64,000 nt of DNA from Candidatus Dadabacteria bacterium (GCA_963805855.1 CAWDVW010000002.1:224001-288000), one strand, 5' to 3'; positions 1 to 64,000 are shown, counted from the stretch's first letter. Made by a program: numbers and translations. Notes: generated from the letters alone by a model not told the origin.

Positions 1-71
1 AAATAGAACCCAATTACGAGGGATTCTGGTTAGCATCCGGACCTCAACAGGCCCACTTTAAAGCGCATTCT

Positions 72-1335
72 TCACTTGATAAATCCTGGGATAGTCTCGC
101 CTCGAATAAGATCCTCAATCTTTTCCCTTTCTCTTACTAAAAAATATTCATCCCTATTGACCAAAACTTCAGGTACGCGTGGACGAGAATTATAATTTGA
201 AGACATTGCAAACCCGTATGCCCCGGCACTGAGTATTGCAAGAAGATCACCCTTTTTGACCCTTGGAAGTTCTCTATCTTTTGCAAAAAAATCACCGGAT
301 TCACATACGGGTCCGACTATGTCTACCTTTTCCTCCTGGCTATTACCCTGATTTACATTCAGAATTTCGTGATAGGAGTCATAGAATGCCGGCCTAATCA
401 AGTCATTCATAGCTGCATCTACGATGACGAACTTCTTTGTTTCTCCTTCTTTTAAATAGATGACCTTTGTTACGAGTATCCCGGCATTGCCAACCAAAGA
501 CCGTCCAGGCTCTAAAACCAGCCTATATGGTTTGTCTACTCAGCTCTCTCACTACTACTTCGGCATAATCTCTCGGTTTAGGTGACACTTCACCCAATTC
601 ATAACTAATTGCCAGTCCCCCTCCTACATCTATATACTGAATATCAATTCCTTCACCCCTCAATAAACCTGAAAGCTCTATAAGCTTTCTTAACGAATCC
701 GCAAATGGAGTGAGATCAAATATCTGTGATCCAATATGTGCATCTATACCAACAATCTCTATACCATCCATCCTTGAAGCTTGCCCGTACACATATCCAG
801 CCTTATCAATATCAATTCCAAACTTACTCTCTTTGAGCCCGGTAGTTATATACGGATGTGTTTTTGGATCGATATCCGGGTTAACACGAATCGCGACCCT
901 CGCCTTCTTCTTTAAATCCTTCGCGACGGTGTTTAACGCTTCAAGCTCCTCAGTGGATTCAACATTGAAAAATAATATCTCTGAAATGATTGCTTCCCTC
1001 ATCTCCTCAAGCGTCTTCCCAACACCAGAAAAGACAATCTTTTGCGGGGCACCACCCGCAATTAAAACTCGGCGGAGTTCTCCTAGCGAAACGATATCAA
1101 ATCCTGCTCCAAAGCTCGCGTATGCCTTAAGAATCGCTAGATTTGAATTTGCCTTTACCGAATAACAAATAAGGGCGTCTATGGACGAAAACGCATTATT
1201 ATAAAGAGCAAAGTTATGCTTTAATGCCGAAAAACTGTATATGTAGCAAGGGGTCCCGAAAGATTCAATAATTCTTCTTACAGGGACTTCCTCTACATGA
1301 AGTTCATTATCTCTATATTCAAATCCGTAGTGCAT
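72..1335 (-). CDS. lysA: Diaminopimelate decarboxylase, split by a +1 frameshift near 530-548
   Basis: ORF 523..1335 has YSVKANSN (PLP lysine), HIGSQ and DVGGG. ORF 72..497 has GPVCESGD and GAYGFAMSSNYNSRPR. The second frame continues upstream as KPYRLVLEPGRSLVGNAG, so removing one base restores a full gene. Confidence 0.93.
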
Positions 1336-1416
1336 ATCACTGGCTCCCTTTGACTTTCACCACACATAATTGGCTAAAAATTTCGATTTGTACAGAATAG
1401 AGACTCATTCGAGCGC

Positions 1417-1462
1417 CATGCCATTCATCCTTCATCATGCATCATGTATCCTGCATCATTAA
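1417..1462. repeat. Degenerate 7-bp periodic intergenic repeat (CATCATG/CATCCTG type)
   Basis: catccttcatcatgcatcatgtatcctgcatcatt. The same family occurs at about 4292, 5280, 24152, 39719 and 52545. Confidence 0.65.
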
Positions 1463-1471
1463 TCACTGAAT

Positions 1472-2065
1472 CTACAATTCACTCTTCAAATAAGATTCGA
1501 CAAAAAGCAATCTATCATTGCCCCAGAACATCTTGTCCCCCACAAAAATTGTCGGCGCGCCGAAAGCGCCCCTTCTAACCGCTTCTGCAGTTTCATTTCT
1601 GAGCTCATCCTTTATATCCTGCTCATCAATCCTCTTTATAAATAGTTCCTGGTCCATATCGAGCTCTTTTAACGCCAGGCGTAGTATATCATCCTGGCTT
1701 ATATCGTCATTCCGAATCCAGTAAAACTCGAAAAGTTTGTGCGTGTAATCCCTAATCCTTCCCTGTTCCTTCGCAACCAACGCGCCCCTCATCGATTTCA
1801 CGCTGTTAACCGGGAACAGCTCCGGGAAATTGAGCTCTATTCCATAATGATTGGCCCAATTCTTTACATCCTGAATCATGTACGTTTTTTTGCTGGGCAC
1901 CTCCAGGGGAGCGCGGTTGCCGGTCTCCTTATATACACCCCCTACTAAAAACGGTTTCCAATCGAGCTTGGCTCCATATTTTGCGCATATCCCTTCAATT
2001 TTCGTTGAAGCAAGATAGCTATACGGGCTTGAAAAATCATAAAAAAACTCAACCTTCTTGCTCAT
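1472..2065 (-). CDS. 2-hydroxychromene-2-carboxylate isomerase / DsbA (GST-kappa) family protein
   Basis: FFYDFSSPYSYL and GAFGAPTIFVGDKMFWGNDRL motifs. Likely start is ATG 2065, downstream of GGAGG. Confidence 0.88.
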   Translation of the reverse strand: MSKKVEFFYDFSSPYSYLASTKIEGICAKYGAKLDWKPFLVGGVYKETGNRAPLEVPSKKTYMIQDVKNWANHYGIELNFPELFPVNSVKSMRGALVAKEQGRIRDYTHKLFEFYWIRNDDISQDDILRLALKELDMDQELFIKRIDEQDIKDELRNETAEAVRRGAFGAPTIFVGDKMFWGNDRLLFVESYLKSEL

Positions 2066-2317
2066 CTTTTCCTCCGAAACACTCAATAAAAACGATCGAT
2101 TTATTTTACAGCAGTTTTCATACACCCACTAATAGACTTAGTGATCTAGACCTTGACCCTATATGCAAGTGTGCTAAAATCAAAATACAATCGTCAGATT
2201 AAATTTTAGCAAACCAAGATAAGCTAAAGAAAAATGACTTGCCAAATTCGATCCACTCCCACCGTCCAAACGCATTAAAGATAAAAGTTTTTTATGAAGA
2301 TTCAAGATAGATAAAAA

Positions 2318-4267
2318 ATGACAAAGGGATTCAATGGCCTTCGAGTTACCGCTTTTGAGAGCCGCCGGGCAAAAGAGATAGAGAAACTGATCCTTTATCA
2401 CGGGGGCTCTCCACTTTTGGCACCCTCCATGAGGGAGGTTCCGTTATCTGAGGCATCGGAGGCATTAGAGTTTGCAAAAAGTCTATTTGAAGGGCAATTT
2501 GATATCATAATTTTCATGACTGGCGTTGGTACTAGCGCACTATTCAAGGCTGTATCAGCAAAATATAAGCAAACCGAACTTCTAGACACACTCCGCAAAG
2601 TAAAAAAGGTGGCTCGGGGCCCCAAACCGGTTGCCGCATTACGCGAATTTGGACTTAGACCAGACCTCCTGGTACCCGAACCAAACACATGGCGCGATAT
2701 TTTAAGGACATTGGATAATGAGCTCCCCGTAAATGGCAAAAGGGTTGCTGTACAGGAATATGGTCTATCTAACACCGAATTGTTATCAAGCTTGCACGGG
2801 AGGGGAGCAATTGTTACTCCCGTACCTGTCTATCGATGGGCGCTGCCCGAAGACCTAACCCCCCTTCGCTCGGCAATCCGTTCAATTGCAGATCAAAGAA
2901 CCGACATATCTCTCTTTACAAGTTCTCAGCAGGTACACCATTTGATCAAGGTAGCGTCGGACGAAGGCCTGGAAGAGCAGCTTAGAGAAGGTTTAAAAAC
3001 AGTGCTCATAGGATCGATTGGACCTACGACAACGCAGACTCTTCGTGAGGCAGGCTTGTCCGCCGACTATGAACCCAATAGTCCCAAGATGGGCAATCTG
3101 ATCCGAGATTTGGCAAGACGCGGTGAAGCCCTTTTGCGGAAGAAAAGGATTGCGTATTCAAACAAGGTTAACACAAACAAATGGCACAGAATTAACATGA
3201 TCTGGAATAAGGACAAGGGCTCCAACCCAAAAGAGGTCACCAAGAATTCGCCATTTTTAAAAGCATGTCGGCTCGAGCGCACGGACTATACACCAATTTG
3301 GCTAATGAGACAGGCCGGGAGGTTTCTGCGCGAATATAGGGAGCTCCGTGAGAAGGTTTCTTTTCTCGAACTTTGCAAAAAACCTGAAGCGGCGGCAGAG
3401 GTAACTCTGATGGCTGTGGATCGTCTGGCTGTTGATGCCGCGATCATTTTTGCCGACATATTGCTCATCCTGGAACCGTTAGGGATAAACCTAGAATTCT
3501 CCAGAGGAGACGGACCACGAATCAGAAAGCCCCTGAGATCGAGGAGGGCGGTTGCGCAGATTAGAGAATTTGATGCCGGAGAACTTAATTTCGTTTATGA
3601 CGCTATCAGGATCACGCGAAGTGCGCTCGACCCCGAGGTTCCATTAATAGGCTTTGCCGGTGCTCCTTTTACCGTCGCCTCATATATCATCGAGGGAAGG
3701 GGCTCGAAGAACTACGAAAACACCAAAGCAATTATGCACGGGGATTCCCCCACCTGGCATACGTTTATGAATAAATTAACCAATGCTACGGTTTCTTACC
3801 TCAACCATCAAATCTCGGCAGGGGCAGACGCAATACAGATTTTTGACAGCTGGGTTGGTTGCCTTTCACCGGACGACTATAGAGAATATGTTCTACCTCA
3901 TATGAATAGGTTGTTTCAAAACATCGTAAAAAACACCCCGGTCATACACTTTGGTACAAATACAGCCGGAATCTTGGAACAGATGAAGGAGGCCGGCGGG
4001 AATGTAATTGGGCTCGACTGGCGAGTGGATCTTAAAGATGCCTGGGCACGAGTTGGTTATAATGTTGGGGTGCAAGGAAACCTGGACCCTGCAATACTAA
4101 TGACGAAGCCAGCGGAAATTCGTAGAAAAGCTTCCATGATTATGGAGAAAGCCGAGAGAAGACCGGGATATATTTTCAACCTCGGACATGGCGTGTTGCC
4201 TAACACACCTGTTGATAATGTCCTTGCACTAATAGATCATGTGCATGAATATTCAAGTAAACGTTAA
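2318..4267 (+). CDS. hemE: Fused uroporphyrinogen-III synthase (HemD) / uroporphyrinogen decarboxylase (HemE)
   Basis: N-terminal FESRRA, FMTGVG, VARGPKP and PVYRW (HemD type). C-terminal PIWLMRQAGR, IGFAGAPFT, QIFDSW and FNLGHG (HemE). One continuous frame. Confidence 0.93.
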   Translation: MTKGFNGLRVTAFESRRAKEIEKLILYHGGSPLLAPSMREVPLSEASEALEFAKSLFEGQFDIIIFMTGVGTSALFKAVSAKYKQTELLDTLRKVKKVARGPKPVAALREFGLRPDLLVPEPNTWRDILRTLDNELPVNGKRVAVQEYGLSNTELLSSLHGRGAIVTPVPVYRWALPEDLTPLRSAIRSIADQRTDISLFTSSQQVHHLIKVASDEGLEEQLREGLKTVLIGSIGPTTTQTLREAGLSADYEPNSPKMGNLIRDLARRGEALLRKKRIAYSNKVNTNKWHRINMIWNKDKGSNPKEVTKNSPFLKACRLERTDYTPIWLMRQAGRFLREYRELREKVSFLELCKKPEAAAEVTLMAVDRLAVDAAIIFADILLILEPLGINLEFSRGDGPRIRKPLRSRRAVAQIREFDAGELNFVYDAIRITRSALDPEVPLIGFAGAPFTVASYIIEGRGSKNYENTKAIMHGDSPTWHTFMNKLTNATVSYLNHQISAGADAIQIFDSWVGCLSPDDYREYVLPHMNRLFQNIVKNTPVIHFGTNTAGILEQMKEAGGNVIGLDWRVDLKDAWARVGYNVGVQGNLDPAILMTKPAEIRRKASMIMEKAERRPGYIFNLGHGVLPNTPVDNVLALIDHVHEYSSKR

Positions 4268-4351
4268 TGCTCGATTGGGTGGAGTAGTGCAGACTGGATC
4301 GTGGATCGTGCATCTTCCATCATGCATCGTGGATCAGGGCGGTGTCGTTAA

Positions 4352-5290
4352 ATGTCAAACAAATATGACGCAATATTGATGATAGCGTATGGCGGACCCG
4401 AAAAGACCGAGGACGTAAGGCCATTCCTCTCTACGGTTGCAAGCGGGCGGCCTATTCCACCCGATCGCTTAGAGGAAGTGGCTCATCACTATGAGCTTAT
4501 AGGAGGCAAATCACCACTGAACGAGCTTACATACCGGCAAGCTAAGGGGCTGGAGGCTCAGCTGAAAATCAACGGATATCCCCTACCGGTCTATGTTGGC
4601 ATGAGAAACTGGCATCCATTCCTTTCTGATACAGTCATCGAGATGTCAAAAGAAGGGGTAAACAGGGCATTGGCCATAATAATGGCAGCCCATCAATCCG
4701 ATGCGAGCTGGGAAAGGTATCAGCGAGATGTGGAGGAGGCCATTCGTACAACCGGCGTTGACCTGTCCGTAGATTACACAGAACCATTTTATGATCATCC
4801 TCTATTTATTGAGGACTCAGCCGAGCGGATAGCCGAATGCCTCGAACAGATACCGCCCGCTGATCGTGACGATACCCTTTTGATTTTTACAGCGCACAGC
4901 ATCCCGACTCCCATGGCCGAAGCATCTCCGTATGTAGAGCAACTTACGGTTTCATGTCGGCTGATATCGGAGAGGCTAGGTCATGAAACTTGGGTGCTCG
5001 CATATCAAAGCAGGAGCGGTCGTCCTACAGACCCCTGGCTGGAGCCTGATGTGTGTGATGTAATCAGAGAGCACTCCAAAAAATCCACCGGTCATGTAAT
5101 AATTCAACCGATCGGATTTATTTGTGATCACGTTGAAGTCCTTTATGATATCGGTATTGAAGCAGCGGAGGTTGCTGAGGAAGTTGGAATAAAAATGCTG
5201 AGAGCCAAAACGGTAAATGATGATCAGAAGTTTATTGAGGCACTAGCAGACATTGTTATCCGTCACATAAACAAGATACAGGATACATGA
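4352..5290 (+). CDS. hemH: Ferrochelatase (probably coproporphyrin III ferrochelatase)
   Basis: YGGPE, HYELIGGKSPL, FTAHSIP, YQSRSG..PWLEPD and GFICDHVEVLYD motifs. Lies in the hem operon. Confidence 0.93.
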   Translation: MSNKYDAILMIAYGGPEKTEDVRPFLSTVASGRPIPPDRLEEVAHHYELIGGKSPLNELTYRQAKGLEAQLKINGYPLPVYVGMRNWHPFLSDTVIEMSKEGVNRALAIIMAAHQSDASWERYQRDVEEAIRTTGVDLSVDYTEPFYDHPLFIEDSAERIAECLEQIPPADRDDTLLIFTAHSIPTPMAEASPYVEQLTVSCRLISERLGHETWVLAYQSRSGRPTDPWLEPDVCDVIREHSKKSTGHVIIQPIGFICDHVEVLYDIGIEAAEVAEEVGIKMLRAKTVNDDQKFIEALADIVIRHINKIQDT

Positions 5291-5382
5291 TTCACGATAC
5301 ATGATTAATGATTGATGATGCAGGACTCTGGATCGATCATGCATCCCAAATCCTGCATCATGCATCGTGTATCTTGCATCAT
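5280..5382. repeat. Degenerate 7-bp periodic repeat, GATGCAT-type then inverted CATCATG-type
   Basis: ggatacatgattcacgatacatgattaatgattgatgatgcagg...catcatgcatcgtgtatcttgcatcat. Confidence 0.65.
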
Positions 5383-5412
5383 GTCATCTGCAGGAATACA
5401 CCGTAGCGAAAA

Positions 5413-6834
5413 ATGCGAATAGCTATCATAGGTGGTGGTATAACGGGACTGAGCGCCGCGCATCGGCTAATGGAGTTGAGCTCTGAGAGTAAAACTCGGC
5501 TTGAAGTTCTTCTCCTTGAAGGACGTAATAAGCCCGGCGGAGTTATATCTACCAAACGGGTAGATGAATTTTTAGTTGAAGAGGGACCCGATTCCTTCAT
5601 TACCACCAAGCCATGGGCGTTGGACCTATCTAGACGATTGGGTTTGGAACCGGAACTAATCCCGACAAGTGAAGAAAACCGTCGCACCTATGTTGTGAAA
5701 CGGGGAAGACTCATACACGTGCCTGATGGATTCCTTATGCTTGCGCCGACTCGCCTTGTATCGTTCTTAAAATCGCCCTTGTTTACATGGCGCGGGAAGC
5801 TACGAACAGCATTTGAGATAGTTCTACCAAGTAGATCGGGCAACGGTGATGAAAGCCTCGCATCGTTCGTTACGCGACGATTTGGTCGAGAGGTGCTTGA
5901 TGTTGTCGCGCAACCATTAATAAGTGGCATTTACACAGCTGATCCGCAAACCCTGAGTCTTAAGGCCACCTTCCCCCAATTTCTAGAATTGGAACAGAAG
6001 CACGGAAGCGTAATAAGGGCTTTGATCAGAGAAAATAAAAAAAGAAAGACTCCGACATCCGGTGAGAGCGGAGCCCGTTATAGCCTTTTCTTATCCTTCA
6101 AAAGTGGCATGGAAACTTTGATAGAGAAGTTGGGTTCCGGTCTGCCCAGAAAATCTTTGAACCTCGGGAAAACCATTAAACGCTTGGAACCGTCAAAAAA
6201 CGGGTGGGCACTGATGACTGAGGACGGAAAAATGATAGATGCCGATGGTGTAATAATCGCCTTGGCCTCCAATAAGGCATATAAGTTACTCGAAAAATTT
6301 GACAGTCGTCTTGCTAAAGAATTATCACAGATAAGATATGAGTCCTCTGTCGTTATCAACCTCGGTTACAACCTTAAAGACATATCTCATAATCTAGATG
6401 GCTTCGGATTTGTTGTACCGACAGTTGAAAGGCGCCCTATCTTAGCCTGCTCCTTTAGCAGTTTAAAATTCAAGGGAAGGGCACCAGAAGGCAGGGTTCT
6501 GCTCCGCTGTTTTATTGGGGGTGCAACTAATCCCGAAATTTATGAAAGGGACGATAACTGGCTGACGAAAACTGCACATGAAGAAATGTGCGAACTACTC
6601 GGAGTGAGTGATAAACCTGTCTTAAAGATGGTGAGCAGGTACCATCAATCAATGCCTCAATACTTTGTTGGGCATCTTGACCTCGTTGCCAAAATAAAAG
6701 AGCGAGTAGACAAATATAAGTCCCTTGAGCTTGCCGGAAACGCATACGGTGGAGTTGGCATACCGGACTGTATAAATTCCGGAGAAACAGCGGCAGAAAA
6801 CATCTTCAATAATCTAAAAAATAAACCCAGTTAA
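5413..6834 (+). CDS. hemY: HemY-family coproporphyrinogen/protoporphyrinogen oxidase
   Basis: GGGITGL FAD-binding motif, EEGPDSF, GFGFVVP and GVGIPDCI. Confidence 0.92.
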   Translation: MRIAIIGGGITGLSAAHRLMELSSESKTRLEVLLLEGRNKPGGVISTKRVDEFLVEEGPDSFITTKPWALDLSRRLGLEPELIPTSEENRRTYVVKRGRLIHVPDGFLMLAPTRLVSFLKSPLFTWRGKLRTAFEIVLPSRSGNGDESLASFVTRRFGREVLDVVAQPLISGIYTADPQTLSLKATFPQFLELEQKHGSVIRALIRENKKRKTPTSGESGARYSLFLSFKSGMETLIEKLGSGLPRKSLNLGKTIKRLEPSKNGWALMTEDGKMIDADGVIIALASNKAYKLLEKFDSRLAKELSQIRYESSVVINLGYNLKDISHNLDGFGFVVPTVERRPILACSFSSLKFKGRAPEGRVLLRCFIGGATNPEIYERDDNWLTKTAHEEMCELLGVSDKPVLKMVSRYHQSMPQYFVGHLDLVAKIKERVDKYKSLELAGNAYGGVGIPDCINSGETAAENIFNNLKNKPS

Positions 6835-6857
6835 TGATCGAAAGACTCTGAATACGA

Positions 6858-7430
6858 CTATGTTTTAAATGCCTTTTCTCTGAACAGCCTTCTATACAAT
6901 TTAACAAATGCAAAACATATTATTCCAATCACCGAAATAAACGCCACCACGGGAAAAGAAATTGCTATAATTGACATTGCCACTGATCCACCAGCTTCAG
7001 CAGTTGAAACGATCGGATTAGCAAATCCCCCTGTTGTAGCGGTCGATACCAGTCTGGTTATGCCAGTCAAACCCTGAACCGTACCGGCAATTCCTCCACC
7101 AACTATGACCGCTAGTGACCATCTGAGTAAAGGGCTCATTTCCGAGACAGCTGAGGCCATGACTATCGTACCGGCGATTATTGCAGCAGGAACCGCAATC
7201 GTATCCAGGAGGTTATCGATAACCGGGACGTAATAAGAAAGGATCTCAACTATCGAAGCTATCCCAAACACTACAAGAGCTGGATATGTGCCGATCCATT
7301 CAAAGCCAGGGGCCAGGGATAGATGACCAGAAAGTGCCGAAACGCTCACTATCATCAGTGGAATGAATACTCTAAATCCACACGCGGCGCTGAGACCAAT
7401 GCCTATAAAAATGCTTAGTAATGTTTCCAT
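6858..7430 (-). CDS. DUF4126-family membrane protein
   Basis: GIGLSAACGFRVFIP, EILSYYVPVIDNLLDTIAVP and NPIVSTAE. Confidence 0.85.
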   Translation of the reverse strand: METLLSIFIGIGLSAACGFRVFIPLMIVSVSALSGHLSLAPGFEWIGTYPALVVFGIASIVEILSYYVPVIDNLLDTIAVPAAIIAGTIVMASAVSEMSPLLRWSLAVIVGGGIAGTVQGLTGITRLVSTATTGGFANPIVSTAEAGGSVAMSIIAISFPVVAFISVIGIICFAFVKLYRRLFREKAFKT

Positions 7431-7728
7431 ATCTTTAGCCCTCCTGCTAAAGTAATTATATAAACAGTGATCTCGAGATCAAGACAGAAGTAGATTTAGG
7501 ATGCTTATTGCCAAACCAAATAAAGCTCTTGATTGATACCCACTAAGCGGAAACAAATATTTATTCAAAAAGTTTGATACTAATAAATGTTTGGATATCA
7601 TATTAGAAACTTCGATACGCAGGTTCATAGAAAAAAAAACAAAGACTGGAACAAAGACTCGGATTAATAGTATCATGAAGACAATGTTCAGTTATAATTC
7701 AAAAAATTCTAATGGAGGTAAGTAATCG

Positions 7729-8502
7729 ATGAAACATAAAGACAAGGTAGCGATTGTCACAGGTGGAAGCCTCGGATTAGGGAAGGCAACGGCAATTCTC
7801 CTCGCAAAAGAAGGAGCAAAAGTTGTAATAACCGGCCGTACTGAAAAGACCTTGAAGGAAACTGTAGAAGAAGCAAAAAAAGAAGGGCTAGAAATTGATT
7901 ATTTTGTCAGTGATGTCTCTAAGGAAAATGATTGCAAGGCCGCAGTCGATTATACAATGGGGAAATACACCCGCGTAGATATTCTATTCAACAATGCAGG
8001 CGTCTTGTATATTTATAACACCCACGAAACACCAACAGACAAATGGGAAGAAACTTTTGATGTAAACGTAAAAGGCACTTATTTTATGTCAAAATATGTA
8101 ATTCCAAAGATGTTAGAACAGGGTGGTGGTTGCATAGTCAACAACTCTTCTATACTAGGCTTGAAAGCAATTCCCGGCGCAGCCGCATACAACGCAAGCA
8201 AGGGAGCCATAACACAGCTCACAAGGAGTATGGCTCTTGAGTACGCGGAGAAAGGGATTCGTGTTAACTGTATATGTCCCGGCACAATTTGGACCCCAAT
8301 GGTGGAAGGATTTTTCGCTGCTGTCCCCGATCAGGACGCGCTTAAAGGATATTTGGAAACACTCCAGCCCCTTGCCAAACATTTAGGGCGTTTCGGCAAA
8401 CCCGAGGAAATTGCTCACGCTGTTTCATTCCTCTGTGACGACAATGTTAAGTATATGACTGGTGCTGCGCTTTCGGTCGATGCAGGATGGATCGCCGGAT
8501 AA
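7729..8502 (+). CDS. SDR-family NAD(P)-dependent oxidoreductase
   Basis: TGGSLGLG, NNAG and YNASK motifs. RBS GGAGG upstream. Confidence 0.92.
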   Translation: MKHKDKVAIVTGGSLGLGKATAILLAKEGAKVVITGRTEKTLKETVEEAKKEGLEIDYFVSDVSKENDCKAAVDYTMGKYTRVDILFNNAGVLYIYNTHETPTDKWEETFDVNVKGTYFMSKYVIPKMLEQGGGCIVNNSSILGLKAIPGAAAYNASKGAITQLTRSMALEYAEKGIRVNCICPGTIWTPMVEGFFAAVPDQDALKGYLETLQPLAKHLGRFGKPEEIAHAVSFLCDDNVKYMTGAALSVDAGWIAG

Positions 8503-8630
8503 CTAGTTAAGATTTTAATAGAAAATTTTATATCGAGGTTTATTATCGAAGAACTAGTTGTAGAATTTGATTTGAATTGATGGTATAAATATGTTTAAGA
8601 TTTTTCTATTCTAAATCATCTTAAAGGAGG

Positions 8631-8975
8631 GTGAGGATGAAAATTAGGTTAACCATTGTTTTGGCCTTGATTTTCGCAACTGGTTTCTCCACTCTTAGCT
8701 CCTTTGGCGTGGAATACAGTCAAACGGCCTCACAAAAGCACTTCACTGCAATTATATTGAGTCTTCCCGGTGTTATTAGCGCAGAGTGGGATTCTCCAAT
8801 ATCATTATGGGTAAAAACCTCATCTAAAGCTGTTGGATCACCGCCAAATGCACAAAAGGCAAAACAGTTAGCCGACATACTGGCTGAGAGGGGAAGAACT
8901 GCGCTCAGGCAACCGTTTTGCGTTCACATTTATCAGAAAAAAGACAGTGAACTGGCTAGCTCTTGCGTTTATTAA
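8631..8975 (+). CDS. Hypothetical exported protein
   Basis: Strong RBS AAAGGAGG, signal-peptide-like N-terminus and two C-terminal Cys. Confidence 0.65.
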   Translation: MRMKIRLTIVLALIFATGFSTLSSFGVEYSQTASQKHFTAIILSLPGVISAEWDSPISLWVKTSSKAVGSPPNAQKAKQLADILAERGRTALRQPFCVHIYQKKDSELASSCVY

Positions 8976-8994
8976 GCTATTACAATCATAGAGA

Positions 8995-10014
8995 ATGAGT
9001 CTAAGCATAAAGGATGAGGCAAGATTTCTATTCTATATATTCGCTCCGATCCTTTTTCTGTCGTGCGTGGGTCGAAACCCTGTAGAGCCTGCGCCCGAGT
9101 CTGGATATTATGAAAATGAACCCGTTGTTTTCGACGCAAGCTACGATGAAGTATGGTCCGCAACTATTGCTGCTTTAGAATCGCTCGACTGGCGAATCCA
9201 AAGCCAGGATATGTCTACTGGTAGAATACAATTCGAAACATCTTATGTTTATAGCCCCGAATTCGGTAAAAGGGACAGAGTATATGCTGAACCAACAAAT
9301 CAGCAGATTAAGGATTCCAAGGTCATGGCTTATCTGAGACAAATATCATACTTCGAAAAATTGACCCCTCCGCCAGCCCCACCCAACCCACAATTCGTAA
9401 AGGAAAAATTGCGTGTCGACGTGAAAAGCCTTGCCCCCTCGGAGACTGAGGTAAAGCTAAGTTATAAAATCATGCCATTCTTTGATTATAAAATCGGATA
9501 CCTGGGCACAGTTAGGTCGAGGGGCCACCTGGAAAAGATGGTACTGCAGGAGATAAATGACGCTCTAATGAAAAAACAGATGCTAGCTCAGGAACTACCA
9601 GAAGCCCCACCAGCCGCATCTTCACTTGAAATAGGATTGGAATTGAAGGATATTTTCTTCGATTTCGACAAATCTGATATAAGACCAGACGCCATAGCAG
9701 TCCTTCAAGAAAATGCCAAGGCACTCAGGGACAACCCGGATTTCACAGTAATGATTCAGGGGTATGCCGACATAAGGGGCACTGCTCAATACAACCTTGC
9801 GCTCGCATTGAGGAGGGCTAATGCGGCGAAAAATTTTCTGATTGGTCTGGGTATAGCTCCGGTAAGAATTATAGTGGTGAGCAAGGGCGCCACAACGAGA
9901 TTTGCCCCGGGAACTACTGAGGATGCATATCAGTTGAATAGGAGAGATCAATTCATATCTATAAAACCAGGCACTGGCACGGGGGCATTGACTACTTATC
10001 GCACTAATGAATGA
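8995..10014 (+). CDS. Lipoprotein with C-terminal OmpA/Pal peptidoglycan-binding domain
   Basis: Lipobox-like FLSC. C-terminal IFFDFDKS, QGYADIRG, YNLALALRRA and NRR. Confidence 0.85.
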   Translation: MSLSIKDEARFLFYIFAPILFLSCVGRNPVEPAPESGYYENEPVVFDASYDEVWSATIAALESLDWRIQSQDMSTGRIQFETSYVYSPEFGKRDRVYAEPTNQQIKDSKVMAYLRQISYFEKLTPPPAPPNPQFVKEKLRVDVKSLAPSETEVKLSYKIMPFFDYKIGYLGTVRSRGHLEKMVLQEINDALMKKQMLAQELPEAPPAASSLEIGLELKDIFFDFDKSDIRPDAIAVLQENAKALRDNPDFTVMIQGYADIRGTAQYNLALALRRANAAKNFLIGLGIAPVRIIVVSKGATTRFAPGTTEDAYQLNRRDQFISIKPGTGTGALTTYRTNE

Positions 10015-10100
10015 GAGTAAATCCTTATCAAATTAAATCTAATTGTTCTTATCGTATTAGACAATTCGACACCACTTGCACTTAAATTCATCGTGTTAAA

Positions 10101-11048
10101 GTGAAAGTATTGCGGCCAGTCCTTAATTCCGTTTATCCGATATTCAAGTTAGCGCTGTCAAAACAAAACTTTGCCACTACCAGAAATTCTAATCATGTAC
10201 TACAACATCTCAGTATGTCGGAGCGGATAGAAGTGAAAGACTCAAGATTTGACATTAATAAATTAAAAAAAACCTATAAGGACATGAGAAATTATTTCAA
10301 CGATATTAAGGAATTATCCAATTCCGAAGAGGAGGTCACCCACGCGCAATTTGTTATCGATATGCTTCTGAAATGGGAAAGTACACAGTTTAAGACGAAG
10401 CAGAGGATCCCAATAAGTTTTAATGAATATCTCGTCTTCACCATATTGCTGCCGAACGAGACTAACAACAATGATCCGAGCATCGTCGATGGATTGTGGG
10501 CTTATCAATATTTCTTGATAAACATAGGCGAAAAAAAAGAAGCAGACACACTTGAGTCCATCATGCGCAGCAAAATAGGCAGAGAGGAATGGAACGAGAC
10601 CAAGAAGCGAAATGTCATGGCAGCAAATCTGCTCAGATCCGCATACGAAAAAAGTAAGGGATCTGATAACGAGGCTCTAATTGAAGAAGGCGATAAAATA
10701 TCAAATCAGCTCGACTTCGCTTTTATGAAAGATGATAAAGAGGAAAAACAGATACTCGATCAAAAAGAAGAGCCAGACATTCAGGAAAGTGAAAAAGAAG
10801 ATAAATTTGATATGCGCAAATATCTTGAAAAAGAAAGGAAGAAAAAAATACTAGCTCCATATATATGGTTTCCATTCCTCATCATTCTAGCCGGCATCGT
10901 TTTCTATACAGTCTATGGGGCGAGGTTAGGAAGATTAAATGAAAAAGTATTATTGATATTGATCGGTGTATTAATAGTCATGACTTTAGGATTTATCGTC
11001 ATCAAAATGTCGTCGAAAGATAGAGGACAGGGGCAGAAAGGCCCTTAA
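10101..11048 (+). CDS. Hypothetical protein with two C-terminal TM helices
   Basis: Long ORF with two hydrophobic segments near the C-terminus. The true start may be MSERIEV. Confidence 0.6.
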   Translation: MKVLRPVLNSVYPIFKLALSKQNFATTRNSNHVLQHLSMSERIEVKDSRFDINKLKKTYKDMRNYFNDIKELSNSEEEVTHAQFVIDMLLKWESTQFKTKQRIPISFNEYLVFTILLPNETNNNDPSIVDGLWAYQYFLINIGEKKEADTLESIMRSKIGREEWNETKKRNVMAANLLRSAYEKSKGSDNEALIEEGDKISNQLDFAFMKDDKEEKQILDQKEEPDIQESEKEDKFDMRKYLEKERKKKILAPYIWFPFLIILAGIVFYTVYGARLGRLNEKVLLILIGVLIVMTLGFIVIKMSSKDRGQGQKGP

Positions 11049-11222
11049 AATATGCCGTTCTTCCATTGCAAGCCAATTCAGAATCAGAATTTAAGCATTT
11101 CGATTCAAGTATTCAATTTGAAGATCACAGTAGTAAAAGAAATTCAAACCTGAACAGCTGGCTATTCGACCGTACCTAAATTTTTATTTCGCAATTTCCA
11201 AAAAAAGAATGAAATTTAGAGG

Positions 11223-12650
11223 TTACCTTGAATTACTTTCCTCTTTGTATTTCTCCCTCATTTTTCGCATCTCCTCCTTCAAATTCACCGTTTCGTCATC
11301 GTCTACCCATGCCCAGGAGAAAAATTGGATTTCTGCCAGGGAGGTCGGCTCACTGCCGAAGAGGAACACAGCTCGTCTTCCATCTGTCCAGTATGGCTGG
11401 TTCATAAAATTCCTGTGTGGATTATCCTGAGTGGCAATTCCGACACCATCGACATAGCCGACCTTGCTCACAGCCTGTGAAAATAAAAGATCCTGCATCA
11501 GGTATTCCCTCGCCTCATCAATATCTGGATCAATGGCATGGGACGTTCCCCACCATGCTCTCCAGGTGAAGTACGAACCTATGTCCCGGCTTATTGCTCC
11601 AATCCAAATGTCTTTGCCCTGGTATTTCATAGGTGACAGCCAAAGGCGAAGATGGTTCCTCTCATGAATCGTAGATCTCGCCTTCTGAAGTCCCATATCC
11701 TGATGACGTTTGTAGAAATACAGACTGCTCATGGGTGACGTACGATATCTGGCACCGGAAAAGAATGCCTTGAAAGCCCTAAGACCGGAACTGAATGTTA
11801 TTGGCTCGGTAACGTCCCAGCCACGGTATATCAGGGCCGGGAATATGTCATCCGCATCACCTATCAATATAAAATTAATGGGGTCATTCCTTCCGGAGCC
11901 ATCTTTCTTCTGTGTGCAGCAGGGTATATTCTCAAGGGCCCTCTGTAATTCTTCCTCATCTTCTATATTCACGGTCTGGTCGTCTGACGCGATTTTTTCA
12001 AAATCTACTCTTTGGTAGTCGGTTGTGATACCCGGAACTTCAAAGAGAAATGGGAAGGACTCTATCCTTTTGGGTCCGTAAAGGGTCACATTTACAAACT
12101 TCATACCTGGATCAATGTTCGTATAAACGAAGCCCTCTGATGTGCCGCCCGGAGGAATAAAACCTTTGAGTGCTTGCTGCTGAAAGTATTGATCGATTAA
12201 CTCATTTACACTGAATGCGAAATGAATGTGGTTCATATAAGCCGCCTCATTAGGAGAAAAATAATCCGAGTCCATGGCTGCAAACAATAATGAGAATGGT
12301 GTATCAGTTTGATTTTCTATCTGCAGCCAAACCGGCTGAACGCCACCCCTCGCCAGATTAACGCCGAACACCTTCTTGCTCTCATGATCGCTAAGCACCA
12401 CGGCCTTAACTGTTATACCTTCCCTACTCTGTGTCTCGGCCCGTAAAAGAAATGGCAAGTCCTTGGTTGGATTGGGAGACGGTGAATAAAACTTGCACCC
12501 ATTTGTTGTCTTCATGCTAAACACAGACTCGCTTTGCCCATTGGGGCTGCAATAAGATGCACAGCCTGACCACGACATGGAAACAGCACCAATCGTTAAT
12601 ATCAGAATTATGCTACTCAGTAATTTGAATATTTCGCAGAAGTTTAACAT
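11223..12650 (-). CDS. LssY C-terminal-domain-like exported protein (paralog 1)
   Basis: DPINFILIG, RGWD, TSPMSSL, RNHLRLW, WIGAISRDIG, IDPDIDEAREY and WTDGRR. Confidence 0.75.
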   Translation of the reverse strand: MLNFCEIFKLLSSIILILTIGAVSMSWSGCASYCSPNGQSESVFSMKTTNGCKFYSPSPNPTKDLPFLLRAETQSREGITVKAVVLSDHESKKVFGVNLARGGVQPVWLQIENQTDTPFSLLFAAMDSDYFSPNEAAYMNHIHFAFSVNELIDQYFQQQALKGFIPPGGTSEGFVYTNIDPGMKFVNVTLYGPKRIESFPFLFEVPGITTDYQRVDFEKIASDDQTVNIEDEEELQRALENIPCCTQKKDGSGRNDPINFILIGDADDIFPALIYRGWDVTEPITFSSGLRAFKAFFSGARYRTSPMSSLYFYKRHQDMGLQKARSTIHERNHLRLWLSPMKYQGKDIWIGAISRDIGSYFTWRAWWGTSHAIDPDIDEAREYLMQDLLFSQAVSKVGYVDGVGIATQDNPHRNFMNQPYWTDGRRAVFLFGSEPTSLAEIQFFSWAWVDDDETVNLKEEMRKMREKYKEESNSR

Positions 12651-12665
12651 CTGGGTTAATCTGAA

Positions 12666-13956
12666 TCACTCATATAATTGCTTCAATTCTTCAGGGATAT
12701 GTCCGGGTAAATCCCACTTCAATATCTCTATCTCAGACAGGCTCGTATGTCTACTACCTATGAATAAGACAACACGCTTTCCGTCTGACCACCAGGACTG
12801 ATTCTTAAAATTCGTGACAGGCTCTGATCGGGATGAGGCGACCGACCCCCCCACATAGCCAAACTTGCTTAAATTATCCGAGAGCCCGACGTCCTCAAGC
12901 AAATAATGCCTAGCTTCGTCCACCTCCGGATCAATTGATTTCGCGACGTACCACTTCGTGCCACGGGTAAAATCTGAACCAATATCTCGAGTGGTGGAAC
13001 CTATCCACACATGCTCTCCCTTGTACTTAATTGGAGTCAGCCATACCCTGAGCTCTATCCTCTGACGGATCTTCCCCTTTTCCTTCTGTCTTGTCTTCTG
13101 GAGACTGTAATCCTGACTCCTCCCAAAGAAATACTCCCGACTCATCGGGGTAGTTCGGTATCGCGCAGTCGAAAAAATCTGTGACAGGTCTATCTGCTTC
13201 TTCCACTCCTTGGTTATCGGCTCAGAGACATCCCAGCCACGCCTGATGAAAGCGGAAGAGATATCATCTGTATCACCGACCAGCACCAGATTAATTGGAT
13301 AACCCCTACCCGCTCCCTCCTCATCGGTTGTGCAACACGAAAGATCCTCTATAGCCTCTCGAAATTCCTCCTCATTATCGTAATCGATAAATTTTTCCTC
13401 TGAATATAATTCTTGCCAATCTACCAGATCATAGTCACCCTGAAATCCCGGAACCTCGAAATAAAACACGAATTTCTCTATTCTCGTGAAGCAATAAAGA
13501 GTGACCTCAACGTATTTAATCCCCGGATCCATATTGGAGAAAACGAAGCCCTTCTCCTCTTCCCGGTGAAACATACTCAACATGCATTCCGATAGTATTG
13601 AAAAGCCTGTCCATCTCTTTGTTAGCAGAGCGACCGAGTATGTAATGGTTCATAAAAGCAGCTTCATTGGGCGAGAAATAGTCGGGATCGAGTGTGATTG
13701 GCAAAAATATACACGGTATTTCAGTGTCATTCTTGATACTTAACCAAACCGGCTGAATATCGTTTGCGGAAAGGTTGACACCAAATAGATCCTCACTTTC
13801 CTCATCGCTCGGAACAGATGCAGAAACGGTTATGCCGTCTCTGCTCTGACTCTGTGCATCGTTTTTAAACGGAACCTCTTCGATAGGCTTTGGAGAAAAA
13901 TTAGCACAGCCCAAAAAAATGCATATGAAGATTATTACTATTGCTCGCAAAATCAT
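12666..13956 (-). CDS. LssY C-terminal-domain-like lipoprotein (paralog 2), split by a frameshift near 13560
   Basis: ORF 13516..13956 (lipobox FLGC, DPDYFSPNEAA) and ORF 12666..13583 together align end-to-end with the adjacent paralog. Confidence 0.75.
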
Positions 13957-14121
13957 AATTAGATTGCCAAATGCCTGACTGGCAAATTACCTTTAAGAAC
14001 TCTTGATTATTTAACTTTCCAAAGGCGTTCTGTCAACATCTTGCGAAGCCACGAAGCTAATCAAATCTAATATACCAAAGCCAGGGGAGGAACCTTGGGA
14101 AATGCTTTCTTTTACGCTAAG

Positions 14122-15516
14122 TTATTTCACCGTTCCTAGAGTGGCGGCTTCCCACGCTGAAATACCGCCTACTAAATCAGCAATGTTTGCAAAATCATTT
14201 TTCTCAAGGATGCTCGAGGCAATCGATGAACGGTACCCCGTGGCACATTGTACGACCATCTTTTGATCACGAGGTATTTCAGCAATCCTGTCTTCCAACT
14301 GATTCAGTGGAACGTTAAGGCTCCCTTGAATCCGATTTTCATTCCATTCGCTCTTTGTTCTGACATCTAGAACAAGCGGTGGATTTCTCGAAGAAAGCTG
14401 TTCGTGAAGTGTCAGGGCCGTTATCCTATCCGTTCGCTTTAGGAGATCGGGGCGGGTTAGAAGTGAATGCATCCCACCCTCAAGATAACCCTTAATATTG
14501 TCAAACCCGATTCTGCCAAGTCTCATCATTGCTTCCTCCTCACGCCCAGTATCTGCAATAATTACTACCGGCTTATCGCTCTCCAGAATGGTCCCCGCCC
14601 ATGTTGCGTATTTCCCATCTAGTGGGATATTGATACTCCCTTCGAGGTGTGCACCCTCAAAATCGACAGGCTCCCTGACATCTAAAATTTGTGCACCCTC
14701 TTCTCTTAGATTGATGACCTTGTCCAAGGTGAGCGGCTTTAGTGCCTTCTTGATTGTTTTCATTAGCGTCAGGCGCTCTTTCGTATTGAGTATTGCATCA
14801 TATGTGAAGTAGTCAGGTGCTTCGGGTTGATCGGCCGTAACAATCTTTATGAACTCTTCTCTACTCATTGGTTGAAGGGCGTAGTTGTATCTTCTTTGAA
14901 TGCCGAGCGTTGATACAGTGTCCTCACTAAGGTTCCTACCACACATTGACCCTGCGCCATGGGTCGGATAAACAAGCGCCTTATCCGAAAGCTTTAGAAT
15001 CTTATTTTGAATGGAGTCGTACAACATGCCCCCGAGCTCTTCTGCAGACCATCCGAGCGATGCCCTTAGATCAGGGCGTCCGACGTCCCCGATAAAAAGA
15101 GTGTCGCCAGTCAGAACCGCATAGGGTTCCTTGTCATCCTTTGCCAGGTCATAAACGACTATCGATATCGACTCAGGAGAGTGCCCCGGTGTTTCAAGGA
15201 TCTCTAGACGCACCTTTCCAAACTCTATCGTCTCGCCATCACGTAACGGAGTGAATTCATACTCCGCTTTAGCACGGGATCCAAGACATATCTCTGCACC
15301 CACACGTTCCTTAAGCTCCAGATGCCCCGCAACAAAGTCCGCATGAAAGTGGGTTAAAAAGACATAGCTAACGTTAAGCCCTAGGGCTTTAGCATCATTC
15401 AGATACTGGTCTATGTCCCGCTGCGGATCAACTATAACCGCAGTCTTGCTCTCTTCATCCCCGACCAGATAGGATGCATGCGAAAGACAGCCGAGATAAT
15501 ATTGTTTAAGAATCAT
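14122..15516 (-). CDS. MBL-fold hydrolase with two rhodanese domains (persulfide dioxygenase-sulfurtransferase-like)
   Basis: THFHADF, TPGHS, TGDTLFIGDVGRPDL, HGAGSMCG and rhodanese CATGYRS. Confidence 0.9.
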   Translation of the reverse strand: MILKQYYLGCLSHASYLVGDEESKTAVIVDPQRDIDQYLNDAKALGLNVSYVFLTHFHADFVAGHLELKERVGAEICLGSRAKAEYEFTPLRDGETIEFGKVRLEILETPGHSPESISIVVYDLAKDDKEPYAVLTGDTLFIGDVGRPDLRASLGWSAEELGGMLYDSIQNKILKLSDKALVYPTHGAGSMCGRNLSEDTVSTLGIQRRYNYALQPMSREEFIKIVTADQPEAPDYFTYDAILNTKERLTLMKTIKKALKPLTLDKVINLREEGAQILDVREPVDFEGAHLEGSINIPLDGKYATWAGTILESDKPVVIIADTGREEEAMMRLGRIGFDNIKGYLEGGMHSLLTRPDLLKRTDRITALTLHEQLSSRNPPLVLDVRTKSEWNENRIQGSLNVPLNQLEDRIAEIPRDQKMVVQCATGYRSSIASSILEKNDFANIADLVGGISAWEAATLGTVK

Positions 15517-15528
15517 TGTTATAATTGG

Positions 15529-15615
15529 GGACAGGCACTTTCTAGTTATATAAAAGAATTACCAGAATCGTTTCTTTGAGTTTTCTGTGTAGCCATTTTT
15601 GGAAAGTGTCTGTCC
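15529..15615. repeat. Small inverted-repeat element (GGACAGGCACTTT...AAAGTGTCTGTCC), REPIN/MITE-like
   Basis: 13-bp inverted ends with one mismatch. Related to the ends of the element at 27492-27594. Confidence 0.55.
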
Positions 15616-15627
15616 TTCATTTAGTCA

Positions 15628-16005
15628 CTAATTCAGGACCTTATATCCTCTATCTCTCATGCAGTTTCTATATATAGAGTTATAATTCTTGTTGCTCTTA
15701 TACACAGCTCTACCTCCACCGCCTACTCCACCTATAACGGCACCTATGCCTGCACCCTTGCCTACCGAACCCCCGATGGCACCTATGAGTGCACCAGTCC
15801 CAGCTCCCACCCCTGCACCGATTACGGTGTCTTTAGCAGCGTTTTTCCAGTCTCCTGAGTTGTTCTTTGCAAGACGCGTACACTCTGATCTGTCACTGTA
15901 GTACTTATCCTGGTTTTTTATGCTTGCGGGGTCTACAACGGGCTCCGCCCAAGCATACGTGGCGGAAATAAGAAACAAGATAGACAAAAATCTTAGTTTT
16001 CTCAT
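15628..16005 (-). CDS. Glycine-zipper domain exported protein
   Basis: Signal peptide, GAGVGAGTGALIGAIGG and CMRDRGYKVL. Confidence 0.85.
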   Translation of the reverse strand: MRKLRFLSILFLISATYAWAEPVVDPASIKNQDKYYSDRSECTRLAKNNSGDWKNAAKDTVIGAGVGAGTGALIGAIGGSVGKGAGIGAVIGGVGGGGRAVYKSNKNYNSIYRNCMRDRGYKVLN

Positions 16006-16064
16006 AAATTACACCTCCGTTCGGAACCGATATTATAAAAGAGTAAGTTGCGGTTCTGATTAAT

Positions 16065-16763
16065 TTACTCTCGAATCTCCTGCTTCTCCTTAGTTACCTC
16101 TTCTGCAATTTCTACCATATCCCCTTCTATAGGTTCAATGAGCGTATATCCAACAAGGGGTTTATATTCCCCCAATTTGTAATCGCGTATAGTTAATATG
16201 CATTTAGCTTTGCCACCCTCCGGAAAACAGGAATAAGAAACCATCGAACCCGCTATTCTCACAGAACTATCTTCAATTAAAACCGATGGCATCAATCCAA
16301 AGTTATGAACGTCAAATCCTCCCTTTTCATTTTTTGATACCGAATATAATCCAGCGAATTCACTATCACCAGTATCTCTTGGTACAGATCCCTGCTCCTC
16401 TACGGATGTTTTTTTTATTTCCTCGTATACTAACGCACGCCCTCCTAAATCATTAACCCTGTCCAATATATCAATCGTTACTTTTTGGTCTAGTTTTCCA
16501 TCTGTCGTTGTGGTTACCACGGTTTTAACGGGAATTTCAAAATCGCCGTCGCCGATATCGACTGCACTACCAAAGTGCCTCTCCTTTTTCACAACAGTGC
16601 CGTCTTGCTTGGTTTCGGATACGAGTGTCCTGCCCGAAAGCAAGCTATCGTAAAGCTTCTTGAATTCTGAGACATTTAAAGGTTCCTGCTTCGCCTGCGC
16701 GCTAATATATCCGGCTAACATTATTAAAAATAGGAATTTTGCTATCAAACATGCTTTTTTCAT
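16065..16763 (-). CDS. Hypothetical exported protein
   Basis: Signal peptide and RBS AAGGAG. Confidence 0.65.
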   Translation of the reverse strand: MKKACLIAKFLFLIMLAGYISAQAKQEPLNVSEFKKLYDSLLSGRTLVSETKQDGTVVKKERHFGSAVDIGDGDFEIPVKTVVTTTTDGKLDQKVTIDILDRVNDLGGRALVYEEIKKTSVEEQGSVPRDTGDSEFAGLYSVSKNEKGGFDVHNFGLMPSVLIEDSSVRIAGSMVSYSCFPEGGKAKCILTIRDYKLGEYKPLVGYTLIEPIEGDMVEIAEEVTKEKQEIRE

Positions 16764-16843
16764 TTTTCGTCTCCTTATGATAAAACAGAATAAAATATCG
16801 ACAGCTACTTTTCAACTAATACAACCTCCGGGAGGTCTTTGAA

Positions 16844-16985
16844 TCATTCATGAACTACATGCAGATCGCTCGAACAGACACCTGCACCGGCGATCCTGAT
16901 CAGGACTTCGCCGGGGCCAGGACGGCTGCGGAATGTCATCGAACCTCGCATCGGTCTGCCACGCGTGTACACGGTATGCTTTCAT
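16844..16985 (-). pseudogene. N-terminal remnant of a Zn-dependent alcohol dehydrogenase
   Basis: MKAYRVHAWQTDARFDDIPQP, a frameshift, then PGPGEVLIRIAGAGVCSSDLHVVHE*. RBS GGAGG. Visibly more GC-rich than the flanks. Confidence 0.75.
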
Positions 16986-17113
16986 TCTGCCTCCTTTATC
17001 GCCGTGCGCTCGCTTGCCGTAAATTTTACACCTTTCACCCAGCATGCACATTCAATGAGCATAAAGATAGCCTCTGGGAGGCCATGGCCTCGGGAGGTCT
17101 CTGTTAAATATCG

Positions 17114-18817
17114 CTATTCTGACTTATGTAACCTTGCCTTATCAACATTTTTTTCACGCAGATACTTGTCTAACTCATTTATATTTGCGTCACTATATTG
17201 CTCAAACGATTCGTAACCCTTGTCCGTGATCACGGTGTCCGCTTTATACCAGACATCTATATTAACTTTTCGGTTTACTTTACGTGAAATATCCTCCTCA
17301 ACCCTCTTAAGATCTTCAGGCCTAATTGCATTTATACCAACTGCTTCAACTAACACATCCCACGAATCCCCTTTATGATTGTGATGAATGTTAACCGGAA
17401 AAAGCGAATCGTATCCTTTAAATTTATCTATAATTTCCGCCTCAATCTTATTTCTCGTCTCCTCTTGTTTATCACTGAAGTCACTAGCATATCTCCAGCC
17501 GGTCAACACTCTTCCCCTCTTGTCTGACAGGGTTGTTTCTACATTCCTAACTATAAGATTCAAATTCGGTTTCCCTAATGCCTCTTGCAACTTCTGCTCA
17601 AGTTCCCCGATCTCGGGCTCGGAAAGATTTCGGTAACCCTGAATCGTAGCAATTATTGTTGGTCCCTTTGGAAGAACCGCATAGTCAATGTCTATCAGAT
17701 CCATTCCCGGCCAATAGGACAATTTTTCGAGAAAAGCTTGCTCAGCCTTGCTTATAGCTCGCTCTTCATCGGTAAGAGACTCGTTTAAAAAGAATCCGTC
17801 TAAATTTTGACCGACTACTTCGCCCCCAGTCGACCCAAGAGCGGCAATATCTTGCGAGATCACATCTCTCACTATCAGTTGAGTTGGAAATTTCGTAATT
17901 CCCGACAGCGTCGTTTGTATCTCCTCTACCTTATCAGGAGTTATCAATTTGGGGCTTTTCACATTCGCTAATACATATAATTTTCCGTTTTCCTTGTCAT
18001 AGATGAAGCTATCGAGTGAGCTTGAACGAAACTTTTCGAATTCAGAATCCAGGACGTTCTTAATTGAAAGTTCCATATACCTTTCCTTAACGATTGCAAC
18101 TAAAGAATACGTTAAAAAGATAGCCACGATCGCAAATCCGATAAGGGCAAATCCGAAGCGCCTGAATACGTCCTTCGAAGATAACGATATCCACCACGGA
18201 TTTAGACCCGCAAGCACGAAGGTTGCTCCCGCCACTATGACGATCGACAGGAAATTTGCAAAAAACAACATGAAAGAACCAAAGGCCCCGGAGTAATATC
18301 CAAGAGCCAGGCTTAACCCAGTATTCGATAGCGGTGGAATAATCGCGGTCGCAATAGCTACGCCCGGAAGGACAGGACTGGATTTCTCATCAATCATTGT
18401 AAGAGCCCCCGCAAATCCCGCTAAAATTGCAACCATGAGATCTAGTATCGTAGGCCTGGTTCTTGCAAGCATCTCGGGAGTGGCTTCGAGAGCAAGGGGT
18501 AGAAAACCCAATATTCCAGCAAATAAAATTGATAAAACTATCCCGATTACGACAGATCGAATGGATATTCCGAGCAGGCGAGGATTGCCTATTACAATCG
18601 CCAGAGAAATCCCTATTATCGGGGTCATAAGCGGAGAAACCAGCATGGCTCCTATAATCACTGCCGTACTATTTGCCATGAGTCCGAATGCGGCAATCAA
18701 TGAAGCAGTAGAGAGTAGCGCATAGAATCTAAAGCCTGGTTCGGAACCGGCCGATATTTCATCAAATATTTCTTCCTTTCGCCCCTTGGATGCTCGGATC
18801 TGACTGATTGTTATCAT
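17114..18817 (-). CDS. DUF389 (TIGR00341-like) membrane protein with extended soluble C-terminus
   Basis: NSTAVIIGAMLVSPLMTPI, RTRPTILDL and LPGVAIATAIIPPL. Confidence 0.88.
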   Translation of the reverse strand: MITISQIRASKGRKEEIFDEISAGSEPGFRFYALLSTASLIAAFGLMANSTAVIIGAMLVSPLMTPIIGISLAIVIGNPRLLGISIRSVVIGIVLSILFAGILGFLPLALEATPEMLARTRPTILDLMVAILAGFAGALTMIDEKSSPVLPGVAIATAIIPPLSNTGLSLALGYYSGAFGSFMLFFANFLSIVIVAGATFVLAGLNPWWISLSSKDVFRRFGFALIGFAIVAIFLTYSLVAIVKERYMELSIKNVLDSEFEKFRSSSLDSFIYDKENGKLYVLANVKSPKLITPDKVEEIQTTLSGITKFPTQLIVRDVISQDIAALGSTGGEVVGQNLDGFFLNESLTDEERAISKAEQAFLEKLSYWPGMDLIDIDYAVLPKGPTIIATIQGYRNLSEPEIGELEQKLQEALGKPNLNLIVRNVETTLSDKRGRVLTGWRYASDFSDKQEETRNKIEAEIIDKFKGYDSLFPVNIHHNHKGDSWDVLVEAVGINAIRPEDLKRVEEDISRKVNRKVNIDVWYKADTVITDKGYESFEQYSDANINELDKYLREKNVDKARLHKSE

Positions 18818-19012
18818 GACCTATTAGAATACAAAAATATGATGGGATTGCTAGAATGCTGATTTGAAGAATTTCACGAGTAAATAACCCCTCCACTCCG
18901 TCGCGCAGTTATTCATTACGGAAATTCATTTCCGCCCGACTTAAAAATTTACTAAATAAACCTCCCTGCAGCAAGCTGCACGACCTCACAATAGAACCTC
19001 AAAGGCTCAGGT

Positions 19013-19220
19013 GTCATCTCGAAGGAGCAAAGTGACTGAGAGATCTTTATTTATTAAAAAGGAAAGATATTTCGCTTCTGTTCAATATGACAGGGTTTGG
19101 GCAGCCCTTGTCTTGAGTAGTGAGCCCTGAGCCCGTCGAAGGGTCAAACTATCAAAGCGTTGTTTCTTTGTACCTTTGCTGAACCATGTCCTGACGATAG
19201 GTCAGGATCTATTCAGTATC
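19013..19220. repeat. Cluster of REP/RPE-like palindromes
   Basis: gtcatctcgaaggagcaaagtgactgagagatct, ccctgagcccgtcgaaggg and tcctgacgataggtcagga. Confidence 0.6.
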
Positions 19221-19247
19221 AAGATAAAGAAACTAAAGGTATGAATC

Positions 19248-19568
19248 TCAACCCTGGGCGCAATCAATGCATCGATCGGTGTAAGGAAGGGCTTCCAATC
19301 GTTTGACTGAAATAGGGGTTTCGCAGACCGCACATATACCATATGTGTTTTTGTCTATACGATTGAAAGCGTCGTAAATTTGCTCTAATTCAACGCGAAC
19401 ACTTTCCTCAAGCCCCTCTACCACTTTTTCATGCGCACGCTCTAGAGCCTGTTCTTCCGAGTCCTTATCATGGGCTTTCCTCAGAGACTTCTTCAGCTTT
19501 CTGAACTTCTCCTCAAGCTCGACGCGTCGAATCCGAAGTTTTTCAACCAGTTCTTTATACTCATCCAT
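19248..19568 (-). CDS. TraR/DksA C4-type zinc finger protein
   Basis: YGICAVCETPISVKRLEALPYTDRCIDC and an N-terminal coiled coil. Confidence 0.9.
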   Translation of the reverse strand: MDEYKELVEKLRIRRVELEEKFRKLKKSLRKAHDKDSEEQALERAHEKVVEGLEESVRVELEQIYDAFNRIDKNTYGICAVCETPISVKRLEALPYTDRCIDCAQG

Positions 19569-19841
19569 AAAAGATTCCCTCTTTTATGTTCTTATATCAT
19601 TAAAACACTTTAATTATATCTAACCACTTTATAATACCCACACTTTCGCAGTTAACTAAATCCCGGGATATCAAGGAGTCATATTGGTTTTCTTCATGCC
19701 ATTAGAACCAGAAATAGGATCATCTCTGAGACTATTCTGTCCGTATAATCCTTTGGAAACTGAACATTTGTTAGAACTCGTTTGTAGAGTTTTAGGTCCC
19801 AGATTTTCTGCGTGTGAATCAAATTCGAGAGCTTATAGAAC

Positions 19842-20771
19842 CTATGGCACCAGGCACCCGGGCGGCACACTTATAATTGCACTTGCACTCTCCTGATTGA
19901 TGTCGCCCCTCGGTCCAAAAATTTCACAATCAACAGGAGGCGCCAACAAGTCAACTACCACTGACGATTGGCCACCGGCCCTGATCCCAAATTCCTCAGA
20001 CGAGTTTATTACGAACTCTTCACCGCTGGAAAGATTCGTAAACGTCTGATTACTGCTCCTGACTCCGCTGTTTCGACTGGAAATTTCGAAGTTCCGAGAT
20101 GCATCAATTGAGATCACCGCTCTCTTATTTACATTGATACCAGCTGCACAATTTGTCGCGCTGAAGTTTTGTACATTTATCACAATAGAACTATTCTTGT
20201 TAGCTTTAATACAATCGTTTGATCTGCCGTTTATAGTAAAGTCTGCCAACTGCGGGGTCGTTATTGAGAATTCTGGTCCCGAAAATATAAATCTCTTACC
20301 GCCACCTATTCGTATCCGTTTTTGTTCTACCTGATAACCACCACCGTCAACATCATCAATAATTACCTGACCGGGACTTTCAAGTCTAACATCCAAAAAC
20401 ACTTGACTATCTTTTGTTATCAAGAAAAACTCGGAAAAGGTTTCTGAAAAGGGAAGAGGCGTCGTAAAAACCAATTCTATAAGTCGTTGAAGTCCCTTAG
20501 CGGGAACCTTTAACTGGTAAGCCCCAAATACGCCCGTTTCGGTACCCCTCCCCAAAGTTTTCCCGGTGTTCGGATTCATTGCTTCGATGGATATTCCAAA
20601 AACATCACCGGTATCTCCATTAACAGATGTTACCATCCCTGAAATCGTGACTCTTCCTGGCCCTCCACCACCGCCACCACCGCCGGTGACGTCAAAGCAA
20701 CCTGTCATTATTAGTGCCGCAGCTATTGCCGATGCGATAAAAAAGGAAGGAGCAATTGATCGTTTAGTCAT
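19842..20771 (-). CDS. Hypothetical lipoprotein (poly-Gly linker, possible beta-helix C-terminus)
   Basis: Lipobox MTGC, G8 tract and repeating GI/GV-rich C-terminal strands. Confidence 0.65.
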   Translation of the reverse strand: MTKRSIAPSFFIASAIAAALIMTGCFDVTGGGGGGGGPGRVTISGMVTSVNGDTGDVFGISIEAMNPNTGKTLGRGTETGVFGAYQLKVPAKGLQRLIELVFTTPLPFSETFSEFFLITKDSQVFLDVRLESPGQVIIDDVDGGGYQVEQKRIRIGGGKRFIFSGPEFSITTPQLADFTINGRSNDCIKANKNSSIVINVQNFSATNCAAGINVNKRAVISIDASRNFEISSRNSGVRSSNQTFTNLSSGEEFVINSSEEFGIRAGGQSSVVVDLLAPPVDCEIFGPRGDINQESASAIISVPPGCLVP

Positions 20772-21245
20772 TCGATTATTCTCCTAATAATCCGAAATCT
20801 TTCAATCCGCTCATTCTAGCACATGTCATCTCCTTGTCAATTAAACCCTTTCACGTGGTCAGACGACGATAAACGGAGTTTTCCAACTTCGACAATTAGC
20901 TTTTATCACGGCACGTATAAAGGTCCATCCCCTCTCCCTACTTCAGTCTCATTCTACAACTTCTTCATTTCAGGTATCTTCATTTTCGATGCGAGAAAGG
21001 GGTGCCTTGAAGAAGTTTGTTCATACGATTACGCATTTTCATTGCGTTGAGAATCGAATGTTCATAATTCTTAAGCATTTGGATTATGTAGTTTTTTGGC
21101 GGATCCTGGCAGGTGGCCCAGACAAGCTGCTAATGATATAATTATTGACACTAATATCTAGGAGCTTAAATTGTTATACATGGTATTTTTAAGTCCATTT
21201 CAGCAGCTAGGTTTCGAATCCCATCCTTAAAAAAGGGGGTAGCAT

Positions 21246-21617
21246 ATGAAGGCTATAAATAAACTTCCGATTGTTATCATACTTCTCTTCAGCACTGGCG
21301 CACTTGCCGGTGACCTCTTTGATAGCGGTCTTGGGGATAACGAAGTGGGTGCTGGCTCCAATTATGACGCCGCACAGAATAGTTGGGACTATGGAACTCA
21401 TGATGACGCTCTCAAGTACAATGTCTTTCAGGATAAGTGGAACTATGCGGGTGAAGGCGACAGTCTCAAGTACAACACCTTTGAGAACGAATGGGATTTC
21501 GCGGGCGAGGATGATAGTCTCAAGTATAACGTCTTCGAAAATAAGTGGGAGTATGCCGACGATAAAGACACGCTCAAGTACAACGTATTTGAAGACGAGT
21601 GGGAGTTTGCAAAGTAG
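21246..21617 (+). CDS. Secreted acidic protein with 18-aa tandem repeats (LKYNxFENxWxYAxxxDS)
   Basis: Signal peptide ending ALA. Four 54-bp repeats (ctcaagtac at 21411 and 21465) plus a degenerate first copy. Confidence 0.8.
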   Translation: MKAINKLPIVIILLFSTGALAGDLFDSGLGDNEVGAGSNYDAAQNSWDYGTHDDALKYNVFQDKWNYAGEGDSLKYNTFENEWDFAGEDDSLKYNVFENKWEYADDKDTLKYNVFEDEWEFAK

Positions 21618-21671
21618 GTGAAGGTTTGCTAAACGGCCTGTCCCGAAAATAGTTGAAAGGCTCAAAAAATT

Positions 21672-21806
21672 ATGTGCGACCCAGTGCTGATAGCCGCAAT
21701 TCCAGAAGAACTTGGCTACTTCGACGAAAAGAAGGGAAAGGACAAGAGGGAGGAATTTCGTGCCCAGCAGCTTGGCCAAGACAATTCAGAAGGCAGCACG
21801 GAATAA
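21672..21806 (+). CDS. Small protein, MCDPVL family, copy A (44 aa)
   Basis: MCDPVLIAAIPEELGYFDEKKGKDKREEFRAQQLGQDNSEGSTE*. Of 11 codon differences from copy B in the first 21 codons, 10 are synonymous. Confidence 0.7.
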   Translation: MCDPVLIAAIPEELGYFDEKKGKDKREEFRAQQLGQDNSEGSTE

Positions 21807-22006
21807 TAAGCAAAATAACTCATTTATTCAGGCCTGACCCTCAGAATTTGTACAATTCAAATATCGGGTAGTGGGGGTACGCTGCGTTCCCTCCCCTTCT
21901 TTGTTTGCAATTTAAAGGATTTTCGTTGGTTTTGCGATTCCACTAGTATTAAAGTATAATTGTATCATAGCATTATATTCTACCTAAAGGAGAGATATAG
22001 ATATAT

Positions 22007-22246
22007 ATGAAAACAGTCAACGTTCGTATACCGGAAGAAAAAAGGGATACTCTCAAGATCATTGCCAGCTTAGAGAAAAGAGACATGAAAGATATTATCT
22101 CAGAACTTGTCGACCAATATATTGAAAGACACAAGGAAACTCTTGAGATTCTTTCGAATCCCGACTGGGTAGAGCTGATTAGAAAGGGAAAGAAAGAAAT
22201 CGATGAGGGTATTAAGGGTAAATCCCTTGAAGAACTGGAAGACTGA
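22007..22246 (+). CDS. Type II antitoxin (RHH-like N-terminus, ETLEIL C-terminus)
   Basis: MKTVNVRIPEEKRDTLK. Overlaps the downstream RelE gene. Confidence 0.8.
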   Translation: MKTVNVRIPEEKRDTLKIIASLEKRDMKDIISELVDQYIERHKETLEILSNPDWVELIRKGKKEIDEGIKGKSLEELED

Positions 22247-22496
22247 AATAAAGCCGACTGCAGAAAAGAGCTACAGAAAGCTTGATAAAAAAACACGGGG
22301 TAGGATAAAAGAAGCTTTATTAAAATTGGAAAAAAGCGATAATCCTTTTCTGGAACAACAAGTCAGAGCGTTGACCGGCGAACTCAAGGGAGATTTTAGG
22401 CTTAGGGTTGGAGACTTAAGAATTTTATTTACGCCAGATAAGAAAAGAAAGGTAATCAGCATATATGCAATCATACACAGAGGAAAAGCATATTAG
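22227..22496 (+). CDS. RelE/ParE-family toxin
   Basis: AEKSYRKLDK, LTGELKGDFRLRVGDLRILF and IIHRGKAY. Likely TTG start at 22227. Confidence 0.88.
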   Translation: MKNWKTEIKPTAEKSYRKLDKKTRGRIKEALLKLEKSDNPFLEQQVRALTGELKGDFRLRVGDLRILFTPDKKRKVISIYAIIHRGKAY

Positions 22497-22539
22497 TATG
22501 ATTATTCTTAACATCCGCGATTGGGAACATCCCCCTTTG

Positions 22540-22893
22540 CCTGTCGTCCCCGAATGCTTTTTTCAGGGACCCATTATTTTGCTATCGTGAAGCGCAATAT
22601 CGGCTTGCCTATTCTGAGCCACCGTAAGGGCGAGCAAGCCCATGACTGTACCGGCGACCCGCCACCTTCAGTCATTCCAAAGCACGCCCAGTTAAAGTCA
22701 TACGGGGACAAGCATAATCGTGAATCCATGAATAAAAAGAGTTTCTTCTTCCCTTCGTTTTTCCTTCTATTCCTTATCACCCATTCGCCCTGAGTAGTGA
22801 GCTCGTCGAACTATCGAAGGGTGACAAATTCCAATAAACTGCCGGAAATCCCCTTACAAGTTGTCATTCCCGAGGACCGTAATCGGGAATCCA
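22540..22893. repeat. Cluster of REP/RPE-like palindromes (GTCATTCCCG..CGGGAATCCA and CCCTGAG..CGAAGGG families)
   Basis: gtcattcccgaggaccgtaatcgggaatcca (22863-22893), ccctgagtagtgagctcgtcgaactatcgaaggg and degenerate copies. Confidence 0.75.
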
Positions 22894-23037
22894 CGTGGTT
22901 GGTGAAAGTAGCTCGACATGATTGTCCTGAGTTCTGCACTTTATGACGGATCGGAGACTCTAAGAGTGGGTAAATAAGCAACTGAAGAACGAGCCTGACC
23001 CGGCCCCAGCGGGGTCCAGTGTTTAGAGACGAAGTGT

Positions 23038-23310
23038 TCAAAGCCTTTTCACAATCTTCTCATACACTATCTTCCGGTGAATGATTCCTAAAATTTCGAC
23101 TTCATTTTTAACGATTTTGAATACGATTCTTATATCTCCGACACGTAGTTTCCAGTAGCCTTTTAACGAGCCTCTGAGGGGTTTCCCATATTTCTCAGGC
23201 TCATCGGCTAATCTGGTTTTTATAGCTTCGGCGATGATCTTTTTTTGCTTCTTGTCAAGAATCGCAATGTCGTCTTCTACCTGAGGATGGTAAACAATGG
23301 TATAGGGCAT
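23038..23310 (-). CDS. RelE/ParE-family toxin
   Basis: YGKPLRGSLKGYWKLRVGDIRIVF and IIHRKIVY. Confidence 0.9.
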   Translation of the reverse strand: MPYTIVYHPQVEDDIAILDKKQKKIIAEAIKTRLADEPEKYGKPLRGSLKGYWKLRVGDIRIVFKIVKNEVEILGIIHRKIVYEKIVKRL

Positions 23311-23565
23311 TTATTTTCCCTGTAAGTGGCCAGTCCGATCCTTCCATATTTCTTCATGCGTGAGAGCTTTCTCTCGTCTAAACGTTTTCTCTCGTTCTGA
23401 CGCAATTTCACCCAGAATCATGTCTTCATGAATTTCCAGTGCCTCGCGAAGGAGATCTCGTGCTTTCAGTGAAATAGATATACCCTCCTTTTTTGCAATC
23501 TTTTTAATTGCTTCATAAAGGGGTTTTTCTAACACAACATTTATACGAGGGTTTTTAGCAGGCAT
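23311..23565 (-). CDS. RHH-family antitoxin
   Basis: NPRINVVLEKPLYEAIKKIAKKEGISIS and LTHEEIW. Directly upstream of the toxin. Confidence 0.85.
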   Translation of the reverse strand: MPAKNPRINVVLEKPLYEAIKKIAKKEGISISLKARDLLREALEIHEDMILGEIASEREKTFRREKALTHEEIWKDRTGHLQGK

Positions 23566-23689
23566 TATTACTCCTTAAATTTAATTGTTTAATAAAGTGT
23601 ATCACAAGTGATGTACTCATTCAAAAAATCTCCCATAAAATGGGTTAGTTCCGAAACGGTCAATTCTGTAATATAATTAATACATTCCA

Positions 23690-23722
23690 ATGTGTGATCC
23701 AGTACTGATAGCCGCAATCCTC
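23690..23722 (+). pseudogene. MCDPVL family copy C, cut after codon 11 by a palindromic element
   Basis: ATG TGT GAT CCA GTA CTG ATA GCC GCA ATC CTC. Upstream ccgaaacggtcaattctgtaatataat is shared with copy B. Confidence 0.7.
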
Positions 23723-23730
23723 CGCCGTTT

Positions 23731-23788
23731 GTCATTCCCGAGGATTCCCCGATCAAGGATTTCGAGGACAAGCGTAATCGGGAATCCA
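23731..23788. repeat. 58-bp nested palindromic element, identical to 25295-25352
   Basis: gtcattcccgaggattccccgatcaaggatttcgaggacaagcgtaatcgggaatcca. Confidence 0.9.
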
Positions 23789-23846
23789 TTTTTTCGTTTA
23801 CCCAGTTCCTGAATCTCAAGTTGTGTAATATAATAAATAAAAGCCC

Positions 23847-24078
23847 ATATGTGACCCAGTGCTAGTAGCGACAATCCTCAACCTACAGTCATTCCCGAGG
23901 ACTGTTGTCGGGAATCCATATCGTCATCGCGAAGGGAGAAGCCCTGTGGCGATCTCCCTATCTCTTGAAAAACTGGGATTTCTAAACGAGAGAGAAAGAA
24001 AAAGACAACAAAGGGGAAGTACATGCCGAGCAGCCTCAGCAAGATAATTCAAAAAACCGCGAGGAAGAAGAGATATAA
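23847..24078 (+). pseudogene. MCDPVL family copy D: ATG changed to ATA, in-frame ~84-bp palindrome insertion, distal frameshift
   Basis: (I)CDPVLVATIL-[insert]-LEKLGFLNER. A shifted frame gives KDNKGEVHAEQPQQDNSKNREEEEI*, similar to the tails of copies A and B. Confidence 0.7.
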
Positions 24079-24196
24079 GGTAAAGTCACCGATATCACAA
24101 AAATGATCTACCTATTTATTTTCCAATCTTTGATCCCTCGAAGTTTCGCTTTTGATCCTGCATCCATGTATCATGCATCCGGTATCCTGACTAGCC

Positions 24197-24349
24197 GTGT
24201 ATAAGTTAATAATCGCAATTCTTCTTATGCTTATATCTATTAGCGGATGTTCAAAACGAGCGGACTACAAAAACTTCTATCATGAAGGAAGGAGTCTCAT
24301 TAGGCCAGGCCATGAATCGCCGGCAGAGTATGGGAGCAGCTATCGATAG
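24197..24349 (+). CDS. Possible small lipoprotein (50 aa), perhaps truncated
   Basis: VYKLIIAILLMLISISGC (lipobox ISGC) followed by SKRADYKNFYHEG. Confidence 0.35.
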   Translation: MYKLIIAILLMLISISGCSKRADYKNFYHEGRSLIRPGHESPAEYGSSYR

Positions 24350-24473
24350 TAATCTCTTCAAGGATGTTGCGGAGGTTACACCTATTATTTGCGTACTTGC
24401 CTTTCAATATCACTTATCATCAATGTTGCGCAAAGATGCTTCCCTTTAATTCCTGAAGATTTGCTCTACGCTC

Positions 24474-24511
24474 TTGAAGATCTATCATAATCTGGCTATA
24501 ATCTAGCCAGA
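24474..24511 (+). promoter_or_regulatory. Sigma70-type promoter with an operator palindrome over the -10 box (TA module 3)
   Basis: TTGAAG (24474), 17-bp spacer, TATAAT (24497). Perfect inverted repeat TCTGGCTA-n5-TAGCCAGA. Confidence 0.65.
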
Positions 24512-24805
24512 ATCAAATACAAGATCATTTTTTCGCCGGAGGCCATTGAAGATTTTAAGCGATTATCAGCAAGAGATCGTGCTATCATGCGCGATGCCGT
24601 AGGACGACATCTAAGCCATGAACCCAATAAAACAAGTAGAAGTCGCATCAAGAGGTTGCAGGGAATCAGTCGTCCTCAATATCGGCTACTTGTCGGTGAA
24701 ATTCGAGTGTTTTATGATGTAGTAGAGGCGGCAGTAGAAATATTGGCGATTGTACCAAAATCAAAGGCCGCAGACTGGCTTGAAGGGTGGGGACAAGAAG
24801 AATGA
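24512..24805 (+). CDS. RelE/ParE-family toxin whose natural start position reads ATC
   Basis: (I)KYKIIFSPEAIEDFKRLSARDRAIMRDAVGRHL...RIKRLQG..PQYRLLVGEIRVFYDV. Confidence 0.8.
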   Translation: MKYKIIFSPEAIEDFKRLSARDRAIMRDAVGRHLSHEPNKTSRSRIKRLQGISRPQYRLLVGEIRVFYDVVEAAVEILAIVPKSKAADWLEGWGQEE

Positions 24806-25047
24806 AGAAAGTACCATTGTCAGAAGTAAAGGATCAGCTCTCCGAATATTTGCACCTGGCCGAGGAAGAAGAGATTATAATAACTCGGCATGGAAAACCT
24901 GCCGGCATTTTGATAGGGTTTGCTTCAGAGGATGATTGGTTTGATTATCGATTGGAGCATGATCCGAGGTTTTTAACCCGAGTTGAAAGAGCAAGGAAAA
25001 GCTTGCGTGAGGGGAAAGGAGTGTATCTCAAAGATCTTCCTGAATGA
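24802..25047 (+). CDS. Phd/YefM-family antitoxin
   Basis: MKKVPLSEVKDQLSEYL and IIITRHGKPAGILIG. ATGA overlap with the toxin stop. Confidence 0.9.
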   Translation: MKKVPLSEVKDQLSEYLHLAEEEEIIITRHGKPAGILIGFASEDDWFDYRLEHDPRFLTRVERARKSLREGKGVYLKDLPE

Positions 25048-25069
25048 TATGTCAAGGTAGCACCTGGGT

Positions 25070-25392
25070 ACGCAAGTTATCGGGAATCCATATCGTCATC
25101 GTAATTCGATGTACCCGGGATAGACTCCACTGCGGCGATCTCAGTACTTTGTCATTTCGAATACTTCGGTCGAGCTCAGCACAGGTTCCATGAGAAATCT
25201 TTCCGTTAAAATCATTTCTGGAAAGAAGAACAACAAGAGACGAAACAAAATAGTCAAACAAGCAAAGCCTGACCGTGGACACACCCACCGGTCTGTCATT
25301 CCCGAGGATTCCCCGATCAAGGATTTCGAGGACAAGCGTAATCGGGAATCCAGTATCGTCATCGCGAAGGGCAAAGTCCTGTGGCGACCTCC
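25070..25392. repeat. Cluster of REP/RPE-like palindromes, including the 58-bp element at 25295-25352 and GTCATCGCGA..GGCGA type
   Basis: Same composite arrangement as 23888-23956. Confidence 0.8.
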
Positions 25393-25398
25393 CTATCT

Positions 25399-25443
25399 CT
25401 CGAAGAACTGGTATACCTCGGCGAAAAGAAAGAAAAGAGCAAG
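25399..25443 (+). pseudogene. MCDPVL family copy E, 3' half only
   Basis: CTC GAA GAA CTG GTA TAC CTC GGC GAA AAG AAA GAA AAG = LEELVYLGEKKEK. Same palindrome junction (ccctatct) as copy D. Confidence 0.6.
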
Positions 25444-25447
25444 ATCG

Positions 25448-25810
25448 TTAAGATTTTGATTTGCGAGGTGTTTGGCTGTCCTCTTTTTTACGACTTTGGA
25501 TGGAGGCAAGGCCTGCAAGCAGCACAGGGGGTCTGTTAGGAAATTCAGCAACGATAGACAGCTCCCCGCCTAATGAGTGAATATACTCGCGCAGGGTTGA
25601 CAACAGCACGTCCGAGCGTGATTCAAGGCGCGAGACATTGTCCTGGCTGATCCTAAGTTTAGTTGCAACTGCTTTTTGGGTGAGATGGAGCGCCTTGCGT
25701 AACTCACGCATTGTCATCTCTTCGGCAATCAATTCCGCTGCACGGGCTTGAATCTTATCCCGTCTCTTTTTGGTCAGCTTGCTCAGCTTTTCATCAAGAG
25801 TTTTGCCCAT
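25448..25810 (-). CDS. XRE/HigA-type HTH antitoxin
   Basis: MRELRKALHLTQKAVATKLRISQDNVSRLESRSDVLLSTLREYI. Confidence 0.9.
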   Translation of the reverse strand: MGKTLDEKLSKLTKKRRDKIQARAAELIAEEMTMRELRKALHLTQKAVATKLRISQDNVSRLESRSDVLLSTLREYIHSLGGELSIVAEFPNRPPVLLAGLASIQSRKKEDSQTPRKSKS

Positions 25811-26193
25811 TATTTTTTCCCTTTCTTTTTCGTTTTTCTTGCCTTAAGCGCCACGAGATGGCTGTCAAAACGGCGGTCCGCCTTCTTTATGAGCCGTTCG
25901 TAAAATCGCTTCTCCCTCGTGCCGGATTTATCGCCAGCCATGAGAAGCACCGCTTTACGCTCGGGGTCAAAGGCAAAGACAACGCGCCACACCCCCTTAT
26001 CAGCCTTGAACCGCAGCTCCTTCATATTCGCATGCTTGGAGCCATAAAGCGTATCCACATGAGGCCGGCCCAGCTCCGGCCCGAAAGTCTCAAGTAGGGA
26101 AGCGTGCGCGTAAAGTTCATCCTGCACGGCTTCCGCCAGTTGATCGACCTCTGGCTCAAAATCGTCATGGAACGTGACAGTCCATTTCTTCAT
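25810..26193 (-). CDS. HigB-like RelE-family toxin (toxin-first order)
   Basis: FGPELGRPHVDTLYGSKHANMKELRF, WRVVFAFDPERKAVLLMAGDKSG. GC-rich relative to the flanks. Confidence 0.9.
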   Translation of the reverse strand: MKKWTVTFHDDFEPEVDQLAEAVQDELYAHASLLETFGPELGRPHVDTLYGSKHANMKELRFKADKGVWRVVFAFDPERKAVLLMAGDKSGTREKRFYERLIKKADRRFDSHLVALKARKTKKKGKK

Positions 26194-26480
26194 TTATTAT
26201 GACCCTTTTCAATATGTTGTCAAGTACATATGTATTGAAAGGCATATGTCCTCGGAAAGTCGGACACGCTCTCACTCGCACGCTGGGTGATGCTCTCCGG
26301 AATGTCTGCAAATACACCTGTTCCAACCATGGGCATATACATAAAGTTTAGCACCATAAATACCCATAAAGGGTTGCCCTTCAATCAACTCTGTCATGTC
26401 GCTTACAATATATCTTTTATATAGTTTATTAATTCTATTTAGGGATCAATATACAGCAGGTAAAAGAAATAGCAGGGATA

Positions 26481-26555
26481 ATGGCACAGCTTTGCAATGA
26501 GTGCGGTTTTAGAAGTAAAAAAGATAACTGTCTCAAGTGTGGAAGAAGGGTATAG
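26481..26555 (+). CDS. Possible 24-aa CxxC...CxxC micro-protein or gene remnant
   Basis: MAQLCNECGFRSKKDNCLKCGRRV*, preceded by AGGGA. Confidence 0.4.
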   Translation: MAQLCNECGFRSKKDNCLKCGRRV

Positions 26556-26693
26556 GTTCAAGGTTGGGCGGTTCAATGTCTGCATCACCAAACCCCTCAG
26601 TTAAAAATGAGATATTAACGTCTGTGTCCCCTCTGGCTCAATTATTGGCCTGTCCCGAAACAGTCAATTCTGTAATATAATAAATACAATTAT

Positions 26694-26840
26694 ATGTGTG
26701 ACCCGGTACTAATAGCAGCAATCCTCGAGGAACTAGGCTACTTTGACGAAAAGAAAGAAAAGGTCAAGAAGGACGAAGTTCATGATGAGGGAAGTAGCAA
26801 TGACCCTTCAGAAAACAGCAAGGAAGGAGATCAGAAATAA
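26694..26840 (+). CDS. Small protein, MCDPVL family, copy B (48 aa)
   Basis: MCDPVLIAAILEELGYFDEKKEKVKKDEVHDEGSSNDPSENSKEGDQK*. Upstream TATAAT. Downstream aaataactcatttattcatgcctgaccc is shared with copy A. Confidence 0.72.
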   Translation: MCDPVLIAAILEELGYFDEKKEKVKKDEVHDEGSSNDPSENSKEGDQK

Positions 26841-26966
26841 CTCATTTATTCATGCCTGACCCCGGACACTTTATACTGAACAAAATAATCAAACAAACAA
26901 AGCCTGGCCGTGCACATATACTATCCAAAGGGTATAATAGCTTAGTAAATTAGTAGGGAGATAAAG

Positions 26967-27212
26967 ATGACGACGAAGGGCAAAAAGAAAGCAAGGAGAA
27001 AACATGTTGTTAGAGCTCATCAGGTGCAAGTTGTAGAGCTGACAAAGGCAGGTACATCACTGAGATTAGAAATTTACGCACATAAAGAGAAAATAGGCAC
27101 GCTTGAAATTGGACGAGGTTCATTGTATTGGACTGGAAGATCTCGTCAAAAGAGTAATCGAATTAACTGGAGTAAGTTTGCTGACTGGATGGATCGACTT
27201 GCATATGACTGA
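26967..27212 (+). CDS. Hypothetical small basic protein
   Basis: RBS GGGAG and upstream TATAAT. LTKAGTSLRLEIY..KIGTLEIGRGSLYW. Confidence 0.7.
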   Translation: MTTKGKKKARRKHVVRAHQVQVVELTKAGTSLRLEIYAHKEKIGTLEIGRGSLYWTGRSRQKSNRINWSKFADWMDRLAYD

Positions 27213-27409
27213 TAGAACAACATCTTCGACCTTGCGTTTATCACGTTTAAGTGGCAGATTCCACCAAGTTCACTCCTTTCAAGTAGACCCACTTTCTCAA
27301 TTATTTTGTCTCTCTGCGTATTGCCAGATTCTTTATATATAGTATAAGATTTAGGACTGACCCCGGAGCTTTGTTAAAAAATTGGGATCAATTTAATATC
27401 AATAGAGGC

Positions 27410-27491
27410 AAGAAAATAAAAAAGTTTGTATTGATTTCCTGCGCTAGCAAAAAATTCCCGCGTAAATCCAAGGCAAAGGATTTATACATAG
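27410..27491 (+). pseudogene. N-terminal remnant of a DUF6884-like protein
   Basis: KKFVLISCASKKFPRKSKAKDLYI, cut at the inverted-repeat element. Confidence 0.55.
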
Positions 27492-27594
27492 TAACTAGTG
27501 ACAGACACGAATTAATTTCAACCTTAATAATAATTACTAGACGTAATCAGTTGATGGTCCCCCACCTATAAAAATAAGTGTCTGTCACTAGTTA
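27492..27594. mobile_element. 103-bp MITE/REPIN-like element with perfect 17-bp terminal inverted repeats
   Basis: TAACTAGTGACAGACAC (27492-27508) and GTGTCTGTCACTAGTTA (27578-27594). Confidence 0.7.
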
Positions 27595-27788
27595 TTTATT
27601 TCTATGTTTAGTATCAACAAACGGACTGTCAAGCCAATCCGATTTTAGGGGAACTGCCCTTACTCCCTCTTGATGAGTCATTCGCAATATCTGCCTATAT
27701 CTTGCAATAAAATCTTCCAATTTTCTAAAGAATATTTCAGAAATCTGTATTACTGTTTTTATTATATTGAAATGATTATATTATAGAA

Positions 27789-28787
27789 ATGCTTGAAAAC
27801 AACTTGAAAGATATGGTCGCTAAAAGATATGGCAAGTTAACTGTAAAGCACCGAGTATTCCCTAATGATAAACAAGGGGCTGCACAATATCTCTGTAAGT
27901 GTGATTGTGGTAAAGAAAAAGTTGTCAGGGGATATGTGTTGCGTAAAGGAGACACCAAATCTTGCGGTTGCTTGCGAGGACAAAATGCCCTCAAATTAGC
28001 TGGAAAAAGGTTTGGAAAGTGGACAGTTATTGAACGTGTAGAAAATAACGATAGAGGAACTTCCAGATGGTTATGTGAATGTGAGTGTGGCCGTCGTAAG
28101 GAGGTATTGGGGAATAATTTGGTTCAAAATAGAAGCAAATCTTGTGGCTGCGTAACTGTGGAAAATACAATTCGACGCAATTTTAAACATGGTTTTAGAA
28201 AACGAGACGCGGAACATCCGCTCTACACAACTTGGCTAAATATGAGAGATAGATGCAATAATCCTAAAAATAGCCATTGGAAACATTATGGAGGCAGAGG
28301 GATTAAGATATGTGAAAGGTGGAATGATTTCACAAAATTTATTGAAGACATAGGAGAAAGACCCCGTGGAGCGACCCTCGACCGTATTGACAATGATGGT
28401 GATTACGAGCCTGGAAATATAAGATGGGCTTCACATAGAGAGCAAAGAGCAAACCAAAGTCTGGTTTTTCAAGAGATGTATATTTATAGCATGAATACTA
28501 GTCTTGGGAAATCTGGGGGGAAGGGCAGATATGGGAAGGCTAGGTCTAAAGCTTATAACACTTGGAGTGGAGTGGTTCAAAGATGTACCAATCCAAAAGA
28601 AACTGCCTATGAATATTACGGAGGCAGAGGTATAAAGGTTGACAAATCTTGGAGAGAAAGCTTTTTAAAGTTTTATAAAGATATGGGTGACCCGCTCCCA
28701 GGATATGAATTACATCGTTTAGACCACGACGGAAATTATGAACCTGGCAATTGCGTGTGGGCAAAAAAAACTAGAAGGAAATTGTAA
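27789..28787 (+). CDS. Phage-type HNH-like endonuclease with duplicated Zn-binding repeats and two nuclease-like domains
   Basis: Two copies of (Y/F)GK(L/W)TV..CxCxCG..SCGC, and two copies of RCxNP..YGGRGI..L(D/H)R(I/L)DxDGxYEPGNxxWA. Confidence 0.8.
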   Translation: MLENNLKDMVAKRYGKLTVKHRVFPNDKQGAAQYLCKCDCGKEKVVRGYVLRKGDTKSCGCLRGQNALKLAGKRFGKWTVIERVENNDRGTSRWLCECECGRRKEVLGNNLVQNRSKSCGCVTVENTIRRNFKHGFRKRDAEHPLYTTWLNMRDRCNNPKNSHWKHYGGRGIKICERWNDFTKFIEDIGERPRGATLDRIDNDGDYEPGNIRWASHREQRANQSLVFQEMYIYSMNTSLGKSGGKGRYGKARSKAYNTWSGVVQRCTNPKETAYEYYGGRGIKVDKSWRESFLKFYKDMGDPLPGYELHRLDHDGNYEPGNCVWAKKTRRKL

Positions 28788-28833
28788 TGGTCGGAATGGA
28801 CTCGGAACAAATGATGTCAGTAGAAGAGGAGAC

Positions 28834-29178
28834 ATGAGAATGAGTATTATCTCAGACGCAAAAGAAATTGTGAAACTTGTGAGAAAGTTGGACGACGTCG
28901 AATTATACAGAAAAATTCTAAAACTGGAAGAAGAAATTATTGAGATTACTCGAAAAAACAACGACCTACAGCAGAAAATAGACGAACTTAAGAAAATTAT
29001 CGAAACAGAAACAAGCCTAGAATTTCGTCCGCCTTTTTATTACAGAGCGGGTGATGATATACCATTATGCCCTAAGTGCTGGGAAGTCGATAAGAAAATT
29101 ATTCACCTTGTTAATGTGAGAACTGCCTTTAATCCGTTGAGGTGTCAGTCATGCAGGTCTCGATACCCTCTAAGGTAA
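28834..29178 (+). CDS. Hypothetical coiled-coil protein with C-terminal zinc ribbon
   Basis: RBS AGAGGA before ATG 28834. LCPKCWE...RCQSC. Confidence 0.7.
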   Translation: MRMSIISDAKEIVKLVRKLDDVELYRKILKLEEEIIEITRKNNDLQQKIDELKKIIETETSLEFRPPFYYRAGDDIPLCPKCWEVDKKIIHLVNVRTAFNPLRCQSCRSRYPLR

Positions 29179-29400
29179 TTCATAGTCTAGCAAAGGAGAA
29201 ATCATATATTCGCTCAAGGAAGTTAATTAAAGAGAATATGGCGTTTAACTCAGTGCGGAAGAAAACATAAAGGTAAAGGGTATTGCTCCATACATTATCG
29301 AAGAGCCTCAAAATATGGAAACCCTTATGAGATAAGAATGAAAAGTTCCGCGAGACGCTTCAGTATGGACGGTTTTTGTCCATACCACTAGGTAATTTTA

Positions 29401-30313
29401 ATGGCTGAATTTAGAAATAAATTCCAGTGGTCAATTTCAAGACAGAGGAACTTCGACAAATGCAAACGACTCTATTATTACAGTCACTACGGTATGTGGG
29501 GCGGATGGGACATGTATGCACCAGAAGAAGCCAAGCTATGTTATAGATTATCAAGGATGACCAATCTACAAATGCTTGCGGGAAGTGTAGTACATGCGAT
29601 GATTAAGAATTGTTAAAAAGCGTTAAAAGTCCAAACTTAATGAGCCTGGATACTCTAAAGATAGAGCAAGAAATAAGCTTAATGGAGCATGGAAGCAGTC
29701 TAAGGAAAAGGGATGGCTTGAAAGCCCTAAGTGGAATATCAATCTATTTGAGCATTACTACAACAGGAACCCCTCAAAGGAATACTTAGAAAGAATAAAA
29801 TCCAAAGTAATGGACTCTTTAACTAATTTTTATAATTCAGAAATATTCTTAAACATAAAAGGAGTTGATTCTCTCTATTGGAAACCCATCGAACAATTTC
29901 AACAGTTGCAAATAGAGAATTACACAGTTGGTCTCAAGATGGATTTCGCTATTGAAATCGACGGGAAGTTGGAAATTTATGATTGGAAAACAGGAAAGGA
30001 AGACGATTCAAATATTGAACAGCTGGTTTGTTATGCCCTTTATGGAGAACAAGAATGGGGATATAGTCTTGACGATATTATTTTGAAGATATTTTATCTT
30101 AATGAAAACCAATTAGAGCAACATAATGTTTCGGCTGAGCAAAAAGTTGAGGCAATTGAAAGGATAATTCAAAATAGCGAGAGAATGCTCAGTATGCTCG
30201 ATGACAAGGATAACAATGTTGCCAGCAAAGACAATTTTCCTATGATTGATAACCTGAATGAATGCAAGTGGTGCTTTTTCCAAGAGATGTGCTATGGGGC
30301 TTCAGTCGAATAG
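29401..30313 (+). CDS. PD-(D/E)XK nuclease (RecB/Cas4-like) with two single-base frameshifts near 29605 and 29658
   Basis: WSISR..CKRLYYY, GSVVH, KMDFA..IYDWKTG, QLVCYA and CKWCFFQEMC. The bridging frame reads RARNKLNGAWKQS..LFEHYY. Confidence 0.8.
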
Positions 30314-30426
30314 GCGTTGATTTTCTAACGGCTAACTTAAATCAAAGGTACTAGAAACCGCTTGAGCTGACATCCCGTGTTATCCTTCTTTGAAGTCTCT
30401 TATCGTCTTTCCAGGTGGTTCACTTT

Positions 30427-30477
30427 GTACACGACCTACACAGCCGATTGATTATGAACCTAGTGTAGTAAGTGTAC
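30427..30477. repeat. ~50-bp imperfect hairpin repeat, family H, copy 1
   Basis: GTACAC-gac-CTACAC...GTGTAG-taa-GTGTAC. Homologous to 32263-32310 and 34552-34600. Confidence 0.65.
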
Positions 30478-30533
30478 TTGTGTGAGAGATAGAAAGTCGT
30501 TAATTACGAATATTTAAACCTCCTACTGGTATT

Positions 30534-31352
30534 TTGTATACTAGTTACTGTGCAACAAATTCGGAGACTAAGGCATTGTTGAGTTTTCTCGATCGAATAA
30601 TTTCAAGTCTTAACAAATCTAAATCAATTCCCCTACTTGACATTGAAGAACTGAAAAAGCGTGGAAAAAGAAATATAGAAGACGCAATATTTATAAAAGA
30701 GAAATTAATTCCTATTGCAGTTAAATACGAACATTGGAATATCGTTGTATTTGAATCATATGCAGTTATAGAATTAATTATGAAAGGGCTAATTTGTTTG
30801 ACCAAGAATGCTCCATGTAAAACGCATGAAATCAAAAAGTTGGTTGAACAAATGTTGAATATTCTGTCAATGTTTTCAGCTAATAACTCTTGGTTACCTT
30901 TACTTTATAATCACTACCCAAAGAGCGGTGACGGTTATTGTGTAGACATTGATAGTGATATTATTCGTGTGTACAGAATTGACAATGACGTATATACACA
31001 GTTGGGGGCATCTAGTGCAGTTAGAAATATAAAATCTGTCGATGAAATTTTAAGACTCACAGTCAAGAAATTTAAAAATGAAATAGCTGTAAGTGTAGGA
31101 GACGATGAAATTATCAGAAGAAACGACTCGACATATGATTTCCCCGACGAAAGCGAATGGGAAAGGGGATTTAATTTAAGACCAAATTCAGAAAGACTGG
31201 GACTGTTGATAAGGTTAGGAAAGAAATTAAGAAGAATACGCGAAAAATCGTTCTATGGCGAAATAATTTATGATGAAGAAAAAGCTAAAAAGGTTGTGTC
31301 GAGTATGGACGAATGGTTAGATGCTGCAGCCTGCTTCTTTATAAGTGATTAA
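30534..31352 (+). CDS. HEPN-domain-like protein with a large internal insertion
   Basis: WNIVVFESYAVIELIMKGLI..KTHEI (HEPN N-half) and LRRIREKSFYG..A (C-half), separated by about 110 aa. Confidence 0.6.
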   Translation: MYTSYCATNSETKALLSFLDRIISSLNKSKSIPLLDIEELKKRGKRNIEDAIFIKEKLIPIAVKYEHWNIVVFESYAVIELIMKGLICLTKNAPCKTHEIKKLVEQMLNILSMFSANNSWLPLLYNHYPKSGDGYCVDIDSDIIRVYRIDNDVYTQLGASSAVRNIKSVDEILRLTVKKFKNEIAVSVGDDEIIRRNDSTYDFPDESEWERGFNLRPNSERLGLLIRLGKKLRRIREKSFYGEIIYDEEKAKKVVSSMDEWLDAAACFFISD

Positions 31353-31355
31353 GCA

Positions 31356-31518
31356 ATACTGTTCCCCATTAAGAAGCTAGTAGAATTGAGCTAGTAAAAT
31401 AACGTGAAAAAGCTCTAAGGAGTGGGGGGGGGGGAGCAATGAAGCGAGGGAGATGGGATTCTAGAATAAACACTTATATGTATTGAAGGTTTGTTTGACA
31501 AAAGTGAAGCAGTACAAT
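31356..31518. repeat. ~155-160 bp inverted-repeat-bounded element, family R, copy 1
   Basis: atactgttccccattaagaagctag...ggagcaatgaag...tattgaagg..ttgacaaaagtgaagcagtacaat. Contains a G11 run at 31424-31434. Confidence 0.8.
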
Positions 31519-31603
31519 CTGCTTAGATGACCATGGTGAAATTTCATAGGGTCACGATGCTACATTCTTGTAATAATCCCAAAAAGAAGTTTTATTTGGG
31601 AAT

Positions 31604-32170
31604 TTATAAGCAAAACTTTATATATAATAATATGCCAGCAGCGATAATAACTAAGATAACCCGCAGATTAAAAAAGTGTGCATAAGTTATCGAACTGCAG
31701 TGAGGACACTTTAAGGTAGCAGAGCCTATTTCACCACCACATTTACCGCACTTATCAAATATGCGGGGTTTCGCTCCAGTAGCCTTAATTTGGGTTTCTT
31801 TAACGGAAGTCGTGAGATTAGTAGATATTCTTCCTTGGTTATATCTATTATCGAAATCTTGTTCGCTCATAGAGAGATAAGATAGCCCCTCCAAGAAACC
31901 AACGATAGCTGGTATGAACGTCCAACAGAATATCAAATAAATGAAACCCCAACCAGGACTGTCCAAATAGAATTTATGTATTCCAATGCCGCCTAGAAAT
32001 ATTGCCAGCAACGCCGCCGTACTTTTGCTTTTGTTTGTCCGAACAACGATTGGGGTTTGAGATGTAGGTTTTGGAGAGGTGGTTTTGTTTTGGTCGAGCC
32101 ACTCTCCACAGAATCTACACTTTTTAGCATCATCTTGAATCTCTTCAGCACAATAAGGGCATTTTCTCAC
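31604..32170 (-). CDS. Zinc-ribbon and TM2 (NINE) domain membrane protein
   Basis: CPYCAEEIQDDAKKCRFCGE, KSKSTAALLAIFLGGIGIHKFYL and a second CxxC pair. Confidence 0.85.
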   Translation of the reverse strand: MRKCPYCAEEIQDDAKKCRFCGEWLDQNKTTSPKPTSQTPIVVRTNKSKSTAALLAIFLGGIGIHKFYLDSPGWGFIYLIFCWTFIPAIVGFLEGLSYLSMSEQDFDNRYNQGRISTNLTTSVKETQIKATGAKPRIFDKCGKCGGEIGSATLKCPHCSSITYAHFFNLRVILVIIAAGILLYIKFCL

Positions 32171-32262
32171 TTAAGTTACCTCCCTCAATACCTTCTACCA
32201 ATCGCTCTAGTATATCAAAATTGGGATTATATTTTAATAGTATTTTAATCTAGTTCATTTAG

Positions 32263-32310
32263 CACACTATCTACACAAATTTTGATTGTGAACTTTGTGC
32301 AGCAAGTGTA
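32263..32310. repeat. Hairpin family H, copy 2
   Basis: cacactatctacacaaattttgattgtgaactttgtgcagcaagtgta. Confidence 0.65.
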
Positions 32311-32482
32311 TCTATCAAGCGAAACGAAAAGGTTCAAAACTTTTGTATACTTGTATCCCATATTAAATTCATTTGAAAACTCCGATATAATCTTGTTAAC
32401 TTCATATTGAATTGCTTATTTTGTATAATTCTTATTAAACTTTAATTCAGAAGAACTTATTATTTAAAGAAGCGAGGGCGTC

Positions 32483-33487
32483 ATGGTGACTTTGAATAAA
32501 GTTTTTCGGTCTATTGGGAAGGCTAAACGTGCTTCGGAAAGAGCCTCAAGGAAAAGGCAACGTGAACTTGAACAGCAACATAAGCAAATGGCTCGCATGG
32601 AAGAGTTGGAACGAGCAGCCTATGAGGTGGAATTGTACGAGAATTATATAGATAGATTAATTTCAGTTCACAAAGAAGCAGGAGAATCAGTCAACTGGGA
32701 AGCAGTTACAAACTCTAAACCGCCTGAAAAACCGATTCCGCAATCTTTAAATGAGAGCAAGGCACGAGAACTCTGGAGTAACTATAAACCAGGAATATGG
32801 GATAGGATGTGGAAAAAAGAGGAGAAAAGTCGGGAAACTCTTTTCGAGAATATAGAAAAAGGAAAGCAAAGGGATGAAGAAGAGTACCAAAAATTACTTA
32901 GTGAATACGACCAGAGCTATGCTGATTGGAAAGCAAGCAAAGAGTTCGCAGATAAAATAATGGCTGGTGAGAAAGATGCATACTTAGAAGCGCTAAAAGA
33001 ACTTAATCCCTTCACTGAAATCAGCGAACTTGGCTCTAGCATAGATTTTGGGATAAGTAATAATAAAGTATTAACTGCTCTTGTCCACGTTCATGGTGAA
33101 AAAGTCATACCGAAAAACATTAAGAGTTTACTTAGCAGTGGAAAAATGAGTGTTAAAGCGATGCCGAAAATCAAATATTTTGAACTTTACCAAGACCATG
33201 TTTGCAGTAGCGTTGTGCGTGTTGCTAGAGAATTGTTGGCAATTCTACCAGTAGACTCGGCTGTAATTCATGCCGAGGATAAGTTGTTAAACCCACAGAC
33301 TGGTCACCTAGAAGATAAGATTATTTTGTCAGTTGCAATCCCTAGAAGCACTCTGGAACAGATAAACTTTGATACGATTGACCCATCCGACTCAATGAGA
33401 AATTTCGTTCATCGAATGAACTTCAAGAAAAACAGCGGCTTTATGGAAGTAGAACCTATAGACCCCGCCGAGATTAACCCAGCATAA
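32483..33487 (+). CDS. Conserved-looking hypothetical protein with N-terminal coiled coil
   Basis: Long ORF. LISVHKE, YQDHVCS..RVARELL and TGHLEDKIILSV, a type seen in prophage/island proteins. Confidence 0.65.
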   Translation: MVTLNKVFRSIGKAKRASERASRKRQRELEQQHKQMARMEELERAAYEVELYENYIDRLISVHKEAGESVNWEAVTNSKPPEKPIPQSLNESKARELWSNYKPGIWDRMWKKEEKSRETLFENIEKGKQRDEEEYQKLLSEYDQSYADWKASKEFADKIMAGEKDAYLEALKELNPFTEISELGSSIDFGISNNKVLTALVHVHGEKVIPKNIKSLLSSGKMSVKAMPKIKYFELYQDHVCSSVVRVARELLAILPVDSAVIHAEDKLLNPQTGHLEDKIILSVAIPRSTLEQINFDTIDPSDSMRNFVHRMNFKKNSGFMEVEPIDPAEINPA

Positions 33488-33520
33488 GCAATTATGACCA
33501 TTCCAGTCACTGAAACAGGC

Positions 33521-34528
33521 TTATTGAAAATCTCTTCTAGTACCATCTTCATATAAAATACTATCGACTGTAAAAGTTGCTTTCATATTTTTTTTGTCTG
33601 TAGTCCTGACCCAATTGTGCTCCCACTTAAATTGATTATAGTCAAAGCCACCATTCAAGTTTATTTTTCCATTGGGAGCGATAGGCTCATCAATTGTCCA
33701 ACCAACCCTCATTTTAGTTTCACCGAACAGGTCTTGCAAATTCAATGTACCCTTTATAGCACGTGCCGTCTTGTCAAGACCAGGAGCTGTGACTTCTAAA
33801 TCGAAAAAGATGAATTTTTGATAATCTTGCTCAGTAAATTTTTTATCTAGAATTTTCACATCAAGAATCTCATCTTGTAACTTCGACTTGCTTTTGGAAT
33901 CGGGTTGTGATGATGGAGCAGTGCCAACGCCGCTTGAGGCAACTTCTGTCTCTTCCTTTTTTATATCTTCTGGAGTAGGTAATTTTGGAAACGCCAATCC
34001 ATATTTGGCGATAAGATACCTTTGCTTCAGCATTGCTAACGTTTGCTCGTACGTAGCGACCGCCGATAGTTTCATAGCATAAATTAATCCTCCAGAATAT
34101 TGTTCAGCCTCTGATTTTGCATTTTGAAGCTCCTTGTTCACGCCATCAATCTCTTCCTGTATTTTCCCTGCAAGTTCGGGGTCGGCATTGGTTACAAAAG
34201 TTTCAGTAGTTACAGGGCTGCCAGACTCGATTGAGTTTATACGCTGTTCCAGCAACGCCTTGTTTGTTTTCAGTATTTCTATTCTGGCTTCAATAAGCAA
34301 TTTAATTAGACCTCCCTCGTACTGCTGGTCTATTTTTTCAGCATCTACTATATCCTTTTGTACGTCTTCAAGCTCACCTTTCAGTTCATTAACTTTTGCT
34401 TTTTCTTCAGGACTAAGTTCAGCGGATTTGCAAGAAACAATGATTAAAATTATCGCTATACTGAGAGATAGATACGAATTTCTAACCATATTTTCATTCC
34501 TCTCGATTTCTTCAACCTGTAAGTGCAT
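33521..34528 (-). CDS. Hypothetical lipoprotein with duplicated coiled-coil (YxGGLI) repeat
   Basis: Lipobox IVSC. QYEGGLIK and QYSGGLIY. Confidence 0.7.
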   Translation of the reverse strand: MHLQVEEIERNENMVRNSYLSLSIAIILIIVSCKSAELSPEEKAKVNELKGELEDVQKDIVDAEKIDQQYEGGLIKLLIEARIEILKTNKALLEQRINSIESGSPVTTETFVTNADPELAGKIQEEIDGVNKELQNAKSEAEQYSGGLIYAMKLSAVATYEQTLAMLKQRYLIAKYGLAFPKLPTPEDIKKEETEVASSGVGTAPSSQPDSKSKSKLQDEILDVKILDKKFTEQDYQKFIFFDLEVTAPGLDKTARAIKGTLNLQDLFGETKMRVGWTIDEPIAPNGKINLNGGFDYNQFKWEHNWVRTTDKKNMKATFTVDSILYEDGTRRDFQ

Positions 34529-34551
34529 TATAGCATAAGTGTTTTAGCGTG

Positions 34552-34600
34552 GACACTATCTATTTAATCATTCGGTCGTGAGTTTGGGGTAGCAAGTTTA
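34552..34600. repeat. Hairpin family H, copy 3 (more diverged)
   Basis: gacactatctatttaatcattcggtcgtgagtttggggtagcaagttta, followed by tgagagat as in copy 1. Confidence 0.5.
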
Positions 34601-34661
34601 GTGTTTTGAGAGATTGGCGATTGAAAGAGCCTATATGGTAAAATTTATTAGAGGGTGAGAC

Positions 34662-34853
34662 ATGTGCGACTTCCTTAAAGAGCTTGCAGCATTCTATGGT
34701 TACATAACTGATGAGCAATCTTTAAGATGTAAAGGTTGCGGTTCCCAAGTGGAAAAATATAAAGTTACCAAAGCCAATGAATTGGTGGAATGCCCAAAGT
34801 GTGGAGAAAAGGAATGGGAAGAGACGAGTTTGTTGGAAGAAGGGGGGATATAG
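34662..34853 (+). CDS. Small zinc-ribbon protein
   Basis: RBS GAGGG. CKGCG...CPKCG. Confidence 0.65.
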   Translation: MCDFLKELAAFYGYITDEQSLRCKGCGSQVEKYKVTKANELVECPKCGEKEWEETSLLEEGGI

Positions 34854-34941
34854 TTATTGCTTAGGAATGGGAAGAATCAGATTTAGTCTCGAATTATCCC
34901 GTTTAATCTAAGATTTCAAAGCTCCTCAAATCAATATTTGA

Positions 34942-35670
34942 TTACAAAAACTTCTTCAGAAGTTTGGCAAATTCAATTGACTGTTCTATTTCTTTAGGAA
35001 GAAGTTTAGAGACATCAACGTGTGCAGAGCTATTCCTGACTTTGTCAGCTATTTTAACTCTATAATAACTTCTTTTGAGAAATGCTTTTAATGATGAGTT
35101 GTTCGTTTTCATTTTGAGTCTTTCGCATAATTGGTCTATATCGTCCCCTCTATAACTAATGTTCTCCTTTCTCAGCAATTCGATTAATTCTCTTGCGATA
35201 TAGTTTGATATAATAATTCCTGATGCTTGAAGAATTGTTTGTTTCTTCGAAAGTTTGAGGAAAAACTCTGAATCTTGAATTGGAGAGGTATTTCTCAGAA
35301 GTGAAGGATAATGAGACCGTCTAAGCTTCTTGAATACACTTAATACTTTGTTGGTTGTTTTTATCATCGCACTTGTATAACTAGCGTAAAAATCGTCTCT
35401 CTTTTGAGGCGAAGTCGTTTTCTCAATGCTTTTCCACGTTTCGCCATTCATTAACATACCGTCAATCTCGATTTCTTTGCCAAGTTTAGACAGGCTGCGG
35501 ACTTCAGGTGAATTACTCCCAGCTACCTGAGACAGCACACTCAATGACCCTTTCATTAGATTGAGATGATTGCAAATTCTTCGGAAAGTAAGCTTGCTTA
35601 TAGATAAATCACGTTCTAACATTTTTATGGTGTCTTCAATTTTCTTTAACTTATCGCTCGCTTGAGACAT
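34942..35670 (-). CDS. Hypothetical protein with C-terminal HEPN-like RxxxxH motif
   Basis: KIADKVRNSSAHVD within a helical-looking C-terminal domain. Confidence 0.55.
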   Translation of the reverse strand: MSQASDKLKKIEDTIKMLERDLSISKLTFRRICNHLNLMKGSLSVLSQVAGSNSPEVRSLSKLGKEIEIDGMLMNGETWKSIEKTTSPQKRDDFYASYTSAMIKTTNKVLSVFKKLRRSHYPSLLRNTSPIQDSEFFLKLSKKQTILQASGIIISNYIARELIELLRKENISYRGDDIDQLCERLKMKTNNSSLKAFLKRSYYRVKIADKVRNSSAHVDVSKLLPKEIEQSIEFAKLLKKFL

Positions 35671-35682
35671 AATCTCAATAAT

Positions 35683-35836
35683 ATACTGCTCCCCATTAAG
35701 AAGCTAGCAAGGTTAAGCTCGTAAAGTTATATAAAAGCTATTAAGGAGCGGGAGCAATGAAGCTAAGGAGAAGGGATTCTCAAGCAAGCACTTCTACGTA
35801 TTGAAGCCTTTCTTGACTAGTGGGGAGCAGGACATT
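35683..35836. repeat. Family R, copy 2
   Basis: atactgctccccattaagaagctag...ttcttgactagtggggagcagg. Ends CTGCTCCCCA and TGGGGAGCAG are perfect 10-bp inverted repeats. Confidence 0.8.
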
Positions 35837-36179
35837 AAGGACTAATTTCTCTATCTACATAAGCTGTTTCCCTAAGGGCGATTGTTATAAGTGATAAAGC
35901 TATGCACGCTATTGGAATAAGTAAACCTAAGAAAGATTTTGTGAGAAATGGAACGAAATAGGAGATTAGAGAACACCCTACAATTATGAATCCAATATAT
36001 GGCTTTTCTCTGAAGTAAGCTAATGAAGCTACCTTCCGAAGCCCACCAGAGAAGGTTAGCTTACCACTGAGATATTGCCTTATAAACCTTGACCCACACT
36101 TATTGCAAGTATACGTCTCTCGCTTGTTAATATTATCCCTTTCATACTTCATCAAAGACCCGCATTTACTGCAGTTCAT
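35835..36179 (-). CDS. Small Zn-finger and two-TM membrane protein
   Basis: CSKCG...CNKCG followed by two hydrophobic helices. Confidence 0.65.
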   Translation of the reverse strand: MNCSKCGSLMKYERDNINKRETYTCNKCGSRFIRQYLSGKLTFSGGLRKVASLAYFREKPYIGFIIVGCSLISYFVPFLTKSFLGLLIPIACIALSLITIALRETAYVDREISP

Positions 36180-36336
36180 TACGACACCAACCCAATACTA
36201 ATTTACAAAATGAAAAAGTCCGAGTTCGTAAGGGTGCTATTTAGCTCTACAACAACGTCCTACGTCTGCATTATATTATGGATTATAGAATACTATTTTA
36301 ATTTAACCAAGTGGCTAAGAGCGATATAGAAGAGGA

Positions 36337-36423
36337 GGAGCAATGAAACGAAAGAGATGGGAGTCTAGAACAGGCACCTATATGTATTGAAGCCTTGCTT
36401 GACAAAAGGGGGGCGGTACAATT
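36337..36423. repeat. Family R, copy 3 (right half only)
   Basis: ggagcaatgaaacgaaagagatgggagtctagaacaggcacctatatgtattgaagccttgcttgacaaaaggggggcggtacaatt. Confidence 0.75.
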
Positions 36424-37069
36424 AAAACACGTAAAGTAACAAACCGCTATCATTTGCTTTGACTTTTCCTTTAAGTAAAACATTGTCCTTTGGATTTCTT
36501 TCTATTTCTGAGATTTTTTCTTCCGAGCCAAATATCGAGTATATCTCCCCATTCTTTGACCTCAATACATGTGGATGGGGTGCCAATTCATGACATGGGT
36601 ATGACGACAGTATCGGTTTCAGAGTGCTCTTTTTAATTTTGCTTGTTTTATAGTATGGAAGAAGACAGAAGATGTCACCTTCAATATCTCTGGTCTCACC
36701 TCTTGAAGACTCTTCGTCGGGCGAGGTAGTCGAGTCAATAATCCATGCTCTTTGGGTTCCTTTAATTTTTCCGTCAACTTTGAAGCTATCCTGCTCTCCC
36801 GATTTATACTTTCTTAGGTCTTCTTCTGAGGCTATTACTGTGTAAGTTTTACCGTCATTGCCCATCAAAATATATACCCCGTCACAGTCTTTGATTTGGT
36901 CAGTGACCTCTATTTTCTCCTGTTCACCGTTTTCGACGCACAGTATTTGACCCTCTGCACTCTGTTTCTCCTTTTCTTGACTAAAGCTGTCTTTACTCAA
37001 CACAGCTAGCAAAGCTAACAACAATATTAACAAGAAGGGTACTATGCGGTGTTTGCAATATTCGCACAT
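36422..37069 (-). CDS. Exported protein with two repeated beta-rich domains
   Basis: Signal peptide. EGQILC..GKTYTV..VDGKI and EGDIFC..GEIYSI..LKGKV. Start chosen at MCEYCK; the ORF extends to 37201. Confidence 0.6.
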   Translation of the reverse strand: MCEYCKHRIVPFLLILLLALLAVLSKDSFSQEKEKQSAEGQILCVENGEQEKIEVTDQIKDCDGVYILMGNDGKTYTVIASEEDLRKYKSGEQDSFKVDGKIKGTQRAWIIDSTTSPDEESSRGETRDIEGDIFCLLPYYKTSKIKKSTLKPILSSYPCHELAPHPHVLRSKNGEIYSIFGSEEKISEIERNPKDNVLLKGKVKANDSGLLLYVF

Positions 37070-37402
37070 TTCGTGGTTCGTCTCAATACGCCGTAGATGA
37101 ATTGGATATGTCCCAAATGTAAAGTCTAATTCATCCTTTGAATATCTATTGTAATTCAAAAATAGAATTTCTAGATTAATGTCTGAGTATTGACTTGTCA
37201 AACTTTAGAGCTTTTGAGATGTTTAAGGAGGTATTAAATGTTGATGTACAACCCCTCATTTAAGAACCTAGTGGAAATAAGATACAAAATCATACAGAAA
37301 TCTCATGGAGTGAGGAGAAATAACATCGATAAGTATTAAAAACGGAGCCTAGGCTAGTGTATAATACTGGTAACCAATACTTCCAGTTTTGAGAAAACAG
37401 AC

Positions 37403-37861
37403 ATGAACCGCACAGCCACAAAAATCTTTATCCTATTATTCCTATGTTCTCCACTTGCAAACGCTCAAGAATCAGCTCCGACCATGTCAATGAAACAACA
37501 TCCTGAGAGGTACATTAAAGTTACTGACTGGTCTTACTTTGTGGCGATGAGGGTAGCTATGATAAGTAATGTTACGATTGAGAACACAGCAGACATTGCT
37601 TATAAAGACATCCTAATAAAGCTCAACTATTACTCCACTTCATATGGGAGTGTTGGACAACAAGTAAGCAGTACAACTGCTGTCCTTCCCATCACAATTC
37701 CTCCACGCAGCAAGGGCACCTACCTGAAAGGCGGGATGCCGATTGGCTTGGGAGCACAGAGTTACCAAACGAAATATGTCCAAGTTCTAGGGGCTGTTCC
37801 TATAGGGGAGAGTTCAGTAGAAAGTTTAAGTGAGACCAAGAAGCCCATATTGACTCACTAA
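37403..37861 (+). CDS. Exported hypothetical protein (possibly Ig-like/FxLYD-like)
   Basis: Signal peptide. VTIENTADIAYKDILIKLNYY and IPP. Confidence 0.6.
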   Translation: MNRTATKIFILLFLCSPLANAQESAPTMSMKQHPERYIKVTDWSYFVAMRVAMISNVTIENTADIAYKDILIKLNYYSTSYGSVGQQVSSTTAVLPITIPPRSKGTYLKGGMPIGLGAQSYQTKYVQVLGAVPIGESSVESLSETKKPILTH

Positions 37862-37931
37862 AGACGAGCCTACGTTATCTTTACTTACACGCACGCCCAG
37901 ATGAAGATGCATCTAGTGACGAGTTTACAAA

Positions 37932-39302
37932 TTATTTTTTTGTCGGCACCTGTAAAATTTGCCTTGACCATCGCAAGAGAGGTTTTCGAAGTCTCTCAAA
38001 CTTAAAACCAGTGACTAATAATACAAGCCCTAGGGTCGCACATCCCACGGAGATTAAAATCTTTCCCCACCATTTAATATCGGGTATCAAGCTAAATACG
38101 CCAAAAAATACGGCTAACGCGATGGCAATAATCACTCCCAAAAAAGTGAGGCTGTTGGAGTCCCATTCGCTCCTCATAATTTCAGTAAACATTTTCAGTT
38201 CACTATCTGCTTGCTGAATGCGATTTTGAAAATTGATTTCCCTCAGCTCTCGACGCCAAGCTTCTTTGGAATACAATCTGAAGTATTCCTTTTTCCCCGT
38301 TTGAGCTGCACCAAAAGATAACCCCCAAGTTAGTAGTATTCGAAATAATCGGTCAGCTATTTCATATGCAATGGCCCGCTTGCTCTCTTCTTTTTCCCCA
38401 AATTTTAAAGTTCCTCCATATACACAACGATTATTTAATTCATTTAAACGTTTGCCTGTTTCTTTTTGCCAAAAGTAATGCATTTTTATACGCTTTTCTT
38501 CAGGTATTAAATTACGGTCACCTTCTATGTCATTTTTAAAGTTCTCAAAGAGTTCCCATAGAGCAGCAATTTCCAGTTCTTCATCGCTGGATAAAAATAT
38601 TACCTTATCCTGGTAATGAACGGGATTTAAAAGAGATTCGGCAAAAGATGATTTCAGGGAGTGGTTAACAATTAGCTGTACTATGTTTCTTGCCTTCTCA
38701 TCATCATCAGGTGTCGTTTCTAATATCTTTGCGATTTTGTCTCTGACGATAACTTCATCAAATGCCATCGAAGTCACCTGATTCTCAAAAGCATCTTTTG
38801 AACTCATCCATTCTGGAAGCTCACTTGGAAGCTTCCGTAAGATTTCCCATTTTGTTCCATAAATTGAAGCAATAAACTTCATAAGTTCATCAAGTGTATG
38901 GTCACTCATTATAGTCCATTGACCTTTCCCTCCAGCTTCTAAATCTCTTTCAATTTCCTGCTTCTGCCGTTGTCGCCAAAAATCTGTTATGGGTAGTTTT
39001 GTTTCCGTCCATTTGTATGAGCTAGAATCGTTTAGATAATCCTCTATGTTGGCTAAAATTTTCTTTAGTTCCCCTCCCCACAAGTCGGACATATTGACAT
39101 TCAGACTAGTGACAGCTTTCCATTCAGAATTTCTTTTTTCCTCAAGGAAATAAATTAAATGTTCTACCGAACCCCCCAGGGGGTCATTCTGGGGTTCTTT
39201 TCGTGACGTAATTCGGAAGGCAACTAATGACGGTTTTCTTTTTTCATATGGAAGCGATATCCTAGTCACAGTTCCATTATATAATAAATGTGACAGATAC
39301 AA
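37932..39302 (-). CDS. Hypothetical protein with two C-terminal TM helices
   Basis: 456-aa ORF with no recognised family. Start uncertain. Confidence 0.6.
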   Translation of the reverse strand: MYLSHLLYNGTVTRISLPYEKRKPSLVAFRITSRKEPQNDPLGGSVEHLIYFLEEKRNSEWKAVTSLNVNMSDLWGGELKKILANIEDYLNDSSSYKWTETKLPITDFWRQRQKQEIERDLEAGGKGQWTIMSDHTLDELMKFIASIYGTKWEILRKLPSELPEWMSSKDAFENQVTSMAFDEVIVRDKIAKILETTPDDDEKARNIVQLIVNHSLKSSFAESLLNPVHYQDKVIFLSSDEELEIAALWELFENFKNDIEGDRNLIPEEKRIKMHYFWQKETGKRLNELNNRCVYGGTLKFGEKEESKRAIAYEIADRLFRILLTWGLSFGAAQTGKKEYFRLYSKEAWRRELREINFQNRIQQADSELKMFTEIMRSEWDSNSLTFLGVIIAIALAVFFGVFSLIPDIKWWGKILISVGCATLGLVLLVTGFKFERLRKPLLRWSRQILQVPTKK

Positions 39303-39718
39303 ATGTCAGGTTGTACGGACTTCTAGTTGGGAATCACTCCTCTCCCTCACCCAACCACTTGACGAGAAGGTCAGGAAACGGGGTTTCCCATATGTCAGTC
39401 TCTCGTAGCCTTTCTACAGGCACAAGCTCCTGTTCCTTAGTTAACTCTTCACATGGTCTTACCAGTTCAGCTGAATAGCCAAATGCTCGATGAGCAGTGT
39501 CAATTACTCACTTAATTGATACCTATTGAGTGCAACGCCGTTCTAACCGTCTCCTAAAACCTTCTCTCGCAAACTTTAATTCCATTTTTGCTTCATTGGC
39601 AACTGAATCCAACTGTTTAGTCTCTTCCTCAGTTAGGTCATACCTATTCTTAATCGTTCGCACCCAATAGTCTGTTTCTTCTTCATTGAATAATCAAAGG
39701 GGACGAAACCCTTAAGAC

Positions 39719-39776
39719 CAGGATGCATGATGGAAGATGCATGATCCACAGATGCAGGATGCAAGATACAGGATGA
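39719..39776. repeat. Degenerate 7-bp periodic repeat (GATGCAT type)
   Basis: caggatgcatgatggaagatgcatgatccacagatgcaggatgcaagatacaggatgac. Confidence 0.7.
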
Positions 39777-40077
39777 CTTATCAGGTAGAAGAGCTATTTC
39801 TTTCGAAATAACTTTTAGACAGCTTCTTCCAGCCGTGGCTCGTTTTGAATAATGATTCTTGGATTAGGATTCCTCGGTGGGACAGGAAGCCCTTGCTCTT
39901 TTAAAAGGTTTACGTGTTCCTTAATTCCCCATCTCGCTTTATAGAGACAATCCTCTATAGAGTGCCCAATACCAGTAAAGCCCTCTAGCTCAGGAGAATA
40001 AAATCCGAAATAGTCAGGTTCTTCCGTCGCCTCAATTATTAAAAATTAAAGGGTCCGCAACCCTTTAATTCGAGGGG

Positions 40078-40222
40078 AAGATCGCCACGGGGCTTCGCCC
40101 TTCGGGATGACAAGTAAAATTGATTCCAGATCAAAGATTTCGGGAACGCAAGATTTTTAGATTGCTTCGCTACGGCTCGCAATGGCTGAAAATTAGATTC
40201 CTCATCTTCATTCGGAATGACA
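40078..40222. repeat. Cluster of REP/RPE-like palindromes (AGATTGCTTCG..CGCAATG type)
   Basis: agatcgccacggggcttcgcccttcgggatgac, agattgcttcgctacggctcgcaatgg and agattcctcatcttcattcggaatgac. Confidence 0.7.
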
Positions 40223-40391
40223 CTTCGTACGATGGATAACAAAGGAGCTGGATCCACGATAATTACATTCGGTGATGATAGAACCAATGTTTCGAGTCTT
40301 CACATTTGAAAAAAGGTGATGAAAAAGCGGTATGGATTTTGGGAAAAAATCTATGAAAGAAATCTTTCTGCTAAGCTAGTATTCTATTGGT

Positions 40392-40799
40392 ATGAAGAAA
40401 CTATGTACGCAGTGCTTATACATCGGTTACGAAGAGTTTACTATCTATGGAAATTTCAAAACTGAGTTAGTAATATGGAGTTGTGCTTTTTTCTTTGCTC
40501 TTTCAGGTGTTATAGAAACTTTCCTTTGGGTTCCAGCATCTATTCTATTCCTTGCCGCCCTACTCTACACACTCACACGCTACAAATTAAAATACTGTGT
40601 ATGTCCTAAGTGCAAAAATGACTCTATGATCCCGGTTGATTCTCCAAAAGCCATACAAATTATGGGAGATTACCAGCTGGCTGAATATGAGATAAAGGTT
40701 CCGCCGAAGCGTACCATTCTTGGCATTCCCTTCAGAAACCTAATCCTTATACTAACAACTATCCTGATTACCATTATGCTCTACAAACACTTCAACTAA
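40392..40799 (+). CDS. Membrane protein with split CxxC/CxxC motif
   Basis: LCTQC, two TM helices, CPKC..MIPVDSP and a C-terminal TM. Confidence 0.65.
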   Translation: MKKLCTQCLYIGYEEFTIYGNFKTELVIWSCAFFFALSGVIETFLWVPASILFLAALLYTLTRYKLKYCVCPKCKNDSMIPVDSPKAIQIMGDYQLAEYEIKVPPKRTILGIPFRNLILILTTILITIMLYKHFN

Positions 40800-41007
40800 G
40801 AAAAATGATAATTCTAGATGTTTCCCAATTCTCAAGATGTTTTTCCGCTCCTACCGAAAAAGAAAATCAGAAGGTCGCGTCTCAGAATTAAACAAATCAG
40901 TTAAGTGAATGATGAGAAAAGTTGATTGTTGGGATACGACCCCGCAATTACAGAATACAGAATGATACGACCAGTTCGACTGAACAACTTGATCCGACCG
41001 CAAGCCA

Positions 41008-41241
41008 TGTCATCCTGAATGCTGAATCGATCCTGACCTATCGTCAGGACATGGTTCAACACAGGCCGCAATTTTTGGAAGGCCAGTCAAAACCCTTTTT
41101 ATGATGACAGGGTCTGAGATTGCTTCGCACCCTTCGATAGTTCGACAAGCTCACTACTCAGGGTGAACGGGTTATGAGGAAAAGAATGGGGAAAGCAAAA
41201 GTTTTTATTCGTGGATTCCCGATAACAATCCTCGGGAATGA
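41008..41241. repeat. Cluster of REP/RPE-like palindromes
   Basis: gtcatcctgaa.., tcctgacctatcgtcagga, cccttcgatagttcgacaagctcactactcaggg and tggattcccgataacaatcctcgggaatgac. Confidence 0.75.
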
Positions 41242-41275
41242 CGCAGGGGCTTCGGATTCCCGGGTTATAAAGTTT

Positions 41276-41503
41276 TTAGAGTAAATCGATGAACTCACCA
41301 ATACTTAACCCGGCCTGCTTGAGGATACTGCGAAGTGTGCCCTTCTTCAGATCTTTATTATGGTACGGGAGAACTACCCTCTTTGATTGTAATGAAGGGT
41401 GCTTAAGCACAACATGGCTACCTGTTTGATTGTGAATATAAAAGCCAGCCTTATCGAGAGCCCTAAGCACTTCCCTTGGCTTTAGTGATGGAAGAGCAGG
41501 AGA
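41276..41503 (-). pseudogene. hicA: HicA-family toxin, start codon position reads TAG, no adjacent hicB
   Basis: *SPALPSLKPREVLRALDKAGF..QTGSHVVLKH..VVLPYHNKDLKKGTLRSILKQAGL. GACAGAA heptamer tract immediately upstream. Confidence 0.75.
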
Positions 41504-41670
41504 CTAGAGCAAGAAGACAGAAGATGGAAGACAGAAGACAGAAGACAGAATGATAGGACCAGCCCGTTCGACCAAGTTCAAGACACACTAGTCAGGGAGA
41601 ACGGGACGCTTCTTCTGAAAAGTTGAAAGAGCGGCTATTTACTGAAATAATTAATAAACATTTAATCACA

Positions 41671-41742
41671 GCCGACGTAGCTCAGCGGTAGAGCAGCGCA
41701 CTCGTAATGCGCAGGTCTGGAGTTCGAATCTCCACGTCGGCT
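41671..41742 (+). tRNA. tRNA-Thr (anticodon CGT)
   Basis: Acceptor stem GCCGACG/CGTCGGC, D-arm GCTCAGCGGTAGAGC, anticodon arm GCGCA-CTCGTAA-TGCGC, T-loop GTTCGAATC. Followed by CAA, not CCA. Confidence 0.96.
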
Positions 41743-41855
41743 CAAATGATTTAAAGGCTTCCTCACATGTTTATCTGGACTTTCTTCACTTCCCCAATTA
41801 GAATGGTTGAAACGATGGACGATAATAATTCAAAATGTATTACAGGGAGGTTACA

Positions 41856-42506
41856 ATGGCAATAGAACATGCTGGTAAAAGACTAGGAATATATATTTTT
41901 GATGGTGCGGAGGTTCTTGACTGGGCGGGGCCCATAAGTGTTTTTGCAGTAGCACGAAGACTCGATCCGGAACTGGACGCATTTTTGGTAGGAGATTCTA
42001 TGGCTACAGTTAAAGCTACGGCAAACTTATCTGTTAATCCCAAGTACAGCCTTGACCACAAACCGGATATGGATGCTTTCTTGATTCCCGGTGGTATCGG
42101 TACAAGGGTTGAAATGCACAATGACCGGCTTATTCAATTCGTGAAATCTATACCTGAAAAGACATTGCTGGTGAGTGTTTGTACCGGTTCCTGGATCTAC
42201 GGCAAGGCGGGGATACTGGATGGAATAAGAGCGACTAATCGCAAGAATGCTGATCCTGGCGAAGCTGTCGTTCCAATAGATCGTTTAGCTCAAATCGCTC
42301 CAAAGTGCCAGATTGATCGTCATCGTATTGTGGACTGTGGTAGAGTAATCACAGGTGGTGGAATATCGTCAGGCATTGAAATGGGATTTTACCTGTTGGA
42401 GCGATTCGGGTACGATGAAAAATTTGTAGATAACGTTGCCTACATCATGGAGTATGAGAAACAGTGGAAGCTCATGAAGGAGGACAGGCTTGTGGATAAA
42501 ACCTAA
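41856..42506 (+). CDS. DJ-1/PfpI family protein
   Basis: GAEVLDWAGP, LIPGGIG, SVCTGS and ITGGGISSGIEM. RBS GGGAGG before ATG 41856. Confidence 0.9.
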   Translation: MAIEHAGKRLGIYIFDGAEVLDWAGPISVFAVARRLDPELDAFLVGDSMATVKATANLSVNPKYSLDHKPDMDAFLIPGGIGTRVEMHNDRLIQFVKSIPEKTLLVSVCTGSWIYGKAGILDGIRATNRKNADPGEAVVPIDRLAQIAPKCQIDRHRIVDCGRVITGGGISSGIEMGFYLLERFGYDEKFVDNVAYIMEYEKQWKLMKEDRLVDKT

Positions 42507-42637
42507 CTCAATAAATTAGGTTTAATGACTTTACCTTCTTGAGATTAAGCAGCGTCTTTATATTGAAGAGATTAAAGCCAACATAAGTGTTTGCATCCAA
42601 GAATATTCCAAGAATCAATTGTAAAATAATGAAATCT

Positions 42638-42675
42638 TGCGCAGGTCTGGAGTTCGAATCTCCACGTCGGCTCCA
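42638..42675 (+). mobile_element. att-like duplication of the tRNA-Thr 3' end
   Basis: 36 bp identical to 41708-41743 (tgcgcaggtctggagttcgaatctccacgtcggctc), here ending CCA. TGCCTAACC direct repeats at 42722 and 42733. Confidence 0.85.
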
Positions 42676-43010
42676 ACTGATACAGCCAGTTACAACAGAT
42701 CAAGCCATTCGCTAATTTATCTGCCTAACCAATGCCTAACCCAATTAAAGGGTTGCATCCCCTTCAATTCGTCTCCCAACCTAATGTAATTGTCGTTTTA
42801 TCAGTTTACTATAATAAAAAGACTCCGTGAGCAGTATGGCTGAGCGTTTTTGGCTTTTCCATTTTTTCCCATTGACTAGAAATTGCATTTATCTTAGTAT
42901 CAAGTAGAACAGCGATTTGCAGGATAATAGCCTTCGTAGGACACTATACTGCATTTTTGCGGTCTAAATTATTCGTTAGGCGATAAAACTGACAAAATAA
43001 GGAGAATGAA

Positions 43011-43523
43011 GTGGAATCTCCAAAAAGGGGAGCACATTTTCTACGAGAATTTCGCGAGTTCATCGCATTTCTTAGCACGCTGTGGGGCCTCCTCGCAGGG
43101 ATCTCGGTGTTTTTTCCTCTTTCCAGCATATTCCTAAAGGCGATCCCATTGAAGGCGTACGAAGCCAATGGAGTGTTTAACCATCTCTCGCCACCATTAG
43201 TCACCGCGGTTGCCACGGTCGTCACGCTATTCCTGGTTTTATCGACATTTGGCAAACGAGAGGAGTTCAAGGGGGTAAGGAGGAACAACGCACGACGCCA
43301 AGCGTGGATCTCAATGGGAGTTAGCATGATAGCTCTTATCACTTATATGACAATCCACCAGATATATGCCGAGTATGGTTATTCGGTGTTTGGATTGGGC
43401 AGCGGTGACCCTCGGAAGCTATTTTTCGAAATACCCTTGCTAGTTGCTTATACTGCTTTCTTCGCACTTCTTACGAGAGCATTCATGCTTTTGGGTATGG
43501 TGGAATTCTATAGAAACGATTAA
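43011..43523 (+). CDS. Hypothetical four-TM membrane protein
   Basis: RBS AAGGAG, GTG start and four hydrophobic segments. Confidence 0.65.
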   Translation: MESPKRGAHFLREFREFIAFLSTLWGLLAGISVFFPLSSIFLKAIPLKAYEANGVFNHLSPPLVTAVATVVTLFLVLSTFGKREEFKGVRRNNARRQAWISMGVSMIALITYMTIHQIYAEYGYSVFGLGSGDPRKLFFEIPLLVAYTAFFALLTRAFMLLGMVEFYRND

Positions 43524-43748
43524 CTGCATCGCCTTACGAAGACTAAGGGGTGACCGGGTTGGGTATTGACGAATTGGGAAAAGCTGGCAGTCCTACCTCA
43601 GCAGTGAGCACGCCCTCAACTTATCTAACCGAACCTCCCCCTCTGTCATTCTAAATAGTAGTTGTTGGTCATCCACAAATAAAAAGGTTGCTTCTCCTTT
43701 TAATACCCTTTAAGATAAACGAGGTCTAAATAAGGAGGAGTAAATTTC

Positions 43749-44438
43749 ATGAGTGTTAGAATTTCAATGACCATATTAGCTTTGTCGTTTCTTTTTATAA
43801 CATTTTCGCCCGACTGGGCCAAGGCTCAACTCGATGAAAGGGCGGTAAAGTCCGCAAATATACTGTATCAAGAAATGAATGCGCCCCCAAGTCAGAAAAT
43901 CCCACAGACGCTCATCGATGAGGCAAAGTGCATAATAGTAATACCCTCACTGGTAAAAGCCGGATTGGTAATAACGGTAGAAAGCGGTAAGGGACTGGCT
44001 ATATGCAGGAGTAGAGAAACCGGAAAGTGGGGCGCGCCCGCTTTCTATAACGCAAGGGGAGGCTCTCTTGGGCTATCAGCTGGGGGAGGCTCCTTTGATG
44101 TAGTCGCCCTCGTGATGGATGAAAAGGGCGTGGGAGGCCTGGTATCAGAGAGTGTAACTTTTGGTTCGGCTCAGGCTTCAGCTGTGGCTGGACAAACAGG
44201 AGCTACTGCAGGCTCACATACCAAGGGAATCTCTTTTTTCACCTACACCGAATCGAAGGATGGGCTGTTTGCCGGTGCCGATCTAGGGGGGCTAAAGCTA
44301 GATTTTAATGGTAAGGGTAATACAAGGGCATATGGGAAGGGTCTTTCCGCATATGAAACTCTATTTAAGGAAAAGACTGTCCCCGATTCCATAAAGGTAT
44401 TTCGAGAGGCTGTCTTGAAGTTTGCGCCGGGTCGGTAG
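43749..44438 (+). CDS. Ysc84/SYLF lipid-binding domain protein (exported)
   Basis: IPQTLIDEAKCIIVIPSLVKAG, WGAPAF..GGSLG and GLFAGADL. Confidence 0.85.
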   Translation: MSVRISMTILALSFLFITFSPDWAKAQLDERAVKSANILYQEMNAPPSQKIPQTLIDEAKCIIVIPSLVKAGLVITVESGKGLAICRSRETGKWGAPAFYNARGGSLGLSAGGGSFDVVALVMDEKGVGGLVSESVTFGSAQASAVAGQTGATAGSHTKGISFFTYTESKDGLFAGADLGGLKLDFNGKGNTRAYGKGLSAYETLFKEKTVPDSIKVFREAVLKFAPGR

Positions 44439-44482
44439 ACCGGATTTCTGAGGGCAGGCTCTTCGACGGTTCTCAGGACAAG

Positions 44483-44605
44483 GGCTGTCCCCTTGTTGTC
44501 ATTCCCTAATGTCTTAATAGGGAATCCATGCTTTTACATCTGGATCCCCGATAACTATCCTCGGGAATGACAAAAAGACTAAAATATTTAATCCAACCAC
44601 AACCC
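44483..44605. repeat. ~123-bp REPIN-like doublet of inverted GTCATTCCC..GGGAATCCA palindromes, near-identical to 50762-50884
   Basis: ggctgtccccttgttgtcattccctaat..agggaatccatgctttta..tggatccccga..cgggaatgac..gactaaaa..ccacaaccc. Confidence 0.85.
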
Positions 44606-44847
44606 CAAATTTTTTTTAACGCTCCCGGAATTGATTTTGGAAATTTTTTGAATGCCCGTTTAAGATCTAAGATACTGTCCCCGAATTATGTAACATCTAC
44701 AGCGATGACGACAAAAGAGGGGATTGATTCGCAGTAGCCCGAGATGACCCGCTTATGGATTCTCGATCACAGTACTCGAGATGGCAGGGAGCAGCTGGAT
44801 TTTATTTAGGATAGAGCGAAAAGGGTTCCCCCTCATTTTTCTGCAAA

Positions 44848-45766
44848 TTAGACCTTTTCGTAGTATTCTATCATTCTAGTGCGTGTTTTCTCAATCAGGC
44901 AACCGGCCAAATCCCGCTGCCATATTGTCGGCCATATGTTTCACGTTTGATGAGGCGGGGATGATATTTGTGACATCGGGATTTGAGGCGATGAATTTCA
45001 GGAAATATTGCGCCCAGCTCGTGCAATCAAATTCGGAAGCCCACTCCGGCAAGGGTTTTCCCCGAACCTTTTTGAATAATCCACCTCTTTGAAATGGACG
45101 GTTTATTATAGTAGCTACGTTCTTTTCCCGGGCAAGTGGCAAAAGACGTTTTTCTGCAACACGATCCACGATATTGTAGCTGAATTGTGCAAAGTCCAGC
45201 TGCTCGGTCTTCTTAATCTTTACGAATTCTTCATGGTGTCTTCCATGAGAGGTCGTAATTCCAATGTATCGTATTTTGCCCTCCTCTTTCCAATCTCTGA
45301 GGGTTTTTAAGTGTACTTTCCAGTCACGAACGTTGTGTATCTGCATAAGATCGAAGCTCTTTAAGCCCCATAATTTAAGTGAATCATTCATCTGTTTAAC
45401 TCCCGATTCTCCGCCATAGGTCCACACCTTTGTTGCAGAAAAGAGATTTTTCTTATTAGTCGTTGTCCTAAGCAGTTCGCCTAGGACCCTTTCGGAAGAA
45501 CCATACATTGGTGAAGAATCTATCAACGCACCTCCATCATCAAAGAACACCTGGAGGACCTCGGCTAGCTGAGCAATCTGTTCTTTATTGGAACCGACAT
45601 CGAACGTGCGGGATGTCCCCATACCAATGATCGGAAGCACTTCGCCCGAAGATGGTATAGCCCTCTTGATGGGAGGTAGTTGCGTTGATAACAATGTGTC
45701 CGGGAGAAAAGACATTCCTGCCCATGTCCCTAACAGACCACCTATGAATTTCCTGCGCGAAATCAT
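44848..45766 (-). CDS. Aldo/keto reductase with twin-arginine-like N-terminus; +1 frameshift near the C-terminus
   Basis: SRRKFI, IDSSPMYGSSE, DLMQIHN and IRYIGIT. Removing one T near 44893 gives RLPDEKTRTRMIEYYEKV*. Confidence 0.88.
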
Positions 45767-45795
45767 GTTAATATTCCTCCAATAGTTTTTATTTA

Positions 45796-47142
45796 CTACT
45801 CTCGCATGTCTTTGCCAGCCAATTTTTCCCTCTTCTTACCCAGTATATACGAAACGGTAGCCCAAATTCCGGAAAGAGGAACAGCGGCAATAGCAATCGC
45901 CGATAGACTCAAACCCAAACCTGAAAGACCCGCGAAGACCCAGGCACTCACCACGTCTCCGCCCCTGTAGATCGCGGTATCTATAAAATTTTTCGCCTTA
46001 TACTTTTCTTCTTTGGTCAGCACAGTGAACAGCATCTCGCGTGAAGGTCTCGTTATGGCGTAATTGCCGGCGCGCCGAACGACCTGAACGATAACGAGGA
46101 CGATAAGTAAAGGGGCCAACCCCAACATTAAAAAGCCTAAACCCAGGAGCACCGGTATCAAGGCCAAGCTCCAACTCAGGCCCATGCTTTTGACTATCCG
46201 ACCGGTCAGAAAAACCTGAATGACGACCGCAAGGGTGTTTACTGCAAAATCTATTGCAGCAAATACCGCAGTGCGGCGGGATGGATCATCAAAACTATCT
46301 CGAACTATCTGTGCCTGCTGAAAATACAAAAAAGTCGCAAGGGTTGTAAATAGAAAGATTAAAAGGCAAATCCCCATCAAATAAGGGGAGCTTAGGACTA
46401 GACTGAATGCAGCGACTACGCTCCCACCCATCGGCTTTTCATCGGAATCCTCAGATAGGCTAGGTCCGGTCTTCGAAAATGAGTCCGGAACCGTCGAAGC
46501 GGATTCATGCTTTTTTGAAATTAAACGCCTTATGCAGACAACGGACACGAACAATAAAATTGCCGAGATGGGCAGTAAATTTGTAGGACCTAGTAATAAT
46601 ACAAGGTTTCCTGTTAACGCTGGACCCACAATGGCGCCAGTCGTTCCTCCGGCGGCGATAAAGCCAAAGAGCCTTTTTGCCTGGCTATCGCTATATATAT
46701 CTGCCATGAAGCTCCAAAATACCGATACAACAAAAAGGTTATATACACTAACCCATATGAAGAATGCGCGCGCGACATAAGCATGTGTTAAATCGGTACT
46801 GAATAAGAAAAAGAAGAGCAGGAGATTTGCGATAAAGAAGTAGTAGACCCAGGGAATGAATCTTTTCCTAGGATACCTCGAGGCAATCCATCCGAAGATC
46901 GGTACCGCTGCAAGCATCATAAGAAAAGTACCTGTGAATAACCATTGTAAATTCTCAACCCCGCCGGCGATCCCCATCTCATCTCGTATGGGCCTGATTA
47001 TGTAGTAGCTACACAGCAGGGAAAAGAAGTAGAGAAATGACCAAATGAGAGATCTTAATTCGTCTGGTCGAACATCTACCAGTCTTGTTGCCCAAGAATG
47101 AAGGGATGAATGGGCCTGTTCGTGCGCTATATTTCGGGACAT
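45796..47142 (-). CDS. NTP/NDP exchange-like (Npt/AAA family) MFS transporter
   Basis: YYIIRPIRD, VSVFWSFMAD..QAKRLFG and RPSREMLFT..KYKAKNFIDT. Confidence 0.88.
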   Translation of the reverse strand: MSRNIAHEQAHSSLHSWATRLVDVRPDELRSLIWSFLYFFSLLCSYYIIRPIRDEMGIAGGVENLQWLFTGTFLMMLAAVPIFGWIASRYPRKRFIPWVYYFFIANLLLFFFLFSTDLTHAYVARAFFIWVSVYNLFVVSVFWSFMADIYSDSQAKRLFGFIAAGGTTGAIVGPALTGNLVLLLGPTNLLPISAILLFVSVVCIRRLISKKHESASTVPDSFSKTGPSLSEDSDEKPMGGSVVAAFSLVLSSPYLMGICLLIFLFTTLATFLYFQQAQIVRDSFDDPSRRTAVFAAIDFAVNTLAVVIQVFLTGRIVKSMGLSWSLALIPVLLGLGFLMLGLAPLLIVLVIVQVVRRAGNYAITRPSREMLFTVLTKEEKYKAKNFIDTAIYRGGDVVSAWVFAGLSGLGLSLSAIAIAAVPLSGIWATVSYILGKKREKLAGKDMRE

Positions 47143-48043
47143 GTAATGTTATGCCATTTTATCCATTAAACTATTAAGCTACCAGTATTTCATGATAAAA
47201 ATCTATTATCAACACAACATTCCGCCCTAACCACAGAATTTAATGAAAAGAAACCCAAGATGCGATTTTATATCAATCATAATTCCAACTTAAATAGAGA
47301 TTGACAAAAGGGACATAGTACAACGATGAGACTCCAATTATTTCCTTTATGACAATCCCATTGAGTGAACCAAAGGGGACGCAAGCCTTTAATTTAAGAT
47401 CTTTGAGCTTCTGGATCGGGTATAGACCAAATAAATTCTTTTTGGAATCACAAAAGGCGGATACTGCTTAATGTTCAATTAAGGACCAAGGTCCCCACTT
47501 CAACTACCATTCCATCTCAAATGCATTGGTTTGCTTCAAAGGTATCCCTGCCCCATAACCTGGTGAATCGCTCAGATCGCTTTCTGCGTTAGAATCATCC
47601 GGTCGTGCGGCATCCAATGAGGTCGACAGGCCTTGATAAACCTTTTTGCGTCGAGCACTACGCCTTGGTCATCTTGCTTAGGATTTATCCTCGCAACTAA
47701 ACCTTTCTTCGATTCTCCGTTCTTGCTGACAAATACCTTTGCGTTGACCCTACGCGCGTCATACCCAGAGATCTAATAATCCCTTACTTGCTGATTATCT
47801 CGCCATCAAAATCATTGGGAATTGCAATAGGTTCCATACCACAAATCTAGAAGGTTATCGCAAATTTTACAGGGTTCACTACAAGATTCCAGTTTACCCT
47901 GTTATTCTCAATCTTAATCCAGAAAACCTGAACGCGCTCTGGGCATTCACTCTTTCCCTATACCACAATGCCTTTCTTACCGGTGAATGCAAAGCGGGGC
48001 AATCTTGCCCTAGCTTTGCAACGAGGAGTCTTCGTATTTCTCA

Positions 48044-48754
48044 TTACCAGTTCATCCCCCACGGATCAGATTGCTTCGGAGGTACAGAGGTCGTAACGCT
48101 ATTAACCTCCCTCACATTATCAATATTCTGTTGAACATCTGGAGGACCGTACTGTTGCGGTTGAGGTGCAGGTTCAATTTGTTGCTGTGGATTCGGATAT
48201 TGATTCGGAGGAGCCGGATAAGGATACCCATACGGAGCAGGGTACGGATATGGAGCCGGATAAGGATATGGGGCAACATACGGAGCAGGATACGGGTACG
48301 CATATGGATAATACGGAGCATACGGGACATAGCCACCATATGCAAGACCACCATAAAAACCATCATAGCCAAATCCGAAAAACGGAAGTCCAAGCCCTAT
48401 GGAGAAGTTCCAATTGTTGTAACCTCCACCACCTCCATGCCATCCACCGTAGTGTCCATACCGCCGTTTACCTCCATGCCAACCACCATATCCACCGCGA
48501 TAACCATAATGACCACCATGTCCACCGCGATAACCATAATGACCGCCTTGTCCACCGCGATAACCATAATGACCGCCTTGTCCACCGCGATAACCATAAT
48601 GACCGCCTTGTCTGCCCCCACGCCCCCCATTATATCCTGCATGCCCACCCCTATGGCCTCCTCCGTACCCCGACTTACGAGCCAGGCCTGGCTCAGCGGC
48701 CAGCGTTAACGTCAACGCAGCCAGAAATGCTACAATAATGTATCTAATAGCTTT
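48044..48754 (-). CDS. Exported Gly/Tyr-rich and Pro/Tyr-rich low-complexity protein
   Basis: RBS AGGAGG before MKAIRY. Signal peptide, (GGHYGYRGG[QH]) repeats and (YPYPAP) repeats. Confidence 0.7.
   Translation of the reverse strand, partial: KAIRYIIVAFLAALTLTLAAEPGLARKSGYGGGHRGGHAGYNGGRGGRQGGHYGYRGGQGGHYGYRGGQGGHYGYRGGHGGHYGYRGGYGGWHGGKRRYGHYGGWHGGGGGYNNWNFSIGLGLPFFGFGYDGFYGGLAYGGYVPYAPYYPYAYPYPAPYVAPYPYPAPYPYPAPYGYPYPAPPNQYPNPQQQIEPAPQPQQYGPPDVQQNIDNVREVNSVTTSVPPKQSDPWGMNW
48491..48610. repeat. Coding tandem repeat, 4 x 30 bp
   Basis: tccaccgcgataaccataatgacc(g/a)cc(t/a)tg at 48491, 48521, 48551 and 48581. Confidence 0.9.
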
Positions 48755-48959
48755 CATGGATGTCGCCTCCTTAAGGCATCGACGTACATATATTATACAT
48801 TGTGCATGAAATCCTCGAGGGGTCAACCCTCATGCACTTGCAGCTTACGCAAACTGACCACCAGTCGCATACTTAGCCTGCTGAAATCCTATACGCAACC
48901 TCTATATATCATTCGAAAGATGAACCTACATTTATAAACTTGAAAAGTAGAAATTAGTT

Positions 48960-49754
48960 TCACCTTCTTTTCCTAATATTTCTCCTTCCCGATGAAAGCA
49001 TATTCATCATCTCCTCGTGGATCTTACCGTTAGTCGCTATGATCTCTTGATCATTTATGTTGTACTCTTCGCCTCCGAATTTTGTCACCCTACCGCCTGC
49101 TTCTTCTACAATAAGGTACCCTGCGGCGGTATCCCACGGGTTTAATCCAAGCTCCCAGAAGCCATCATATCTTCCACAGGCCACATAACAGAGATCAAGT
49201 GCCGCAGAGCCGTCTCTCCTCACCGCCCTCGCCCCCCTTATAAAATTCGCAAAATGCGTCAAATTTTCCTCAACCATCCAGTCCGCCGTGTGTATAAATC
49301 CGGTGCATAGATTACTCTCTTCCACCTTCAGCGCACCGGAAACAACTATTTTCTTATCGTTCATCCGGGCACCCCTCCCACGCTCTCCGACGAACATCTC
49401 ATCCTTGATCGGATCGTATATCAGTCCAATTTTTACTTCGCCGTCTATTTCCAGCGCTATTGAAACAGAAAAGAAGGGATAGGTATGAGCAAAATTTGTC
49501 GTTCCATCTAGAGGATCAATTATCCAAAGATAATTTGACCCTTGCCCTTGGATCCCGGATTCCTCCGCAAGGATTCCGTGGGCCGGATATGCTTCTTTAA
49601 TCATTTTTATTATAAGGTCTTCCGCCACTCTGTCAGCCTCGGTCACAAGGCTGTTCTTCGCCTTGTACTCAACCTCGCCGACCTTTCCCAGATACCCTTT
49701 GAGCAAATCACCAGCTTCGAGTGCCGCTTTTCGTGCTACATCAAGATAACCCAC
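48960..49754 (-). CDS. suhB: Inositol monophosphatase family protein
   Basis: LVTEAD, AEESG, WIIDPLDGTTNF, GSAALDLCYVACGR and PWDTAAG. Confidence 0.92.
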   Translation of the reverse strand: MGYLDVARKAALEAGDLLKGYLGKVGEVEYKAKNSLVTEADRVAEDLIIKMIKEAYPAHGILAEESGIQGQGSNYLWIIDPLDGTTNFAHTYPFFSVSIALEIDGEVKIGLIYDPIKDEMFVGERGRGARMNDKKIVVSGALKVEESNLCTGFIHTADWMVEENLTHFANFIRGARAVRRDGSAALDLCYVACGRYDGFWELGLNPWDTAAGYLIVEEAGGRVTKFGGEEYNINDQEIIATNGKIHEEMMNMLSSGRRNIRKRR

Positions 49755-49846
49755 TAAATTAATATACCCAAAGTTTTGTTATCACACCTGTTCTAAAAAT
49801 TTTTAGGTACAACTCGACTATTACTCTCTTCGAATTCAAAATTCTC

Positions 49847-50437
49847 CTATTCCGAGTCCGCAGCCGCACCAGATCCGACTATTTTAGATTCACAGCTCAA
49901 GAGGTCTGACCCTATAGTAGAGTCTTTCCTGGCACCCCCGCATTCAATCCATTTAGTGGGGCTTTTCTTATCCGCCTCGCAATTACAACTATCATCCACT
50001 TTCGGACACCTGATTGTAATGATCTCAACGCCGGTACCCCCTAACCTTTTAAACCTTCCCTGACAATACTGTATTGGCTCAAAAATCACACCGGACCCAT
50101 CTCTCTTATCACCACTTTCCTCCTTTACCACATCCACATCCTCATTTACCTTCTCCCCAGATTCTTCCCCCTTGTCATTTTGAGACAATTGATATTTAAG
50201 GGGATCGTCGAATAAAGGATTTTTATTCTCGCCATCCCATACAAGTCCGCCTTGATTTAAAACGGGATAGTTGGTCTGTTGATCAATGTAACGCGCTCCA
50301 CTATTCGACAAATTTGCGTCACCTATATCACCTGCGAATACTTCAGCGCCAACCCACATAGCAATAACAACAACGCATAGTAAAAGAAAAGAGAGTTTTA
50401 CCACACACACTAAGTCCTTAAATTGATTCAATTTCAT
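49847..50437 (-). CDS. Hypothetical exported Cys-containing protein
   Basis: RBS AAGGAG before MKLNQF, a hydrophobic N-terminal segment and several C-terminal Cys. Confidence 0.55.
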   Translation of the reverse strand: MKLNQFKDLVCVVKLSFLLLCVVVIAMWVGAEVFAGDIGDANLSNSGARYIDQQTNYPVLNQGGLVWDGENKNPLFDDPLKYQLSQNDKGEESGEKVNEDVDVVKEESGDKRDGSGVIFEPIQYCQGRFKRLGGTGVEIITIRCPKVDDSCNCEADKKSPTKWIECGGARKDSTIGSDLLSCESKIVGSGAAADSE

Positions 50438-50761
50438 CTCCTTTTCCTTCGTTTTCGTCCAATTAGTTAATCTTATATTAGACAATCAATCAAATAAGAT
50501 AACATATCAACATTATATACCATATATACCATTTTAATCGGCCGAAACGAATAACCCGGCAGCACGCTGCAGCGCATAAGCGCATGAACAAACAGTCTCT
50601 TCAGTCAATACTGTAAAGGCCAGATATTTCGATCATCGAATCCTTAAAAGCATGTCCTTCATATCTTACTCTTCTTTCTAACTTCTTTGTCTTGATACTG
50701 AAACGAGTTCAGCACAGGTACAAAGAAGCAGCCCTTCAATGAAACTCAGGGTTGAGGACTA

Positions 50762-50950
50762 GGCTGTCCCCTTGTTGTCATTCCCTAATTCCTTAATAGG
50801 GAATCCATGCTTTTATCTCTGGATCCCCGACTACTGATTTCGGGGATGACATAACGACTAAAACATTTAATTCGACCACAACCCGGACATCCTGAATTTA
50901 TTTCAGGATCTAATTGAGTCCAGAGATGCTGAAACAAGTTCAGCATGACT
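50762..50950. repeat. Second copy of the REPIN-like doublet plus CATCCTGAA/GATGCTGAAACAAGTTCAGCATGAC palindromes
   Basis: Direct comparison with 44483-44605. Confidence 0.85.
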
Positions 50951-51378
50951 GACTATGATATGCATTTTCTTAACGCAATTTTTGGAAGGCCGTTCAAGTC
51001 CTTTTCATACTGAAAACGCTTAAGAAACATAACTCTGATTCACGAAATTGTAAGAATTTTGTCGATGAAATATAGAACATCTACAGCCGTGACAGCATGA
51101 CGCCACGGGTTCGAAAGCCTCGAGTCATTGGTAAAATCCGTGGACGGCACGCTGCGTCTTAGGATAATATTCATTTTTGTGACATCTCGACCCAGCTCAG
51201 TGTGACCGGAATTCGTGGCTTCATTTCGCATGAAAACCCATTGCTTTCCGGCGTCGCCGGGAAACACGATAATGCATCGCCAACTCCTTTATTGCGCAAC
51301 ACATATTATTGAGTAAACTTAGGTGGTTTCTAAAACCCCCGCATAAGATTACACAGATAATTTTCGGAGGATAAAGCA

Positions 51379-52545
51379 ATGCCTTTACTCACTGAGGAGC
51401 ATGAAGAGATCAGAAAGGCTGTGCGCAAGTTCACAGAAGAGGAGGTTGTACCAATAGCCCAGGAGCTTGACCGAAATAACGAGGAGATACCACAGGATAT
51501 CATAAGGAAGATGGCGGAGCTGGGGTACTTCGGCCTCATCTTCCCCCCAGAGTACGACGGCATAGGACTTGACTACATAGCCATGGCAATCGTCGCAGAG
51601 GAACTCAGCCGGGGGTGGCTCAGCGTGGGAAGCGTCATGACGAGGAGCATCATCACGGGAACCTTACTTCTTACTCACGGCACCGAGCGACAGAGAAACA
51701 AATACCTTCCGGGAATCGCGAGGGGAGAGACAATGACCGCTGCCGCCTTCACAGAGCCAGACTCAGGCTCTGACACGGGGGGAATGAAGCTAAGGGCTCG
51801 GAAGACAAAAGGAGGCTATATACTCCACGGGGAGAAGACCTGGTGCACGTTTGCAAACCGTGCACACATCCTCACAGTGCTTGCCCGCACAGACCCCGAC
51901 ATGAGCAAAAGGCACAAGGGGCTGAGCATGTTCCTTGTGGAGAAGGAGGCTGGGGAGAAGATAGACCACCCCAACATATCAGGGCAGCCGATCCCCACAA
52001 TCGGCTACCATGGTATGAGGTCCTACACGCTGAGCTTCGATGAGTGCTTTGTGCCTGAAGAGAACATGATAGGCACTGAGGAGAACAAGGGGTTTTATCA
52101 ACTCATGTCCACTTACGAGTCGGCGAGGATACAGACTGCGGCAAGGGCTGTGGGAGTGGGACAGGCCGCCTTTGAGGCCGCACTCAAGTACTCAAGGGAG
52201 CGTATTCAGTTTGGGCAGCCGATTTGCAACTTTCAGGCAATAAGGTTAAAGCTCTCCGAGATGGCCTCAAGGCTGGAGGCCGCAAGGCAGCTTGTGTACT
52301 ATGCCTGCTCTATGAAGGACACACACAAGAGGTGTGATCTGGAGGCTGGGATGGCAAAGGTAGTGGCTGCAGAGATGGTGGAGTATGTCACGAGGGAGGG
52401 GATGCAGATATTCGGGGGGTACGGATACTCCAAGGAATACCCGGCGGAGAGGTTCTGGAGGGACGGAAGGGTGATAAGTCTTTTTGAGGGGACAACGGAG
52501 ATACAGCACGAGGTCATCGCAAGAAGGCTAATTGAAATGAGTTGA
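51379..52545 (+). CDS. Acyl-CoA dehydrogenase, probably (2S)-methylsuccinyl-CoA dehydrogenase-like
   Basis: AFTEPDSGSD, KTWCT, GYHGM, QLMSTYESARIQTAARAVG and FEGTTEIQ. Clustered with the lyase and mutase genes. Confidence 0.8.
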   Translation: MPLLTEEHEEIRKAVRKFTEEEVVPIAQELDRNNEEIPQDIIRKMAELGYFGLIFPPEYDGIGLDYIAMAIVAEELSRGWLSVGSVMTRSIITGTLLLTHGTERQRNKYLPGIARGETMTAAAFTEPDSGSDTGGMKLRARKTKGGYILHGEKTWCTFANRAHILTVLARTDPDMSKRHKGLSMFLVEKEAGEKIDHPNISGQPIPTIGYHGMRSYTLSFDECFVPEENMIGTEENKGFYQLMSTYESARIQTAARAVGVGQAAFEAALKYSRERIQFGQPICNFQAIRLKLSEMASRLEAARQLVYYACSMKDTHKRCDLEAGMAKVVAAEMVEYVTREGMQIFGGYGYSKEYPAERFWRDGRVISLFEGTTEIQHEVIARRLIEMS

Positions 52546-52614
52546 TACACGATGCAAGATGCACGATACACGATCCAGGATATATCGTGCATCATGAATC
52601 ATGGATCTTGCATC
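52545..52614. repeat. Degenerate 7-bp periodic repeat, two inverted halves
   Basis: gatacacgatgcaagatgcacgatacacgatccagg..tatcgtgcatcatgaatcatggatcttgcatcat. Confidence 0.7.
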
Positions 52615-52640
52615 ATTTCCGAATGAAAGGAGGAAAGAGA

Positions 52641-53681
52641 GTGTTCATACTGGACGAAGGAACAAGGGTTGTGGTACCGAGGACTCAGTTAACATACCCG
52701 GGGCATAATCCAAGACTGCATCAAAACGCCGCAGATCCGACCAAATCCCCGGTGGACCATGTGATGGCAGATCTCGAGGATGCCTGCCCCTATGAGTACA
52801 AGGGGGATAAGAGCAGAGAGGTTATGGTTGAGGCGCTTAACACACTGGACTTCGGTCGGAAGGTGGTCACTGTAAGGCCCAATAACCTTCGCTCGGAGTT
52901 CTTCAGGGGGGATATGGAGGCGGTGATGAGCGGGGCTGTGGACAGGTTTCACGGGGTGATAGTGCCGAAGGTCTGGGGACCGGAGGACATAAGGATGGTT
53001 TCTGATCTCCTGGATGAATTAGAGGCTAAGTACCGGTGGAAGACAAGGGTGGCGATTGAGTCTCTCATAGAGAGACCTCATGCGCTTGAGCACGCATATG
53101 AGATTGCCATTGCATCGGAGAGGATGGCTGGGCTTATATTCGGTATAGCAGACTATGCTGCGGAGCTCGGGGCAGACCCCGATTTACTCCTGGACAGGCA
53201 GAATGAGATCTTCTACTATGAGAAAAAAGCCGTGATCACGGCGGCAAAGGCGGCGGGGCTTCATGCTATTGATAATGTGTACCTCAGGATCTGGAGGAAG
53301 GATGATGGCCAGGAGGTGATAGATGAGATTGAGGAGGGGCTCAGGAGGAAGAATGATGGGGCGGCAGCTATAGGGATGGACGGCACATGGGTGATTCACC
53401 CCCAGCAGATAAGGATATCAAATGAGTGCTATACACCAACCACGAAGCAGATAGAAGAGGCTAAATATCAGCTCGATTTCTATCATGAAATGGGAGGTGG
53501 CTCTATGTTTGATCCGAAGACAGGGCAGATGATAGACGAGGCTACCGCAAAGATAGCGCTTATGAGGGTCTCTAAGGCTTATATGGCTGGCCTGGTAGAT
53601 AAGGAATACGTGGATTCCATGGCCAGCAAAAGTAAATCGATTACAGGCTACGATATCCGCCGCGCAGGGGAGAGACGGTAA
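52641..53681 (+). CDS. CitE/HpcH-family lyase, malyl-CoA/beta-methylmalyl-CoA lyase-like
   Basis: HVMADLEDA, VRPN, IVPKV, FGIADY and GTWVIHPQQI. GTG start after AGGAGG. Confidence 0.8.
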   Translation: MFILDEGTRVVVPRTQLTYPGHNPRLHQNAADPTKSPVDHVMADLEDACPYEYKGDKSREVMVEALNTLDFGRKVVTVRPNNLRSEFFRGDMEAVMSGAVDRFHGVIVPKVWGPEDIRMVSDLLDELEAKYRWKTRVAIESLIERPHALEHAYEIAIASERMAGLIFGIADYAAELGADPDLLLDRQNEIFYYEKKAVITAAKAAGLHAIDNVYLRIWRKDDGQEVIDEIEEGLRRKNDGAAAIGMDGTWVIHPQQIRISNECYTPTTKQIEEAKYQLDFYHEMGGGSMFDPKTGQMIDEATAKIALMRVSKAYMAGLVDKEYVDSMASKSKSITGYDIRRAGERR

Positions 53682-54002
53682 AAACTTCAGAAATATCTAA
53701 AGCGTCAAAAACATTAACCCAAAAAATACCCATACCAGAGGACGAAAACATAAAATCCTTTCCCGACGATAACCATTTCAGCCTTCGGAATAAAAATAGT
53801 TAATTTTACGATTCGACTCCTAACATCTAAGATCATCGGCTAATTTGGCCGAAGGCCTCTCATATTGATCCGGTAGATTTAATAATTACCTGGCTCTCTG
53901 CTTTGCTTTTTATTTTTACTTCTCATTGAATCGGAATTACAATCCTATTTAGTTTTATTTAAAATCAATATACATTCAGACTTTTCCGCCTTTATTATTT
54001 AT

Positions 54003-54206
54003 TCAATATCTGATGTAAAATGGTAATGCTATTAAAACTAAACCAATTAGTATGAGTAAAACGATATTTGATATAAAATAAGGGAAAGCGCAGAGTGCTA
54101 TCCCCGAAAGTAACGCGATCCCCTTTTGTTGTCTTCTAGCATATACCACATAGCCGAATCCAATAGCACCATATAACACACCAAACACCAGCGAAGTAGT
54201 ATTCAT
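54003..54206 (-). CDS. Small membrane protein
   Basis: FGVLYGAIGFGYVVYARRQ and CAFPYFI, with three hydrophobic segments. Confidence 0.75.
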   Translation of the reverse strand: MNTTSLVFGVLYGAIGFGYVVYARRQQKGIALLSGIALCAFPYFISNIVLLILIGLVLIALPFYIRY

Positions 54207-54488
54207 TAATACGAATTCTCCAGTTCATATTTTATCCTGATTTTATTTAGCCACATAACATTAAATTTTACATATGATACTATTTTATCGGGATCATATA
54301 TACAAAAGAAGTTCGCAGAATCATCCAAACATGGAGTCTTATAGCAGGAATTGTTGCAGCTTTGTTCCTTCTTGGGGGAATAATTGAAGGTGGATTCGTT
54401 AGTGAATAGGTTGGAAAACCATACGTATCTCAGATAAAATTGTAGGGGTAATTACTGAATTGCTCCCATACTTATCAAGGTTCAATTT

Positions 54489-56486
54489 ATGTCTTTAAAA
54501 CCCAAGGAACAGCCGAAAAAACGAGTGAAAGACAAACCATGGATAATGAGGACATACGCCGGACACACGACGGCAAGATCCTCAAATGAGTTATTTAGAA
54601 AGAATCTGTCAAAGGGTCAGACCGGCCTAAGCGTTGCATTCGATCTTCCCACCCAGACTGGATATGACTCCGACCATCCGCTGGCCGAAGGAGAGGTCGG
54701 AAAGGTAGGGGTTCCAATCTGCCACGTCGAGGATATGGAAACCCTATTTGAACAGATCCCGATAGAAACCATGAATACCTCTATGACGATTAATGCGACT
54801 GCGGCCTGGCTCCTCTCTCTATACATTGCAATTGCGGAAAAACGTGGAGTGGACATATCATCGCTACAGGGAACCACTCAAAATGATATATTAAAAGAAT
54901 ATCTGTCTCGCGGCACACATGTCTTTCCGCCAATCCCCTCGATGCGACTAACCTCTGACATGATTACCTTCACATATGAGAAAGTGCCCAAATGGAATCC
55001 CATAAACATTTGTAGCTACCACCTACAGGAGGCCGGAGCGACCCCGGTCCAGGAGATTGCATTTACTCTTGCCAACGCAATTGCCGTGCTCGATAAAACC
55101 CGCGAAAGCGGACAGATATCCGCACAAAGATTCCCAGATGTTGTCGGACGCATTTCTTTCTTCGTAAATGCAGGGATTAGATTCGTCGAAGAGGTCTGTA
55201 AAATGTTGGCTTTCACCGAGTTGTGGGACGATATCACGCGTAACCGTTATGGTGTCGAAGACGACAAATTAAGACGTTTTCGGTATGGTGTTCAGGTAAA
55301 TTCATTGGGCCTTCCCGCTAATCAACCGGAGAATAACGTGGCAAGGATAATACTGGAAATGCTTGCCGTAACATTAAGCAAGCATTCTAGAGCCAGGGCT
55401 ATTCAGCTTCCTGCCTGGAATGAGGCGCTTGGACTTCCGCGGCCCTGGGATCAGCAATGGTCGCTTAGATTTCAGCAGATTTTAGCCTTTGAAACGGACT
55501 TGCTCGAATATCCCGACATTTTTGAAGGCTCAGAGGTCATAAAAAACAAGGTAAATTCGCTGAAAGAACAATCCCTCAAAGAGATAGAAAGGGTAGAGAA
55601 AATGGGGGGTGCACTTGAAGCTATTGATTATATGAAAAAGGCCCTGGTTTATTCACATGCTGAACGCGTTCGCGCGATTGAGTCCGGAGAAATAAAAATA
55701 GTCGGCGTTAATTGCTTTACAGAAACGGAGCCATCGCCGCTCGTGGAGTCAGTCGATAAATCGATTCAGAAGGTAGATAGTGTTATTGTGAAAGAACAAA
55801 TAGACAGGCTCCGTGCCTTCAGGAGAAAAAGGAAGAAAAAGGATGTCGAAATCGCGCTTAAAACTCTGAGAAACGCCGCCGCAAACAATAATAATATAAT
55901 GCCCGCATCGATCAATTGCGCCCACGCTGGGGTCACAACCGGAGAGTGGACAGACACACTCAGGTCTGTATTCGGTGAATACAGGGCGCCAACAGGAACA
56001 TCCATCAGGATTCGTGAGGATTCTGAGGAAATTAGAGATATTAGAAATGATGCGAACGAAGTACGGCATAAATTGGGAAGACCGATTAAATTCCTGATTG
56101 GCAAACCAGGACTGGACGGTCACTCCAACGGTGCCGAACAGATTGCCGTCCGAGCTCGGGACGTCGGGATGGAAGTTCTCTACCAGGGCATAAGGCTAAC
56201 ACCTGAACAGATTGTAAGCACTGTTGAGCAAGAAAATGTCGATATTATCGGACTGAGCATACTTTCTGGTTCTCATGACACATTAATTCCAAAGATCCTA
56301 ACCAGACTGAAAGAAAAGGGTCTCGAAGAGATACCAATTGTCGTGGGAGGCATCATTCCTGAGGATGATGCCAGATACCTACGAAAGGCTGGTATAAAAA
56401 GGGTTTATACTCCAAAGGACTTTTCACTCAATCAAATAATGAGGGATATAATTGAAATCGTAAAAGGATCAAGTCAACACTATTAG
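54489..56486 (+). CDS. meaA: Ethylmalonyl-CoA mutase (MeaA), B12-dependent
   Basis: KDKPWIMRTYAGH, GQTGLSVAFDLPTQTGYD, NICSYHLQEAGA, QLPAWNEALGLP and KPGLDGHSNGAEQIA. Confidence 0.92.
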   Translation: MSLKPKEQPKKRVKDKPWIMRTYAGHTTARSSNELFRKNLSKGQTGLSVAFDLPTQTGYDSDHPLAEGEVGKVGVPICHVEDMETLFEQIPIETMNTSMTINATAAWLLSLYIAIAEKRGVDISSLQGTTQNDILKEYLSRGTHVFPPIPSMRLTSDMITFTYEKVPKWNPINICSYHLQEAGATPVQEIAFTLANAIAVLDKTRESGQISAQRFPDVVGRISFFVNAGIRFVEEVCKMLAFTELWDDITRNRYGVEDDKLRRFRYGVQVNSLGLPANQPENNVARIILEMLAVTLSKHSRARAIQLPAWNEALGLPRPWDQQWSLRFQQILAFETDLLEYPDIFEGSEVIKNKVNSLKEQSLKEIERVEKMGGALEAIDYMKKALVYSHAERVRAIESGEIKIVGVNCFTETEPSPLVESVDKSIQKVDSVIVKEQIDRLRAFRRKRKKKDVEIALKTLRNAAANNNNIMPASINCAHAGVTTGEWTDTLRSVFGEYRAPTGTSIRIREDSEEIRDIRNDANEVRHKLGRPIKFLIGKPGLDGHSNGAEQIAVRARDVGMEVLYQGIRLTPEQIVSTVEQENVDIIGLSILSGSHDTLIPKILTRLKEKGLEEIPIVVGGIIPEDDARYLRKAGIKRVYTPKDFSLNQIMRDIIEIVKGSSQHY

Positions 56487-56590
56487 AATCACCCTTTTTA
56501 AACTCCCATTATTCTGAAAGCCTTGTTAAGAGATCTAATAGCGGGATTTTATGTGAGAGATTTAACTAAGGAAAATTGCAAGAGTTGCCT

Positions 56591-57226
56591 TTATTCTTTA
56601 AGGCGGGTTGGTCTGCTGTAATTGCCCTCGAGGAACATCTGGCTAGCCGGGTCCTCCGGTTTTCCCCTTCGTTTTTTCTCAAACTCTTCCTCCATTTTAG
56701 TTTGACTCAATGGCTCATAGGTATATGCTATCTTAAAAATGTCACTATTCTGATCAGCGCTAAAAACTATCTTAACTCTTGGCTGCCGCCAAGTCCAAGT
56801 CATAAAATTCAAGACTTTTTCCTGACTGGCAGTCTCCCCATAACTATCGCTTAAAACTTTGTAAAGCTTATTTGCCATTTCATTGCGACTCAAAAAGTCG
56901 GCAGATTCAAGGATCAGTGTTGACGTCATCAGTTCGTCATCATAGAACTCAAGCTGGGTAAGGCTCTGAGACTCAGGGACATTTAACGGAATCTCCTCGA
57001 TGGTACCTTGAATCAATATCATCCTTATATCTTTTGAATCGACAGTATTCTCCAGAATTTTCTTTCCTTTTGACTCTATAACCTGCATTGCTTGCTTCTT
57101 AGAGATCCCGAAATTAAACCCCAGTGCAGAGCTACTATCAAAGTCCTCTTTTGCGTTTGAATAAAAGGATGGTGTAAGTAAAATCAATACTAAGATTATA
57201 AAGGAAGATATTCTATCAAAATTCAT
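56591..57226 (-). CDS. Hypothetical exported protein
   Basis: Signal peptide and GFNFGIS. 211-aa ORF. Confidence 0.65.
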   Translation of the reverse strand: MNFDRISSFIILVLILLTPSFYSNAKEDFDSSSALGFNFGISKKQAMQVIESKGKKILENTVDSKDIRMILIQGTIEEIPLNVPESQSLTQLEFYDDELMTSTLILESADFLSRNEMANKLYKVLSDSYGETASQEKVLNFMTWTWRQPRVKIVFSADQNSDIFKIAYTYEPLSQTKMEEEFEKKRRGKPEDPASQMFLEGNYSRPTRLKE

Positions 57227-57501
57227 TCTTACTCTTATAAATCAGCTTGATTTTGCGCATTTGCTGTTAATCAATTCTATTATAAAACATTATCAAAGTT
57301 TGCAGGAAAATCAAGTAAGATGCACTCTTACTAATAAGGGCGCTCTAATTAACGACCCAATATAAACGAGCAAAATAAACTCGACGCTATAATTGGCGTT
57401 TGATACAGAGCTATACAAGTCACATAATGAATGTAAAATAGTAAACGAATACCAAAGCATACTCAGAAAACACACTTCAAGGATTCGGCATTCGTTAAAA
57501 A

Positions 57502-57963
57502 ATGAAAACTATAATAGGTATCATTGGAGTATCTCAAGCCTCAGATGAAGAGTACAGCGCCGCTCAGGAAGTAGGAGTAGAAATAGCAAAAAGAGACGGA
57601 ATAGTTGTGTGCGGCGGCTTAGGCGGAGTCATGGAGGCCGCTTGCAGGGGCGCAAAATCAGAGCATGGGCTGACCGTAGGGATAATTCCCGGGTTCAGCA
57701 GGCACGAAGCTAATCCATACATTGATATACCAATAGTTACCGGTATGAGTCATGCACGAAACATTATTGTTGTTCGCACAAGTAGTGCTATAATAGCAAT
57801 AGGTGGAAGTTACGGAACACTTTCTGAAATCGCTTTGGCATTGAAGTTAGGAATTCCTACAATAGGAATTAAAACCTGGGATGTATCATCGGAGATCAAA
57901 AAAGTCTCAAGTCCCAAAGAAGCTGTGGATATGGCTTTTGATCTCGTTCGCTCTCTGGGGTAA
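57502..57963 (+). CDS. TIGR00725 / LOG-like Rossmann protein
   Basis: CGGLGGVMEAACRG, VTGMSHARN and GGSYGTLSE. Confidence 0.9.
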   Translation: MKTIIGIIGVSQASDEEYSAAQEVGVEIAKRDGIVVCGGLGGVMEAACRGAKSEHGLTVGIIPGFSRHEANPYIDIPIVTGMSHARNIIVVRTSSAIIAIGGSYGTLSEIALALKLGIPTIGIKTWDVSSEIKKVSSPKEAVDMAFDLVRSLG

Positions 57964-58588
57964 TGAAGCCTGTACCCGGCACCCCAAAGTCTCGGTTCCC
58001 CCTCCGATCAGCATTCAAAAATGTGTAAAGGGAAACCAGCACTTCGTAGAAGCTAGAAAAATTCATTACGTTAAAAAGCAAGAAACCCTTTTCCAGATAT
58101 CAAACATATACGGAATACCCGTTGAAAAAATAGCGATCGCAAATGGTATCAAAGATCCGTCCCAGATATCTGTAGGTCAGGCAATTGTTATCCCCGCAAA
58201 TGCTTACTCAAATATAATATGGCCAGTCAGAGGTAACATTTCCTCTTATTATGGTAATCGGCAAGGTCGCGGGTTTCATACAGGAATCGACATCGCCGCG
58301 TCCAAAGGAACGCCCATCAAGGCGGTTGCAGACGGATTGGTAATCGCGAGCGGAAAAGGACTTGACGGATTCTCTAAATATGGAAGGATTGTAATCCTAG
58401 ATCATGGCAACGGCGTAAGAACCATCTACGCGCATAATAAGAAGAATAATGTAAGGTCAGGCTCGTGCATAAGAACGGGTGATGTAATAGGCGAAGTGGG
58501 AAACAGTGGAAACGCAACGGGTCCTCATTTACACTTCGAGATACGAAAATACGGAGACCCACTTAACCCAATACTCTATCTGCCATAA
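57881..58588 (+). CDS. LysM and M23 metallopeptidase (NlpD-like)
   Basis: HYVKKQETLFQIS (LysM), HTGID, YAH and GPHLHFEIR. Start uncertain. Confidence 0.88.
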   Translation: MYHRRSKKSQVPKKLWIWLLISFALWGNEACTRHPKVSVPPPISIQKCVKGNQHFVEARKIHYVKKQETLFQISNIYGIPVEKIAIANGIKDPSQISVGQAIVIPANAYSNIIWPVRGNISSYYGNRQGRGFHTGIDIAASKGTPIKAVADGLVIASGKGLDGFSKYGRIVILDHGNGVRTIYAHNKKNNVRSGSCIRTGDVIGEVGNSGNATGPHLHFEIRKYGDPLNPILYLP

Positions 58589-58600
58589 GGAGACAAAAAT

Positions 58601-59122
58601 TTGGAAAACCTAAAACAATATATCAGAAGTGTCAAGGATTATCCCAAGGAGGGAATTATCTTTCACGATATAACACCGCTCCTACAGAATCCAAAAGCCT
58701 TTGGTCAGGCGATAGACGCCATGGCCGAAGCACTAATTGATAAAAAAGTTGAATACCTAATCGGGGTCGAAGCGAGGGGTTTTATATTCGCTTCCGCTCT
58801 TGCGTATAAACTCGGGATCGGTCTGGTTATCGTCAGAAAGCTCGGCAAACTCCCGTTTCACACCATTAATGCTTCCTATGACCTCGAATACGGAAAGGAC
58901 ATTCTGGAAGTACATAAGGATGCGATATCTGGTGGCAGTAAGGTAGTCCTGGTTGACGACCTCTTGGCTACCGGAGGTACCTCTGCCGCCGTGGGAGAGC
59001 TGGTAAAAAAACTCGGTGGTGAAATAGTCGGATATTTATTTCTGGTAGAACTCACTGAGCTCAATGGCAGACAAAAACTAAACCCACAACCCGTATGGTC
59101 CGTTATGCAATTTCCGGCATGA
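58601..59122 (+). CDS. apt: Adenine phosphoribosyltransferase
   Basis: DYPKEGIIFHDIT, EARGF, YDLEYG and VDDLLATGGT. Confidence 0.95.
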   Translation: MENLKQYIRSVKDYPKEGIIFHDITPLLQNPKAFGQAIDAMAEALIDKKVEYLIGVEARGFIFASALAYKLGIGLVIVRKLGKLPFHTINASYDLEYGKDILEVHKDAISGGSKVVLVDDLLATGGTSAAVGELVKKLGGEIVGYLFLVELTELNGRQKLNPQPVWSVMQFPA

Positions 59123-60081
59123 AACCAATAGGATGTTTATTCAATCCATTTGCTAAATTAAACAAGAAGCAAACAAAGAAGCAAATACGAGACATAGAAA
59201 CAATAATAGGCAAATATGGATTGCTTCGTTCAACCGAGAGCAGTGACAAAATACCAGATGTTGTAGAAGAATTTCACAAAAAAGGGATAAAGATCCTTTG
59301 TATTAGTGGCGGCGATGGTACAATAAGCTCTGTAATTAGTCAGTACATCAATTATTGTGGAGCGGAAAACACACCTCTAATAGTACCCCTTAGAGGCGGG
59401 ACGATGAATTTTATTGCCGCGGACGCTGGGCTATCATTCGATCAAAAAGCAGTTTGTCATAAAGTGATTCAACTCATAAGGAGCAATGAGCAGTTAATGA
59501 GTATAGAACGTGGATTAATCAAGGTTACCGATCCAGCGCTCAGTCAGCCGTATTACACGTTCACCTGGGCCGATGGCTTCATTTACAGATTCATGAAGTG
59601 GTACTACAAAGAGGGAGGCGGTACCTACGTTGCCTTAAAACTTATGTTGAAAGCATACTTCATCTACCTTAGGAATGGGAACCATGATCTCTTTAGACAG
59701 GAAGATTCCTGTGTTTATATCGATGACAAAAGAGTTCATTTTGCTAACCACCTTTTTATAATAGCAGCGACCGTGAACAGATTAGTGCTTGGGTTCAGAG
59801 GATTTTCAGAACAACCAAAGCCAGGAGAAAGATTTAACATATTATATTTGAGGCTCCCCTACTTCAAAAAGGTTATTTATAAACTGCCAATAGGATTTTA
59901 TTGGGGGCTGAATTCCGATAAGTCGGGAAATTTCTTAAACCTATCAGCTCACTCTATCAAAATAGAAAGTAACAGAGGTTATATTATTGACGGGGAAGTT
60001 ATAGATACGGAGAAACCAATTGATATAAAACTTGAAATGGGACCAAAAATAAAGATACTCTCGTTAAAAGGAAATACCTGA
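59119..60081 (+). CDS. Diacylglycerol/lipid kinase family protein
   Basis: FNP, GGDGT, GGTMN and IDGE. ATGA overlap with apt. Confidence 0.85.
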   Translation: MKPIGCLFNPFAKLNKKQTKKQIRDIETIIGKYGLLRSTESSDKIPDVVEEFHKKGIKILCISGGDGTISSVISQYINYCGAENTPLIVPLRGGTMNFIAADAGLSFDQKAVCHKVIQLIRSNEQLMSIERGLIKVTDPALSQPYYTFTWADGFIYRFMKWYYKEGGGTYVALKLMLKAYFIYLRNGNHDLFRQEDSCVYIDDKRVHFANHLFIIAATVNRLVLGFRGFSEQPKPGERFNILYLRLPYFKKVIYKLPIGFYWGLNSDKSGNFLNLSAHSIKIESNRGYIIDGEVIDTEKPIDIKLEMGPKIKILSLKGNT

Positions 60082-60130
60082 CGAGTCTTAAAACCAAAAC
60101 TTAACAGATTTGGGATAAATTTTTTAAACT

Positions 60131-61237
60131 GTGATGGAAAAGGTTTTAGTAAAACTTAAGAAAACAGAGGATAAGTCATACGAAATATTAATTGGGAGAA
60201 ATATTCTAAAGAATATACCAACAGAATTAAAGAAGATTAGACTGGCGCATTCATACGCAATAATATCAGATTCAAATGTAGCAAATATATATGGGAAGAA
60301 GCTTCTCGATCAATTCATAAAATCAGGACTGAAAACACATCTCATCTATTTCCCGGCTGGGGAGATCAACAAAAACAGGGGAACCAAGGTTATTTTAGAG
60401 AACAAAATGCTAAGACTGGGACTCGCAAGAGATTCAGCCATAATAGCATTAGGCGGGGGCGTAGTTGGTGATGTTGCAGGATTTGTAGCAGCAACCTACA
60501 ATAGAGGAATCCCTTACATCCAAACCCCTACTACACTTGTAGCATGCGTCGATAGCTCGATCGGCGGGAAAACAGGCATCGATACGCCTTACGGCAAAAA
60601 CTTAATTGGAGCCTTCCATCAGCCCTACAGTGTCTACGTCGACGTTGACACACTGGCCACGTTAGAAAAGAAGGAAATACGTGAAGGCCTTGCAGAGATA
60701 ATAAAATACGGTGTGATAATTGATGAAACACTCTTTCGATTAGTTGAAAATCAGATTGATCAAATATTTTCTTACAATCCAGAATTACTCATATCAATAA
60801 TTAAGAGATGCTGTGAAATAAAGGGGAGTATTGTAGAAAGAGATGAACGAGAATCAAACCTCAGAAAAATACTCAACTTCGGCCACACCGTTGGCCACGC
60901 AATTGAGAAACTATACAATTATAAGATGACTCATGGAGAAGCAATATCAATTGGAATGATCATTGAAGGAAAGATAGCACTTAACTTAGGGGTCTTGGAC
61001 AGGGACAGTCTTGACCGACTAGTCAGCCTCTTAAGGAAAGCCGGACTCCCGACAAGGTTGCCAAAAACGCCTGATGTAGAAATGATGATTGATACAATGA
61101 AACTCGACAAAAAGGCACGCGGCGGAGATATAGAAATGGTCCTACCGAGCAAGATCGGTGAAATGTCCGACTCCGATGGAAAATTCGCCATTAGAATTAA
61201 AAAGGATTTAATATATGATTCGCTAGAGCAAAACTAG
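60131..61237 (+). CDS. aroB: 3-dehydroquinate synthase
   Basis: GGGVVGD, PTTL..DSSIGGKTG, KNLIGAF, LNFGHTVGHA and HGEA. Confidence 0.96.
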   Translation: MMEKVLVKLKKTEDKSYEILIGRNILKNIPTELKKIRLAHSYAIISDSNVANIYGKKLLDQFIKSGLKTHLIYFPAGEINKNRGTKVILENKMLRLGLARDSAIIALGGGVVGDVAGFVAATYNRGIPYIQTPTTLVACVDSSIGGKTGIDTPYGKNLIGAFHQPYSVYVDVDTLATLEKKEIREGLAEIIKYGVIIDETLFRLVENQIDQIFSYNPELLISIIKRCCEIKGSIVERDERESNLRKILNFGHTVGHAIEKLYNYKMTHGEAISIGMIIEGKIALNLGVLDRDSLDRLVSLLRKAGLPTRLPKTPDVEMMIDTMKLDKKARGGDIEMVLPSKIGEMSDSDGKFAIRIKKDLIYDSLEQN

Positions 61238-61427
61238 CAACAGATTGTCCCTTAACTACTGAACCATTCCTCTTGAGATAATGATGGGCTTTTTCTTGGA
61301 GAATCAGAGAGTGAAAATATCTGAAGCAACCTCCGGTCTCTAGAATCTAAAAATGGGCCTAACAGTCATTGCATATCGGTAATCCTGTAGCAAGCTAAAG
61401 GGAAGTTGCTATTAAGTATCACCCAAG

Positions 61428-62039
61428 ATGATAATAAAACCCATACTGGATATTACCGAGTACCGCATTCCCTTGGAAATGCAAGACGTACTCAATAACA
61501 CTAATGAATTAGCCTTAGAGATTGGGTTTGGAGACGGCGATTTTCTTATACAGATGGCAAAAGAACGACCGGATTTGAATTATATCGGCATAGAAATTAA
61601 ACGTAGCAGATTCAAAACGGCAGTTAATAATTTGCTGAAACAAGAGATCAGTAATGTAAAGCTTCTCCACATGGATGCAACGATCGCGCTCGATGAAGTA
61701 TTTAAACCGAGTACATTTATTGAGGCTTATATAAATTTCCCGGATCCCTGGCCAAAGGATCGACACAAAAAACACAGGATTATTAATAATCCTTTCCTAG
61801 ATAAGCTATCAACAATCATGAAACCGCGAGGGTTGTTAGAGATAGCCAGTGATCACAGAGATTACATAGAGCATATGCTAACGGTGTTCAATCAAAACAG
61901 TAGATTTAAAAACTCGTTCAAACCCCCTGGTTACACGAACAAACTCACGAACAGACCTTTAACAAAATACGAAATCGAGTATCGGATGGGGGGGCGAGAA
62001 ATTTTTTACCTGCGCTATGCAAATCAGAACAATTCTTAG
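61428..62039 (+). CDS. trmB: tRNA (guanine-N7)-methyltransferase
   Basis: LEIGFGDG, NFPDPWPKDRHKKHR and TKYE. Confidence 0.93.
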   Translation: MIIKPILDITEYRIPLEMQDVLNNTNELALEIGFGDGDFLIQMAKERPDLNYIGIEIKRSRFKTAVNNLLKQEISNVKLLHMDATIALDEVFKPSTFIEAYINFPDPWPKDRHKKHRIINNPFLDKLSTIMKPRGLLEIASDHRDYIEHMLTVFNQNSRFKNSFKPPGYTNKLTNRPLTKYEIEYRMGGREIFYLRYANQNNS

Positions 62040-62295
62040 ATGAATTCCCAACAAATGTATAAAGGAAACCTTTGAGAGTAACTATTCTGACAAATCCATT
62101 TTTATTGTCCATTTTCCTAGTAATATGATAATCACATCATAATGGCCATGACTTCCACTCGATATCGTCCAGATAACTTTTCACTTATTCAAATTCAAAT
62201 ATAAATAATGTAAGATTAAATGAGGTAAGTAGATTTGATCTGATGATAATTAGTGGACGAGCACATACCAATAAATCCAAAGGAGGACCTGACAG

Positions 62296-62562
62296 ATGAT
62301 GCATCTTACAAACACTATTAAACTTTTATCTGTGGTGCTTATTTTAGGCGGTTGCTCTGGTAACCCCCAGGGTGCCGGATACTGGTTTCATATAATATTT
62401 ATATTGTTACCATTAATTATCATCGGTGTATTGCTCCTTAGAAGAATAGAGAGCTTGAATGACTCAATGTTTACAATGGAAGGTCAACTCAAACGACTCT
62501 CAGGCAAGTTAGACACCATTGATGAAAAAATAAAGCAGCCTACGGGAAAGAAAGAAGGCTAA
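62296..62562 (+). CDS. Small membrane protein or lipoprotein
   Basis: RBS AGGAGG, LGGC lipobox, TM helix and coiled coil. Confidence 0.6.
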   Translation: MMHLTNTIKLLSVVLILGGCSGNPQGAGYWFHIIFILLPLIIIGVLLLRRIESLNDSMFTMEGQLKRLSGKLDTIDEKIKQPTGKKEG

Positions 62563-62572
62563 TTGATCTTAT

Positions 62573-63139
62573 TTACCGATTAACGCCTTGCCCTGCAGTG
62601 GATTGTCTTAACACCTGAACTTGATACTTTGGAGGCACAGTTCCTAAGTCATTTGTGACATGCAATACGCCTTCTTCATCGGTCCACCGGTAGATACTCT
62701 CTTGTTTATGTCTACGAGAGGCTGAAGTAGGGGGTTGATTGACAATATCCGCTTGAGTGAAACTATCTTCCGATGCTTGATTGCTCTCGTCAGCACCTTC
62801 TTCCGGAATCTCCTTTTTGGGGCTGTTGACTTCAATATTACTGGGTCGTTTGGTCGTTGTACCAAGAGTACCAGCACTATCTCTGTAATCAACATCTTTA
62901 CTTCCACTCATAGTGGAAAGTCCAAAGGGATTTAGGTTATCACGCGGGGCTACGATGTAGTCGGGGAAATCGGGTTGACCCTGGAGAACGTCCGGGGTTT
63001 GAGATCCGCCACTTGGTGGCTGTGCATTCGGTGATACTATACCTGTTTCACCACTCGTTGATTGAGAAAACGAATTAATTGGCGTGCAGATAGCAACGAC
63101 TATAATAAACAATGAAAAGAATAAGGTTTGCTTAATCAT
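62573..63139 (-). CDS. Exported protein with C-terminal DUF4124-like motif
   Basis: Signal peptide and IYRWTDEEGVLHVTN..VPPKY. Confidence 0.75.
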   Translation of the reverse strand: MIKQTLFFSLFIIVVAICTPINSFSQSTSGETGIVSPNAQPPSGGSQTPDVLQGQPDFPDYIVAPRDNLNPFGLSTMSGSKDVDYRDSAGTLGTTTKRPSNIEVNSPKKEIPEEGADESNQASEDSFTQADIVNQPPTSASRRHKQESIYRWTDEEGVLHVTNDLGTVPPKYQVQVLRQSTAGQGVNR

Positions 63140-63332
63140 AATCTACCTCCTCGGCCTACCGTAACAGTTAATTATACACTTTCACCGTCCATTCTCAACA
63201 GTTCGCTCTTTCACCATTCAGGCTATAAGCCTGTTAACACCCCTTAAAAATTGACAATAAAGTACCTTCTATGTATTATCAAAATCTATCAAAAATGTCT
63301 TACGACCGACATAACGGAGAGGCAACAAGGCT

Positions 63333-64000
63333 ATGATTGTGGTAATGAAAAGTGATGCCAGCGAGGAGCAAATAGAAAACGCTATCTCAACAATACACGA
63401 ACTGGGTTACAGTTCTCATGTCATTCGAGGCATGTTACGAACCGTTATAGGGGTTATAGGAGATGAAAGAGGAAAGCCGCACCATCTTGAAACCTTGGGT
63501 GTTCTAGAAGGGGTAGAAAATGTTGTACCGATACTCCAACCCTATAAACTTGCTAGCAGGGAATTCAATCCTGGAAACACGGTCGTAACAGTTGGCAATG
63601 TGAAGATTGGAAACCAAAAATTACAAGTAATGGCAGGTCCATGCTCGGTAGAGAACGAAGAGCAGATTCTTGAAACCGCAAAACAGGTAAAGGATGCTGG
63701 AGCAACAATTCTAAGGGGTGGCGCTTTTAAACCAAGAACATCACCATATACCTTTCAGGGTCTTGGAGAAGAGGGATTAAAACTTCTTGCAAAAGCCAGG
63801 GATTTGACTGGATTACCAATAGTAACAGAGATTCTTGACTCTGATGATTTAGAAATTGTAACTGAGTACAGCGACATGCTCCAGATTGGTGCAAGAAACT
63901 CACAAAATTACGCCCTGCTCAAACGCGTTGGTAAATCGAACAAACCTATCTTGCTAAAAAGAGGAATGTCTACAACCATAAACGAATTTCTCATGTCTGC
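63333..64000 (+). CDS. aroF: DAHP synthase (class I-beta with N-terminal regulatory domain), runs off the window end
   Basis: Read directly from the sequence: [45 protein letters not shown]. Confidence 0.93.

Follow-up and report, generated by a model that had tools for sequence, protein, structure and literature searches.

What is a short open reading frame doing in five copies, all on the + strand, among four different toxin–antitoxin (TA) pairs? The question is raised by one stretch of the window, the 64,000 nucleotides of DNA analysed here (genome G000; its unit-bearing relatives are designated G001, G002 and G007). A sequence-only reading had proposed either a selected micro-protein carried in a repeat that acts as a spacer or landing site for TA cassettes, or an accessory regulator of TA activity, an interpretation that is partly supported by the results below.

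Structure of the repeat unit

As read from its sequence, the unit is a mosaic of ~220 bp, comprising a promoter-like box, the micro-ORF, and a transposon-end motif (T1) at its 3′ terminus. The copies and the repeats that interrupt them are as follows, with E-values from an nhmmer profile of the unit built from four intact copies.

21630..21841, + strand: unit A (E=5.4e-57)
21672..21806, + strand: micro-ORF A, intact, 44 aa
21814..21841, + strand: T1 3′ motif of unit A, 2 mismatches against the 28-nt motif
23643..23722, + strand: unit C, promoter-like box and codons 1-11 only (model 8-91, E=8.1e-14)
23727..23788, + strand: REP-like hairpin repeat, long form, truncating C; 98% identical to 25291-25352
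23799..24087, + strand: unit D, in halves 23799-23881 and 23963-24087 (E = 2.2e-09 and 6.2e-12), with insertions at 23888-23960 between them
25291..25395, + strand: long-form hairpin repeat and second REP-like repeat ahead of E, from a repeat search
25398..25449, + strand: unit E, second-half fragment (model 88-139, E=1.3e-07)
26642..26864, + strand: unit B, complete with promoter-like box, ORF and T1 motif (E=3.7e-64)
26694..26840, + strand: micro-ORF B, intact, 48 aa
26836..26863, + strand: T1 3′ motif of unit B, exact match to the 28-nt motif, stop codon inside

Judged by these profile scores, similarity among the copies is far above chance. All the elements originally described for them are present, with A and B intact, and C, D and E disrupted. 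A and B are 75% identical, and a recount of their codons 1-21 again gave 11 that differ, 10 synonymously and one nonsynonymously. The common flanks were likewise found as described: cctgtcccgaaa upstream of A and B, the promoter-like tract ctgtaatataat ahead of B, C and D, and aaataactcatttattca[g/t]gcctgaccc downstream of A and B. Unit A, which lies directly behind the gene for a 123-aa repeat protein, has no TATAAT box; its ORF, which reads ...AAIPEEL... and not ILEEL, is open in the G001 ortholog (L031) as it is in G000. In unit B the TATAAT (26676-26681) stands 12 nt from the ATG, without a Shine-Dalgarno sequence. The hairpin repeat GTCATTCCCGAGG...CGGGAATCC breaks the frames of C (ATG at 23690) and D (start at 23847), in both cases after codon 11; in D it is joined by a second REP-like insertion to make up the 23888-23960 insert, and the loss of 2 nt of ATGTGTGAC has removed the start codon as well. 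Unit E terminates where TA pair 4 ends.

The unit is not limited to this locus, but is a dispersed family across the whole genome: its profile also matches four other contigs, and a genome-wide search gave 24 matches at E<=1e-3, in 15 loci. This dispersal, the transposon-end terminus and the hairpin-broken state of C, D and E are points absent from the sequence-only reading.

Y1 (IS200/RAYT-like, HUH) transposase elements in the same genome carry the 3′ motif as their terminal inverted repeats. T1 occurs 16 times in G000 at up to 6 mismatches, and inverted copies bound both a 1026-bp element (C5:690328-691353), whose ORF matches Y1_Tnp (E=4.5e-14) and Bac_DnaA_C (E=3.6e-11), and a 264-bp deletion derivative of it. 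Paralogs of the Y1 gene have related GGGGTCA... ends, one type of which is similar to the alternative 3′ terminus seen in other units. Units stop exactly at ...TGACCCC, and the sequence past ...GACCCC is unrelated among copies. As the copies are old (dS about 1), and the T1-bearing element and its derivative are 6.3 kb apart in both G000 and G001, recent Y1 activity is not evident. Of 41 relatives, 26 carry Y1 genes of this element family, and the majority of the 26 lack units; the link of units to Y1 genes is thus loose.

In REP/REPIN-RAYT systems (see Bertels et al. 2017, PMC5581495) and in PATEs, which are non-autonomous elements derived from IS200/IS605, a short motif flanks a Y1 HUH transposase gene in inverted orientation and is also found by itself. 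The elements seen here are similar to these in having a Y1 gene between inverted T1 copies with T1 also alone elsewhere, no target-site duplications at the T1 element ends, and mosaic nested repeats with hairpins inserting at a fixed point. They differ in that T1 has few copies (16) and no clear palindrome, and terminates a protein-coding module on its 3′ side; the Y1 protein, unlike RAYT, has a DnaA-C-like HTH domain, and scores 68.5 bits with the NCBIfam RAYT model, against a cut-off of 80.

The micro-protein gene

The pattern of substitution indicates that the micro-ORF is a real gene under purifying selection, as had been proposed. The 15 intact copies compared, taken from four genomes, give a dN/dS of 0.09 in codons 1-21 and 0.16 in codons 1-27, from pairwise, non-independent comparisons of copies selected for an open ORF; synonymous sites are near saturation (dS about 1), and the tail has a dN/dS of 0.68. 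The N-terminal 21 residues, MCDPVLIAAILEELGYFDEKK, are almost invariant, with >=90% conservation at 15 N-terminal columns among 58 aligned homologues, and are followed by a variable, charged and disordered tail. In the AlphaFold2 prediction residues 4-13 form a helix, and mean pLDDT falls from 89 (residues 1-10) to 80 (residues 11-20) and then 50-55 (tail). Metagenomes supplied 125 short homologues, from 126 candidate short proteins, at E<=1.

No longer protein was found to contain the micro-protein sequence, as its N-terminus or otherwise. An exhaustive HMMER search gave 79 matches, 78 of them <=110 aa and one of 2118 aa at E=7.7e-4, and the longer forms of the micro-protein are read-through or upstream-start variants. 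The sequence-only reading had not recognised the family, and no described family was matched in NCBIfam, ESM Atlas or Rfam.

It is very improbable that the ORF is spurious, the unit being a non-coding repeat or small-RNA gene conserved at the DNA or RNA level. The micro-ORF has no Shine-Dalgarno sequence, unlike the neighbouring genes, promoter-like hexamers on both strands overlap its ATG, and many copies are broken, all of which would suit such a repeat. Against this, dN/dS is low in this frame only (0.28-2.5 in the other five over codons 1-27), a length of 44-50 codons is retained across >100 variants, and entropy is 23.1 at third codon positions versus 9.0 and 6.8 at positions 1 and 2; moreover, the RNA fold is not significant (z = +0.42), and Rfam gave no match. 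Most units have their own promoter-like box 12 nt before the ATG, which would fit a nearly leaderless mRNA.

The small-protein genes of type I TA systems, such as Ldr, Ibs, Hok and AapA, are multi-copy. The micro-gene resembles them in its very short ORF, own promoter, and several diverged copies per genome, but its product has no transmembrane-length hydrophobic segment, being charged outside the predicted helix. The unit further differs from type I TA systems in that its promoter-like sites on the two strands diverge, not overlapping the ORF, so that no antisense partner is evident.

Cargo and toxin genes

The cargo surrounding the units is listed below.

21246..21617, + strand: tandem-repeat protein, signal-peptide-like, 123 aa; non-TA cargo upstream of unit A
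22007..22496, + strand: TA pair 1, 79-aa partner without family assignment and ParE/RelE-like toxin (22203-22496)
23038..23565, - strand: TA pair 2, ParE toxin (23038-23310) and RHH antitoxin (23311-23565), from Pfam
24497..25047, + strand: TA pair 3, weak ParE-like frame (24497-24805) and Phd/YefM antitoxin (24787-25047), from Pfam
25448..26193, - strand: TA pair 4, HTH antitoxin (25448-25810) and Gp49/HigB-like toxin (25810-26193), from Pfam
26967..27212, + strand: 81-aa cargo ORF without family assignment, downstream of unit B
27349-27367: T1-like end ATTTAGGACTGACCCCGGA, downstream of the 81-aa cargo ORF

Four different TA pairs in mixed orientation had been described, and Pfam supports them (PF05016 at E=3.2e-07 for the toxin of pair 1), the toxin of pair 3 weakly, with a frame that scores 22.4 bits against a cut-off of 23 and has no canonical start codon. 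Each has a relative beside a unit in another genome. Pair 1 is 93.5% identical to G001:C9 and 76.5% to G007:C142, with a unit behind it in both; a unit comes after pair 2 in G000, G007 and G002:C2; pair 3 is 91% identical to G007:C711, where it adjoins a unit; and pair 4 shares 88.5% identity with G001:C22, which likewise has a unit fragment ahead of it. The gene for the 123-aa repeat protein is similarly followed by a unit in G000, G001 (L031) and G007 (L043).

In G000, where toxin genes of four Pfam families were counted, seven of 16 are no more than 1 kb from a unit; these represent three of 12 toxin loci (permutation P=0.0007). All four intact copies are <=500 bp from a toxin gene (ParE, Gp49, HicA and BrnT). 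In Pfam tallies that list the 25 commonest families, the 118 ORFs <=500 bp from a unit in the other genomes include ParE (6), HicA (4), HicB (3), UPF0150 (2), YafQ (1) and HepT (1), and the 99 ORFs >=1.5 kb away show only CopG (2), counts that are not independent because the genomes are kin. As a pattern, the link between units and TA cargo is seen again in three other genomes, and genome-wide in G000.

Such proximity, the intact copies' above all, together with the strongly conserved N-terminal helix, which as modelled suggests a conserved binding partner, could point to an accessory TA factor, for instance one that modulates antitoxin turnover or TA transcription in general, the neighbourhood then arising from function rather than mobility. 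This is unlikely, and the suggestion of a regulator or partner of a particular TA pair is not supported, since the toxin genes beside units come from at least seven unrelated families (ParE/RelE, HigB/Gp49, HicA, BrnT, PIN, Doc/Fic and YafQ), and some cargo, such as the 123-aa repeat protein and the 81-aa ORF, is not TA. In addition, nine of the 12 TA loci of G000 are without a unit, as are 36 of 41 relatives (searched for units alone), and no similarity to antitoxin, chaperone or adaptor families was found.

Arrays and their possible assembly

Units occur in five of 41 related genomes (16, 35, 17 and 20 matches, and one weak match), the hosts being a few sediment bacteria that belong to one genus of Thermodesulfobacteriota and to a sister genus. 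Neighbouring units <3 kb apart are co-oriented in 44 of 50 pairs, at a median spacing of 820 bp, and the cargo is mostly type II TA pairs in either orientation. The order unit-TA1-unit-TA2(-)-unit-HicAB-unit is found in G007:C142, a strict unit-cargo-unit alternation with spacers of 80-100 nt. Arrays lie in variable island hot spots, one directly behind a tRNA-Arg gene. At tRNA-Arg(TCG), three congeners share their sequence as far as the tRNA 3′ end and differ beyond it in unit and TA content; the interval from unit A to TA pair 4 likewise carries different cargo in G000 and G001. G000:C6 and G001:C134, which belong to different arrays, share HicAB joined to a unit's first half at 93% identity.

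CALINs are clusters of attC sites without an integrase. Sedentary chromosomal integron arrays and CALINs (see IntegronFinder, PMC4889954; TA cassettes in integron arrays, bioRxiv 10.1101/2022.08.03.502626) are similar to the present arrays in their co-oriented boundary repeats alternating with small cargo, frequent TA pairs in either orientation, and content that varies between close relatives. That the array is one of these, with an attC site inside the unit, is nevertheless highly improbable. No IntI was found in the four unit-bearing genomes searched, where the integrase model scored at best 89.7 bits against a cut-off of 265; the 220-bp boundary element has no hairpin fold, its single-stranded folding being no better than that of shuffles (z = +0.70), and encodes a selected protein with a 3-periodic coding pattern; and its conserved end, GCCTGACCCC, is a transposon-end motif and not the GTTRRRY attC core (compared by eye rather than with an attC model).

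TA modules are common among dif modules. Acinetobacter dif (pdif) modules (see PMC6449649, PMC13141974) are comparable in being small, discrete and bounded by a conserved 28-bp sequence, and are reshuffled among replicons with no dedicated transposase of their own. Their sites bind XerC/XerD, alternate in orientation, and are found on plasmids, whereas T1 is co-oriented, chromosomal, attached to a micro-gene, and has no evident dif-like arms.

A doubtful but serious alternative is passive co-accumulation, whereby a selfish mosaic repeat of the PATE/MITE/REP type carrying a micro-gene settles, like TA modules, in insertion-tolerant island regions, and has no part in moving cargo. The genome is rich in REP-like hairpins (65 copies of the 14-nt head), which insert into the unit itself; most units are fragments, the ORF being kept in only 15 of 33 copies that have the 5′ part; and the tRNA-Arg 3′ end and low-GC island beside which arrays lie are classic dumping grounds. 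Ten of 15 unit loci in G000 had no TA gene (four toxin families genome-wide; neighbours of six loci scanned), nine of these being single matches, most without the ORF start. Homology between shared TA cassettes mostly breaks off in the flanks of the TA genes themselves rather than at a constant position within the unit, and codon 11 ends only one informative high-identity block, where the other genome's copy is hairpin-interrupted. Of the earlier spacer or landing-site proposal, the association with TA cargo stands, but no recombinase, crossover point or cassette junction was demonstrated, and no empty site, excised circle or conserved cassette left end was found. Co-accumulation, however, does not readily account for the strict alternation in G007:C142, the recurrence of given pairs of cargo and downstream unit in different arrays of three genomes, the prevailing co-orientation, or purifying selection maintained despite saturated synonymous divergence, which would be unexpected for junk.

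The reading tentatively favoured here, with a likelihood a little short of even, is that the unit forms the conserved end of small cassettes, which accumulate one behind another in island hot spots. A cassette would consist of cargo plus unit, and would be gained, lost and shuffled at these sites, the DNA being cut and joined at the sharp Y1-type end and at the hairpin insertion point after codon 11; the likeliest agents would be the Y1 transposases that the genome encodes in many copies, working on single-stranded DNA, or else recombination between the repeats. The arrays are integron-like without the integron's parts, and the micro-protein may be a general factor carried by the cassettes, rather than the partner of any one TA family.

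The repeated unit in the window and its genome

The repeat described in the sequence-only reading is a module of approximately 220 bp that carries a micro-ORF encoding 44–50 residues. When the window was read and its ORFs listed, each named element of the copies and their flanks was found, with all five copies (A–E) on the + strand:

21672–21806, +, micro-ORF A, intact, product MCDPVLIAAIPEELGYFDEKKGKDKREEFRAQQLGQDNSEGSTE
23690 (ATG), +, unit C, codons 1–11 kept, then a repeat starting GTCATTCCCGAGG and ending CGGGAATCC
23847, +, unit D, codons 1–11 kept, then the same GTCATTCCCGAGG...CGGGAATCC repeat as C
25398–25449, +, unit E, second half only
26694–26840, +, micro-ORF B, intact, product MCDPVLIAAILEELGYFDEKKEKVKKDEVHDEGSSNDPSENSKEGDQK
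23670–23698 (C), 23827–23855 (D) and 26674–26702 (B), −, promoter-like site GTCACA-17-TATATT from a promoter scan

Of codons 1–21, 11 are not the same in A and B, ten of these differences being synonymous and one nonsynonymous, as had been counted. Two bases of the ATGTGTGAC start are missing from unit D, whose second ORF half resumes past an insertion of ~80 nt. The four toxin-antitoxin pairs reported between the copies (TA1–TA4) have Pfam support, with two caveats: the first gene of TA1 has no Pfam family, and the ParE-like frame of TA3 (24497–24805) reaches 22.4 bits against a Pfam cut-off of 23. No ATG, GTG or TTG precedes residue 31 of the Pfam-matching frame. This is either a decayed toxin or one that uses an unusual start; its Phd partner is intact.

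Alignment of 16 full copies with their flanks divides the unit into a conserved 5′ part, the ORF and a 3′ end, the last occurring in three alternative forms. The 5′ part reads ...CAGTTCCGAAAT.CTCAATTCTGTAATATAAT..., with the ATG 12 nt further on. No Shine-Dalgarno sequence precedes the micro-ORF, though neighbouring genes have one, and a transcript from the TATAAT box would have a leader of just ~5–7 nt. This box is absent from copy A and its orthologue in the congener G001, both of which lie directly after a gene. The + strand promoter site went unscored in a simple promoter scan because its −35 is poor, and the − strand site overlaps the ATG in B, C and D and faces the upstream neighbour. 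The unit may act as a two-way promoter, both promoter-like sites being consensus matches only. In C, the − strand site faces the minus-strand TA2, ~100 nt off.

Folded as single-stranded DNA, unit B gives −13.9 kcal/mol (z = +0.70 against shuffles); as RNA, the unit folds no better than shuffles (z = +0.42), and Rfam gave no match at E≤1 over window positions 20500–28000. The 5′ cctgtcccgaaa was considered as a direct repeat of the 3′ GCCTGACCCC and rejected: other copies have CAGTTCCGAAAT there, so the resemblance is probably chance.

With tblastn and an nhmmer profile built from four intact copies, 32 matches were found at E≤1 in the window's own genome (G000). The 24 at E≤1e-3 are spread over 15 loci of contigs C2, C4, C5, C6 and C7, with two more intact ORFs at C7:723797 and C6:101689. 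Many matches are half units. First halves end sharply at model position 79–80, the end of codon 11, which is the insertion point of a hairpin repeat; second halves have this hairpin, or another REP-like repeat, before them. Genome-wide, the 14-nt head of the hairpin is present in 65 copies. Its 62-nt repeat at 23727–23788 and 25291–25352 forms direct copies, 98% identical, that bracket D and TA3, as would be expected of a recent recombinational insertion at the repeat. The codon-11 end was also considered as a fixed recombination crossover, a proposal that was dropped since just one shared high-identity block stops there, and does so because its partner copy is interrupted by the hairpin.

Some interrupted copies (L030:9003–9084 and its neighbours on contig C122 of G001; D in the window) carry a hairpin-plus-REP insertion of ~90 nt that is in frame and stop-free, such that an ORF reading through it gives MCDPALIASIL-(31 aa)-ELGYFDQT.... 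In this they resemble the palindromic elements that insert in frame in Rickettsia. When contigs of four DNA metagenome runs were placed on the array, they proved to be short pieces broken at repeats, and the joints listed had sides of at most 35 nt (one of 113), with repeat joined to repeat.

The micro-ORF as a gene under selection

The micro-ORF is a real gene under selection. The 5′ part is kept by 33 copies from G000 and loci fetched from three relatives; 17 were flagged as open, and leaving out two hairpin-interrupted read-throughs gave 15 with an open ORF of 40–56 codons. The synonymous bias proposed from A and B extends across these 15 copies, with a Nei–Gojobori dN/dS of 0.09 for codons 1–21 and 0.16 for codons 1–27 (pS = 0.53–0.56), values that come from non-independent pairs of copies picked for openness, with synonymous sites near saturation. 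Other frames gave 0.77 and 1.93 (shifted) and 1.28, 0.28 and 2.47 (reverse), and the tail 0.68. Summed by codon position, column entropy was 9.0, 6.8 and 23.1 for positions 1, 2 and 3.

In a word-indexed search of 5.8 billion proteins, 125 of 126 candidates, of 26–84 residues, matched at E≤1. Metagenome homologues mostly have 45–50 residues and lie on 1–3 kb contigs, two of them labelled Thermodesulfobacteriota; contigs of this size would be expected if assemblies break at the unit repeats. At least 90% conservation was seen in a 58-sequence alignment at M1, C2, D3, P4, L6, I7, A8, A9, I10, L11, E12, E13, L14, G15, Y16, D18 and K21, with a variable tail.

The sequence-only reading had allowed that the micro-protein might match the N-terminus of a known longer protein, and this was not borne out. 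Among proteins of 96–2000 residues there were two matches. On inspection these, like the 60–84-residue ones, owe their extra length solely to an upstream start or to reading on into the 3′ motif, whose translation is ...ITHLFMPDP. When 1.84 billion representatives were searched exhaustively with HMMER, 79 matched at E≤1e-3, 78 of them with at most 110 residues; the remaining one, a 2118-residue protein (E=7.7e-4) matched in six short stretches, is probably chance. Neither micro-protein (A or B) matched NCBIfam, and the ESM Atlas offered no usable match among look-alikes. Proteins of fewer than 50 residues usually escape annotation.

AlphaFold2, run on the 58-row alignment, predicted a helix at residues 4–13, with block mean pLDDT of 89 (residues 1–10), 80 (11–20) and 50–55 (tail). 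Type I toxins typically combine a hydrophobic membrane helix with an overlapping antisense RNA. In contrast, the predicted helix here spans just residues 4–13, the remainder is charged with no hydrophobic stretch of membrane length, and the promoter-like sites of the unit are divergent. On this model, the micro-protein does not appear to be a typical type I toxin.

Y1 transposase ends, arrays and cargo

The 28-nt motif that follows A and B at the unit 3′ end (T1) occurs 16 times in G000 with at most six mismatches. Two inverted copies bound a 1026-bp element (C5:690328–691353), which has an inositol monophosphatase gene and an isochorismatase gene as neighbours, one each side. Its ORF (C5:690382–691320) matches Y1_Tnp (E=4.5e-14) and Bac_DnaA_C (E=3.6e-11), the DnaA-like HTH domain being C-terminal in this Y1 transposase, and scores 68.5 bits against the NCBIfam RAYT model NF047646 (cut-off 80). 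Two more inverted T1 copies form the ends of a 264-bp internal-deletion derivative (C5:697421–697684). G000 and G001 share the ~6.3-kb distance between element and derivative, so the two look inherited and not like recent arrivals. Related inverted ends, each starting GGGGTCA, are found at three paralogous Y1 genes; one end type (...AGATTTGACCCC) resembles a second kind of unit end, ...TTGTAGACTTGACCCC, and in units and Y1 elements alike the similarity ends exactly past ...GACCCC. The unit is a mosaic, carrying a micro-gene together with a Y1-transposon end. Co-distribution of the two was considered and rejected: the Y1 family is found in 26 of 41 related genomes (6–11 matches in unit-bearing genomes, 0–5 in others) and units in five, so Y1 presence does not predict units.

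Those five, among G000 and 40 relatives, comprise G000 (16 matches), two congeners (35 and 17), another genus in the family (20) and one genome with a single weak match. The 36 genomes without a match include nine from this family and every one of the 26 from the order's other families. When one genome per GTDB species was scanned, relatives were confirmed in two records only, a Thermodesulfobacteriota MAG and a Desulfobacterota bacterium.

Units form co-oriented arrays with mostly TA cargo. In G000 and the loci fetched from relatives, 44 of 50 neighbouring matches less than 3 kb apart share an orientation, and the median start-to-start spacing is 820 bp. The clearest array fills a 2878-bp contig of the sister-genus genome G007 (C142), with spacers of 80–100 nt. 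All four TA pairs of the window have homologues beside units in other places.

Order of elements on G007:C142, and homologues of the window's TA pairs beside units in places different from the window
G007:C142, first part: unit; TA1 homologue; intact unit; TA2 homologue, opposite strand
G007:C142, rest: decayed unit; HicA/HicB; unit
TA1 homologue: G001:C9, 93.5% identity
TA2 homologue: G002:C97 (second congener), 78% identity
TA3 homologue: G007:C711, 91% identity
TA4 homologue: G001:C22, 88.5% identity

Certain pairs of cargo and downstream unit are conserved: TA1 with its unit in G001 and G007, TA2 in G000, G007 and G002:C2, and the gene for a 123-aa repeat protein in G000, G001 and G007. 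The last (window 21246–21617) is non-TA cargo, with a signal-peptide-like start, three 54-nt tandem repeats, the motif D.LKYNVFE..W.YA and no Pfam family. The variation in intervening cargo that had been suggested is seen at orthologous sites. Between unit A and TA4, G000 holds TA1, TA2 and TA3, and G001 other small genes. At a site on contig C6 of G000, three congeners align as far as the 3′ end of a tRNA-Arg(TCG) gene, then differ in unit and TA content, the alignment ending exactly at that gene:

L054:1635–1712, tRNA-Arg(TCG), G000:C6
L066:3133–3210, tRNA-Arg(TCG), G001
L067:1534–1611, tRNA-Arg(TCG), G002

The HicAB block at this C6 site is found in another array in G001 (93% identity), and at C7:542 kb G001 is longer than G000 by ~2.6 kb, beside a T1 end. 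Content at these hot spots is variable. The sequence GCCTGACCCG at 22993 was examined as a unit remnant after TA1 and discarded, since the surrounding 22868–23001 matches a non-unit stretch of G001. Immediately upstream of unit B lies a 24-codon CxxC...CxxC mini zinc-ribbon ORF (26481–26555), and the block holding it and the first half of B (26480–26726) matches a block of G001 in inverted orientation (L031:10859–11103) at 83% identity.

Seven of the 16 G000 toxin genes from four families (ParE, HicA, PIN and Gp49) lie within 1 kb of a unit match. Counted as loci, 3 of 12 are linked to a unit, supporting the proposed enrichment (permutation P=0.0007), with the window, which itself prompted the association hypothesis, being one of the three; the other nine have no unit. 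The four intact G000 copies each have a toxin gene (ParE, Gp49, HicA and BrnT) no more than 500 bp away, and further unit loci adjoin MazE/PIN, HTH/Gp49 and a Fic/Doc fragment. For 118 ORFs lying up to 500 bp from a unit in the three remaining genomes, the families listed include ParE (6), HicA (4), HicB-like (3), UPF0150 (2), YafQ (1), HepT (1), Abi_alpha (1) and Y1_Tnp (2), and for 99 ORFs of these loci that lie 1.5 kb or more away, the only TA family listed is the CopG antitoxin (2); these tallies list the 25 commonest families per table, for mechanically called ORFs in related genomes. A partnership with one TA family is not what is found: neighbours span ParE/RelE, Gp49/HigB, HicA, BrnT, PIN, Fic/Doc and YafQ.

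The main rival to the cassette reading given below is that units and TA genes merely accumulate in the same tolerant regions, an explanation held to be less probable than the cassette but a serious contender. There is no recombinase gene beside the window array. To its right, positions 27000–41700 are low in GC (35–39% versus ~44%), hold mostly familyless genes and look like a genomic island, with no integrase seen among the ORFs scanned there:

29810–30313, PD-(D/E)XK nuclease-like ORF
30534–31352, HEPN-domain ORF
31604–32170, TM2/zinc-ribbon ORF
41306–41476, −, HicA toxin gene, at the end of the stretch
41671–41743, tRNA-Thr, at the end of the stretch

A 332-aa ORF (27789–28787) with no Pfam match contains an internal duplication, with the repeated motif ...YGGRGI(K)... 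W...F..F..D(I/M)G..P.G..L.R.D..G.YEPGN..WA.

Known systems and the cassette reading

Co-oriented repeats that part single small cargo, with content variable among relatives, are features that the unit arrays share with integrons. However, none of the four unit-bearing genomes exceeded the 265-bit cut-off of the IntI model TIGR02249 (best 89.7 bits), and 14 control genomes gave the same generic tyrosine-recombinase matches. As a single strand, an attC site folds its imperfect palindrome into a hairpin bearing R″/L″...L′/R′ boxes; unit B shows no such fold (z = +0.70, by an indirect test). On both grounds, the array was rejected as an integron.

As in REP-RAYT (REPIN) systems, a Y1 gene is flanked by inverted repeat copies at C5:690328–691353, and the ends of its paralogues are related. 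In contrast, the G000 Y1 protein falls under the RAYT cut-off and has the extra Bac_DnaA_C domain. A REP is a short GC-rich palindrome with many extragenic copies, whereas T1 has just 16 copies and no palindrome evident by inspection of the 28-mer. IS200/IS605-type PATEs have unlike, hairpin-bearing ends and insert 3′ of a fixed short target without target duplication; the unit has a sharp right end, no duplication and often a REP-like hairpin before it, and neither an empty site nor a target motif came to light. The TA pairs were also considered as cargo of a two-ended transposon, with an inverted T1 to their left. This was rejected, as T1-like cores in the array lie almost only on the + strand and G007:C142 has no inverted end after its units. 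In dif (Xer) modules, 28-bp sites, in which a 6-nt spacer parts the XerC and XerD arms, alternate in orientation; T1 contains a weak inverted repeat by eye (AATAA-CTCAT-TTATT), but units are co-oriented.

The nearest described kinds found are integron arrays, REP/RAYT systems and Acinetobacter dif modules. Set against these, the micro-protein family appears undescribed and the arrays appear to be variations on known kinds. A limited survey of the integron, REPIN and dif-module literature found no protein-coding boundary unit, and one may be in print.

The reading we lean towards, at a little under even chances, is that of a cassette. The unit would be the terminal module of cassettes gained and lost at hot-spot sites, cutting and joining might be carried out by Y1 enzymes or by recombination at repeats, and the micro-protein may serve the cassette or array in a general way. 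Whatever weight lies beyond this and passive accumulation goes to a TA-accessory role, an integron or a spurious ORF. A bolder form is improbable: a non-integron cassette system in which RAYT-like HUH Y1 transposases excise and reinsert single strands of cargo plus unit, mostly TA pairs, recognising the ...TGACCCC end and hairpin repeats, with the 48-residue protein, made from the unit's own near-leaderless promoter, as a required accessory or maintenance factor.

The micro-protein stands out because the signs of selection on it are unusually clean, its environmental variants number more than 100 and its genomic habit is defined. If the unit marks cassette boundaries, the arrays would constitute a platform for shuffling TA and defence genes that lacks an integron integrase, and it would be tied to single-strand Y1 transposases. 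These enzymes are generally regarded as moving nothing beyond themselves or short REP sequences. Even if merely a passenger, the unit is still a selected coding sequence inside a mosaic repeat, which bears on repeat masking and on the filtering of small ORFs in metagenome annotation.
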